64,000 bases of DNA from Octopus sinensis (GCF_006345805.1 NC_043021.1:10726001-10790000); one strand, 5' to 3'. Shown: positions 1 to 64,000, numbered from the stretch's first letter. Numbers and translations: made by a program. The notes: generated by a model not told the origin, from the sequence alone.

Positions 1-270
1 ACTTTTGCCTGGAATTGGGCAAAAAATGTGTCTTTTGATTACAGGATATAATTCTTTTATTGTTCTTCATCTTCAACTCAAATAGTTTTGATACATCATC
101 ATCATCCCATTTTGTACCTTACACATTAATCTAGGCAACAACTTCACCATGATGTCCAATTAAACCATAAGTATTTTAATGATTGCTTCAACTTGTCCTT
201 ATACCTAATAATAATAATAATAATAATGGTTGCTGGTTACTACTTTTAATTGTTGTTGTTGTTGTTACAG

Positions 271-506
271 ATCTTGACCTGGACAGCTCTGAAGACTCCT
301 CTACAGAAACTGAAGACACGGAAGATGCCAAGTCAACAACTTCCTGGGAAGACATGAGCAAGCTCGACCCAAACATGTTATTATACAAGGCAGCACAAGC
401 CCGTAACCTTCCAGTAATGGTCGAAGCTTTAGCACATGGTGGAAATTCAAATTGGATCAACGAAGAAGATGAAGGGAAGACACCGCTTATGAAGTCAGTG
501 GAAACG
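271..506 (+). CDS. ACAP2: ACAP/centaurin-beta ArfGAP, first coding exon in window: acidic linker + start of ankyrin region
   Basis: ttacag acceptor at 270, GTATGG donor at 507. Encodes DLDLDSSEDSS...LDPNMLLYKAAQARNLPVMVEALAHGGNSNWINEEDEGKTPLMKSVET, closely matching the ACAP2-type ankyrin region from memory. ACAP2 stands for the ACAP1/2/3 group; the paralogue cannot be resolved. Confidence 0.93.
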
Positions 507-761
507 GTATGGGGATGTCTTGCTTATTGGATTTTGTCCCAAGTCTCTTTTGACATCGCAGTTGTTTGTGTACGTGAGTGAATGAGAGAATAGGCTTAAT
601 CTTCAGGCAATAGAGCAGGTGGACTTAGGCACCCAGGTGTTGTCAGATAATTGTGGTTTGACTGTATGGCTACTTCGTCCTTGGATGCTGCTTCATTTAT
701 TTTATGTCAGTCTTTTTGCATGCTAACATGGGCATAGATGAATGCATATTACAAAGCTTTT

Positions 762-1315
762 ATTTTACTACCTCCACCTTAGCGAAGGCGGAGGTATTGT
801 TTTCAGTCATGTTTGTTTGTTTGTCCGTGGACAAGATATCTCAAGAACTGCTGGATGGATTCGGATGAAACTTTCAAGAATGTTTGGCCTTGTAGCTGGC
901 ACAAATTGATTAGATTTTGGGATTGATCCAGTACCGGATAAGGATTCTGGATTATTTCTTATATTTACTTTACTTTACATGATTATGATCTTATGTTAAC
1001 TTTCAAGTCTTTCTCAGTTTTCTTCCTCTAACTAGGCTGTAACTATTTTGAGAGGTGAATTTATTAACTTGGCTTGTATTAGATAAGGATAAACTATTTA
1101 TTTTCTACAGCCACTTTCACATTCCATGGCTATCATTGGGATTGATCAGACACCAGACAGGGACTCTGGATTATTATTCCTGTTTTTTTTACTTAGTTTT
1201 TGAGAGTGGTTGGGTTTGTTTTTAGTATTCTCATTTGTGAGAGCAGTCGAGTTTATTTCAGATATTCTCATTTTAAAAATCATCTCTGGCTAATCATTGA
1301 GAGGATGTTGGTGAT
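762..1315 (+). mobile_element. Possible Helentron-associated (HINE/DINE-like) non-autonomous element
   Basis: Starts with a hairpin tacctccacc (769-778) / ggcggaggta (787-796), then (GTTT)n. Has an internal repeat gggattgatc...tctggattat at about 919 and 1138. Confidence 0.4.
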
Positions 1316-1556
1316 GTGATGATAAGCCAGGTAGAATCTTTTGCACGTCAGGCAAAATGCTTGGCAGCATTTTGTCTGTCCTTACGTTCTGAGTTCAAAT
1401 TCTGCCACGGTTAACTTTGCTTTTCATATTTTTGAAGTTGATAAAATAAATGCCAGTTGAGTTCCACGGTTGACATAATTGACTTCGCTGAACTTGCTGA
1501 CCTTGTTCTAAGATTTGAAACCAATATTGTTTAATTTCAATAATTTTGTGTTTCAG

Positions 1557-1666
1557 GGTTCTTTAGCTGCCTGCGAGTTTCTCCTGCTCAACGGTGCTAA
1601 GTTGGATCGACGGGACCAGAAGGGAAGAACTCCCTTACATCACGCTACGATACATGGCTACACTGG
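1557..1666 (+). CDS. ACAP2: ACAP exon, ankyrin repeat
   Basis: tttcag|GGT...GG|gtaagt, 110 nt, phase 0 to 2. GSLAACEFLLLNGAKLDRRDQKGRTPLHHATIHGYTG. Confidence 0.95.
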
Positions 1667-2447
1667 GTAAGTGGAAGTGACCGAGTTGTTTGGTCAGTAC
1701 AGATGATACAGTACACAATTGATTGTGAGGTTTGAGCGACTAAAATATGGTCAAAGTTAAGTGTGTGATTGTGATAGGATCAGTTAAAACTAGGATCTAA
1801 ATCAGATAGGAGTCAACTCAGCTAATGTCTCTGATTAACGGTCCGATACGAGATGGTGTTTTTGTCTAATTGAAAACATCATAATTAGTAGATAAATAAG
1901 GTGGCAAGCTGGCGGAATTGTTAGCATGCCAGGCAAAATGCTAAGCAGCATTTCGTCCGTCTTTATGTTCTGAGTTCAAATTCTGCTGAGGTTGACTTTG
2001 CCTCTCATCCCTTTGGGGTTGATAAAATAAGCACCAATTGTGTATTGGGGTCGATGTAATTGGCTTATCTCTTTCCTTGAAATTGTGCTAGAATTTGAAA
2101 CCATTATTAGATGAAGAACACATTTGTTATGCTCAGTAGAAGCAGTATTAATTTGAAATAGCCATCAGTGTATCATATTTAATGTAATCACATCATTGAA
2201 AGGCAAGTGATCACAGTATTCATCCAGACATAACAACTCTTATAGATTCAGAGGAAGAGGAAAACCACTCCCACTAGCCACAAACTTATAATTTTTGTTT
2301 CCTTCTGATATAAATTATGTTTTTAAACGCAGCATGTCCATAAGAGATGTTATCTCTGAATAAATATTGCAGTAACTTGCCTGTCAATGATGTATTTCTT
2401 GTGTTTTTATCTCAGTAAATAACTGATATTTGTGTTGTATCTTGCAG

Positions 2448-2508
2448 GCAAGTATGCCAGTTTTTGAAACGTGGTGCAGATCGACATGCCAAAGATAATG
2501 AAGGCAAG
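2448..2508 (+). CDS. ACAP2: ACAP exon, ankyrin repeat
   Basis: ttgcag|G...AAG|gtgagt, 61 nt, phase 2 to 0. QVCQFLKRGADRHAKDNEGK. Confidence 0.95.
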
Positions 2509-3450
2509 GTGAGTCTGTTATTACTTATCTATCTGACATCATCAATGTTAACGATATTTTACTTCTACCAAAGTATTTGAGTGGTCAGCTCTTTGTTGAC
2601 TTCATCAGTAATCGAGTGAATTGTATTCATGTTGGTGCTGTGATTTCTGCCAGAGATTTGATTGGTCAGTTTTTGTTTGCTGACATCATCAGTCTCTAAG
2701 TCCTGTTTAATGTCTTTACATTCAAACACAGTGATCTGATTTGATTTCTAAGCAGTGAGTTGGTGTTTGAAACTCTGCCAGATATTCCCTCAACAGATTA
2801 AGTTAGTTTGAAGTATTATTATCTTATAAACAGTAGCTGATTTCAGATATTAAGTTTTTCTAATTTGAATCTTCAAATTGATAAAACTAAATGGGCATGG
2901 CTGTGTGGTTAGGGAGCTTGCTTCCTAGCTACATGGTTTCGGGTTCAGTCCCACTGCGTGGCACTTTGGGTAGGTGTCTTCCACTATAGCCCCGAGCCGA
3001 CCGAAGCTTTGTGATTAAATTCGGCAGGCAGAAGTTACTATACGTGCGTGTAGGTGCTTGTGCCTCTCCGAAAGAGAGAGAGGGAAATGTAGAGGCTTCT
3101 TCAAAGAAGATAAATGAAGCAAGCATTATTTGCCAAATGTGTAATGTCAGTGTGCATGAATGACAAAAGTACAGATGAGTTGAGAAAATAATTTGGCAAC
3201 AGAGAAATATGTGTAAGGGGGAAGACTCTGCTGGTACTGATACATGACACCTGAAGTGTCTAATGGTTTAAATGGAATGGGAGAATCTGCAGAAGGGAAA
3301 GACTGAGGCAAAAGTGGTATAGTGTGATCCTTTTGGGTGCTGGACCTTATAAAGATTATCATCATAGCCATGTTAGTTTGGTAAAACAGGTGATGTTGAT
3401 AATGACTAGAATGAGGAAAGAAGAGATGTTTGCATAAACTTAGCTATAAT

Positions 3451-3681
3451 GATGGAAAACTGGCAGAAATGTTAGCACGCTGGGCGAAATGCTTAGCGAT
3501 ATTTCGTCTGCCTTTACGTTCTGAGTTCAAATTCCACTGAGGTCGACTTTGCCTTTCATCCTTTCGGGGTTGATAAATTAAGTACCAGTTACGCACTGGG
3601 GGTGGATGTAATCGACTTAATCCCTTTGTCCTTGTTTGTCCCCTCTATGTTTAGCCCCTTGTGGGCAATAAAGAAATAATT
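3451..3681 (+). mobile_element. tRNA-derived SINE, family A, with TSD
   Basis: A-box-like tggcagaa, B-box gagttcaaattcc, core gcctttcatcctttcggggt. 14-bp TSD aacttagctataat at 3437-50 and 3682-95. Other copies lie near 1330, 1900, 17655, 51800, 58335, and on - near 59500, 61850-62225 and 62950-63290. Confidence 0.85.
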
Positions 3682-3767
3682 AACTTAGCTATAATCTGTT
3701 ATGGTTTGGTTGAAATCTTGTTTGTACCATTCTCATTGTTTAAGATGTTGTTGTTGTTGTTTTTCAG

Positions 3768-3817
3768 GATGCTGAAACAATTGCTATCGAAGCCACCAAT
3801 GCCGACATAGTCACACT
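3768..3817 (+). CDS. ACAP2: ACAP exon
   Basis: tttcag|GAT...CT|gtacgt, 50 nt, phase 0 to 2. DAETIAIEATNADIVTL. Confidence 0.93.
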
Positions 3818-3984
3818 GTACGTATAAAAGCCTCAAATTAGATTTTAACATTTTTAAAATTGTCTTTGTTGTTTTTTTTGATATGATTGAACTGTTCTCA
3901 TTATTGCAATGCATCGTCTTTTGATCTTGAGCAATTCACTTCACTTTGCTTTCACATGGACTGGTTGGGATAAAAGACTGTTAA

Positions 3985-4204
3985 CCCTTTCGTTACCAAC
4001 CCGGCTGAAACCGCCTCTGGCTCTGTAGCATAAATGTCTTGTTTTCATAAATTCTGAATTAAAATCTTCCACCAAACCTTAGTCACAATTTAGGTTCCTA
4101 ACACAAGCTTAATGATAACTAAGTTATTTTACTAAATTCTTTGTTATTTTTAAAATTAATTGCCTGAAACAGAGCATCTCAAAATAAATACAGTAACAAA
4201 AGAG
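3985..4204. mobile_element. TTAA-flanked MITE (piggyBac-type)
   Basis: TTAA at 3981-84 and 4205-08. Imperfect TIRs ccctttcgttac / gtaacaaaagag. Confidence 0.65.
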
Positions 4205-5042
4205 TTAACTAATTTCTTCAGACTCTTTTAGTTCTTCTAAATTACCATATTTTAACATGTATATGGAATCCCTTAATTTTGGGGCTTAAAATTTGGAAAG
4301 TCGGTTTTGTAAGGGATTATAATACTGTTCATGTATAAGAAACTCCATATTTTTTAACCTAAATTTTGACAAAAAAGGGTTCCTTATACACGTTAGAATA
4401 TGGTAATTAGGGTTAAAACTGATTTTTTGATGAAAATCTTGAAGGGTTTGTCTTTAGGTGTAGGCATGGCTATGTGGTAAGAAGCTTGCTTACCAACCAC
4501 ATGATTTTGAGTTCAGTCCCACAGCATAGCATCTGGAAACTTTTTCAATAAAGTGGACACACTGTGATACTCCAGTTATTATTTAACCCCAGGTCAATCT
4601 GGATCGAGCAGACCTGCAATAAAATGATATTCTTAAAGTAACCATAGATACAGACAAGGCTGTGAAGTTAAGAAGTTTGCTTTCCAATCACGTAGAGTAT
4701 ATGAAACGACCACGTAGGGGTCACCTCATTGACTACAATTTTTTCCACTTGTGGCCCTTTTTTTTTTTTTTTCTTTCTTATCTGAACCATTAACCACATG
4801 ATTAGCAGTTTCAAACCTGGCTGGATACTGTGTGTCGTATAGCTAGCTACTCCGTCTGGCTATGTTACTTAAGGGAGGTAACTCACATGTAAAGATGCAT
4901 ACATTGTGTGTAATTTTTTTTAAAACACACGCACTACATATGTGCATGTATGTTTGTGCATGCCTATATATATTTATATATATACACAAACACGGTCATG
5001 CACGTATATACATTTAACCATGCACACACACACACAAATATT

Positions 5043-5080
<38 letters not shown>

Positions 5081-5662
5081 AATTTATGGAAGGGCGATAT
5101 AATGTAAATTATTTGATTAAATCAACCGTAATTTTTTTTAAAAAGCAACAATTGAAAATAAAAGCTACAGACATCTTAAATATTGTCTGTAAAAGCAAAA
5201 ACCTTTGTTTCAATGGACCTCTTATTATTCTTCTGTGCACACTGAACAAAGTACTACGGCCTTGATTTACTTAACAGTCCACACTTCACTATGTTCCATA
5301 ATTTACTATACTGGATCACCATTTACATATTTCTGTATGCAGGTTTCTCTTAGTTTACTGTCTGTGTCTGCAATTTTATTTTTCTTTGTGTATACATACA
5401 TGTGAGAGTATAGCTGTAAAATATATATATATATACATATGTGTGTGTGTGTCTGTATATATTTATATATGTGTGTCTATATATTTATATATGTGTGTGT
5501 GTGTGTATATATATATGTATATTTAGGTAAGCTGAGTTAGCGGTTGGAATAACTGTCTAAGGGATAAGAATGTCCGTTCTTACTACCAGTACAAAATGTT
5601 ATGTAATGTTATGTTTTGTATTGTTTGTTTGTTTGTTGATCTAAAGTTCTTTCCATTTTCTG

Positions 5663-5708
<46 letters not shown>

Positions 5709-6306
5709 TAAAAAAAAAAGAGATCTCAGAAAGAAGCATACCCTAAAAAATAGTGCAGTAATTATTACAAGAAAATTTTATATAGAGTTACTGAAGGTTT
5801 CGCATCCACAAAGCCAAAGCCTTGTAGATAGCTCGTCAGATTCTATATGTTTACAAAATTAAAAATATCTGTCACAGACGTGAGGAAACATTCGGAACTC
5901 GAGGAATACGAAAATATGTATTCATTAATGGGTTTTGTTTTTTTTTGTATTCCTCGAATTCTGAGTGTTTCCTCACATCTGTGATGTAGATATTTAAAAC
6001 TTTTGCATTCATATAGAGTCTGACAAGCTGTCCACAAGGTTTTAGGTTTGTGGGTGCAAAACGTTGGGTAACTCTATATAAAATTTTGTTGTAATTACAT
6101 ACATGCATGCATGCATACATACATACAACATACATACATCATATTTACATACATACATACACACATTCATTCATTGTGTATTTTGTTGTTTATTCATATT
6201 TTCCTGTTTGCTTATACTTTGGTATATAGATATATTGTTGCAACATACAAATATTCAAGGGATAAATATTATGTGCGTGCACGCACACACACACACACAC
6301 ACACAC

Positions 6307-7020
6307 ACGAGGGTCATCTGAAATGTTCATAGGCTGATCAAGATATTCACATGGAATGTAACCAAATGAGGTTTATTTTCCAACATAGTCCCCCCCCCTC
6401 CCCTTGCAGTTCACACACTTCTTCCATTGGAGTTGCAGTGCTCCAATCCTGTTGGTGAAGCTTTCAACCTGTCACTCAAAAATTTAAACAACAGTAGATG
6501 TGACATCATCATCATCATCATCATTGCAATACTCGTTTCCAGCAAAGTGGGGTTGTTTTTTTTTCATGTTGCAGAACTGATTATAGTCAAATCAAGCGAA
6601 TAGAGATGGTGATCAACCTGTTCAAAGCCCCAATCACACACAGGAGCCATCGAAACAAAAGACTCGCGTGCTGGAGCATTGTCCTGATAAAACGAGACCC
6701 CTTTCGTCAGTTTTCCTGGGTGTTTGTTCCTGATTGCTTTTTGTAACTGCCTCAGCAAATTGGTATAGTACTCCCCATTGATGGTGTGGCCCTTTTGAAG
6801 ATAGTCAATAAACACAGTGCTTTTTGCATCCCCAAAAACAGGCCATCACCTTCCCTGCAGATGAAACTATCTTGGCCTTCTTTGGAGCAGGTGAAGCCGG
6901 GTGTTTCCACAGCATGGACTGTCTCTTTGTCTCTGGCTCAGAGATGATGAAGCCAATACTCATTCTGGGTTTGGACACATTCAAGGTAACCAGCTGGATC
7001 TGCCCCAAATAATGTCAGAT
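6307..7020 (-). mobile_element. Mariner transposon remnant (3' half + one TIR) in an ACAP intron
   Basis: EPETKRQSMLWKHPASPAPKKAK...AGKVMA...DYLQKGHTINGEYY..LL...YQDNAPA...HHLYSLDL. TIR-like acgagggtcatctgaaa at 6307. Confidence 0.85.
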
Positions 7021-7268
7021 TTTCCCCATTATGTGGTCAGCCAGATCAGCCAGGACAAATCTTATTCCTACTAGAATCTATGTGGGTTGTGGGTTACTTA
7101 CTTCTAAACTTAGATATCCACATGATTTCCATAAGCCCTTAAATACACTTCTGATAAACTTCCCTGTTACTAAGAGGCAAACCTTCTCTTGATTCAACAT
7201 TATCATCATCGTTGTCGTTGTTGGTGAAGTTGTTATTGTTTCGATAATATTTTGTTTTTAAATTTCAG

Positions 7269-7309
7269 ATTGAGATTAGCCCGATTGAACGAAGAAATGA
7301 GTACGGACG
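7269..7309 (+). CDS. ACAP2: ACAP exon (donor may instead follow 7315)
   Basis: tttcag|A TTG AGA...GAC G|gtatgt, phase 2 to 1. LRLARLNEEMSTD. A second in-phase donor GTGAGT lies at 7316. Confidence 0.9.
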
Positions 7310-10088
7310 GTATGTGTGAGTTAACATTTCTCTTTTTTCTGCATGGATTTGCGCAGAAAACTCTCCCCGCCCCAATTCTCCAATTATATAGTTTGTGTGT
7401 TTGTGTGTGTGTGTGCACGTGCATGTGTTTTGGTTGGAGTGTAGCAACACAACTCTCCAAACGGCAATCAAGTGGCAGAAATTTAATTCCAATGGAACAT
7501 TATTTGTAATTCTTTACGTGCCTATCCTCATTTATTGTCATGAACGTTGGATAATGACCGACAGAATATGAGTGTGGCCAGAAGTGGCTGAAGCAGGGTT
7601 TCTCCAAAGGATCTCTGGAGTAATGTTAATCGACAGGGAGAGACTCCTTGATCTCTGTTGAGATAAGGGAGTCCCCCTCCCTCAACCCCACCCCACCTAG
7701 TCAAGCCACTACCTGTCTGCATTGAGAGGTCACAGCTCTGGTACTACAGACATGTGATCAGAAGGTAATTCTCACAAGACAGATTCTTCAAGCTAAGTCT
7801 GTCATGCAACAGAATTAAGGTTGGACCAAGAAGAAAAATATTTGAATGATATTCATAATCTCCGTGGGTCATGTTTGGGAATCCAGCTGGGGAATCTCCT
7901 AAATTTATCTGTCCACTTTTGCACTGTTAATAAAGCTGGAGCATCACCCCCTAATGTAGCAAGCATGTCAGCATGATTGTCCTTCGGGAATTAAAACCAT
8001 TTTTTTGCAGGTACTTGATAACACCATGGTGCCAAATTTTGTTCATTTTCAAGAATATTTGCTACTACTTACTTCTGAAGTCTTCTTTGTGGAGGCACAT
8101 GGCCTCGTGGTTAGAGCAGCGGACTTGCGGTCGAGGGATCGTGGGTTCGAATCTCAGACTGGGCGATGTATGTGTTTATGAGCGAAACACCTAAGCTCCA
8201 CGCGGTGAACTTCTGCTGACTCTTTCTCTCGCTCTTTCCTCCTGCATCTTGCAGCTCACCTGCGACGGACCAGCGTCCTGTCCAGGTGGGGAACCTATAG
8301 ACCAAGGAAACCGGGAAACCGGCCCTTATGAGCCAGGCGTGGCTCAAGAAGGAACAAAACAAAGTCTTCTTTGAACATTGAGATGTCAGTTTACCGGGAA
8401 AGGTAAACACAGGACCTGTCAGAAGGACTTTCTGATAGGTCCCTACAGACGAGGCATTTGTGGACTCTTCTGCCACTGCTATCTCAGGAATGGTGGGCAG
8501 AGAAGATGAACGGATACAAAGGAATCCCTCATATTATGGAAGCAATGCAATTTTGGAAATTTTGCTGTGACCAGAAATCCTGTGATGTGAAACTAATTTT
8601 CCTTTTGATTTTTCATGTTATAAAATAAGATGTGTTCTGACAGATTTTGTGCCCCCCTCCACCCTGCAAAATAGTAATTATAACAAAAAGCAAGTAGCAT
8701 GACTGTTTTTATGCATGAAAATAACAGTTTCTAAATGTACTCATCATGACATGTTGACATAGTCACTGATTTGTGTGGCTGTGTGGTAAGAAACTTGCTT
8801 CCCAACCACATGGTTCTGGGTTCAGTCCCACTGTGTGGCACCTTGAGCAAATGTCTTCTATTATAGCCTTGGGCTGACCAGTGCCTTGTGAGTGGATCTG
8901 GTGGGCAGGAGCTAGGGGAGGGGGACACATGTTTTGTATATCACAGGATCACGTGACTGACCAGGCTATCAAATGTTACACATCGCTGGTCACAGTGCGT
9001 TTTGCATTGTTTTAGCCTTCTAATAACGCCACCCCACAGACTAGGTGAGCAGGCCAACATCACCCCCCCCCCTGAATCGAAAAGGGGACTAGAACAATGT
9101 GAAATGACATCTGCTGTGCTTGTGTAAACCTGCCAAACCAAGCAAGACCGGCCAATGCTGGTGTCAAGTCAATGGCACCTGTGCCGGTGGTGGGGACATA
9201 ACACTTACTACACTCTTGGAGTGGTTGACATTCGGAAGGGCATCCAGCCACAGCAACCCTGCCAAATCAGATCAGAACTGTCCAACTCATGCCATCATGG
9301 AAAACGGACGTTAAATGATGATGATTATATCACATGCTTATATATATATATATGTGATGTATATTTTCCACTTAAATGTGACCAACCACCAAGGGTGGGT
9401 GCTACTGTAGCTTGTAGCCCCAGGAGAACATTTCTCTAGCTGGCTATTGACACACTTTCTGTACCCTGTCAGTATTTGCAAAGGGAAGCCATCCTTCCCA
9501 TCGTCGACCTGACGTGATACGCACGGACCCGGGTTTCTGGATGTTTACCCATCGTCAGAGAGGAATATTTTATAAATCAACTGATGTCAGTCAAAATAAA
9601 TTGTTGGCTTTATCTGGGGGATTTTTTTAACAAAAATTATATGTTATATTATAAATAAATTGTTAGTTTGTCAATTGTATTTATCTATTTCATTTGATAT
9701 TTGTATTATATATATATACATACACACACACACACACACATATATAAGGTGTCCATAAATTATCTTTACAACTTCCAAACTTTTAATCTCAATATTGTAA
9801 GTACCTTTATGGACACCATGTGTATGTATGTATATATATATATAAGGTGGTGCATGAAAAAGTTGCTCAGGTTCTGTAGCATAATGTAAACACAGAAATG
9901 AATGTACACACATGAAGAATCAAGTGTGTGTTATTTCAGCTGCTTGTAACTGCTGAACAAAGAAGGTGCTGCACTGGTCAAGTGTTTGTTTCATTACCCT
10001 CACTGTATTCATCACCAAATTTGTTGATTCTAAAATTGCATTGCTTCAACATTTCTTTTATGCAAGATGGCATTACTCAAGAGTGGGG

Positions 10089-10650
10089 AAGGCGGCGAGC
10101 TGGCAGAAACCTAACAGTATTTCGTCTGCCGCTTTGTTCTGAGTTCAAATTCTGCCGAGGTCGACTTTGCCTTTCATCCTTTCGGGGTCAATAAATTAAG
10201 TACCAGTTATGCACTGGGGTCAATGTAATCGACTTAATCCGTTTGCCTGTCCCCTCTGTGTTTAGCCCCTAGTAAAGAAATAGGTATTTTGTCAGTCTTT
10301 ACTTTGAGTTCAAATTCCGCCGAGGTCGACTTTGCCTTTGATCCTTTATAGGTCGATTAAATAAGTACCAGTTACGCACTAGGGTCAATGTAAATGACTT
10401 AATCCATTTGTCTGTTCTTGTTTGTCCCTTCTGTGTTTAGCCCCTTGTGGGTAGTAAAGAAATAGGTATTTTGTCTGTCTTTACTTTCTGAGTTCAAATT
10501 CTGCCGAGGTCGACTTTGCCTTTCATCCTTTCAGGGTCGATTAAATAAGTACCAGTTACGCACTGGGGTCGATATAATCGACTTAATCCGTTTGTCTGTC
10601 CTTGTTTGTCCCCTCTATCTTTAGCCCTTTGTGGGCAATAAAGAAATAAG
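10089..10650 (+). repeat. Three head-to-tail family A SINE copies
   Basis: gagttcaaatt...gtcgactttgcctt occurs at about 10140, 10307 and 10490. Confidence 0.85.
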
Positions 10651-10799
10651 ACTGGAGATTGTGAAAGTGTATGCGAGAATGATGAAGTGAAGTTTTCGAG
10701 TAAAACTCGGCGGGCAAAAGCGAACAGTGCAAATGTTGGTTGTGAAGTGGCACACTATACAAGACCAATGCCCACTGTCCCAAAACAAGGAAATCCTAT

Positions 10800-10970
10800 T
10801 GTTTGAATGATGGAAATTATTCAGGCATTCACGAAAGGACTATTGGAAGTTCAAAGAGGCCCAACACATAAATTGGGTCAGCAGCCTCACACGAGCAGGA
10901 GATCATGCCAGTGGCGGTTGAAAAGTCTAAAGTTGAAGCCATATCATTTTACACGTGCACGGCAATGTGC
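10800..10970 (+). mobile_element. Possible degenerate Tc1/mariner N-terminal fragment
   Basis: EIIQAF...THKLGQQPHTSRRSCQWRLKSLKLKPYHF resembles the HTH + LKPY motif. Weak. Confidence 0.4.
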
Positions 10971-11420
10971 ACAGCTGCGTATTGGTGCCACAGGGAACCA
11001 TTTTCAAGGTCTGTAATGATGTAATGATGTGTCCTTTCCAGCACTTGGAAACTCATTTCTGTATTAACCCCTATGCTATGGAACCTAGGCTATTTTTTTT
11101 CGTGCACCACCCTGTGTAATACACATAGTCAGGCAGTCTGTGTTTGTCTACTCTTCTGTTTCCCTGTATATTGCTGTTCTTGATTCTCACTCTCTTTCTC
11201 TCTCTCTCCTCTCTTTCTCTTTCTCCCTCTCTTTTTTTCTCGCTCCCTCTTTCCTTTCCCTCTTTTTTCTCTCTCTCTTTCTCCCTCTCTTTTCTCTCTC
11301 CTTCTTTCTCTTACTCTCTCTCTCTCTGTTCATGTTTTACAATTAATGCCCATGTGTCATATTGTGTCACATTGTGTCCCCCTGCTGGAACAACCTCTGA
11401 CCTTTCACTTCTCTTTGCAG

Positions 11421-11500
11421 GTGATGAAATGTACAATGATGTGTTCCGAGACTTCAGTAACATGGCCTCACACAATCCAGAAAAGTTGAAACGGAAATAG
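11421..11500 (+). CDS. ACAP2: ACAP terminal coding exon
   Basis: ctttgcag acceptor, phase 1. (G)DEMYNDVFRDFSNMASHNPEKLKRK*, matching the conserved ACAP C-terminal motif. TAG ends at 11500. Confidence 0.95.
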
Positions 11501-11544
11501 CGAACTGTTTGTTCCACTTTGCTCCAAGACAGGCATGCAGTGAC

Positions 11545-11661
11545 CACATATATATATATACATATATATATATAATGTGTGTATAAATATATGTATATGT
11601 ATATTTAGTGTGTGTATAAATATGTATATGTATATATAATGTGTATATAAATATATATATG

Positions 11662-11692
<31 letters not shown>

Positions 11693-11763
11693 ATAACGTG
11701 TGTATATGTATATATACACACATACATGCACACACAGAGGCAAACAAATACATACAGAATGTG

Positions 11764-11795
<32 letters not shown>

Positions 11796-11960
11796 CATAC
11801 ATACGCCCATATATGTACATATGTTTCTGTGTGTGTGTATATATATATATATTATATATATATATACATACACGCACACATACACATGCATATGTGTATA
11901 TGATATATATGTTAATGTATGTGTATGTAGTATAAATATATGTGCGTGTGTATATATGTA
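11545..11960. repeat. (TA/TG)n compound microsatellite just 3' of the ACAP stop
   Basis: Directly visible. Confidence 0.95.
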
Positions 11961-12526
11961 ATAATACAGAATAATAATTATAATAAACGTTCCTTTATAT
12001 ATTCCCCTCCCTTTTTAATTGAAACCTGAGACTTAGATAAAGAAAGGAACACACACAAAAATTTTTTTTTCCTTACTAGAAAACCGAAAAACTCAATCCT
12101 TTCTTGGCAAAAATCTACTCATTTCTCTTCCTTCCTCTCGTCCATGATGGAAAAAAAAAGTTACGGAAAAAACCCCGCCAAAAACCCAGAAATATCCGAA
12201 CAAATATTGTTTGGAGTTGCTTCCCTTTATCATGAAAATGCATTTTTGATTTAAGTTTATATCACCTTTTTTTTTATGAATTACGAAATTCTTTTCCCTT
12301 TGTTTTTTTTTTTGTTTTAAATCCTCATCTCTTATAAAATCGACACTGACATGATTTTAATATTCATGAAGGGTTCAGTGTTCCCTTTTCATCAAGGGAG
12401 AGGAAATTCACCAACCATCTACTAATCAACTACTTTCCCCTCTGCCACAAAATTTATGGCCATGTGCCTATGTTAAATCGTTATTATTTATTATTAAATT
12501 ATTATTATTATTATTTTTTTTTTTTT

Positions 12527-14045
12527 TGTTAAGGCGGCGAGCTGACAGAATCGTTAGCATGCTGGGCGTAATAATCTTTGTCTGTCTTTACATTCTGAGT
12601 TCAAATTCCGCCGAGGTCGACTTTGCCTTTCATCCTTTCAGGGTCAATGAAATAGATACCAGCCAAATACTAGGGGTCGATATAATCGACTTACCCCCTC
12701 CCTCCCCCCACACACATATACATCCCCGAAATTCTTGACCTTCTGCCAAAATTTTAAACCATTATTATTATTATTATTACTGTTATTTTTAATAAGGCGG
12801 CGAGCTGGCAGAATCGTTAGCACACCAGGCAAAAAAATGCTTAGCAGTATTTCGCCTACCACTACATTCTGAGTTCAAATTCTGCCAAGGTCGACTTTGC
12901 CTTTCATCCTTTCAGGGTCAATGAAATAGATACCAGCCAAATACTAGGGGTCGATGTAATCGACTTACCCCCCCACACACACACACATACATCCCCGAAA
13001 TTCTTGGACTTGTGCCAAAATTTTAAACCATTATTATTATTATTACTGTTATTATAAAGGCGGCAAGCTGGCAGAATCGTTAGCACACCAGGCGAAAAAT
13101 GCTTAACAGTATTTAGCCTGCCGCTACATTCTGAGTTCAAATTCCGTCAAAGTCGACTTTGCCTTTCATCCTTTTGGGGGGTCAATAAATTAAGTACCAG
13201 TGAAATACTGGGGTTGATATAATTGACTCCTCCAAAATTTCAGGCCTTGTGCCTTAAGTAGAAAAGATTATTACTATAATTATCATTAAGGTGGTGAATC
13301 GTTAGCAAGCTGGACAAAAACGCTTCGTGGTATTTTACAGCATTTTAAGTCCTGAGTTCAAATTCTACCTACATTGACAAAATAAATACCAGCTGAAAAC
13401 TGGGGCCAATGTAACTGACTTCCCCCCTCCCTTTGAAAACTGCTGGTCCTGTGCCAAACTTCAAAGCCATTATTATTATTGTAAGGTGGTGAGCTGGCTG
13501 AATCCTTAGCACACCAGGCAAAATGCTTAGTAGCATTTCATCTGTCATTACGTCCTGAGTTCAGATTCCACCAAGGTCAACTTTGCCTTTCATCCTTTCG
13601 AGGTTGATAAATTAAGTACCAGTGAAACACTGGGACCAATGTAATCAACTAATCCCCCTCCCCCTGAATTTCAGGCCTTGCGCCTTTAGTAGAAAAGATC
13701 ATTATTATTATTATTATTAAGAATGTGGTGAGCTGGCAGAATCATTAGCATGCTGGACGAAATTCTTAGTGGTATTTTGTCTGTCTTTACATTCTGAGTT
13801 CAAATTCAGCCAAGGTCGACTTTGCCTTTCGTCCTTTCAGGGTTGATAAATCAAGTACCAGTTAAGTCCTGGGATTAATGCAATCGACTGTCCTTCGTCC
13901 CCCAAAATTCAGGCCTTGTGCCTGTAGTAGAAAAGAATTTTTCCTCCAGGATAGATAAAATGTAGTATTAGCTGAGTACTGGGGGTTCAGTGTAATCGAC
14001 TTACTCCCCCTCCCTGAAATTGCTGGCCTTGTGCCGAAATTTGAA
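12527..14045 (+). repeat. Tandem array of 6-7 family A SINE units separated by (ATT)n
   Basis: Units start at about 12533, 12795, 13057, 13290, 13484 and 13727, with a partial unit near 13940. The first three are most alike (period ~262). Confidence 0.88.
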
Positions 14046-14909
14046 ACCCTTATTATTATTATTACTATAAAGATTTTTGTTTGTATTGTTTTGTTTAGTT
14101 TTTTTTTTTTCTTTTTTCCAACTTTGCATTTTACTTTCTGGACAATTTTTCATCAAGAATTAGTTTCCATATATTTTATAACTTAAAAATGAAAAAAAAA
14201 AAAAAAATTTGAATCAAATTTTGGGTTAACATTACACACACACACATTCCCTCTACTCTCTCTTGTCTCTCACACACACACACACACACACACACCCATA
14301 TACATACATAGCAACATGTGCACTCTATACATACATACACAAGGAAAGGTGTCACTATGTCTTGTAGGTGTGTGTATGTATATATATTGTATGTGTAATA
14401 TATATATATACATACATACATACATACAGTAGTACATCAGTTTACAAATGCCTCTGATCATGAATAAATTATGCTTTATATATATCTCTATCTATCTATC
14501 TATCTACACACACACACATATAGCAAGATATATTCGTGATCAGAGTTGTTCAAAAACTGAGGTACTACTGTGTATATATATATATATTGAAGAATTTCTG
14601 TAAATGTATACATACAAATATGTGCCTGTTTGTTAGCCAAACAAGTACATGTATGTGTGTGTATATATATGGGTGTGTGTGTGTGTGTGCATATATATAT
14701 ATATACACACACACACATATACATATGTATATATAAATAAGGATATGATTATTATTTTAAATAGTGATCAAATCTAGTTGCAGTATGGAAAGAAAAAACC
14801 TTATAGGTTATAATTATTATTAAGAGTATCTAAGAGATACCACCAGTCAGGTTTTGACTGCTATTTCAAGCATGGTGGTATCTCTTAGATACCCTTGTTT
14901 ATAATTTTA

Positions 14910-14946
<37 letters not shown>

Positions 14947-15644
14947 CACCTTTGTACAGATTGGTTTGTGGCCAGAATGGACCATTTAATTTCGTACCTA
15001 ATGTTTGGGAATGAAATTAAATGGTCCCTTCTTGCCACAGTCAAACCCTTCAGAGGTGATAGGGAGGTTTGTAAGCTCTGCCTATGTGAGGGTTTGGAAA
15101 TTCCTTTTTTTTTTTTTTTTTTTCAATAGGAAACAAACCCCATACATACATAAACATGTATACACCTGCATACACAGATTTAAGGGATTCATTGCTGCAC
15201 ACAGACAGTTTTAAGGGATCCATTCCGTCATGCACACACACACACATACACATTGTCTGCCACCTTGCTCTTGCCTCACACTATGATAATACTTTCCTCC
15301 TTTTTTTTTTAATTAGTAAAAAGAAAATGGAGTAACTATTTAAGGTAATTAATCTAAAGTGCTTTTGCTTTGGTCAGTTTCGGAAGAATGTGTTTTAACA
15401 GGGATTTCCAGATTGTCTTATGCTGCCCTCCATCTATCAAGTTACTACAGATAAGGAGAAGTACAGCAACTGTTGCTCTGCCGGCTGGACGATCAACTGC
15501 AATGTATGGGCGTTGTTGTTGTTGTTATTTGGCTTTTGGGAGTGTGGGACTCTTAGCCACTGTTGTCCCTAGATCCACTCTGACCTGGAAGAGCTGCACC
15601 TATCAGGACCTCAGCTGTAGGTTAATTAGCATATTTAGGGCTTG

Positions 15645-16030
15645 TTAAGTTAAGTTAATTTTTTGGCTCAAAAAGCAAGGCCATGGAGTTATGTACAGGG
15701 AGGGTGTTCATGCAAAGAGTTCAGGCCATTTCTGGTCGAGAGAGACTTTGAACCGAGCGGTCGTTGGCATCTTCACTATCTTGTCTGGCAGCTTATTCCA
15801 CGGATCCGCAACCCGGACGGAGAAAGCCCCCTCTCCTTCGATTGAGATGAAATCGTCGCAGATAGAGTTCTTTGGAGTGACCCCCTCAGCCGACACTCTG
15901 GAGCAGGAGTGAAGACCAGCTCTTTCGGGAGGTTACACTTTCCGCTTATGATGTTGTCTATCTACGCATGTGAAGACTGGATCCTGCAGATTCTGTAGGA
16001 GAAACCCTTGCCAAAAAAAAAGACCTTTGT
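15645..16030 (-). mobile_element. CR1/L2-type LINE 3' fragment
   Basis: Frameshifted LRGHSKELYLRRFHLNRRR/GAFSVRVADPWNKLPDKIVKMPTTARFKVSLDQKW with a (TAACT)n-like tail. Confidence 0.75.
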
Positions 16031-18747
16031 AGTTCAACAGAAGGGAAGGCGGTTGCAACCACACATTGTGGTCATCCACTGCATCTGTCTCCAACCCTAG
16101 TTGTCTTTATACAAGTGAAGGCACAAAGTTTGCCCACAAACAATAGATATCCTTTGTGTTGAGCTGCAGTTCCTGCTCATATTATACGACCTTCGGGTCA
16201 CAGCATTATACTCGCAACACAGTTGAGTACTGGGGTTGATGTAATCGACCTACCCCACCCCGTCCCCCACCCCAAGGTTGCTGGCCTTGTACCAAAATTT
16301 GAAACCAATATATTGGAACGGTAGTTTACATTCTACACACATTATGCTTCCATAAACATTTCACGCCTTGGTCTTCCATTTGTTATTTCTGCATTCCTCT
16401 CTCTAAAACTGTTAAGGACTCGGTGAAAATAGGGGTTGGGAATAATGTCCCCACCACCACCACCACTTTTTTTTTTACCCACCGTCATACATCATGCTTG
16501 GGGAGGAGAGGTAAAGGGAATGAGGGAAGATGGAGAAGAGAAAGATATACACACACATACATATACACAGATCCTCCTCGGTGACACAAAATACTTGAGT
16601 GGTAGCAAAAAAAAGGATAAAATGAGTAAAAAACAAAAAAAAAAAAAAGTTGGGTATGTGGAATGGCAGTGAGAGATTGTCCTGATGGCTCTCTGAGCAG
16701 GCACTGGCCCCTAGCTATTGAGAGATAACAACATGAAGGACTGTTCTCTTCTAAGTCAAACCCTGTTATTCTTCACCCCTGCGCACATCTCAATATAATC
16801 CTTATAAACTTCACTTCCCACCTCTCAATGTTCTTTCTCTCCTTGAAACTAGTTTTTTTTTTTCTTATTTTAATTTATCTGAATTAATTTTTTTTTTTAA
16901 CTCCATGACTCCAGAGTTCCTTCGACCTATCTTCTGAATTATTTAGGGATGTGGAGCAAGGAGGTTTGTCTTATTCATGAACTGAATTTTATTATTTTAT
17001 TCTTAAATGTTCCTTGTTGATCTTGCCACTGTTGCTCATCTGTAAATACTATTGTTGTTAACCTTGTTACTGCCTCTTTGTCAGTATGTAAATGTTTGTT
17101 CAGCTTGGAGACTAATAAACTAATTTCTCTCCCTCTCTCTCTCACACATATACAATCATTTAATCCCAAATCCCCAACAGGCTGACAGAGAGTTATGGTT
17201 TAAAGTACCGGTTCCCAACCACTTTAACACAACAGACCAATTTCATGCAAGACAATTTTACCATAGGTCAAAGTTCATTACAACAAAACACAAAATATAT
17301 AATTTAATTATTACACAATACATATATATTACCTATTTTTTCTGTAGCGAGTAGATTACATGTAAAATCAGCATATTGGCTTTGAAATAATTTTTCTTTA
17401 GCCCTTACTTATAATTTTAACCGTAAAGGTATTTTAATATGCTGCCACATTTCTTGATGGAATTCTTTTCTGTAGAGAAAAAAAACTTCATCCTATATTA
17501 GTAGTATATATCACCTATATATTTTGCGGGAGGGTCTATAAAATAAAACACCAGTCAAGTACTGGGGTTGATGTAATTCACTAGCCCCCTCCCACAAAAT
17601 TTCAGGCCTTGTCCTCATAGTAGAATGGATTATTATTATTATTATAATTATAAAGGTGGTGAGCTGGCAGAAATGTTAGCACACTGGGCGAAATGCTTAG
17701 CGGTATTTCGTCTGCCGTTACGTTCTGAGTTCAAATTCTGCCGAGGTCGACTTTGCCTTTCATCCTTTCGAGGGTCGATAATAAAGCACCAGTTACGCAC
17801 TAGGGTCGGCGTAATCGACTTAATCTCTTTGTCTGTCCTTGTTTGTCCCCTCTGTGTTTAGCCCCCTGTGGGTAACAAACAAATAAGAAATGCTTAATGC
17901 TTAGCGGCATTTCATCTGTCTTTACATTCTGAGTTCAAATTCTGCTGAGGTCAACTTTGCCTTTCATCCTTTCGGGGTCGATAAATTAAGCACCAGTCAA
18001 GTACTGGGATTGATGTAATTGGCTGGCTCTCTTCCTAAAAATTTCTGGCCCTGTGCCTAAAGTAGAGAAGATTATTATTATCATTATTATTATAGAATGT
18101 TGGATAAAATGCTTAGTGGCATAGTGTCCTCGTGTGTTGAGGTAGCACTGTTTCTCACACACTCATTTACCTATACAAATGCACTCTCTCTCCCTCTCTT
18201 TCTCTCACACACATACTTTCTCCTACAAACACTCACAGATTCCCCTTTTTTAAGTTTCCAGCCACGTTGCCAATATAAATTACAAGTTCATATTACACTG
18301 CAACTTGCTCCGTATGTCGGCCTAGCTTTACTCATCCAAGCCTTTATATTTATATTTCATTTCATTTTATTTTATTTTACTTGGGTTAACTTAAAATATG
18401 TTTTCCAGCTGTCTGATCCACACCATCAAATCAATTTGCACACAGGGGACACACATACACACACAGGATTTGAATCTAGAAATGGGAGGAGGTAAAAGAA
18501 AAAAAAATTCCCCACATGTGGTAGTTTTTATGTTTCCTTTTTGTTCAAAGCTGACGAGTCACTCGGTTGATACTCTGAGTTATTTTGCTTTTATGCATTA
18601 TTCCTTCAGGAGATATTCCGTCTCTTTGTCGCCAGAAACAAATGAACAAATATTTCCAATTGTCAAGAATACTAAAATAACATTAGCCTAAACCATCAGC
18701 TTCCAGCAAGAACACTATATATATATATATATGTGAATGTAAGTGTT

Positions 18748-18785
<38 letters not shown>

Positions 18786-19137
18786 AGACCCCAGGACTTA
18801 TTCTTTGTAAGCCTAGTACTTATTCTATCGGTCTCTTTTGCCAAACCACTAAGTTACGGGAATGTAAACACACCACCACCGGTTGTCAAGCGATGTTGGG
18901 GGGACAAACACAGACATTCAAACATATACACACACATACATATATATATACATACATACACACACACAGATATATATGACAGGCTTCTTTCAGTTTCTGT
19001 CTACCAAATCCACTCACAAGGCTTTGGTCGGCCGAAGCTATAGTAGAAGACACTTACCCAAGGTGTGCCACGCAGTGGGACTGAACCCGGAACCATGTGG
19101 TTGGTAAGCAAGCTACTTACCACACAGCCACCTACGC
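18786..19137 (-). mobile_element. tRNA-derived SINE, family B: reference copy with head, internal microsatellite and tail
   Basis: Head ggctgtgtggtaag...gggttcagtccc...gaagcctgtc, ~55-nt (TA/TG)n, then tail tgtttgtcccc...ggcttacaaagaataagtcctggggtc. Further copies near 2895, 8777, 36797, 43045, 45740-46080 (-), 49530-49850 (-), 50390-50700 (-) and 61580. Confidence 0.85.
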
Positions 19138-19138
19138 C

Positions 19139-19186
<48 letters not shown>

Positions 19187-22066
19187 TGTATATGTGTGTG
19201 TGTGTGTGTGTGTGTAAATATACATATGTATATTTACATAAATCTACATATGTGTACATGTGAAAGTGTGTATCCTTGTGGTTGGGGTGTTGCACTGACA
19301 GTCATAAGATTGTGGTTTCAATTCTCAGACTGGGAGGTGCATCGTGTCCTCGAGAAACACACTTCCTTTCATTCATGTTGCTCTGTAATTGCATCGGCAC
19401 CTGACATGTGGCACACCATGCACTTGTACAGGCAATGCCAGCTTGATGGAAGGGACCAAACTGATGTCCAGCACAACCATTTGACCACTGGAAACAAATC
19501 ATCTGTGCAGGAGGCTGTTTGATCAAGAAATTTCAGAACCCTTATCTCACATCTACGACAGGGTACCTTTTCACTTGCATGTGGTGAGTTGTTTTTTTTT
19601 CTTTTACCTCTTCCCATTTCTACATTCAAATCATGTGTGTATTATGTGTGTCCCCTGTGTGTGTGTAGAACCATCAGCTTCCATTTCATATCTAAGAGTT
19701 AGTCATAGTAATTAAAATTAAAATAAATGCGCCCTTTTAAAAAGCCTAGCCAGGATCATGGGCCCAGTTTCCCGGTTTCAATGGCGTATGTGTTCCTCGG
19801 CTGGACGGGACACAAGTCCATCGCAGTGTTACTCATTTTTGCCAGCTGAGTGGACTCGAGCAACGTGAAGTGAAGTGTTTTGCTCAAGAATACAATGCGT
19901 CGCCCAGTCCAGGAATCGAAACCACTATCTTACGATCATGGTGATGACACCTTAATCACTAAGCCACATGCCTCCACAGTCATAGTAATTAGTAACTCCA
20001 TAATTCTTGCACACACTAACACACTGTCTTTGACCTTTGGTCTCCTTCCCACTATCTTTATTAAGTTTTTTTTCTTCTTTTTCTATTAGGATGTTGGCAA
20101 ATCGCTATCAGTTGTAAATTTGAATTTTGCTACTTTTTTATCTGTTATGAAACAGTTGAACAGATTATTCTGGTTTCCAGCTGAAAACAAAAGCATTGTG
20201 AGTGTGTATAATTGATGGTAGGCAGGAGTGAGTGAGAGTGGGAAGGGTGGTATTTATTTCAGTTGCTGGTGCCTTGTAGCTCCACACTCCAAGACCAGTA
20301 GTTTTCTTCTGAGGATTTCAGTTGAGATAAGTTAGCAGAATTTTCCCCACTAAAATGATGATTTTGTTACTGTTGTTAGAGACCCTCTTTTACATCTTTA
20401 GGTTGTGTTTCCCACCCATCAAAGATCGGCTTTACTTTCCTCCTCCTCCTCTTGTCACTGAATAGCTGTAATCTTCTGGGGTTGAGTTAACATTTGAATC
20501 AATTGTCCCCATCCATCTTCTCTAAATCTGTGAATCTACTCCAGTAATATACTGAGGTCCAGAACTGTCAAGACATACGATAAACACCCATGTGTCTAGT
20601 CAAAAGTTGCAAATACAGAAAAGTTGGGCAAGAGAGTGTGGTGTCACATAAAAAGCACCCAGTCCATACTCTGTAAAGTGGTTAGTGTTAAGAAGGGCAC
20701 CCAGCAATAGAAACCACGTCAAAATAGACAATGGAGCCTGGTGTGGCTCCTGGTCTTACCAGCTCCCATCAATTTTTTAAATATTGTTTTTTTATGTCAG
20801 GGTTCCAACCCGGGTCACAGCAGCAACAAAGTCCACCCGCCACACTTCTTGGTCAACATCACTGGCTCAAGGCCATGGATCCATTCCAGGCCAGAGTCTG
20901 CAATCAAGTTGTTGATGTTAGTGTGCCAGCATGGAAAACGGATGCTAAATGAAGATGATGATGATAGATAAAGATTCTGTAGATAATTTAGAAGAGACGT
21001 AGGCAACTGTGACCCACGGGGACTTTCTGAATTGCATGCAAGGGAAAAGTTACCCTGAATTATTTTAGCAATGTATTCTGTCTGATGACAATCCAGGTCT
21101 CATACAGCCTGCTTCTCAGAAAAGGATTTCCCATGCTTGGTTCAGTGACTCTGAAAATAAGCCAATTTGTCCATGAAGTGTTGTCCTCCCCTCTCCAGGA
21201 CCTCCTTCTCGGGCCTTCAATCTAGCTTTATTGAAATAGGCAGAATTGACCAAAATGTGTGTGTGTGTGAGAGAGAGAGAGAAAGAGTGAAAGGGTTAAG
21301 TTAAATTTTTTACGTAATCTCTCCAATGTGATATATTGAGGAAGTGACTACTTTTGGTTTATGTCTGAAATTTTTATAAAAATATATTTTCTTTTGTCTC
21401 CTGATAGAAAATGTTTTCTACACCACAGAGTAAATTAAATTTATAAATATATTGTTTTCCTCTCTTCAGCCCTGGGAACCATGTCATTTTTTCGTTGTTT
21501 TGTTTGTTCTGTGAAACTGTCTTTATAAATAATAATAATTATTATTATTATTCAGCACTGTATAAACTTGTTTGCCAATGGGTGTATGTAAGATCATGGG
21601 GTTGCCTTAGGACGGTGTGTGTGGAACGGGGAGGCACAGGGAACAAGACAACACTCTTACAATATATCTTCTGTGAGAATTAAATCTATTTTGAAACTGT
21701 GCATTATCAAGGTCAATCAGTTTTTGTTCTCCTTTTCTGTTTTTTTGTCAGCTTTTTCCTGACCTTTCCCCCACCTCTGTGCTACCCCCACAATTTTGAC
21801 TAGTGATAGAACCTTTTTCTCTTGGCCTTTTAAAGAACACTTGACTGACCTTCACTTATGATATCAATAAGTTTGTGATTTACTGACAAAAGGAACAGGT
21901 TCTGCTCCAGTTAGTGACTTGAAGGTGTTTTTTTTTTTTCTCTCTCTTTTTCTTCAGTCTCTTTGGTCAAACTAAGATTTGCTAAACACTAAATTCTACG
22001 TTGGAGACTATCAGTATATAGCAGTAACATTTTCATCCTCATACGTTGAAACTGACAGGAGAGTCC

Positions 22067-22119
<53 letters not shown>

Positions 22120-22614
22120 TCTCTCTGCTAATTTTCAGATATGGTAATCAGAGCGAAATGAGACAGCTTCAGTTCCAACTTAAGAATAACGGTAACATTT
22201 TCATTTCCTTTATTGAAGTAGGAGGAATTGATCAACCACAACGAGGGAAGATGAAAGAAATTTTAAGTCTGCCCATGTGTGGTTACATTCTTGCTTGACA
22301 ATGATAATCTTCTCAAGTGACATTGCAATGGCAATCACAAAAACGTTCAGTGGAGACATCACTGCAATCTCCAGCAGTCAAGCATCTACCATTGACAAGG
22401 CCAAGGAAGGCTGAAATCACGTGATTTATCGCCTGCTAGCAATATAAACAAGTGTTTATATGCTCCAAAAGCCAATACGAGAGAGTTTCTCTCGTGGTAA
22501 TTATTGCAGTATCGTGTGTTCTAACACAACATCCACTTTTAAGTAGGGATAAATAATGCCTTTTGGTAATTAATACTGCTTTCGTTGCTAATAATTATTA
22601 TTTAATAAGCACAT

Positions 22615-22680
22615 CATCCATATACATACATCACATACATATATATACACATATATACATACATACATACATATACACAC

Positions 22681-22711
<31 letters not shown>

Positions 22712-23082
22712 TACACACACACATATACACACATATATATATACACATACATACATATATATATACATATACATACACATATATACATATATATACACAT
22801 ATATATACACATACATACATATATATATACACATATATACACATACATACATATATATATACACATATATACACATACATACATATATATATACATATAT
22901 ATACACATACATACATATATATATACACATACATACATATATATACATATATATATACACATACATACACATATATATACATACATACACACATACATAC
23001 ATACACACATACATATATACACACACATACATACATACACATATATACACACACACATACATACATACATATATATATATAT
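22615..23082. repeat. (TA/CA/TACA)n compound microsatellite
   Basis: Directly visible. Confidence 0.95.
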
Positions 23083-26000
23083 CTCACTTACTCTACAAAA
23101 AATATACCCATGCCATCAAATAAGCTCTACATGAAGCTGCTACTTGAAAAGGGACTGACAAGTTGCCTATACAGCCTAACCGTTTTATAGGTATGAAACC
23201 AATTAGTCACTCTCTGATCGGCCGTAACAATCAACCTTATATATAGATATATATATATATGTCTTAAGCAAGAGAAATTGAACTCCATAATTAAGACTGT
23301 AAAGTTACTTAAGAAATTTAAAAGCTTGAGAGTTTCTGTGTTAAACTTATCAAAAACGTGTTGGATTTGTTGTTTTTAGTTGAGATTATTTTTGTTAACG
23401 ATATCTTTGACTCCATTCAGCTTCTTGCTTGCCACTAAATGTTAAAACTTTGTCTCTAAACTTTATTTAGTCTCTCTTCTTCAAATGGCCTAATTGCATA
23501 CAAACCTGGCCATTTATTGTACAATGTACAGTAAAAAACAGTGAGAGAGAGCAGGAGGTAAGCACAGTTTTTTGCTGTTGTTGTTGTGGGGGGGGGTGAT
23601 GTATGTATTCCAATGAAAGGTTTTGTTGTTGTTGTTGTTGCTGTTTAATAACATGAAGAGAAATTCTGACGTTTGTTTACCAGAGTTCGAGTTTTATTAA
23701 CTGTTGCCCCTCCCCCCACCAATCCCACTTTTTTTTTTTTTTTTTTTTGCTGTGTTGCATCATCAATCACTTAACTGTATGTGTAATTTTCTCTCCACTG
23801 GAGTGAACAAACAAATGCAATTTTAGTCTGAATTTTGTGTCTCTAGTCTCAACATTCTGTGACATAGCAGAGGCAGTAATATTATTGGTACACATGGAAG
23901 GTAAATTCCTCTAACACACACACACACACACTATAGATTCTTTATTTTATTATTTTATTTTATTTTGGTAAAAATATAAAAAAATAATCCATGGTGGTGG
24001 ATTAAATCATTTCTCTCAATTTCCAAATCTGAGCAAATTTTGGTAATCTGTACATTTTTTTTTTTTTACTTTGGAATCCTAACAAATGTCACTAAATTAG
24101 AGTTGCTTGTCCCCTTTTCCCCTAAATACCACCATCTTAGTCATCAAAATATTGTGAGGGATTTTAATAAGATTATGTTGGCTGCTGTTAATATCTGCAA
24201 GTTGATGGGAAGTCACATATGCATTAATTATTATTATTATCATCACTCATTAACCTAAAAAAATTTTTTTTTTTTTTTTTGAAAAACTAGCCAACTGTGA
24301 AATCTAATAATCTGTCTCAAACTTTCACAATTCAAGGACATTTTCTGGGAAGAATTTTGTAGGTGGAAACTTTTGTTTTTGAATTCCCACCTTGCAGAGT
24401 AGAATGGCATTAACTAAAATGTTACTTCTGACCAATCTTTAAGAAAAAAAATATTAAAAAGAAAAAAAAGTTCCATTTTTTAAAAAAAATTTTTTTTTTT
24501 TTTTAAATGGGACCTTCATTTCAGCTCATCTAATAGAATTTTATTTTCTGGGAGAAAAAAAAAGAAAATATTTTTCAGCAAAACATTCAAACAGCTTTCA
24601 TTATTATCTCATCTGCTTATAGTCATTATTGTTCTTTTTAGTAAGACACAAATATCAAACCCCTTGCTTATTCCATTATAAATACAAGGGGAAAACTGAC
24701 TAGCATAATGTGTTTTCTACCTCAAATCTCCCTTACTGACTTCTTCTACACTCTTGTTCCCTTTCATAAAAAAAAAAAGATACCCAGGTCACAAGAGTCT
24801 TGACCCCTTCTCTCTCTCTCATTTGCTGCTAAATATATATATTTTTCGTCAACAATGACAGTTTTATTCTTTTGCATTGTTCTTTTTTTTTTAAAGCAAA
24901 CTGAAGCAAGAAAATCTGTAGGAAATATAAATAAAAAAATGTTCTTGGAACAATGTCTTGGATAATGAAACCCCCTTTTTTTTTTTTTGTTTGGAAAGAT
25001 GAGTTGCAATATTGGTGTGGGTTTGTTTGGAACAAAGTCTGTTGCTATCCTATTTGAAGAATTTTTTGTACGATATATGTATAATATATTTATATATATA
25101 TCTCTTAGAAATAATTCTAGCCCACATCTATTTGCTGGTCACATCTAAAGAAGTTTGTATATATAAAAATTTTAATTGAAAGTTATATAAAAAAAAAATA
25201 TCAAAAGTGAATAAAGTAATTTGACTGTATTACAGGTGTTCTTTGTTTTTTACTTTTCAAATCAAGCTTTGATTTACTGCATTTTTTTTAATCATGTTAA
25301 CCCATATATACCCCTAGTTTGAGTTTTTGCAATGCAAAACCTGCTCTTAGTTGTTTGGACATGAACTCGCTAGGAAACATCTGACAGAGCATATGAAATG
25401 TTCAGTAGATAGTCGACACCCGTAGCTAACAGTTGCATACTGTCCTTCTCTTCCAGATTATGAAAGCTTACTATAATGTTTAAACTAAATACAGTGAAAT
25501 TTTAAGACTTCAATTTTATACAGGTTAAAAAATACTATTTTTTTTATAAAATCGCTTTGAAAAATAGAGAGCTGACATGCAGGAAACTACATGTAAGTTT
25601 TGTATTCTGTAAACCTTTCCATGACTATTACAATTAATTTTTTAAAATAACCAAGAATTTGGGGAGAGATTTTGTTACATAAATAACTTTAATCATTATA
25701 AAATTTATATTTGGAACATAACTTGATAAAAAAAAAATGTTTTTTACTAAAAGAATAGAAGTTTAAATGTAGATATGAACATTTTAAAATGGAGAGTTTT
25801 GTATGCTAGAACCAGAGGCATTCTCAGATGGGTTGCAAACCATATATTGAAAGACACTGGACTGAAAGTAAAAGGTTATTGAAATCATATTAGTGTTAAC
25901 TATGAAAAAATGGTTTTTACCATATTGCTTTGAAAAAATTCTATTCCTTATGCAGCAAGAAACAGTGATATCCCCATTAACACTTTTTCACGTATTTCAT

Positions 26001-26090
26001 AAAATAGCTGTTTTACAGAGTAAGTATCAAATACATTTAGTATTGAACATGAAAACCATACTTACAGGATATGCTGAAAAAAGTATTGCT

Positions 26091-26669
26091 GGCACAGGAG
26101 TGGCTGTGTGGTAAGTAGCTTGCTTACCAACCACATGGTTCTGGGTTCAGTTCCACTGCATGGCACCTTGGGCAAGTGTCTTCTACTATAGCCTCAGGCT
26201 GACCAGTCTTGCATGTGGATTTGGTAGACGGAAACTGAAAGAAGCCTGTCGTATATATATATACACATATGTATGTGTATGTGTGTATGTATATATGTGT
26301 GTATGTATATATATGTGTATGTATGTGTATGTGTGTATGTATGTATGTGTATGTATGTATATGTATGTATGTGTATGTATGTGTGTGTATGTATGTATAT
26401 ATATGTATATATATATATATATGTGTATATAGATGTATGTATGTGTGTGTATGTATGTGTATGTATGTATGCATGTATGTGTAATATGTATATGTGTAAT
26501 ATGTATATGTGTAAATGTATGTGTGTGTATATATATATGTGTATATGTATGTGTATGTATGTATATATATTTATGTATGTGTATGTATGTATATATGTGT
26601 ATGTATGTATATATGTGTATGTATGTATATATGTGTATGTATGTATTATAGTATGTGTATGTATGTATG

Positions 26670-26700
<31 letters not shown>

Positions 26701-26850
26701 ATATATGTGTGTGTATATATATATGTGTGTATATGTATGTGTGTGTATATGTATGTGTGTGTATATGTATGTGTATGTATGTATATATATAATGTATGTG
26801 TATGTATGTATATATGTGTATGTATGTATATATATGTATGTGTATGTATG

Positions 26851-26883
<33 letters not shown>

Positions 26884-26974
26884 GTATATATGTGTGTATA
26901 TATATGTGGTGTATATATATGTGTGGTATATATATGTATGTGTATATATATATGTATGTATATATATATGTATG

Positions 26975-27027
<53 letters not shown>

Positions 27028-28407
27028 GTAATTGATATATATATGTATGTGTATATATATGTATATATGTGTATATAGATGTATGTATGTGTGTGTGTAT
27101 GCATATGTGTGTGTATGTATATATGTATGTATATAGATATGTATGTGTGTATGTATGTGTGTATGTATGTGTATATATGTATGTATGTGTGTGTATATAT
27201 ATGTGTGTATATGTATGTGTGTATATGTATGTGTATATATATGTATATATATATGCATGTATATGTGTGTATATATATGTGTATGTATGTATATGTCACG
27301 TGACCGACCAGTCCATCAGATGTAGTTACACATCGCTGGTCACAATGCCTTCGCATTGTTTTAGCCTTCGAATGACGCCACCCCGCTGGCTAAGCGAGCA
27401 GGCCATGTATGTATGTATGTATGTGTATATATGTATGTATGTATGTGTGTGTATGTATGTATATGTATGTATATATATGTGTATGTATGTATGTATATAT
27501 ATGTGTATGTATATATGTGTATGTATGTATATGTGTATGTATATATATGTGTATGTATATATATATGTGTATGTATGTATATATATATGTGTATGTATGT
27601 ATATATATATATGTGTATGTATGTATGTATATATATATGTATGTGTATGTATATATGTATATATATGTATGTATGTATATATATGTATATGTATGTATGT
27701 ATGTGTGTGTATGTATGTGTGTGTATGTATGTATATATATATGTATGTGTATATATATGTATATATATATATATGTGTGTATATAGATGTATGTATGTGT
27801 GTGTGTATGTATGTGTGTATGTGTATGTATATATGTATGTATGTATGTGTAATATGTATATATGTGTGTATATATATGTGGTATATATATGTGTGTGTAT
27901 ATATATATGTGTATATGTATGTGTGTATATGTATGTGTATATATATGTATAATATATGTGTATGTATGTATGTATATATATGTGTATGTATGCATGTATA
28001 TATATGTGTATGTATGTATGTATATATGTATGTGTATGTATGTATATATGTATGTGTATGTATGTATATATGTATGTGTATGTATATATGTATGTGTATG
28101 TATGTATATATATATGTATATGTATGTATGTATGTATATATGTATGTGTATGTATGTATATATATATGTGTATGTATGTATATATATATGTGTATGTATA
28201 TGTATGTGTATGTATGTATGTATATGTATATGTATGTATGTATGTATATATATATGTGTATGTATGTATATATGTATGTATATATGTATGTATATATATG
28301 TATATATGTATGTATGTATGTGTATGTATATATATATATATGTATGTATATGTATGATATATGTATGTATGTATATATGTATGTATATATGTATGTATAT
28401 ATGTATG

Positions 28408-28438
<31 letters not shown>

Positions 28439-30266
28439 ATGTATGTATGTATATGTGTGTGTGTATATATGTGTGTTATATATATGTGTGTATATATATG
28501 TGTGTTATATATGTGTGTATATATATGTATGTATATATATATATGTGTATGTATGTATGTATATATATATGTATGTGTGTATGTATATATGTATATATAT
28601 GTATGTATGTATATATATGTATATGTATGTATGTATGTGTGTGTATGTATGTGTGTGTATGTATGTATATATATATGTATGTGTATATATATGTATATAT
28701 ATATATATGTGTGTATATAGATGTATGTATGTGTGTGTGTATGTATGTGTGTATGTATGTGTGTATGTGTATGTATATATGTATGTATGTATGTGTAATA
28801 TGTATATATGTGTGTATATATATGTGTGTATATGTATGTGTGTGTATATATATATGTGTATATGTATGTGTGTATATGTATGTGTATATATATGTATATT
28901 ATGTGTATGTATGTATGTATATATATGTGTATGTATGCATGTATATATATATGTGTATGTATGTATATATGTATGTGTATGTATGTATATATGTATTGTA
29001 TGTATGTGTATATATGTATGTGTATGTATATGTATGTGTATGTATGTATATATATATGTATATGTATGTATGTATGTATATATGTATGTGTATGTATGTA
29101 TATATATATGTGTATGTATGTATATATATATGTGTATGTATATGTATGTATGTATGTATATGTATATGTAGTATGTATGTATATATATATGTGTATGTAT
29201 GTATATATGTATGTATAATATATGTGTATGTATATATGTATGTATGTATGTGTATGTATATATATATATATGTATGTATATATGTAGTATGTATGTATGT
29301 ATGTATGTATGTATGTATATATGTATGTATATATGTATGTATATATGTATGTATATATGTATGTATGTATATGTATGTATGTATGTATGTATGTATATGT
29401 ATGTGTGTATATATATGTGTGTATATATATGTGTGTATATATAGTGTGTATAATTATGTGTGTATATATGTGTGTATAATATGTATGTATATATATGTAT
29501 ATATATGTATGTGTATATATGTATGTGTATATATGTATGTAATGTATATATATGTATATATATATGTGTATATAGATGTATGTATGTGTGTGTGTATGTA
29601 TGTATGTGTGTATGTGTATATGTATGTATGTATATATGTATGTGTATATGTGTGTATGTATATGTATATGTGTGTATGTATATATGTATGTATATAGATA
29701 TGTATGTATGTATGTGTATGTATGTATGCATGTATGTGTAATATGTATATGTATGTATGTGTGTGTATATATATGTGTGTATATGTATGTGTGTATATGT
29801 ATGTGTATATATATGTATATATATATGCATGTATATGTGTGTATATATATATGTGTATGTACGTATATGTCACGTGACCGACCAGTCCATCAGATGTAGT
29901 TACACATCGCTGGTCACATGCCTTTGCATTGTTTTAGCCTTCGAATGACGCCACCCCGCTGGCTAAGCGAGCAGGCCATGTATGTATGTGTATATATATG
30001 TATGTATGTATGTATATGTGTATATATGTATGTATGTATGTGTGTGTATGTATGTATATGTATGTATATATATGTGTGTGTGTGTATGTATATGTATGTA
30101 TGTATGTATATATATATGTATGTATATATATGTGTGTATGTATATATATGTGTGTATGTATATATATATGTATGTGTATGTATGTTATATGTGTATGTAT
30201 GTATATATGTGTATGTATGTATATATGTGTATGTATGTATATAATATGTATGTGTATGTATGTATG

Positions 30267-30297
<31 letters not shown>

Positions 30298-30448
30298 ATA
30301 TATATGTGTGTGTATATATATATGTGTGTATATGTATGTGTGTGTATATGTATGTGTGTATATGTATGTGTATGTATGTATATATATATATGTATGTGTA
30401 TGTATGTATATATGTGTATGTATGTATATATATGTATGTGTATGTATG

Positions 30449-30481
<33 letters not shown>

Positions 30482-30574
30482 GTATATATATGTGTGTATA
30501 TATATGTGTGTGTATATATATGTGTGTGTATATATATGTATGTGTATATATATGTATGTATATATATATGTATG

Positions 30575-30627
<53 letters not shown>

Positions 30628-33600
30628 GTAATTGTATATATATGTATGTGTATATATATGTATATATGTGTATATAGATGTATGTATGTGTGTGTGTATG
30701 CATATGTGTGTGTATGTATATATGTATGTATATAGATATGTATGTGTGTATGTATGTATGCATGTATGTGTAATATGTATGTATGTGTGTGTATATATAT
30801 GTGTGTATATGTATGTGTGTATATGTATGTGTATATATATGTATATATATATGCATGTATATGTGTGTATATATATGTGTATGTTGTATATGTCACGTGA
30901 CCGACCAGTCCATCAGATGTAGTTACACATCGCTGGTCACAATGCCTTCGCATTGTTTTAGCCTTCGAATGACGCCACCCCGCTGGCTAAGCGAGCAGGC
31001 CATGTATGTATGTATGTATGTGTATATATGTATGTATGTATGGTGTGTATGTATGTTGTATGTATGTATATATATGTGTATGTATGTATGTATATATATG
31101 TGTATGTATATATGTGTGATGTATGTATATGTGTATGTAGATATATGTGTATGTATATATATATGTGTATGTATGTATATAATATGTGTATGTATGTATA
31201 TATATATATGTGTATGTATGTATGTATATATATATTATGTGTATGTATATATGTTATATATGTATGTATGTATATATGTATATGTATGTATGTATGTGTG
31301 TGTATGTATGTGTGTGTATGTATGTATATATATATGTATGTGTATATATGTATATATATATATATGTGTGGTATATATATGTATGTGTGTGTGTATGTAT
31401 GTGTGTATGTGTATTATATATGTATGTATGTATGTGTAATATGTATATATGTGTGTATATATATGTGTGTATATGTATGTGTGTGTATATATATATGTGT
31501 ATATGTATGTGTGTATATGTATGTGTATATATATGTATATATATGTGTATGTATGTATGTATATATATGTGTATGTATGCATGTATATATATATGTGTAT
31601 GTATGTATATATGTATGTGTATGTATGTATATATGTATGTGTATGTATGTATATATGTATGTGTATGTATGTATATATGTATGTGTATGTATGTATATAT
31701 ATATGTATATGTATGTATGTATGTATATATGTATGTGTATGTATGTATAATATATGTGTATGTATGTATATATATATGTATATGTATTGTATGTATGTAT
31801 GTTATATGTATGTATGTTATATGTATGTATGTATGTATATATATATGTGTATGTATGTATATATGTATGTATATATGTATGTATATATATGTATATATGT
31901 ATGTATGTATGTGTATGATATATATATATATGTATGATATATGTATGTATATATGTATGTATGTATATATGTATGTATATATGTATGTATATATGTATGT
32001 ATATATGTATGTATGTATATGTATGTATGTATATGTATGTATGTATATGTATGTGTGTATATATATGTGTGTATATATATGTGTGTTATATATATGTGTA
32101 TATATATGTGTGTATATATATGTATGTATATATATATGTGTATGTATGTATGTATATATATATGTATGTGTATGTATATATTATATATATGTATGTATGT
32201 ATATATATGTATATGTATGTATGTATGTGTGTGTATGTATGTGTGTGTATGTATGTATATATATATGTATGTATATATATGTATAATATATATATGTGTG
32301 TATATAGATGTATGTATGTGTGTGTATGTATGTGTGTATGTATGTGTGTATGTGTATGTATATATGTATGTATGTATGTGTAATATGTATATATGTGTGT
32401 ATATATATGTGTGTATATGTATGTGTGTGTATATATATGTGTATATGTATGTGTGTATATGTATGTGTATATATATGTATATATATATGTATGTATATAT
32501 GTAGTATGTATATGTATATATGTATGTATGTGTATATGTATATATGTGTATGTATGTATGTATGTGTATGATGTATGTATGTATGTAGTATATATGTATG
32601 TGTGTATGTATGTATATTATGTGTATGTATGTAATATGTATGTATGTAGTGTATATGTATGTATGTATGTGTATGTATGTATATATATATGTGTATGTAT
32701 GTATATATATATGTGTATGTATATGTATGTATGTATGTATATGTATATGTATGTATGTATGTATATATATATTGTGTATGTATGTATATATGTATGTATA
32801 TATGTATGTATGTATATATGTATGTATGTATGTGTATGTATATATATATATATGTATGTATATATGTATGTATATATGTATGTATGTATATATGTATGTA
32901 TATATGTATGTATATATGTATGTATATATGTATGTATGTATATGTATGTATGTATATGTATGTATGTATATGTATGTGTGTATATATATGTGTGTATATA
33001 TATGTGTGTATATATATGTGTGTATATATATGTGTGTATATATGTGTGTATATATATGTATGTATATATATGTATATATATGTATGTGTATATATATGTA
33101 TGTGTATATATATGTAATTGTATATATATGTATATATATATGTGTATATAGATGTATGTATGTGTGTGTGTATGTATGTATGTGTGTATGTGTATATGTA
33201 TGTATGTATATATGTATGTGTATATGTGTGTATGTATATGTATATGTGTGTATGTATATATGTATGTATATAGATATGTATGTATGTATGTGTATGTATG
33301 TATGTATGCCTGTATGTGTATATGTATATGTATGTATGTTTGTGTATATATATGTGTGTATATGTATGTGTGTATAGTGTGTGTATATATATATCTATGT
33401 ATGTATGTATGTATGTGTGTGATATATATATGTGTAGTACGTATATGTCACGTGACCGACCAGTCCATCAGATGTAGTTACACATCGCTGGTCACATGCC
33501 TTTGCATTGTTTTAGCCTTCGAATGACGCCACCCCGCTGGCTAAGCGAGCAGGCCATGTATGTATGTGTATATATATGTATGTATGTATGTATATGTGTA

Positions 33601-34120
33601 TATATGTATGTATGTATGTGTGTGTATGTATGTATATGTATGTATATATATGTGTGTGTGTGTATGTATATGTATGTATGTATGTATATATATATGTATG
33701 TATATATGTGTGTATGTATATATATGTGTGTATGTATATATATATGTATGTGTATGTATGTATATATATATATACACACATATATGTATGTATACTGCTT
33801 CTGTGCAGGGATAGGTATGTATATATATATATATATACACATATATATATACACATATATATATATATACACACATATATATACGTATGTGTGTGTGTAT
33901 ATGTTTGTATGTCTGTGTTTGTCCCCCGTTTGGGCAAGTGTGTGGATTTGGTAGAGGGAAACTGAAAGAAGTGTTTACGTCCCAGTAACTTAGCGGTTTG
34001 GCAAGAGACTGATAAATTAAATACTAGGCTTACAAAGAATAAGTCCTGAGGTCGATTTGGTCGACTAAAGGTGGTGCTCCAGCATGGCCAGAGTCAAATG
34101 ACTGAAACAAGTAAAAGAGA
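26091..34120 (+). mobile_element. Family B SINE stretched by a 7.65-kb internal array
   Basis: Head at 26091-26250 and tail at 33911-34120, in the same order and orientation as the 18786-19137 copy. Confidence 0.75.
26251..33910. repeat. Compound (TA/TG/TATG)n microsatellite array with four ~109-bp islands
   Basis: Islands at 27296-27404, 29870-29977, 30893-31001 and 33448-33555. Confidence 0.97.
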
Positions 34121-34204
34121 ATGAAAATGGAAATAGTTTAGAGCTGATTTCTATGCCTCTGCTGGCAAGAAAAGGATTCTAAGTGAAGGGTATTTAGTTT
34201 GATG

Positions 34205-34530
34205 CTTGTGTTGCTACATGGTAGCGAAAACATGGGGCATTAACTGTAAAGAATGTACAAAGGATGGAAAAATATGAGGCAAGAATGCATGTTCTGCCGG
34301 ATGTGTAATGTTGGTGTACACAAACAATGGCATAAATGAAGGGAAAGAAAATAGGGCGCAAGACGAATTATTAGCTGTAGTGTATGAAAGAGATCTTTTT
34401 GATATGGACATGTGATGATAGTAAAGAAGTGACTAGTGATCCAGATAGGAGGAACTTGTGGAAGAGAAAGACGTGGGATAAAGTAGTGAAAGTTCATCTC
34501 AGGAGGCTTAACCTCACGAAGGAGATAACA
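34205..34530 (+). mobile_element. Highly degenerate RTE LINE 3' fragment
   Basis: Broken motifs LLHGSE(T)W, YGHVM and GTCGR...TWD. Confidence 0.55.
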
Positions 34531-34741
34531 AAGGATCACAAGCAGTGATGAGGTTTTGTACTGGAAACAACCCCTCAGTGTCAGATGTAAAAATGATCCA
34601 ATGATTAACCTCCAAGATTCGTCTTATATTCATCAGTGTTGAGAAACACAAAAGGGTCCTTTTTTTTTTTTCAAATGTTGTAAACCAGAGGTTCAGATAA
34701 ATCAACAATTTAAAAAGAAGAAACTACCAAAATGAAGCTCA

Positions 34742-34828
34742 TCAGCTCCTTCGGTCTCTGTTCTCTTTCTTCGCAATTACCAGTTGGATGAACTTGATTT
34801 TGTGGCCTTCATGCTCAAACGTAGTAGT
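34742..34828 (-). CDS. Candidate terminal coding exon of the EGF-repeat receptor
   Basis: Strong acceptor tttctttctttcttttttgtag. The phase-0 reading gives TTTFEHEGHKIKFIQLVIAKKENRDRRS*. It is the best acceptor I found downstream of the YxxM exon, but it has no homology support. Confidence 0.55.
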   Translation of the reverse strand, partial: TTTFEHEGHKIKFIQLVIAKKENRDRRS

Positions 34829-34971
34829 CTACAAAAAAGAAAGAAAGAAAAATGTGTTTCTCTCAAAATTAATTTATCATCAATCAAAGAAAGATTGTAG
34901 GAAACTGAATTCAATTCCAGCAATTCTACAACATCCAAATTTTAATTCCTAGATTTACACAACTCGTCATC

Positions 34972-35216
34972 ATCATGGCTCAGCTTCGCGAACGAAAATC
35001 AGGAAGGCTGTCCACATCGTGTGCATGCACACTCATGTCTGACAAGTCCGATACGGGAAAGGCAGGTCCATGAGCAGTGTCCACAGACAAAGGTAACATC
35101 CAGTGTGGCGTCAGAGGCAGCTCACACCTTCCTCCTGCGTCTCTTGTCTTTAAGCGCGTCTCTTCTCTGTTCATCTAACTCGCTGACTGCGTTGAAGATC
35201 GTGTGGCGCCAGACAT
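34972..35216 (-). mobile_element. RTE-type LINE 3' fragment with C-terminal zinc-finger-like motif
   Basis: WRHTIFNAVSELDEQRRDALKDKRRRRK...FVCGHCSWTCLSRIGLVRHECAC, followed by an (ATG)n tail. Confidence 0.7.
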
Positions 35217-35236
35217 CAATACACACTCATCTCTCT

Positions 35237-35417
35237 CTATCCGCTCAGTCGAAGTCGACTCTTGGTCACTCGTTGGATCAGTGTCCTCCAGTCAGTTCTA
35301 TCCTGAGCCGCTTCCTTCAGATTGGCCATGTCCATTCCGGTATCACTCCTAATGGTGTCAAGCCAGCGGGTTCTTGGTCGGCCTCTTCCTCTCTTGCCAC
35401 TGACTATTCCGAGCATA
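35237..35417 (-). mobile_element. RTE-clade LINE 3' fragment
   Basis: LGIVSGKRGRGRPRTRWLDTIRSDTG...LKEAAQDRTDWRTLIQRVTKSRLRL. Confidence 0.8.
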
Positions 35418-36181
35418 CTCATACACACATGTATAACAACAGTCTTATATATAAATACACACAATGAATTAGTTGCAAAAAGTATAATCACTTACAAGAT
35501 ATAAATTGTAGTTTAGTTTTCCTCTAAAGTAACTTCATTTTCATAGCAGCCATCTGTATTGTTGGTAATAGGTTGGTCATGTGCATCTTGGTTCTTTAAC
35601 AGAATCTAAATATACAATACGGAAGTTTTAATTAATCAGTACTAAATATCAGAAGCCATATCTTAGATTCCAGAAAACCATTATTAGAGAATAATATGTT
35701 GCTGGAGGAGGTAATAAAATTGTTTGGCTATATCAGTGACAGAGATCAATAGAATCATCATCATAAGTACTAGGCTTACAAAGAATAAGTCCTGGGGTCG
35801 ATTTACTCGACTAAAAGGCGGTGCTCCAGCATGGCCGCAGTCAAATGACTGAAACAAGTAAAAGAGTAAAGAGAGTATCATCATAGTCCAGTGTCTGTCT
35901 TCCATGCATGGGTAAGATGGTTGACAGGAGCCAGCCAGGTAGGAAACTACCTTGTTTTGGCAGGGTTGCATAGTGTAGGTTCAATGACTACCAGGCAATA
36001 ACATGGGCTCTCAGAAATTCCAAGTTGGTGATGGACAACCTGGAAGACCTCTGACTGTTGGGTAGCCCTTAGCTTTCATCAAAGCATGTCTCTAGGGGAA
36101 ATTGTCACTCTGATATAAAACAAATATGCAAAGAATGACATTAAGCATTTTAGGGGTCGTTTGCTTATGGTCAAGGTAATA

Positions 36182-36271
36182 TGCGAAGAATATGGTCATC
36201 ATTGGGATATGACTCTGGAGGAAGCAATTGCAACAAATTCTCCAAAACAAGTCAGAGATCTGTTTGCAGAT
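36182..36271 (+). mobile_element. Probable Helitron RepHel fragment
   Basis: EEYGHHWDMTLEEAIATNSPKQVRDLFA resembles the WxxTLxEA...SPxQxRxLFA motif I recall from Helitron proteins. Confidence 0.5.
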
Positions 36272-36329
36272 CTTCCCATTTGGGGTCAGTTGCTTAAAAG
36301 CTATATACTAGCTTAAAGTTTGTCCTATA

Positions 36330-36630
36330 GTAGCAGTAATAGTAGTAACAGTAGTAGATGGCGAGTAGTAGTAGTAGTAGTAGCAGCAGCAGTAGTTGTG
36401 GTAGTAGTAATCATAGTAATAATAGTGGTGGTAGTAGCAGCAAACAACAGAATTGCAATGTAGTGGTATGGTGATGGTGATTGAGGTAGTAGTAGATGGT
36501 GAGTAGCAGCAATAGTAGATGGTGAGTAGTAGTAGAAGCAGCAGCAGTAGTTGTGGTAGTAGTAGTAATAGTGGTGGTGGTAGTAGTAGTAATAGTGGTG
36601 GTAGTGGTAGCAAACAACAGAATTGCAATG
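36330..36630. repeat. (GTA/GTG/GCA)n trinucleotide tract with internal duplication
   Basis: gcaaacaacagaattgcaatg occurs twice (about 36440 and 36610). Confidence 0.9.
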
Positions 36631-37152
36631 AATATTTGATTTTAAAAAAAAGGAAAGTGATCTGAAGATAAATAAAAGAGGGAGGAAATTCGAGAAATAA
36701 GTATTTTTGAGGTTAAGTACATACAAAGCCGTCTGTGTGTGTGTGTTATTTATGTAATGCTGAATATACACACAGTTTTAAATAACAAACACAGTCATAG
36801 CTGTGTGGTAAAAAACTTGCTTCCCAACCACATGGTTCCAGGTTCAGCCCCACTGCGTAGCACCTTGAACAAGTGTCTTCTACTATAGCCTCAGGCTGAC
36901 CAATGCCTTGTGAGTGGATTTGATAGATGGAAACTGAAAGAAGTCTGTTACTTTCATATATATATATATATATATGAATAATAAATAAATGCGCCCTTTT
37001 AAAGCCTAGCCAGGCTCATGGGCCCAGTTTCCCAGTTTCAATGGCGTATGTGTTCTGCCCAGCTGGATGGGACGCCAGTCCATTGCAGCGTTACTCATTT
37101 TTGCCAGCTGAGTGGACTGGAGCAACGTGAAATATATATATATATATAAAAC

Positions 37153-37289
37153 AATAAGTAATGGAGCAATAATAACAGTTAGAAGTGGATCATTGGTGTT
37201 TTTTGAAGTCATTCAATAACGTTATTAAATGACTTTAAAAAACACCAATGATCCACTTCTAACAGTTATTATTATCTCCATTACTTATT
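37153..37289. repeat. 137-bp spacer-less imperfect palindrome
   Basis: Centred on aataac|gttatt (37220/37221), with about 4 differences between arms. Confidence 0.9.
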
Positions 37290-37542
37290 ATTAGCTCCAT
37301 TACTTATCGTTTTCTTTATATATATATTAAACTACAGTTTTACCTTTAAATTACCTACTTTCGTATACCTTATAACAAGGACCATACATACTGAGGTAAT
37401 ACCAGGAGTGCCTTTGGTTACATCTATCCCTTAGACGGTTACATTACCTCTAACTTACATCTTACACAACCTATCTATCTATCTATATATATATATAGAC
37501 ACAGCGTGTATATATATATATATACACACTCACACATGTATG

Positions 37543-37592
<50 letters not shown>

Positions 37593-37620
37593 CGAGAAAG
37601 AAGCAACAAGAATGGATAGG

Positions 37621-37709
37621 TTTTAGTACAATCATTTCATACAAGGACAGGCTTATTAAAAGTTGTAAAAATTACAGCAATAAACATGTCCCGTACTCAT
37701 CAGCTAAAA
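37621..37709 (-). ncRNA. Type I hammerhead ribozyme in the inverted 5' pseudo-LTR
   Basis: Same fold on the - strand: ttttag CUGAUGA gtacgggaca...tgtccttgtat GAAA U gauu GUA cuaaaa. Position 15.2 is U rather than C. Confidence 0.75.
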
Positions 37710-37757
37710 TACATGTGAGTTCTCTAGACATCCTAGTGGTTGAGGCTATACTCATGA

Positions 37758-39046
37758 TAGATGATATTAGCTTCAAGGAACACCCGTTAAGATATAACCC
37801 TCACCTTAGACACCTTAGGAACTTTATTCAGTCAACCCGGTGCAAACATGGAATCCTAGTACCAGCAGATTAAAACGGGTAATATGTATAGAGTTGATTA
37901 CGATATTTATAGCAAATTAATTAGGAAGGAACTAAACTCCAAATATAAAATTACGACTAAGAACAACTTGAAAAAAGTAACATGGAAATGAAAGAGATCA
38001 TGGAGAAACTAAATTTAACGGATAGAACGGAGCCACTAAAACCGTGTGAGCCCAGGATCAACCTTAAAGACCACAAAAAGAACTTCTTGGAAAACCCTTC
38101 GGTAAGGCTGATCTGTCCAACTAAGTCGGACATTGGCCGACTTAGTAAATCTATCCTGGATAGTGTTCTACCCCAAATAACCCCTCTCTCCCCTTAAACT
38201 ATGGCTAAGTACGGATGAAGTTCAAATGGTTAACTCTCTAACTAATACTAGTAGTCTGTCCTTTATTCAGTTCGATATTAATAGTTATTACTCAAGTATT
38301 TCCCCTATCTTACTCAACAAATCACTAATATTTGCCATGAATCGCTCCCTCATATCTAGAGAAGAAATCAATATTGTGCTACTAGCTAGGAAGACATTTA
38401 TAGAATTTGAAGATAAATTATGGACTAGAGCAGATACACCTAATTTTTTGATATACCAATGGGTTCCAGTGATTCGGCTGAGGTAACCAACCTAGTGGGC
38501 ACATATCTATTAAAATGCATAAGCAAGGATATACCAGAAATACAGTGGGGTCTATATAGGGATGATGCTCTGTTTGTTATCCCTAGTAATAATAAATCTG
38601 TTATAGAAAGGATTAGAAAGAAAATTAATAAGTTCTTTAAGGATTTCAACCGCGGTATAACGTATGAACCGGGCACTAAAATAGTTAACTTCCTAGATAT
38701 TATGCTAGACCTTAACTCCAAGCTACATTACCCATTTAGAAAGGAAGGCGAAATCACGAATTACGTAAATAAATTATCAAATCATCCCCCAAATATAATA
38801 GAATCTTTAGTAAGAAATATTTCATTAAGAATTTCAAAATTATCATCCAATAAGGATATATTTAACTCCCATTCTGAGCATTATAATGAGGCGTTAACTA
38901 AGGCTGGATACAACCAAAAGATTACATTCGTTGATAAGGGGAACTCACGTATTCCTAATAATGAAGTTATCAGTAATCACATAAGCAGCAATACAGACCA
39001 AGCCCGAAATAAAAGTAGAATTAAATTAATGGTAACGCTAATCTAG
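37758..39046 (+). pseudogene. PLE reverse transcriptase, broken by stops and frameshifts
   Basis: Motifs across frames: VPAD/KTGNMY, LKDHKKNFLENPSVRLICPTKSDIG, FIQFDINSYYSSIS, MGSSDSAEV, GLYRDD (YRDD at 38555-38566), VNFLDIMLDL, NYVNKLSNHPPNII. Confidence 0.88.
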
Positions 39047-39895
39047 CGTACAGGCCCAACAATTCAAATAGAAGCATTGACCAGAACATAGGTAACTCGG
39101 ATAATATTGAAGTAGATAAACCTAAGATGCACACAAATAAAAATAAAAATAATGGTAATAAATACAATAACTCCGGTGAGATGAATAGTAGTAATTCTAC
39201 GAACCCTAAATTAATAAAAGATATATTATGGCTGAATATCCCTTTCAACTGTGCGATACAATCGGATATACAGAACAAATTCAAAGTAATTCTGGAAAAA
39301 AATTCCCTATCTCTCATAGATATCATAGAATTATATCTAGGAAAACAGTTAGGATTTCTTATTCAACCCTCCCAAATATGTCCACTTTAATAGCTAGATT
39401 AATAATAAAAACATTAAACTAGCCAGGAAAGATAGAAATAAAAATAATAATATCAGCATGAATACCAATAGCAATTATAATAATACTACCAACAATAAAA
39501 ACAACAATAGTAACTATCAAAACATAGGTGAAATTAGTAACCACAGAATGACTAATAACATTAACATTAATAGTAATAATAAATGCCGATATTAATAGAA
39601 GTAATAATGTTAATAATAGAAATAATAGATATAAAGCTAATGGAAAACAAGGAGAATGAAAATATCAGTGATATTATAACAGCAATATGCAGTCGGATAA
39701 AGACTAACAATAATAGTAACATTACCAATAATAAGAAATCATGGTAGGACTTTAAACCTAAATGATGAAGCTGAAGGATCAATAAATAATAGCAATACTT
39801 TAGATATCAGCACCAACTATAGAAATGATAATCAAAATAATAGGAACCTAAGACATCTACCCAAGAATAATCCAAAGCCTGAAGTTGCTCCTCCT

Positions 39896-40320
39896 GTGTG
39901 TAAGTGTAGAATAAAATCAAAATGCCCGGCACCTGGTCTATGTGGGGAAAATAATGTAATCTATAAATGTACCATATCCACGGAGAATAACAAATATCTT
40001 TACGTTGGATGTACAATTAATTTTCTAGCCAGAGTTAGAAATCACATCTCGTCTTTTAAATTACGTCATAAAGCTGGTACCACCACACTTTCAAACAAAA
40101 TCTGGGAACTCAAAAATAATAATAAAAATATAAACCTTAATTGGGAATAGTTAGGAGAGCAATTCCGTATAAAAATAGTAGGGTTGGTTGCCAACTATGC
40201 TCCATGGAGACGTATGAAATTCTAAAGCATAGAAAACATAGTAACTTATTGAATAATCATATCGAACTAGGTCAAGTTTGTGTCCAAGCTAAATTGAAGA
40301 CTTTAAAATATTTTAAATGA
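39896..40320 (+). pseudogene. PLE C-terminal GIY-YIG endonuclease with Cys motif
   Basis: CKCRIKSKCPAPGLCGENNVIYKC...YVGCT...RVRNH...TTLSNKIWELK. After a stop/frameshift near 40150 it continues PYKNSRVGCQLCSMETYEIL...LLN...to TGA at 40320. Confidence 0.85.
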
Positions 40321-41770
40321 TTAGAATATCCGTAACTAGATAGATAGATATAACTTGATTTCTACTAGTATAGCACTGCTTTAAGTAGATAACTAAGAGT
40401 TCTCACACTACAGTTATCTTTTTCCTTATATCTGCATCAGTTTTTTGAGAACAGGGAAATGAATAGTACTTATACGCTGCTTAATTGAGGCTTTATTTAA
40501 TTTCAAACTCATAATTTTTAAATTCTTAATTTTAAATCTTAATTGTAATTTTTAATTTTAATTCCTAACTTAATCTAATTTAAGTAGCATAACTCTAATA
40601 AAATAAATGAGATACTATAGCCCCATAATTCTATTTCAAAATTAAATAAATAAGGCTACCCCCTCGGTGATAATATGATTATCTTCATTATGATAGACAA
40701 TCCCCTAACACCTTGTAAATGATCTTCTAAGATTTGACCTGTAGTCCGTCAATGTATGAATAATAACGGCAACTCCTTAAGACAATAAAATGAATAAATT
40801 AAATAAGTAAGTTTTATGACTTTTTGATAAGATTATACTTAGATTTTCCTAATGTATTTTCTTTTGATTTTAGCATCTGACCCCTAAACCCCTGACTGTG
40901 TTATCTCTTTAGATTCTCTTTAAATTCATAGCTGATTTCAACAGCAATAAATTACTGTTTTACTGGCCAAAGAATAATATTCTCCTCTAGTTCCTAGATG
41001 CCTGTAAATTAAAACCAGACTTGCCGTCTACTAATTCGTCTGTATAACTAGAACCCTCTTTTTTATTTTTATTTTTTTCCCTTCTTTCCCATTTCTTTCT
41101 CTTTTCTCTTTTTTCTGTTTCTTCTTATTCTCTTTTTCCTTTTCTCTTCTCTTTTAGTCCCCTTTCCCCCCCCCTTTTTTGCTCCCTCCTCCTTTATTTT
41201 CTCTCTTTTCTTCTATTCCCTTCCCTTTCTATTCTTGGCCTCTCTAGAAAGCCCTTCAGCCTTTAAAAGTTAAATAGCTACAGCCTCTTGTAAATAGCAG
41301 TAATGTGATTAATGTAGTAAATACCTAATCATATAACAAGTTTTGATACCTACCTCATTGTGTTCAACCATTGATAAATTTATCGCCTGTGAATATGAAA
41401 TTCCTCTTCATTTCTCTGGAAACTTACATCTACACCATTGGAAATTGTGCATCTATACAAAGGATTAATTCACCCTCTCTGTAATGCTAATAAGCAGGAA
41501 TTGAGACCCACCTCGTTGTGATTAACAATGGATAAATTTGTCTTCTGTGAGTATGTAATCCCTCATCATATCTCTGGAAATTCATATGTGCTCTAGATTA
41601 GGTCACCTCTCTGTGATGCTATTAGAACTTTTTTAAAATTCTGTGATAGGACTGTACATCATCTTAAAGAACTTTAATGAACTTTGGAAATCTGTTTATG
41701 TTACTTAATTATCTACATTACTTCATGAGTATAGCCTCAACCACTAGGATGTCTAGAGAACTCACATGTA

Positions 41771-41859
41771 TTTTAGCTGATGAGTACGGGACACGTTTAT
41801 ATGCTGTAATTTACAACTTTTAATAAAGCCTGTCCTTGTATGAAACGATTGTACTAAAA
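41771..41859 (+). ncRNA. Type I hammerhead ribozyme in the 3' pseudo-LTR of the PLE
   Basis: Stem I ttttag (41771-76) / ctaaaa (41854-59); CUGAUGA 41777-83; stem II gtacgggaca / tgtccttgtat; GAAA 41842-45; stem III AC-gatt-GU; cleavage triplet GUA 41851-53. Confidence 0.82.
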
Positions 41860-42050
41860 ACCTATCCATCTTGTTGCTTCTTTCTCGCTTATAATCACCC
41901 CACATTACTGTATTGTTAAAACAGTATAGTTTTCTTTTGGTGCATCTAAGTTAGGTACCATATTCAAGTAAATTCATTTAAATTAACTTGAATCTTTATT
42001 GCTTTTTGTATATATATATATATATATATATATACATACATGCACGTGTG

Positions 42051-42087
<37 letters not shown>

Positions 42088-42579
42088 TTGTCTTTGTTTG
42101 TGAATGTCCCCCCATCACCACTTGACAATTGATGCTGGTGCATTTATGTCCCCTGTAACTTAGCGGTTCAGTGTAAGAGACTGAGAGAATAAAAAAATCA
42201 GTCCTGGGGTTGATTGTTAAAACTAAAGCCCTTTGAGGCAGAGCTCCAGCATGGTCACAGTCAAAAGACTGAAACAAGTAAAAGAATAAAGGAATAAAAG
42301 AAGAAAAAAGAAGGAAGAGAGGTAAAGGCCTTGATTTGAATAGGATGGTTCTTGTGGCCAATCCTATTTGAATAGCACAGTAGCTAGACTGGCTGGTGTT
42401 ATTTGCTATTGTAGAATGGTAATTAGAAGTCAAGAAAGGGGATTAGGACTTAAGTAGCTAACACTTCAGTGTATAATTGATGTGTAAACTTGATAACGAA
42501 ACACTAACAACAAAGCTCCAGGTACTGCAGCTTGCTAATCTGGGCGTAAGAAGAGACACTGTATGGCCTTGGGAAAGCA

Positions 42580-42853
42580 TCGGTTATTGCCATCTCCGAC
42601 TATTATTTGTACTTGTGGTCATGTGTTGCGTATGGATGAGGACTGCTGTATGAAAATGTGTCACACCTTAGCATTTGTACTTGTGGTCATGTGTTGCGTA
42701 TGGATGAGGACTGCTGTATGAAAATGTGTCACACCTTAGCAGTAGAGGGAACCTGTGGAAGAGGTAGACCCAGGAAGACCTCCTGGGATGAGGTGTTGAA
42801 GCATGACCTTCGAACGTTGGGCCTCTCCGAGGTGACGACAAGTGACCGAGACC
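42580..42853 (+). mobile_element. RTE LINE 3' fragment with an internal 68-bp tandem duplication
   Basis: GHVLRMDEDCCMKMCHTLAVEGTCGRGRPRKTSWDEVLKHDLRTLGLSEVTTSDRD. 42605-42672 is repeated exactly at 42673-42740. Confidence 0.8.
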
Positions 42854-43267
42854 GATATCTAAAATTTACTCCCTTTTTACCCTATAAAGATAGATTGGTG
42901 CTGGACTCACCAGGATAACCACCTGAAGCAAGAGACAGCTTCAGACACTCACACATGATATATCACAGCTAGGCCTCAACAAGACACAGCATGGTTCTCT
43001 CCTCCCAGCTGAGCACTGGATTATCTGCATTTTTCTTATAAGGTGCAGGTGTGGCTGTGTGGTAAGAAGATTGCTCCTAACCATATGGCTCTAGGTTCAG
43101 TCCCACTGCATGACACCTTCGGCAAGTGTCTTCTATTATAGCCTCAGGCCAACCAAAGCCTTGTGAGTGGATTTGGTAGATAGGAAATGAAAGAAGCCCA
43201 TTGTAGATACATGTATGTTTATGTGTGTGTGTGTGTGTCTTTGTGTTTGTAGACTGTTCTCTATTAA

Positions 43268-43488
43268 CCCTTTAGTGTTCGCATTATTCTGCCTAAATTA
43301 ATCCTTTTTCATCCACATTGTTTTGAACTAATCATGCATTATCTTGTAGCTATAAGATTTTGATGAGGTAGCTGTTAATTTTTAAGATGATATTGTAGGG
43401 CTGGTGTGAGAGACCAGATCTGGCCAGTTTGAACATAAAACAGGCAGAATACTTTTGACCGGATATGGCCGGTTTAAATGCTAAAGGG
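43268..43488. mobile_element. TTAA-flanked MITE (piggyBac-type)
   Basis: TTAA at 43264-67 and 43489-92. TIRs ccctttag / ctaaaggg. Confidence 0.75.
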
Positions 43489-43746
43489 TTAAACCATATC
43501 CTTCTATCTTTCTGTTTCATATCACTTTGCTACAATACCGGGAAACCACTGGATACCTAAGTGATGTATATAATAGTAATGATATGGTGCAGGCAGGGCG
43601 GCAGTTGAGTATTAACTGAATAGATAAAGTCTGATAGTGACTATAAGGCCTTGAAGGGATGTGGAACAGACATATTTCTGACCACAGATCTGCTGGAATA
43701 AAGTATGATCAACAGTTAAATTACAATAAGTGCAACAACTTCTTAC

Positions 43747-44189
43747 CTGTGATTCATTAGTCATTACTTCATAATCTTGTTTACCTTCATTAGTCATCTC
43801 TTCATATTGTTGTTGATCTCCGTCGGTCATCACCTCATAGTCTTGTTTACTTCCATTAGTCATCTCTTCACATTGTTGTTTACCTCCGTTAGTCATCACC
43901 TCATATTCTTGTTTACCTCCATTAGTCATCGCTTCATATTGTTGTTTATCTTCGTTAGCCATCTCTTCACATTGTTGTTCACTTTCATTAGCCATCACCT
44001 CATAATCTTGTTTATCTATGTTAGTCGTCTCTTGTTGTTTACCTCTGTCAGTCATCACCTCATATCGTTGTTTAACTTGAACGCTTTTAACGACAGGACT
44101 GCGTGGTGGTTGTGGTAACTTTTCCAACTCCATCTCATCATATGTCCAACTCGATTCGCTTCCGCAAATAAATGATTCGTAATTGTCAT
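43747..44189 (-). CDS. EGF-repeat receptor, cytoplasmic exon with tandem YxxM repeats
   Basis: tcaacag|...CAG|gtaaga, 443 nt, phase 1 to 0, open throughout. DDNYESF...WTYDEMELEKLPQPPRSP...then ten 11-aa repeats of type KQDYEVMTNES. Confidence 0.85.
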
Positions 44190-44513
44190 CTGTTGAATTA
44201 CAGAAATAAACAAACACAAGTAAAGTACTGCACTATATCAGATGTAGTCAAAAAGCATCAGGCCTTTGACCAAAAAACAGGTAATATTAAAAAACTCACC
44301 ATTTTGATTTAGTCTTGTTCAAAGTATTCACCTTAGGAGTCCACACACTTCTTATTTATTTCTTTATTGCCCACAAGGGGCTAAACAAGGACAGACAAAG
44401 GGATTAAGTTGATTACATTGATCTCAATGCATAACTGGTACTTAATTTAACTGCCTTGCCAAAGAACAAGTTGTAACTATGCAGCAGTTTATTATATACG
44501 GAGTATATATAGT

Positions 44514-44900
44514 GAGTGGAGGCGCAATGGCCCAGTGGTTAGGGCAGCAGACTCGCGGTCATAGGATCGCAGTTTCGATTCCCAGACCGGGCGTTGTGAG
44601 TGTTTATTGAGCGAAAACACCTAAAAAAGCTCCACGACGCTCCGGCAGGGGATGGTGGTGATCCCTGCTGTACTCTTTCACCACAACTTTCTCTCGCTCT
44701 TACTTCCTGTTTCTGTTGTACCTGTATTTCAAAGGGCCGGCCTTGTCACTCTCTGTGTCACGCTGAATATCCCCGAGAACTACGTTAAGGGTACACGTGT
44801 CTGTGGAGTGCTCAGCCACTTGCACGTTAATATCACGAGCAAGCTGTTCCGTTGATCGTATCAGCCAGGACCCTCATCGTCGCAACCGACGGAGTGCTCC
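44514..44900 (+). mobile_element. tRNA-derived SINE, family C; left member of an inverted pair
   Basis: Head ggcgcaatggcccagtggttagggcagc...gtttcgattccc. Near reverse complement of 45238-45620. Confidence 0.88.
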
Positions 44901-45237
44901 TATACTATATATAGTGAATCTTTCAATGCTATGGCTCAGTGGTTAAAGTATTGAGCTTACGATCATGAGGTTGTGAGTTTGATTCCTAGACTGGGCTGTG
45001 TGTTGTGTTCTTGAGCAAGACTCTTTATTTCATGTTGCTCCAGTTCCCTCAGCTGTCGAAATGAGTTGCATCATCACTGGTGCCAAGCTGTATCGGCCCC
45101 TTTGCTTTCTCTTGGATAACATCATTGGTGTGGCGAGGGGAAGCTGGTATGCATGGACGACTGCTGGTCTTCCATAAAAACCAGCCCTGAGTTGTGCATT
45201 CGTCAATGAGGCAACTTTCTGTCCAGACTTGTATGGA

Positions 45238-45620
45238 AGCACTCCGTCTGTTATGACAACGAGGGTTTCGGTTGATCCGAATCAACGGAACAGCCTGCTC
45301 GTGAAATTAACGTGTAAGTGGCTGAGCACTCCACAGACACGTGTACCCTTAACGTAGTTCTCGGGGATATTCAGCGTGACACAGAGAGTGACAAGGCCAG
45401 CCCTTTGAAATACAGGTACAACAGAAACAGGAAGTAAGATTGAGAGAAAGTTGTGGTGAAAGAGTACAGCAGGGATCACCACCATCCCCTGCCGGAGCCT
45501 CGAGGAGCTTTAGGTGTTTTCGCTCAATAAACACTCACAACGCCCGGTCTGGGTATCGAAACCGCGATCCTATGACTGCGAGTCTGCTGCCCTAACCACT
45601 GGGCCATTGCGCCTCCACTC
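45238..45620 (-). mobile_element. tRNA-derived SINE, family C; right member of the inverted pair
   Basis: Full-length inverted copy of 44514-44900 with scattered substitutions. Confidence 0.88.
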
Positions 45621-46372
45621 CAGACTTGTACCCCGGAGGAGAACCTCTTCGGTGAACCTATGGTCATTCGTGACCGATGGAATCGAGTTAGTATATATGT
45701 ATTGTTATATATATTTCATCGTTTACTTGTTTAGTCTTTTGACTGCGGTCATGGTGGGGCCTTGGAGGATTTTAGTCAAACGAAGCGATCTCAGGACTCA
45801 TTTTTTTCTTAAAGCTGGTACTTATTCTATCAGTCTCTTTTGCTGAACTGCTAAACTATAGGGACATAAACACACCAACACCAGTTGTCAAGTAGTGGTA
45901 GGGGAGAGACACAAGCAAAAACACACGCACACACAGAGCAAGCTTCTTTCAGTTTCTGCCCACTAAATCCACTCACAAGGATTTGGTTGGCTTGTGGCTA
46001 TAGTAAAAGACACCAGCCCAAGGTATCACGCAGTGGGACTGAACCTGGAACCATGACGTTGAGAAGCAAACTTTTTTATCACTTTATAGTGTTTTGTTAT
46101 GTGTGTGATACCCTGGTCTGTGAAAAACAACTGCCTTGCTCAAAACTGGTCCATGGGGCAAAAAAAGGTCGGGGCCCTGCTGCTATACACCACCACAACC
46201 ACACTAACATCACAATCATCATCAAAGGCATCATTGCAGCTCCCCACCCCATCCTCTGGCCATAATCTGATATTCAACCTTTGACATGACCCAGTTTACC
46301 TGCCATTATGATCTTAACATCAAGCAATTTAGTAGTTGTAATGAACGGAAACTCTAACACTGTGCTACATAC

Positions 46373-46488
46373 CTGTATCTGTGGTGACTCTAATAACAGG
46401 GGGTGCTGGTACTGTAGGAGGTAAAGGCAGGTCCAATGGGAGAGGAAACATCTTTTCCATGTTGAAAGTTCTTTTGGCCGCAGAGATC
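46373..46488 (-). CDS. EGF-repeat receptor, Pro-rich juxtamembrane cytoplasmic exon
   Basis: ttctacag|...|gtatgt, 116 nt, phase 2 to 1, which bridges the TM exon and the YxxM exon exactly. ISAAKRTFNMEKMFPLPLDLPLPPTVPAPPVIRVTTDT. Confidence 0.8.
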
Positions 46489-47840
46489 CTGTAGAATTGG
46501 AATAAAGATACAATTATTTAGAATTTCTAAATGGTTTGCTTGGTTGTTCAGCCTTACAACAATAACACAAAAATGGCACCAACAAGAGAGCTTCTTGTAC
46601 ACAATTGCTTGGCCAGTTAGAAATAGGGGCCAAATCTTCTTCAAGCAACACCATACCATTTTAAGAAATACTATTATTGAAAAGGATCTTGAGTATGGCT
46701 TTAAACTGCATCAGGGAGTGGGAGCCTGGTTTGGGAGTTACAGGATTTTGATGGGTACTGAACCACCCCTTAACCACTATTGTTCCCAGGTCTGATCAGA
46801 CCCAGAGTAAGAAGCACCTGTTAAGGGCTCAGCTATGGATTAAGTAGCATGTTGTGGAAGATACTGCAAGCACAAACCCTCACTGTGTTTGTGAGTACCT
46901 TGGGAAAGGAAAAGGCCTGGTGAATCAACCTTAACTTCAAATTAAGGAGTCCCTCATGCAGTCTGGTGCCCTCTTTAGCACCCTTCCAGCAACTCTAGAG
47001 TGGGTTGAGCTCTCCTGGAAATTCCCCTAGGAGGAGACCTCACCAGTGTAAAACCTACAGCTTACCAGTTTCCATAGCTTGAAGCTGTCTTAGCTCACTG
47101 AGCTGCTATGGTTAGACCCCCCCCCCCAAATCTACAGACTGAGATCAGATTGCATGGACTGAATCTCACTTCAAAACTACCAAGTGCAACACATGTATGA
47201 CTTTGAACTGTATCCAGCAGTGGGGCCCTAGTTCATGAGCCCCAGGGCTTTGAGAAGTGTGGAACCACCTCTTATCTACTATTGTTATCAGAGTCTGAGC
47301 CATAGGTCATTATATCATGGAAGAAACTTCATGCAAAAGCCCTCAGTGCCTTGTGAGTGCCTTAGGAAAAGAAAAGTCTGGTGATATCAACCATCACTGC
47401 AATTCAAGGAGCGGAACTCCTCAGGTTGTCCAATGCCCTCTTTAGAGAGCTCTACCTATACTGGCTACTCCACAACAGTAGTTACTATCAAAGCATATAT
47501 ATATATGAGGCAGCTCTTGTGATGTTACTCAACTAGTCAGAAATAGCAACTAAGTTTCTCACAAATCACTCCCAGGTATTTTCATCATCATCATCATTTA
47601 ATGTCAGTTTTCCATGCTAGCATGGGTTGGACGGTTCGACCGGGGTCTGGGAAGCCAAGAGGCTGCACCAGGCTCCAGTCTGATCTGGCAGTGTTTCTAC
47701 AGCTGGATGCCCTTCCTAACGCCAACCACTGTATGAGTGTTTTTTATGTGCCACTGGCACAGGTGCCAAAGGCAAAAAATACATTAGGCAATGTAATCAT
47801 AGATGACCTGAAAAAGAGGGGATGGCCATATCTAGAATAC

Positions 47841-48134
47841 CAACCTACACAAAGGACCATAACCTACTCATATAAAAGACCAAAATCTACCCACACAAAA
47901 GACCAACACCTACCCAGAGAAAGGACCAAAACCTACCTGCACAAAGGACCAACATGTACCTAGAGAAAGGACCACAACCTACCCACTCAAAGGACCAATA
48001 CCTACCCATACAAAGGACTAACACCTATCCACATAAAGAGTCAAAACCTACCCACACAAAGGACCAAAATCTACACATAGTAAAAAAACCAATACTGACC
48101 ATGCAAAGGACCAACACCTACCCACACAAAGAAC
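47841..48134. repeat. 23-bp minisatellite, about 12 units
   Basis: Consensus caacacctacccacacaaaggac. Confidence 0.88.
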
Positions 48135-48172
48135 TAAAGAACACCTCATTACCTCATGGTGTTTATACTTAC

Positions 48173-48254
48173 TTGCAGCAAACTATAATTGTTATAACAA
48201 TGACCAACAGAATGAAAAAGGCCACAACAGGAACACCAACCAGCAACAATAAAT
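48173..48254 (-). CDS. EGF-repeat receptor, transmembrane exon
   Basis: Long pyrimidine tract ttttcttcttctccag|...|gtaagt, 82 nt, phase 1 to 2. (N)LLLLVGVPVVAFFILLVIVITIIVCC(K). Not in the ORF track. Confidence 0.88.
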
Positions 48255-48490
48255 CTGGAGAAGAAGAAAAAAAGATACAGAAAAACATACATCATCATCA
48301 TTACTGAAAGCCTGTGTTCCACACTGGCATGGGTTAGATGAGTTGACAGAGTCTGATGGGTTCAGTGTCTGCTTTGGAATGGTTTCTACAGCTGGATGCC
48401 CTTCCTAATACCAACCACTTCAAAGTGTGTACTGAGTGTTTTTTATTGTGCAGCCAGCTCTGTTCAGGTCATCATGGCAGAGTTCACATA

Positions 48491-49250
48491 CATGGGTGAC
48501 TGCTGGTCTTCCATAAACCACCTTGCCAGGACTTGTGTCTCAGAGGGTAACTTTCCAGGTGCAATCCCATGGTCATTTATGACCAAAGGGGGTCTTTACC
48601 CTATGTACATATAATGGTGTGGAAAAAGGAGGCTGGTAATGCATGGGTGACTACTGGATTTTCATAAACCACCTTGCCAGGACTTGTGTCTCAGAGGGTA
48701 ACTTTCCAGGTGCAATCCCATGGTCATTTATGACCAAAGGGGGTCTTTACCCTATGTACATATAATGGTGTGGGAAAAGGAGGTTGGTAATGCATGGGTA
48801 ACTACTGGTTTTTCATAAACAACCTTGCCAGGACTTGTGTCTCAGAGGGTAACCTTCTAGGTGTAATCCCATGGTCAACCGTTCAAGAATTTAGACCTGG
48901 AAATCTCCATTTCCAGTGACTTCAAGGGCCACCTCCCAGTGGTGTCGGGCGTCAACGAAGAGCCCTCGACTACAACAAGACCAAAGTTTTTTTTTTCCAA
49001 GGTCTGGGGTCTCCCGCCCCTAAGCCCTAGACCTTCACCTAATCACCCTTACCCGTCTTGTTGCTTAACAACAACAACAACAATCCCTTGGTCCTTATAA
49101 CCAAAGGGGGTCTTACTTTTTACCCTGGGGAGGCTGGTATGTATGGGCAACTACTGGTCTTCAATAAACAACCTCGCCCAGACTTGGGTCTCGGAGGGGA
49201 ACTTTCTAAGTGCAATCCCATGGCCATTCATGACCGAAGGGGGCCTTTAC
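48491..49250. repeat. 151-bp tandem repeat interrupted by a 205-bp retroposed insert
   Basis: Units start at 48491, 48642 and 48793. The insert 48877-49081 ends in (AAC)n and is flanked by aatcccatggtc / aatcccttggtc. Confidence 0.8.
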
Positions 49251-50812
49251 ATTTAACAGAATAATCTGAATGCTAAAAGGTTAAACAGTGAAAAAATTAA
49301 GGAAATGAAAAATGTTAAGTCCTTACTAGGTTTCTCTTCTTGGCAGTTATCTCCTCGGTAACCATGTTCACATCCGTTTTCACAGGTTCCATTCTTATAA
49401 TCACAGACTACACCATCGAGACAATGGCATTTCAGGGAACACTGGGAACCAAATTTTCCATCTGGACATTCTGTATAAGAAACAACAATTCTTTGGAGTG
49501 AAACAACCGTTGGATATTTTTTTTTTTTTTTTTACTAGTTTCAGTCATATGACAGTGCCCATGCTGGGGCACCACCTTGAAATTTTAGTTGAATGTATTG
49601 ACCCCCAGAACTTATTTTTTACTTTTAAAGCCTGGTACTTACTCTATTGGTCTCTTTTGCTGAACCACTAGGTTAAAGGGATGTAAACACACCAGTACCA
49701 GTTGTTGGGGATAAACAAAGACACACTACCAAATCCATTCACAAGGCTTTGGTCAACCTGGAGCTATAGTAGAAGACACTTGCCCAAGGTGCCACACAGT
49801 GAGACTGAACCCAGAACCATGTGGTTGGAAAGCAAGCTTCTTACCACACAGCTGTGTTGTGGAAGAATCAACCATATGTTATTGTAAGAATCTGCTAGCA
49901 GTGAGTTGGACTGTACTGCACAACTACAGTACCTACACACATCAAGGTGGACTGTGCCATCCACTTGCTTTCACAGGTAGTAAGGATGTTTCATCTACCT
50001 ATAGTACATATCTGCTAGTAGATAAATTATACCATGTGCTGATCCACAGCCGCTCACACATCAAGGTGAACTGCCTTTTCCCCAGTCACAGTTAGTTATC
50101 CTAGTGTGCCTAGGATATACCACCACACTAATATGACAGAATAGTGTCATCTAGCAAGGATATCATGCAGCAATGACATGTACTGAAAATACAACACAGT
50201 CATGATATCTAGGTCTACTGAGGAAAATATATAGTTCATAGATGAGATCAAGATATTCTCCATATAGAATACACTTGGTTTAAATCAAGAGATTTAAATT
50301 TGAGTAGATATAGAAATAAATGTAGGGAAAAGCGATTTAGACAGATCAATATATAAAGTATATTAAAAACTGTATATATATGTATACTCTTTTACTCGTT
50401 TCAATCATTTGACTGCGGCCATGCTGGAGCACCACCTTAGGTCGAGCAAATCGATCCCAGGACTTATTCTTTGTAAGCCTAGTACTTATTCTATCAGTCT
50501 CTTAACCGCTAGTTACGGGGATGTAAACACACCAGCATCGGTTGTCAAGCGATGTAGGTGGGGGAAAACACAAAGACACACAAACATACATATATATACA
50601 TATATACAAGGGGCTTCTTTTCAGTTTCTGTCTACCAAATCCACTCACAAGGCTTTGGTCGGCCCGAGGCTATAGTAGAAGACACTTGCCCACGGTGCCA
50701 TGCAGTATATGCACAAAATACAAATGATATAAAGAATTACAGGTGTTGAAGTATTACAAAAGGATTACTACAGGAGGAAAATGTGATGATGATAAAGAGT
50801 AATGTGACTTAC

Positions 50813-50950
50813 TTTTCTGACAGTCAGGGCCTTCAAACCCAGTATCACACATGGTTTGTGGACAATGGCCATCGATGAAATGACAGCTGTCACCTTCCAG
50901 GCAATGACATATCTGCTGACATAACTTACCAAATGTACCAGGAAGACAAG
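50813..50950 (-). CDS. EGF-repeat receptor, module exon 7 (membrane-proximal)
   Basis: tcttag|...|gtaagt, 138 nt, phase 1-1. CLPGTFGKLCQQICHCLEGDSCHFIDGHCPQTMCDTGFEGPDCQK. Confidence 0.9.
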
Positions 50951-53284
50951 CTAAGAAGAAAATACAATAAAAAAAAATTACTTTCATCATATGTGAATTG
51001 TAGTCGTGGTCGTCGACAGTGCCATGTTAGCGGCACCCACCTGTGAATCAGTCATGGTCGTTGCTGGTGGCACATAAAAGTACCTGTTACACTCCTGGAG
51101 TGATTGGCATTAGGAAAGGCTGTAGAAACTATACCAAGTCAGACTGCAATCTGGTACAGTTCTCCGGCTCATCAGCTCTAGTCAGACTGTCTAACCCATG
51201 CCAGCATGGAAAGCGGACATTAAATGACGACGATGATGATGATGATACATTGTCATTAAATTAAAACTCTCTTACAAACTTCTTAGAATATCATGGAATT
51301 TTCTTAAGAATATCATCATCATTTTCATTATTATTTCCATGCTGGTATGGGTCAGATGCTTTGACAGGAACTGGCAAGGCTAGGAGCCATACCAGGTCTC
51401 GTTGCCTGTTTTGGCATGGCTTCTACAGTTCCTAACACCAACCACTTTACAGAGTATACTGGGTGCTTTCTATCAGGCAATTTTCTTTACAGTTTTCATG
51501 GTGTGCAATTGAGTTTTCATCAAATAATTAAAAATAAAATACACTATAGGTTCATGATAAAAATTCCATGTCAAAATCAAGTTACAAAAATGACCAGGTG
51601 CAACCCAAAGACCCATTGTTCCAAATATACCAATCTCTGCCAAGTCAAAAACCATAATGGACACTGCAATGGGCAGTGGTTAGTCATATGGAGTGTTCTC
51701 TGACGGTCTGGGCATAGTATGCTCTTCCACCACAGTCCATTCTAATTCAGTATACAAGTAAACTCTGGTAGACTCTCAGTATACTAGAAGACTTCAGGTG
51801 GCGAGCTGGCAGAAATGTTAGCACGCTGGGCAAAATGCTTAGCGGTATCTCGTCTGCCGTTTTCTTCTGAGTTCAAATTCCGCCAAGGTCAACTTTGCCT
51901 TTCATCCTTTCGGGGTCGATAAATTAAGTACCAGTTATGCACTGGGGTCGATCTAATCGACTTAATCTCTTTGTCCTTGTTTGTCCCCTCTACGTTTAGC
52001 CCCTTGTGGGCAATAAAAAAATGACCAGTAGACTCTGATGGTTGCCAACAGCAGCTGTGGCTAAAATTAGATTCAGTGAGAGCATAAATGTGAAGGTGTA
52101 TGGCCTAGTGGTTAGAGTATTCGGCTCACGATCTTGCAATCGTGAGTTCAATTCCCAGCAACGCATTGTGTCCTTGAGCAAGACACTTTATTTCACATTG
52201 CTCCCATCCACTCAGCTGGAAAAGATGAGTAGTATCTGTATTTCAAAGGACCAGCCTTGTCACACTCTGTGCCGCACTGAATCTCCCTGAGAACTGCATT
52301 AAGGGTACACATGCCTGTGGAGCACTCAGCCACTTGCATGTTAATTTCATGAGCCGGCTGTTTTGTTGACTGGATCAACGGGAAGCCTTGTCGTCGTAAC
52401 TGACAGAGTGCCACTTATAAATGTTGCCATTCTTCTGCACTGGAGGATCTTGGTAGACCACAAAGATCTTTAACAATGGTAAACAATTAAGGATTCTGGC
52501 AAACCATGACAGACTTCAAAAATGAGAAACAGTGAAGTACCGTGGCAGACAAAGAAGATCTTTAAAATCAATGGCAGATATAAACTTAATAAATTCGATG
52601 ACTGTCACCCGTGCCAGTGGAACACTAACAGCTCCATCTGAGTGGGATCACTGCCAGAGCAGCTAACTGATTCCTGTGCAGGTGGCACGTAAAAAAACAC
52701 CATTTGAGCATGGCCGTTGCCAGTACCACCAGACTGGCCCCTGTGCCGGTGGCACATAAAAGCACCCACTACACTCTCGGAGTGGTTGGCGTTAGGAAGG
52801 ACATCCAGCTGTAGAAACTCTGCCAGATCAGTTTGGAGCCTGGTGCAGCCATTTGGTTCACTAGTCCTCAGTCAAATTGTCTAACCCATGCTAGCATGGA
52901 AAGCGGACGTTAAATGATGATGATGATGAACGATGTTTGGCTAAATGGTTAGGGTATTCGACAAACAAGTGTAAAGTTGTAAGTTTGATACCTGACGGCA
53001 TGTTGTGTTCTTGAGCAAGACACTTTATTTCATGTTGCTCCAGTCCACTCAGCTCACTCAAAAATGAGTGGTACCTATATTTGAAAGGGTTAGCCTTGTC
53101 ATATTGCTTCATGCTGAATATCCCTGAGAACTACGTTAAAGGTGTTTATGTGTCTGAGGAGAGCTCTACCACTTGCACATTAATTCTATGAGCAAGCTGC
53201 TTCTGTTAATTGGAGCTACTGGAACATTTATCATAACTGACTATCTGTATGTGTGTGTATCAAAGAACTGGTAAAGAAACAAAC

Positions 53285-53422
53285 CTGTTTGGCAATCAGG
53301 TCCTGTATAACCTGGCTTGCAGACATCATTCTCGCATAAACCAGTTTCTCTGTTGCAGAGGGTGTCATTTTCGCAATGACATGTGCCATTACAGAGCACT
53401 CCAAAGGTACCATTGGTGCAAG
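53285..53422 (-). CDS. EGF-repeat receptor, module exon 6
   Basis: tgtcag|...|gtttgt, 138 nt, phase 1-1. CTNGTFGVLCNGTCHCENDTLCNRETGLCENDVCKPGYTGPDCQT. Confidence 0.9.
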
Positions 53423-53599
53423 CTGACAATAGAAAAGAAAACAGTTCTTAAATATTCAAATACCCAATCAAATGACCTTTCTAACTTTTCTTACAAAGTC
53501 ATAATGATATCTAACACTTCTGATGCCTAGCCATTGCAGACTGCCTCTTGTTACACGATATAAAAAAACCCATCTGTTTTTAAAAATCATTTTTAACCA

Positions 53600-53850
53600 T
53601 AGTGCAATTCAAAAGCCAAGGAAAAGAATCAACAGATTCTCGTCCCAGCCGACCTGGGCCCTCTGAAAGGAAGCTTCACTGTTTGAAGAGAATTGTGGAA
53701 AACAAATCCTGTTTGAAGGCTTCTGACATTGCAAAACAGCTAGAAGTTATTCCACGAATCTGTGTTACATATCTGCATAAGCTTGGGTATTATGGATGAG
53801 CAGCTAGAAGGAAACCTCTCCTTCAACCAATTAATATCAAATAAAAGATT
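53600..53850 (+). mobile_element. Tc1-like transposase N-terminal fragment
   Basis: LKRIVENKSCLKASDIAKQL...LHKLGYYG*AARRKPLL, resembling the Tc1 HTH / ARKKPLL motif. Confidence 0.6.
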
Positions 53851-53990
53851 TTGAAAATTAACGGTGTTTATTTACTTCCTGCATGTATGTGTGTATATAC
53901 AAATTTGTAGCACCATCTAACCCATGCTAGTACGTTAAATGAATGGAGGTTTGGGGAAGAGTGGAAGAGGAAGAAGAATTAGTATGTTAC

Positions 53991-54128
53991 CTTGCTGGCA
54001 GTCTGTTCCTTGAAAACCTGATGGGCAACTGTTGTCAGGACAAGCACCTGTTAGCCTATCACAGACTGTGTTGTTGACACAATTACAATGGTGGTGACAA
54101 TTAGCTCCAAACTTCCAAGGTTCACATT
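53991..54128 (-). CDS. EGF-repeat receptor, module exon 5
   Basis: tgtcag|...|gtaaca, 138 nt, phase 1-1. CEPWKFGANCHHHCNCVNNTVCDRLTGACPDNSCPSGFQGTDCQQ. Confidence 0.9.
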
Positions 54129-54682
54129 CTGACAAAATTAACGACAAAGTTATTTTTGACTTACAAATTTACACATACACAAAATTTCTACAAATATATA
54201 TATATATATATATACTTTATAATTAGGGTTCAGCAAAGATTTGCTTTACCACATACCGAAGTTTAGAAATAACAGCCAAAAAACCTTAGCTATTTCTTCT
54301 ACTTTAAAAAGGGACTCCCAGAAAAACCAAAATACTTGAAAACAATCCACGCAGGCAGAGAGGAAAAATAGCGAAAATCAATCTATATCTGGTCACTCAA
54401 ATTAAGCCTGAAATGTAAATACACATCATAAGTTTGGTACAGTTTCTATTTCTTTTTCTCTTAACTCTCTTATTCCTTTTCCTTCTCTTTGTTAAAAGGT
54501 CATAACCCAAAACATTAGATCTGCTTCTCTTCCTTACATTGAACTAATATTTTTTTGATTGTTGAGGTTTTGTTTCATATTTCTTTGTTTATTGCACTAC
54601 CTGTTTCAATTAGTTTAACATCATATATCATTGATTATCTCTTCCTTACTTCATAATCTTCTTTGTCACTTTTTGTTATATA

Positions 54683-55310
54683 CAGGGTGCAGTGAATAAA
54701 CAGTCTAAATTATGCAAAAATGAAAATAACACTGATATCTCATTTTAACAGATATATTTACCAAAATTACATTAAAATATCTTGAAATACTAAAGAGTAA
54801 ATTTATTCAATAAAATTGCCATTGGCTTCAACCACAACCTCCAGACGACTTCAGAATCTCCTGCAGCTCTTCTGGAGGGTCTTCTTGTTTAAGTTGGTGA
54901 ATGCTACCATAATCCTTGCCTTAAATTCATCTTGGATGTTACAAGAAGTTTTGTTGGTCGCTTGCTCAACTGCACCCCACACATAATAATCAAGGGTATT
55001 GCAGTGTGGGGAGTTAGGTGGCCAGATGTTAGGGGTGATGTGGTCGCAGAAATTGTCTGACAGCCATGACTGGGTTCCCCTGCCTGTGTGGCATGGTGCA
55101 GAGTCCTGTTGCCAGACATAGGATGTTCCAGCAGCCATCCTGTTGACTCAGGGCAGCACTTCCTCCTCCAGGCACTTGATGTAGGCCTCCATGTTGAGTT
55201 TGAGGTCTCAGGCCATGTGGGAAGATGAATGGAGGCATAACGTCACCATTACTAGTAATCACTCAAAACACCATGTTGACGGAATGTTTAATTTTTATCA
55301 CTCTTGGTAC
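54683..55310 (-). mobile_element. Tc1/mariner DD37D (maT-type) transposon remnant
   Basis: WQQDSAPCH...WPPNSPHCNTLDYYVWG, with 37 residues counted between the two Asp. TA + cagggtg terminus at 54681-54689. Confidence 0.85.
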
Positions 55311-56726
55311 ATGTCCTCAGATTGACACCTAAACACTCTGAAATGTTTGTATTGGAGCTTCTGGCGTCAATGCCAAGCAGTACAGCATGTCATTTCTAAA
55401 TTTCTGGCCAAGAAGTACAGCATGCCTTTTCCAAATTGCATCATGGTGCTGTTTTTCTCACAGATGGTGCCCAACTGACCCTACTGTACTGTGTAGTCGA
55501 CAAAATCAAATACGAACTAATATAGTTCTTAACAACAAACTAATATAGTTCTTAAATATGACAGAAACAGTGGGGCTAATTCGCTGGTGTATAGGTAACA
55601 CAGTTGCGCTAACAAAGGGATGTGGGATTCGAGTCCTACGCGGATAGGAAAGCCTTCTTTTTTCTGTTGAGGGTTTATATGCCCTGTTATTAGACTAATT
55701 TCGTTAGTCAATGTATATATATAAGCTTTAAGCTTATATATATATCTTTTACTTTTTATTTCTTTCAGTTATTAGACTATGGCCATGCTGGGGCACTGCG
55801 TTGAAGAATTTTAGTTGATTGAACTGACCCTGGTATTTATCCTTTTTAAACTTTGCACATATTCTGTTGGTCTCTTTTGCTGAACCACTAAGTTGTGAAG
55901 ACATAGACACATCAACACCAGTTGTCAAGCAGACGGTGATTGTGGGACAAAGACAGACACAAAGTCATACGCACAAACACGTCGATATATATAGGCATGT
56001 CTGGCTTAGTGGTTAAGGTGTTCAGCTCATGATCGTAAGGTTGTTGGTTCGTTTACTGGCAGAGCATTGTGTCCTTGAGCAAGACACTTTATTCCTCATT
56101 GCTCCAGTCCACTCAGCTGCCAAAAATAAGTAATAGTACCTGTATTTCAAAGGGCCAGCCTTGTCATATTCTGAATCTCCCTGAGAACCACAGCCACTTG
56201 CACATTAATTTCAGGAGTAGGCTGATCCATTGATTGAATTATAGATGTCTGATAGACTTCGTTATGATGTGGGTATACATGTCTGGCGTAAAATGGTACT
56301 ATACAAATAAATAGCTCGTTCTGGTTATCTAAAAATAACCTATTGCAGAAATATAATGTTAACATGGAATGCACCCCATTATACTTGAACAAAGGTATGA
56401 TACTCAGTTTTCACTGTTCAACTACCAATTGTTAAACCAACACACGAACTAACATAGTAAACAAACACATTGTTCAGTTCTTATTTATTGTAATCAATTT
56501 GTTCCACCTTCAGTTACATAAGCATGTCCAGGATCCTTCCATGACACACACTGTTATGACGTGGGTATACATGTCTGGTGTAAAATGGTACTTACATAAA
56601 TAAATAGTCAGTTGTGGTTATCTAAATATAACATTGCATAAATATATGTCAACACTGAACGCACTCCATACTACTTGAACATAGGTTCAATACTCAGCAG
56701 AGGAATTATGTGCATTATTTACATCT

Positions 56727-57252
56727 AATAATAATGATAATAATGAAATTATTGTATGCAGTGCTCAGGTGCACCACAACTTGTCAGAAAGTGTGTATAA
56801 AGTGTAAGCAGTAATGTACAAATGTCTGGAAAACGAACAATGTATGAGTCAGATAGATGCTTGCATGTGTATGGAGGGAAGAAAATCAGGTGTAGTGTTG
56901 GCGAATCTCAGAAAGCATGGAAGTTTTGAAGGATGCAGTGCTCCGACAACTAACAACTGATGCCGGCAGTTTGTTCCATGCTTCAGCAACTCTCAGCGTG
57001 AAAAAATGTTTCTTGAAGTCATGGGAGCTGTGCTGTTTTCTGACTTTGTAAATATGCCCACGGGTGTTAGACGGGTGGAGTTCGAAAAGGTGCTCAGAGT
57101 TATTATTTGTAAGATGGTTAATAATTTTATGGGTGTCTGCCAAGTCAGCTGCCAGATGTCGGAGTTTCAATGTGTCCATGTCCAGGGAAGTAAAGCGTTC
57201 AGAATATGGCAAATGCCTGATGAAGGGTATTCTTTTGGTTGCACGTCGCTGC
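56727..57252 (-). mobile_element. CR1/L2-type LINE 3' fragment
   Basis: QRRATKRIPFIRHLPYSERF...TRGHIYKVRKQHSSHDFKKHFFTLRVAEAWNKLP...FK, then a 3'UTR and (ATT)n-like tail. These motifs are typical of the CR1 ORF2 end. Confidence 0.8.
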
Positions 57253-57285
57253 TGGCGGACATGTGTCCTCATCTTGCTTGTTGTT

Positions 57286-57331
57286 AACACAACATTTCGG
57301 CTGATATACCCTCCAGCCTTCTTCAGGTGTC
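57286..57331 (-). ncRNA. Minimal hammerhead-like motif (variant), left arm
   Basis: On -: gacac CUGAAGA a ggcug gaggguauau cagcc GAAA u guu guguu, with a perfect 5-bp stem II. Confidence 0.58.
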
Positions 57332-57569
57332 TTGGGGAAATTTTGAACCTGGGTTCTCGTTACAAAGGTATTTTTTGATATTATTATTATTATTGTTGTT
57401 CAGGTCACTGCTTGGATTCAAACTTGAAATCTTGGGGTTAAGAGTGCGGGCTACTAAACCCAAGATTCCAAGTTCGATTCCAAGCAGTGACCTGAACAAT
57501 AACAATAACAATAATAATAACATTGAAAAATACCTTAGGAATGAGAACCCAGGTTCGAAATTTCCCCAA

Positions 57570-57615
57570 GACACCTGAAGAAGGTTGGAGGGTATATCAG
57601 CTGAAATGTTGTGTT
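57570..57615 (+). ncRNA. Minimal hammerhead-like motif (variant), right arm
   Basis: Stem I gacac/gtgtt; CUGAAGA + extra A; stem II ggttg/cagct (pairs with G-U wobbles); GAAA; very short stem III A-U/G-U; triplet GUU. Confidence 0.55.
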
Positions 57616-57762
57616 AACAGCAAACAAGATGAGGACAAATATCCGTCAGATGTAAATAATGTACTTGTGAGTTTTGATTTAACAAATTATTAAATCAGTA
57701 TTTGTATTTTGGGGGGAGAGAGAGAGAGAGAAAAATATATAATTTGATAATGTTTCACTGAC

Positions 57763-57900
57763 CTTTTTGACAGTCGTTACCTTCATAACCAGGAGCACAT
57801 CCTTCACCTGAACACATGCCAGATTGAGGGTTGCATTTACTATTATCAGCACAGTGACAAGTGTGGTTACACTCAGGGCCATACGTATTGTTCTTGCAAG
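57763..57900 (-). CDS. EGF-repeat receptor, module exon 4
   Basis: ttgaag|...|gtcagt, 138 nt, phase 1-1. CKNNTYGPECNHTCHCADNSKCNPQSGMCSGEGCAPGYEGNDCQK. Confidence 0.88.
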
Positions 57901-58080
57901 CTTCAAAATCAAAATCAATTAAGTTTAATGAGTAATTCTATAAAATATATATTTCTTTAAAAAAAAACAAAAAAAAACACCAGCATCCTCGTTATCATTT
58001 AACATCCATTTTCCATGCTGGCATCGGTTAGGCAGATTGGCAGCAGCTGATAAGCCAGAGGCCTACATCAAGCTCTAATG

Positions 58081-58907
58081 CAGTGCTTCTCAACCAATTT
58101 TTTTTATCTATGGACCCCTTTGATTACCATTTTTTATTTTGGTGGAGCCCCATAGCTTCCCGATGCTTAAAAACTAGTTTTATAGAAACTTCTTCCAAAA
58201 TCCAAAACTTCTATTTTTTGTTTCATCCATCAACTTGTATTGGTTGAACTATGTAAAATGTTAAAGGAAGAAACCTAGCTGTTTCTTGCAACACATACCA
58301 AACATACATCGAAAGCAGGGGTTCTCAGCCAAAGGCGGCGAACTGGCAGAAACGTTATCATGCCGGGCGAAATGCTTAGCAGTATTTTGTCTGCCATTAC
58401 ATTCTGAATTCAAATTCTGCCAAGGTCGACTTTGCCTTTCATCCTTTCGGGGTCGATAAATTAAGTACCAGTTAATCACTGGGGTTGATGTAATCGACTT
58501 AATTCCCTTTTCTGTCCTTGTTTGTCCCCTCTATGTTAAGCCCCTTGTGGGCAATAAAAAAATAAGGGGTTCTCAACCATTTTTTTTTTATCAACAGACC
58601 CTTTTGATTACTATTTTATTCGGGTAGACTCCCATAACCATTTGATGTTTAAAAACTAGCTTTATAGAAACATCTTCCAAAGTTCCTATTTTGTTTTTCA
58701 AACATAGACTTGTGTAGGTTGAACTATATAAAACATTAACGAAAGAGACTGAGTTTTTCCTTGCAATAAATACATCAAAATCGAAATTTTTTCATGGCTT
58801 CTTAATATTCTACTGTGTGTTCCCAATTTAATATTTTGCTTGTGTGGAACACCCAAAATCTCATATAGACCCCCAAAGGACATACGAACCCCAGTTGAGA
58901 ACCACTG
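58081..58907. mobile_element. hAT-type MITE containing a second partial copy and a SINE
   Basis: 8-bp TSD ctctaatg at 58073-80 and 58908-15. Termini cagtgcttctcaacc / gttgagaaccactg. Confidence 0.8.
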
Positions 58908-59174
58908 CTCTAATGTCTGTTTTGGCATGGTTTCTATGGTTACATGCCCTTCCTTATGCCAACCACTTTAGAGAGTGCACTGGGCACTTTTTACATGGCC
59001 CTAGTGAGGTCACCAAATAACTCACAGGACAAAACCCCACCTCAACTGAGCAGTATCGAGGGAGGCAGCTTTATTCCAGTTGATGAGATGTTAAAGTATG
59101 GTAAAGGGATAAAAACAGGTGTCTAGCAGTAGAGGAGAAAGATGGCTGTTCTCCCAGCTGGAATCTTTACTTAC

Positions 59175-59318
59175 CTGATTGACAGTCTGGTCCAATGAAG
59201 CCAGCTTCACACTGGCCATGGCCACCATCACAGAATCCATTTGTCCTGTTGCACTGTGTGACATTCTTGCAGTGACATTTTCCTTCACAGTTCACTCCAA
59301 ACTGACCCTCTCCACACA
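59175..59318 (-). CDS. EGF-repeat receptor, module exon 3
   Basis: ttgcag|...|gtaagt, 144 nt, phase 1-1. CGEGQFGVNCEGKCHCKNVTQCNRTNGFCDGGHGQCEAGFIGPDCQS. Confidence 0.9.
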
Positions 59319-59636
59319 CTGCAATAGAGAACATACAGTTGGAACATAGCTCAGCTTTTGTAGAAACAATTAAAACAGAGAAATCTAGAAACTGAACAAA
59401 ATGCCAAAAAATAAGGCAAACTAAAGATTTTAAATTCTGTCAAATAGAAAAAGATAATAATAATGATGATGATGATGATTTTATTAACCCCAAAAGGATG
59501 AAAGATAAGGTCAACCTTGGTGGAGTTTGAACTCAGAATCTAAAGGTGGACGAAATGCTGCTAAGCATCTTGTCCAGCGTGTTATCAATTCTGCCAACAA
59601 ACCATCTTGATAATAATAATAATAATAATAATACTA

Positions 59637-60800
59637 ATAAATGCCCTGACGCAGTACCAGGCAGTGGCTCTCGTGTCTTCTGATCTTAACTGATTGGAAG
59701 TGTTATCATGTACATTGTTTTGTCTTGGTATAAAAGATGGGCTACAGCAAATATTCTGCTCAATACCACAGATTTGCTTGTCAGTTGTTTGACCATAACC
59801 AGTTGAGCATGTCCCTTAGTGGCTGACGATATGTGCATCTCTGACCACGAACAGAAGTAGTTGGGGAGCATCATAGCCGTGTATTGAAAGGTTTGGATAA
59901 TTCACCTGTGGAAACATGGGTGGTTCGGTCAACATCCTTAAACAATCCTTATTCAGGGACCATTTGAGTGGGATGGGCTACTCGACCAGAAGAAAATTCT
60001 AACTGGGCCCCAGCTGCAAGGTCATGTGCTGTTTATCTTGATATGAGATCATCATGTCACACACATATGGTTGTGATGTATGTGCCTAGTGTACCCTTAT
60101 CAGACGGGTAGTCATGATGGGTATACTGAGCTTCGTACATTTTACCCCAGTGTCACTTTGATGGCATGCACTGCTTTCTCACTCAATAATAATAATAATA
60201 ATGATGATGATGATGATAATAATGATGCAGCACCAGGCAGTGGGTCTCAGCTTCTGATCTCAAGTGATTGGAAGTGTTATCATGTACATTGTTTTGTCTT
60301 GGTATAAAAGATGGGCTACAGCAAATATTCTGCTCAATACCACAGATTTGCTTGTCAGTTGTTTGATCTTAACCAGTTGAGCATGTCCCTTAGTGGCTGA
60401 CAATATGTGCATCTCTGATCACGAGCAGAAGTAGCCGGGGAGCATCATAGCCATGTATTGAAAGGAAAGGGCCACTCGACCTGAAGAAAATTCTATCTGG
60501 GACCCACCTGCAAAGTCATGCAGCGTTAATCTTGATATGAGATCACCTTGTCATGCACATATATTTGTGATGCATGTTTTGGAATGGAATGAAAGCATTC
60601 CTTTTTTAAAACAATCTGTGATTGGAGATGAAAAATGGATTGTGTATGAAGACGTAGTGCAAAAAAGATCCTGGAGTTTGCGTACATATGTTTGTGATGC
60701 ATGTGCCTGGTGTATCCTTATCAGACGGGTAGTCATGATGGGTATACTGGGATTCGTATATTTTACCCCAGTGTCACTTTGATGGCATGCACTGCTTTCC
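59637..60800 (+). repeat. Two tandem copies of a ~550-bp interspersed repeat
   Basis: gcagtaccaggcagtgg...ggcatgcactgctttc at about 59650-60180 and 60228-60800. Confidence 0.85.
60578..60683 (+). mobile_element. Isolated 106-bp internal mariner transposase fragment
   Basis: WNESIPFLKQSVIGDEKWIVYEDVVQKRSW, matching the first catalytic-Asp motif (TGDEKW) of mariner. Confidence 0.75.
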
Positions 60801-60804
60801 CACA

Positions 60805-60970
60805 CAACAACAACAACAATAATAATAATAATAATAATAATGATGATGATGATGATGGTGGTGATGATGGTGGTGGTGGTGATGGTAGTGATGATGGTGG
60901 TGATGATGATGGTGATGATGATGGTGGTGATGATGATGATGATGGTGGTGGTGGTGATGATGATGATGAA
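60805..60970. repeat. (AAC)(AAT)(GAT/GGT)n trinucleotide tract
   Basis: Directly visible. Confidence 0.92.
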
Positions 60971-61034
60971 TAAATTAAATAAAAAAGAAAAAAGATATAT
61001 AAATAAAAATTTGAAAAATATTAAAAAAGCTGAC

Positions 61035-61172
61035 CTTTCTGGCAGTTTTCCCCATGGTACCCTGGTGCACATCCAACAGCCGAACAAAACCCAGATTCAG
61101 GGTCACATTGGTTATTATCGATGCAGTGGCACTGGTGTTTGCAATTTGGACCAAACTGACCCTTCTTGCATA
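61035..61172 (-). CDS. EGF-repeat receptor, module exon 2
   Basis: tttcag|...|gtcagc, 138 nt, phase 1-1. CKKGQFGPNCKHQCHCIDNNQCDPESGFCSAVGCAPGYHGENCQK. This frame is not in the ORF track. Confidence 0.9.
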
Positions 61173-61351
61173 CTGAAAGAATGGTATTTTTAACATTGAT
61201 TAACAGTTGTGATTAGGTGAAAATAATGAGGAAAATATCAACAATCAACGTCCATCTTCAATTTCTCTTATCCACATCTTTCACGACCAATTTTTACATC
61301 ACCAATTTCTGTCATTATGAGCCAGGCTCTTTTATCAATCTATCTCTATAT

Positions 61352-61570
61352 CAGTGCTTTCCAACATTTTTGCTGGAGCGGAACCCCAAGGAAACATTCC
61401 ACTGGCTCGAGGAACCCCTGTGCAATAATTTAATAGTCTTATGCACACATATCTGCACAGGAGAATTAAAAATTACTGCCGATTTTAGCAGTTTTGTAGC
61501 TTCTTGCAGAACCCCTGGACTGTACTGGCGGAACCCTAAGGTTCCGCAGAACCCTGGTTGAAAACCACTG
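61352..61570. mobile_element. hAT-type MITE
   Basis: 8-bp TSD ctctatat at 61344-51 and 61571-78. Termini cagtgctttccaac / gttgaaaaccactg. Confidence 0.82.
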
Positions 61571-62526
61571 CTCTATATCATGGTTTCAGATTCGGTCCCA
61601 GTGTATAGCATCTTGGGAAAATGTCTTCTACTCAAGCCCCAGGCTGACCAAAGCCATGTGAGTGGATTTGGCTGACAGAAACTGAAAGAAGCCTGTTATA
61701 TATATATATATGTGCGTGTGTATGTATGTGTGTGTGTGTGTAAAGACCCCGTTCGGTCATGAATGACCATGGGATTGCACCGAGAAAGTTCTCTTCTGAG
61801 GCACAAGTCCTAGCAAGGTTGTTATAGGGAAATATTCTTTTCTACTCTAGGCACAAGGCCTGAAATTTTGGGGATGGGGCCAGTTGATTAGATTGACCCC
61901 AGGATGCAAGGATGAAAGGCAAAGTCGACCTCGGCAGATTTTGAACTCAGAACATAAAGACAAATGAAATACCGCTAAGCATTTCGCCCGGTACGCTAAC
62001 ATTTCTTATTTCTTTATTGCCCACAAGGGGCTAAATATAGAGGGGACAAACAAGGACAGACAAAAGAATTAAGTCGATTACATGATTACATCGATCCCAG
62101 TGTGTAACTGGTACTTAATTTATCAACCTCGAAAGGATGAAAGGAAAAGTCGACCTTGGTGGAATTTGAACTCAGAATGCAGCGGCGGACGAAATATCAC
62201 AAAGCATTTCACCCAGCTCACCGCCTTTGTTATAGGGAAATATTACCTTGGAAATGGGTGAAGGTTGACAACACAGGAAGATTATCTGGTTGTAGAAAAT
62301 TTGCTTTGGCAGAATACCTTCTGATCCATGCCAGCACGGAAAAGTGGACATGAAAATGACAATGGTGATGATGATGATGAAAGGCCACAGGCAAAGATAT
62401 ATATATATAAAGGCTACATACAAAGATCACACTCAAGACATCATGTAAAGGTTACATACAAAGACTGCATGCATTGATGAATTGAACTGAAATGCAAAGA
62501 GAAGAACAGTAAATATTTCCACTCAC

Positions 62527-62664
62527 CTTTCTGACAAGTAGACCCAGTGTAACCATCTTGGCAAATGCCATCATAACACGAACCGTATATCTGATTACAC
62601 TGGGATATATTCTTGCAACGACATTGTTCGTGGCAGTTAAGACCAAACGTTCCAGCTGTACACA
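62527..62664 (-). CDS. EGF-repeat receptor (MEGF10/CED-1/Draper/PEAR1-like), 8-Cys module exon 1 in window
   Basis: tttcag|...|gtgagt, 138 nt, phase 1-1. CTAGTFGLNCHEQCRCKNISQCNQIYGSCYDGICQDGYTGSTCQK. Confidence 0.9.
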
Positions 62665-62946
62665 CTGAAAAGATATAAGAACAATCTTTAACAGGTACTA
62701 GATGGGGGAACAGATGTTTCATCACTAACAAGAGCTGTCAGTTACAATTTCTTACCGGGGCTGAAGGTGAGAATTTAAGTGGGTGGGGGTAACTATGGAT
62801 TAAATCAATCCCAGTATTTGACTGATATTGTATCAACCTCTCAAGGCTGAAAGGCAAAGCTAACACTGGCAGGATGCAAAGAGCCAGAAGAAAGTCTGCA
62901 GAAAAAAATCCACAGAAGCTCTAATAATTCTTCCAAACCATCAACT

Positions 62947-62981
<35 letters not shown>

Positions 62982-63771
62982 CCTTTCTACTAAAGGCACA
63001 AAGCCTGAAATTTAGTGGGCGGGGACTATTGGATTTCATTGACACCAGTGTTTCACTGGTACTTAATTTATTGACCCAAAAGGGTGAAACGCAAAGTCTA
63101 CCTTGGTGGAATTTGAACTCAGAGCATAGTGGCAGATGAAATACCGCTAAGCATTTTGCCCAGCATGCTAATGATTCTACCAGCTCACCACCTTACATAA
63201 TAATAATAATAATGTTTTCAGATTTTGCCACAAGGGCAGTAATTTTGGGGGGAGGGGATGAGTCGATTACATCAATCCCAGTGATCAACATAAAGCATTA
63301 CAACGCGAATATGAAATTTTTGGTTATCAATTTCAAATGTCAATGAAGGGTAGCCAGAATGAAAGATAACTCTATTTTTAGTCAGGAACAAAAAAAAAAA
63401 AAAAGATGCACTACACTCCAAGCAATATCCAAGTTTTAATTGTGCTATGTTACAGGTGAGTCCAATGAAGCATTAAAAGATTTAGCTTGAAAACACTTAG
63501 AACTTTCCGGATAACCTAATATAATATGTGTGTGTATGTGTATATACATGTAGATTTGCTTGTGTATAAAGCTTATGTGTGTGTGTATTCATGCAGGTCT
63601 ACTTACACAAGCCCCTATATGAATCTCTTCCCAACCGGTTCTTGTGACCTACAACTTTCTTCTCTATCTGGTCAGTTCCTACGACACTTCTTGACATTGT
63701 TTAAGAACTTTACAATGGATCCACACAGATAGTGAGCAACAGGCCACAACACATAAGTGCTAATGTGAAAC

Positions 63772-64000
63772 AGACCATAACATGTAATAACTATTGTGCA
63801 ATAGACTATGACATATGATAGCTACTGTGTAATAGACCATAACATATAATACCTACAGTGTAATCAACTGTGACACGTAACATCTGTGCAATAGAGCAAG
63901 ACATGTAATAGCTACAGTGTAATAGACCATAACATGTAATAGCTACTGTGCAATAGAGCATGACATACAATAGCTACTGTGCAATAGAGCATGACATACA
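63772..64000. repeat. 31-bp minisatellite running off the window end
   Basis: Consensus acatgtaatagctactgtgcaatagagcatg, about 7 units. Confidence 0.85.

What the first reader, a model, noticed from the sequence alone, without database searches (positions are those of the whole stretch)
43750..44073. EGF-repeat receptor tail built from a tandem array of YxxM docking motifs
Seen: one exon carries ten 33-nt units: KQRYEVMTDRG / KQQ--ETTNID / KQDYEVMANES / EQQCEEMANED / KQQYEAMTNGG / KQEYEVMTNGG / KQQCEEMTNGS / KQDYEVMTDGD / QQQYEEMTNEG / KQDYEVMTNES. These give 7 YxxM, plus an upstream YDEM (8 total). The frame is preserved even by the one 6-nt deletion. V-type and E-type units roughly alternate, suggesting a 66-nt ancestral duplication. 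Established: pYxxM is the binding consensus for PI3K p85 SH2 domains, and pYEEx suits Src-family SH2 domains. Known Draper/MEGF10/PEAR1 tails carry only a few tyrosine motifs (ITAM-like, NPxY, YxxM). Inference: this is a lineage-specific multivalent PI3K-recruiting scaffold on a putative engulfment/immune receptor, where repeat number could tune signal strength. I know of no description of it.
Basis: partly seen in the sequence, partly recalled or inferred. Interest (0 to 1): 0.8.

Follow-up and report, generated by a model that had tools for sequence, protein, structure and literature searches.

The report
EGF-repeat receptor tail with tandem YExM motifs
A gene for a membrane receptor with many EGF-like domains has a cytoplasmic tail in which an 11-amino-acid unit carrying a tyrosine motif (Y-E-x-M) has been duplicated ten times, most likely making a multi-site docking platform for PI3-kinase-type signalling proteins; this is an unusual but not fundamentally new design.

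Summary
On the minus strand, exon 43747-44189 has AG/GT flanks. It carries ten in-frame 33-nt units (44073-43750), giving 7 Y-E-x-M motifs plus an upstream YDEM. The exon joins in frame to a juxtamembrane exon, a transmembrane exon and eight single-domain, phase-1 EGF exons. The product is a type I MEGF/PEAR1-like receptor whose N-terminus lies outside the window.

No protein with this tail was found in 1.84 billion representatives. The one meaningful hit is the tail of an unrelated Dok/FRS-type docking protein. It repeats almost the same extended motif ([KE]Q-x-Y-E-x-M-T-N-G), interleaved with YxxP and YxN sites. This supports reading the motif as a phosphotyrosine docking site, with the PI3K p85 SH2 as the best candidate. 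PEAR1 relatives carry a single SSY[VM]EM.

Several points weaken the case:
- There is no expression or phosphorylation evidence.
- Tyr is not retained better than a neutral simulation predicts (7 of 10 against 6.6).
- YEVM is also the CD63 AP-2/AP-3 sorting signal.

Verdict: a real feature and a new variant of a known kind, of moderate interest.

The parts
62527..62664 (-). EGF exon 1 in the window (8-Cys MEGF-type module, phase 1-1, AG/GT). The gene continues 5' beyond the window.
   Evidence: tblastn hits from MEGF/PEAR1-like proteins
61035..61172 (-). EGF exon 2 (phase 1-1)
59175..59318 (-). EGF exon 3 (phase 1-1)
57763..57900 (-). EGF exon 4 (phase 1-1)
53991..54128 (-). EGF exon 5 (phase 1-1)
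53285..53422 (-). EGF exon 6 (phase 1-1)
50813..50950 (-). EGF exon 7 (phase 1-1)
49327..49470 (-). EGF exon 8, the membrane-proximal module, ending ...CQEEKP
48173..48254 (-). Transmembrane exon: N-LLLLVGVPVVAFFILLVIVITIIVCC-K
   Evidence: AG/GT flanks, in phase with EGF exon 8
46373..46488 (-). Juxtamembrane exon: ISAAKRTFNMEKMFPLPLDLPLPPTVPAPPVIRVTTDT (basic stop-transfer segment, then proline-rich)
44074..44189 (-). Non-repeated first part of the tail exon: DDNYESFICGSESSWTYDEMELEKLPQPPRSPVVKSVQV. It contains YESF, YDEM and PQPPRSP.
43750..44073 (-). Ten-unit 33-nt (11-aa) tandem array, consensus KQQYEVMTNGG. It has 7 Y-E-x-M units, 2 C-E-E-M units and 1 unit with a 6-nt deletion.
43747..43749 (-). 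Last codon of the tail exon (CAG, Gln), followed by the donor GTAAGA
34745..34828 (-). It has a strong polypyrimidine/AG acceptor and is in frame, but it is unverified.
   Evidence: no homologue and no nearby AATAAA/ATTAAA found

Best explanation
The array is the coding, cytoplasmic, probably disordered tail of a type I MEGF/PEAR1-like multi-EGF receptor. An 11-residue short linear motif, K-Q-x-Y-E-x-M-T-N-G-x, was amplified by tandem (partly 66-nt) duplication.

Inferred mechanism:
1. Ligand-driven clustering of the receptor allows a cytoplasmic tyrosine kinase to act. The kinase is Src-family or Syk-type, and may dock on the proline-rich juxtamembrane segment.
2. The kinase phosphorylates up to eight Y-[ED]-x-M tyrosines.
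3. The resulting pY-E-x-M sites recruit SH2 proteins. The regulatory subunit of class IA PI3K is the best candidate.
4. Neighbouring sites lie 11 residues apart, the same spacing as PDGFR-beta Y740/Y751 (my own knowledge). One p85 could therefore engage two sites with its two SH2 domains, or several effectors could be concentrated on one receptor.
5. This would give a strong local PIP3/Akt/actin signal.

What is shown: the sequence, the gene model, the motif array, and the same motif in a Dok/FRS-type docking protein. What is inferred: phosphorylation, the identity of the SH2 partner, and the cellular role (engulfment or adhesion).
For: - The gene model is internally consistent. All 11 exons have AG/GT boundaries and their phases fit. 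Each of the eight EGF modules keeps all eight Cys. The TM helix is followed by basic residues.
- The ectodomain hits MEGF11, PEAR1, draper-like and SCARF-like proteins at 30-38% identity, and Pfam EGF_STAB1-2.
- The frame is kept through a 6-nt deletion. There is no in-frame stop despite 48 substitutions relative to the consensus (P=0.055 under random substitution).
- Within the five V-type units, the only two changes in the YEVM core are synonymous.
- An exhaustive HMMER search of 1.84 billion representatives gave one non-trivial hit, P0027 (E=2e-4). It repeats [KE]Q[QH]YE[TIM]MTNG seven times, interleaved with SLYDTPR (YxxP) and a YENV site. The motifs are conserved in its 74%-identical orthologue P0028.
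- The upstream exons of P0027 encode an IRS-type PTB domain (PF02174, 31.5 bits, above the gathering score of 22). The closest solved structures are DOK1 and FRS3. P0027 is therefore a tyrosine-kinase substrate and docking protein.
- BLASTP of the tail against P0027 aligns only at these motifs (E=2e-12).
- PEAR1 relatives keep one SSY[VM]EM. [quoted passage not shown]
- Adding a p85-recruitment segment to a phagocytic chimeric receptor triples whole-cell engulfment (PMC6008046).
Against: - There is no transcript, protein or phosphorylation evidence.
- No orthologue or paralogue with this tail was found, so conservation cannot be measured.
- Differences between units show no third-codon-position excess (112/117/95).
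- Tyr is retained in 7 of 10 units against 6.6 expected under neutral substitution. Two units have Cys and one has lost the motif.
- The YxxM consensus is short. It is also compatible with other SH2 domains (Shc, Fes, Src family) and with YxxPhi sorting.
- The tail lacks the NPxY and ITAM motifs used by Draper/CED-1/MEGF10.
- The conserved K-Q at -3/-2 and T-N-G at +4 to +6 are not explained by p85 SH2 specificity.
Confidence: 0.5

Rival explanations
1. The Y-E-x-M units act unphosphorylated as a multivalent array of YxxPhi sorting signals. They would bind the mu subunits of AP-2/AP-3 and drive rapid endocytosis or lysosomal delivery of a scavenger-type receptor. This may coexist with SH2 docking as a phospho-switch, as in CTLA-4.
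For: - YEVM is the same four residues as the CD63 lysosomal/endocytic signal GYEVM, which binds AP-3 and AP-2 (PMC3003310).
- CTLA-4 YVKM binds AP-1/AP-2 when unphosphorylated and PI3K/SHP-2 when phosphorylated (PMC4255484).
- Multi-EGF receptors of this kind include endocytic scavenger receptors, shown by the stabilin-type EGF Pfam hit and SCARF-like hits.
Against: - The same extended motif is repeated in a soluble Dok/FRS-type docking protein with no TM segment. A membrane-cargo sorting signal makes little sense there.
- Sorting signals are normally single and lie close to the membrane or at the C-terminus (my own knowledge).
- The conserved flanks (KQ, TNG) are not features of YxxPhi signals.
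Confidence: 0.2
2. The array is a coding minisatellite drifting in a disordered tail. One ancestral YxxM (as in PEAR1) was copied by replication slippage or unequal crossing-over. Copy number has no tuned function, and some or most units are functionally redundant or silent.
For: - There is no third-position excess in differences between units.
- Tyr retention equals the neutral expectation, and 3 of 10 units have lost the Tyr.
- No homologous tail was found elsewhere.
- The support from stop-codon avoidance is only marginal (P=0.055).
Against: - Units differ by 3-12 of 33 nt, so the array is not very recent, yet the frame, the Met (9 of 10 against 6.2 expected) and the K-Q/E/T-N positions are kept.
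- The extended motif matches that of an independent docking protein, where it is conserved between orthologues.
Confidence: 0.17
3. The repeat is not translated as modelled. It could be an intronic or UTR minisatellite, a skipped exon, or part of a decaying gene.
For: - Open frames in tandem repeats are not independent evidence. The plus strand is also open across the array.
- The exact ORF is not on record in the assembly collection.
- No canonical polyA signal was found near either candidate 3' end.
Against: - The acceptor and donor are strong. The phase is exactly compatible with the TM and juxtamembrane exons.
- The non-repeated 116-nt 5' part of the exon is open in the same frame and carries another YDEM.
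- All eight EGF modules are intact.
Confidence: 0.08
4. The 11-residue period reflects a structural helix: an amphipathic lipid-binding 11-mer, a hendecad coiled coil, or a charged single helix acting as a spacer.
For: - Single-sequence AlphaFold2 draws long helices over the array, at low confidence (mean pLDDT 58.8, array blocks 62-74).
- The top HMMER hit, P0019, is an E/Q/K-rich 11/22-mer helical repeat protein.
Against: - The hydrophobic moment is low (about 0.24) and mean hydrophobicity is -0.36.
- There are only two or three hydrophobic residues per unit, and G-G or N-G in most units.
- The net charge is strongly negative (27 acidic against 10 basic), so i/i+4 salt-bridge stabilisation is absent.
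- The P0019 similarity is compositional.
Confidence: 0.05

Closest known systems
PEAR1 / MEGF12 / Jedi-1 (also MEGF10, MEGF11, Draper, CED-1)
   Same: Type I receptor with a run of 8-Cys MEGF-type EGF modules and one TM helix. The tail uses tyrosine motifs. [quoted passage not shown]
   Different: - PEAR1 has one YxxM plus NPxY. Here there are eight Y-[ED]-x-M, made by a tandem 11-aa repeat, and no NPxY or ITAM/YxxL.
- The EMI domain cannot be checked because the N-terminus is outside the window.
- Ectodomain identity is only 30-38%.
Multi-YxxM docking platforms: ErbB3, IRS-1/2, Gab1/2, CD19, BCAP (my own knowledge for the motif counts)
   Same: Several YxxM sites on one polypeptide recruit class IA PI3K through the p85 SH2 domains. 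Y-E-x-M variants occur in ErbB3 and CD19.
   Different: Those sites are dispersed, non-repetitive and individually conserved. Here they are near-identical tandem units on a non-kinase EGF-repeat receptor.
Dok/FRS-type docking protein P0027/P0028 (unnamed, from eukaryotic contigs in ENA metagenome assemblies)
   Same: Repeats nearly the same extended motif, [KE]Q-x-Y-E-x-M-T-N-G, seven or more times. It even includes degenerate copies that have lost the Tyr.
   Different: - It is a soluble adaptor with an IRS-type PTB domain.
- Its motifs are spaced about 25-30 residues apart and alternate with SLYDTPR (YxxP).
- It shares no DNA similarity with the window, and its organism is unknown.
p130Cas substrate domain and CagA EPIYA repeats (my own knowledge)
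   Same: A tandemly repeated tyrosine motif forms a multivalent SH2-docking region. In CagA, copy number modulates signal strength.
   Different: The motifs differ (YxxP and EPIYA), the partners differ (Crk/Nck, SHP-2/Csk), and neither sits on an EGF-repeat receptor.
Synthetic CAR-P 'tandem' receptor (PMC6008046)
   Same: A phagocytic receptor tail equipped with a p85-recruiting YxxM segment. This increased whole-cell engulfment about threefold.
   Different: It is engineered, uses one CD19 segment fused to the FcR-gamma ITAM, and is not natural.
CD63 GYEVM and CTLA-4 YVKM YxxPhi signals
   Same: The same four-residue core (YEVM), or the same dual use of a YxxM, for AP-2/AP-3 binding.
   Different: These are single motifs at defined positions, not a ten-unit array.

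Membership tests
MEGF10/MEGF11/PEAR1/Draper/CED-1 receptors | Multiple 8-Cys MEGF/laminin-type EGF modules in the ectodomain | tested here: met
   There are eight modules, each on its own phase-1 exon with all eight Cys. Best database hits are MEGF11, PEAR1 and draper-like proteins. Pfam EGF_STAB1-2 scores 62 bits.
MEGF10/MEGF11/PEAR1/Draper/CED-1 receptors | N-terminal EMI domain and signal peptide | not testable with these tools
   The 5' end of the gene lies beyond position 64000. No further exon was found between 62665 and 64000.
MEGF10/MEGF11/PEAR1/Draper/CED-1 receptors | Single-pass type I topology | tested here: met
   A 26-residue hydrophobic segment is followed by K-ISAAKR, with the EGF modules on the N-terminal side.
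MEGF10/MEGF11/PEAR1/Draper/CED-1 receptors | Cytoplasmic NPxY (binding site for the GULP/CED-6 PTB domain) | tested here: not met
   The modelled tail has no NPxY. PEAR1 relatives and a mayfly relative do have ENPY.
MEGF10/MEGF11/PEAR1/Draper/CED-1 receptors | ITAM-like or YxxL/I motif (Syk/Shark binding) | tested here: not met
   There is no YxxL/I. The only Tyr outside a YxxM context is in NYESF.
MEGF10/MEGF11/PEAR1/Draper/CED-1 receptors | PEAR1-type YxxM p85 site | tested here: met
   There are eight Y-[ED]-x-M here, against a single SSY[VM]EM in P0002 and P0007. Binding itself was not tested.
Class IA PI3K docking sites (pYxxM) | Y-[M/V/I/E]-x-M sequence in a disordered cytoplasmic region | tested here: met
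   The motifs are YEVM x5, YEAM, YEEM and YDEM. AlphaFold2 predicts no confident fold (mean pLDDT 58.8).
Class IA PI3K docking sites (pYxxM) | Tyrosine phosphorylation and p85 SH2 binding | not testable with these tools
   This needs phosphoproteomics and binding assays.
YxxPhi adaptor-protein sorting signals | Y-x-x-bulky hydrophobic residue in the cytoplasmic tail of a membrane protein | tested here: met
   YEVM is identical to the core of CD63 GYEVM.
YxxPhi adaptor-protein sorting signals | A single signal at a characteristic distance from the membrane or at the C-terminus | tested here: inconclusive
   The motifs lie about 55-180 residues after the TM segment, in ten tandem units, and the true C-terminus is unknown.
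SCARF/SREC scavenger receptors | Long Ser/Pro-rich cytoplasmic tail after the EGF repeats | tested here: not met
   The tail is rich in E, Q, K, M, T and N, with only a short proline-rich stretch.
Mollusc EGF-repeat receptor-type tyrosine phosphatases (such as P0003, P0004) | Cytoplasmic PTP domain (PF00102) | tested here: not met
   tblastn of P0003 and P0004 hits only the EGF exons. No PTP exon is present anywhere in the window.

The most novel reading that the evidence does not exclude
This would be a natural multivalent PI3K-recruiting receptor. A lineage-specific MEGF-like receptor would have a signalling gain set by the copy number of a tandem K-Q-x-Y-E-x-M-T-N-G unit, and 11-residue spacing would let the two SH2 domains of p85 bind adjacent units. 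In addition, the extended motif is shared with a Dok/FRS-type adaptor. It could therefore define a previously unrecognised, conserved invertebrate SH2-ligand class, whose flanking K-Q and T-N-G residues are read by a specific kinase or reader.
Probability: 0.25. Interest if true: 0.6.

Novelty: new variant of a known kind. Interest (0 to 1): 0.4.

Why it matters
If the tail is expressed and phosphorylated, it shows how tandem duplication of a short linear motif can turn a one-site receptor tail (as in PEAR1) into a high-valency PI3K platform. Synthetic biology reached the same design deliberately for phagocytic chimeric receptors.

It would also provide:
- a natural system for asking how motif copy number and spacing set signal strength;
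- a candidate extended motif for invertebrate SH2 signalling;
- a possible copy-number-variable immune or adhesion receptor in a mollusc.

None of this addresses a long-standing open problem, and the parts (MEGF receptors, YxxM docking, coding repeats) are all known.

Tried and rejected
1. Word-indexed search of 5.8 billion proteins with TM plus tail found nothing at E<=0.01.
2. The same search with the full model found only 30-38% identical MEGF-like proteins. None has a similar tail.
3. Exhaustive HMMER search of 1.84 billion representatives with the tail exon gave nine hits. Eight are unrelated low-complexity repeats (P0019-P0026). Only P0027 is meaningful.
4. Exact look-up of the 201-aa genomic ORF in public assemblies found no record.
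5. A JGI metagenome scan for two Y-E-x-M-[TA]-[ND] codon strings 33 nt apart found only three copies of an unrelated high-GC gene (LVYEQMTDEV x2).
6. blastn and tblastx of the P0027 loci against the window gave no hits, so P0027 is not from a close relative.
7. I looked for a PTP domain or other cytoplasmic exons downstream, prompted by EGF+PTP mollusc proteins. There are none in the window.
8. The amphipathic 11-mer or coiled-coil idea was rejected on hydrophobic moment and composition. AlphaFold2 gave only low-confidence helices.
9. I considered an A-to-I editing footprint. A<->G changes make up 24 of 48 unit differences, but the sense strand is 70% purine, so this is uninformative.
10. Literature searches for YxxM arrays on MEGF-like or mollusc/cephalopod receptors found no description.
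11. Searches for a polyA signal after either candidate 3' end found none within about 1 kb.

Full report
**Observation.** I read the reverse complement of 43600-44300. It shows an exon bounded by ...ttcaacag|ATGACAATT at 44189 and TCACAG|gtaaga at 43747. In one frame it reads DNYESFICGSESSWTYDEMELEKLPQPPRSPVVKSVQV, followed by ten units:
- KQRYEVMTDRG
- KQQETTNID
- KQDYEVMANES
- EQQCEEMANED
- KQQYEAMTNGG
- KQEYEVMTNGG
- KQQCEEMTNGS
- KQDYEVMTDGD
- QQQYEEMTNEG
- KQDYEVMTNES

Seven units carry Y-E-x-M, and an eighth YxxM (YDEM) lies upstream. Units 4 and 7 have TGT (Cys) instead of TAT. Unit 2 is 27 nt long and has lost both Tyr and Met. Tandem Repeats Finder reports periods of 33, 66 (best score) and 99. 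Units two apart are slightly more alike than neighbours (6.4 against 7.7 differences). The array is unique in the window.

**Gene model.** The minus strand carries eight exons of 138-144 nt. Each encodes one complete 8-Cys MEGF-type EGF module. Each starts 2 nt before the first Cys and ends in phase 1, and all have AG/GT boundaries. The last EGF exon (49327-49470) joins in phase to exon 48173-48254. That exon encodes N-LLLLVGVPVVAFFILLVIVITIIVCC-K, a transmembrane helix. Next comes exon 46373-46488, which is basic and then proline-rich, and then the tail exon.

The third junction (43747/34828) has a good acceptor and an in-frame 28-codon ORF, but nothing else supports it. No polyA signal was found near it. 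The 5' end of the gene is outside the window. The full model hits MEGF11, PEAR1, draper-like and SCARF-like proteins at 30-38% identity, mostly from molluscs, and Pfam EGF_STAB1-2. Some mollusc relatives join the same kind of ectodomain to a tyrosine-phosphatase domain (P0003, P0004). No such exon exists in the window.

**Is the array under coding or motif constraint?** Units differ from one another by 3-12 of 33 nt, so the array is not brand new.
- Differences are spread evenly over codon positions (112/117/95).
- I simulated the observed 48 substitutions placed at random on the consensus. An open frame survives in only 5.5% of trials.
- In that simulation Met is kept more often than expected (9 against 6.2). 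Tyr is not (7 against 6.6).
- Within the five YEVM units, the only two core changes are synonymous.

Internal evidence for selection is therefore modest. For the tyrosine itself there is none.

**Relatives of the tail.** The following searches found no protein or locus with this tail:
- a word-indexed search of 5.8 billion proteins;
- an exact look-up of the genomic ORF;
- a metagenome DNA scan for 33-nt-spaced motif pairs.

The exhaustive HMMER search of 1.84 billion representatives returned eight compositional repeat matches and one informative protein, P0027 (E=2e-4). P0027 repeats AEQPYETMTNG, AEQQYETMTNS, DEQHYEIMTNG, DQQYEIMTNG, KQHYEMMANG, KQHYEMMTNS and KQHYQMMSNG. These alternate with SSSRPGSLYDTPRSA (a YxxP motif), and the protein also carries YYENV (a YxN motif). 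The motifs are conserved in its 74%-identical orthologue P0028. BLASTP of the window tail against P0027 aligns only at these motifs (E=2e-12).

P0027 lies on a eukaryotic contig in an ENA metagenome assembly. I spliced its two upstream exons at their AG/GT sites. The product matches the IRS-type PTB domain above Pfam's gathering score (31.5 against 22 bits). Its closest solved structures are the PTB domains of DOK1 and FRS3. So an unrelated, soluble, Dok/FRS-type tyrosine-kinase substrate uses essentially the same extended motif, [KE]Q-x-Y-E-x-M-T-N-G, next to classical SH2-binding motifs. This is the strongest evidence available here that the unit is a phosphotyrosine docking motif rather than an accident of repetition. 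The P0027 contigs share no DNA similarity with the window.

**Comparison with family tails.**
- Fish and seal PEAR1 carry ENPY plus one SSYMEM or SSYVEM.
- Mollusc and insect relatives carry one to three YxxL/I, YxN or NPxY motifs.
- None has an array.
- The window tail lacks NPxY and YxxL/I.

[quoted passage not shown] In engineered phagocytic receptors, adding the p85-recruiting part of CD19 tripled whole-cell engulfment (PMC6008046).

**Most likely mechanism (inferred).**
1. Receptor clustering allows a cytoplasmic tyrosine kinase to phosphorylate the Y-[ED]-x-M sites.
2. The phosphorylated sites recruit SH2 proteins, with class IA PI3K p85 the best fit to Y-[E]-x-M.
3. Adjacent sites 11 residues apart could engage both SH2 domains of one p85, as at PDGFR-beta Y740/Y751 (my own knowledge).
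4. The proline-rich segments (PLPLDLPLPPTVPAPPV, PQPPRSP) could dock an SH3-containing kinase.

I put this at about 0.5.

**Rivals.**
1. YEVM is also the core of the CD63 AP-2/AP-3 sorting signal (PMC3003310). CTLA-4 YVKM serves both AP-2 and PI3K depending on phosphorylation (PMC4255484). An endocytic or dual role is therefore plausible (0.2). However, the occurrence of the motif in a soluble adaptor argues for the phosphotyrosine reading.
2. The array may be a largely neutral coding minisatellite (0.17).
3. The exon may not be translated as modelled (0.08).
4. It may be a structural 11-mer helix (0.05). This is disfavoured by a low hydrophobic moment, Gly pairs and net charge. AlphaFold2 gives only low-confidence helices.

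**Novelty and score.** Literature searches found no description of a MEGF-like receptor with a tandem YxxM array. All the ingredients are known, and the combination is a new variant. The cephalopod origin, the engulfment role and expression remain untested. Interest: 0.4.

Noticed in passing
window 44499-44856 and 45281-45635: There is a large inverted repeat (arms of about 358 nt, 92-97% complementary, loop of 424 nt) inside the intron just upstream of the tail exon in transcript order. It looks like two copies of one interspersed element in opposite orientation (ORF fragments VFIERKHLK...CHAEYPRELR on both strands). It could form a long double-stranded RNA in the pre-mRNA.
   Followed up: partly
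window ~22500-33950: About 11 kb of degenerate TA/TG-rich simple repeat (GC 0.23-0.27, GC skew up to +0.84). It translates as YIYIHT.../CMYVCV... in all frames. It lies downstream of the receptor gene model.
   Followed up: no
window 37982-40150 (+): ORFs of a retroelement sit in the intron after the tail exon. The last ORF matches the GIY-YIG nuclease domain (22.5 bits, just below the 22.6-bit cutoff). This suggests a Penelope-like element.
   Followed up: partly
window 6564-6815 (-) and 54851-55138 (-): These are mariner/Tc1-type transposase fragments. The first hits Pfam Transposase_1 at 35 bits. The second had no Pfam hit and resembles one only by eye.
   Followed up: partly
window 183-581 (+): An exon-like ORF has an acidic stretch followed by an ankyrin-repeat-like sequence (weak Ank_2 hit at 18 bits, below cutoff). 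It probably belongs to a different gene on the other strand.
   Followed up: partly
L001 7989-11317 (+) and L002 (ENA metagenome eukaryotic contigs): This is an unnamed Dok/FRS-type docking protein (IRS-type PTB domain). Its tail alternates [KE]QxYExMTNG with SSSRPGSLYDTPRSA repeats. ORFs with Death domains follow directly downstream (12126-12509 and 13113-13391). The organism is unknown.
   Followed up: partly
P0003 (Acanthosepion pharaonis), P0004 (Mactra antiquata): Mollusc proteins join the same MEGF-type EGF ectodomain to a cytoplasmic tyrosine-phosphatase domain (PF00102). This ectodomain is therefore combined with different tyrosine-signalling tails in molluscs.
   Followed up: no
window 44014-44040 (unit 2); P0027 residues ~205-215 and ~255-262: Both the window array and P0027 contain degenerate units that lost the x-Y-E part through a short in-frame deletion (KQQ--ETTNID here, KQE---MTNG and KQ----TTNG in P0027). 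This hints at similar slippage-prone repeat dynamics.
   Followed up: no
window 43849-43881 and 43948-43980 (units 7 and 4): Two E-type units carry TGT (Cys) where the others have TAT (Tyr). They lie 99 nt apart, matching the 99-nt period that TRF also reports, so this may be one mutation copied by a three-unit duplication.
   Followed up: partly
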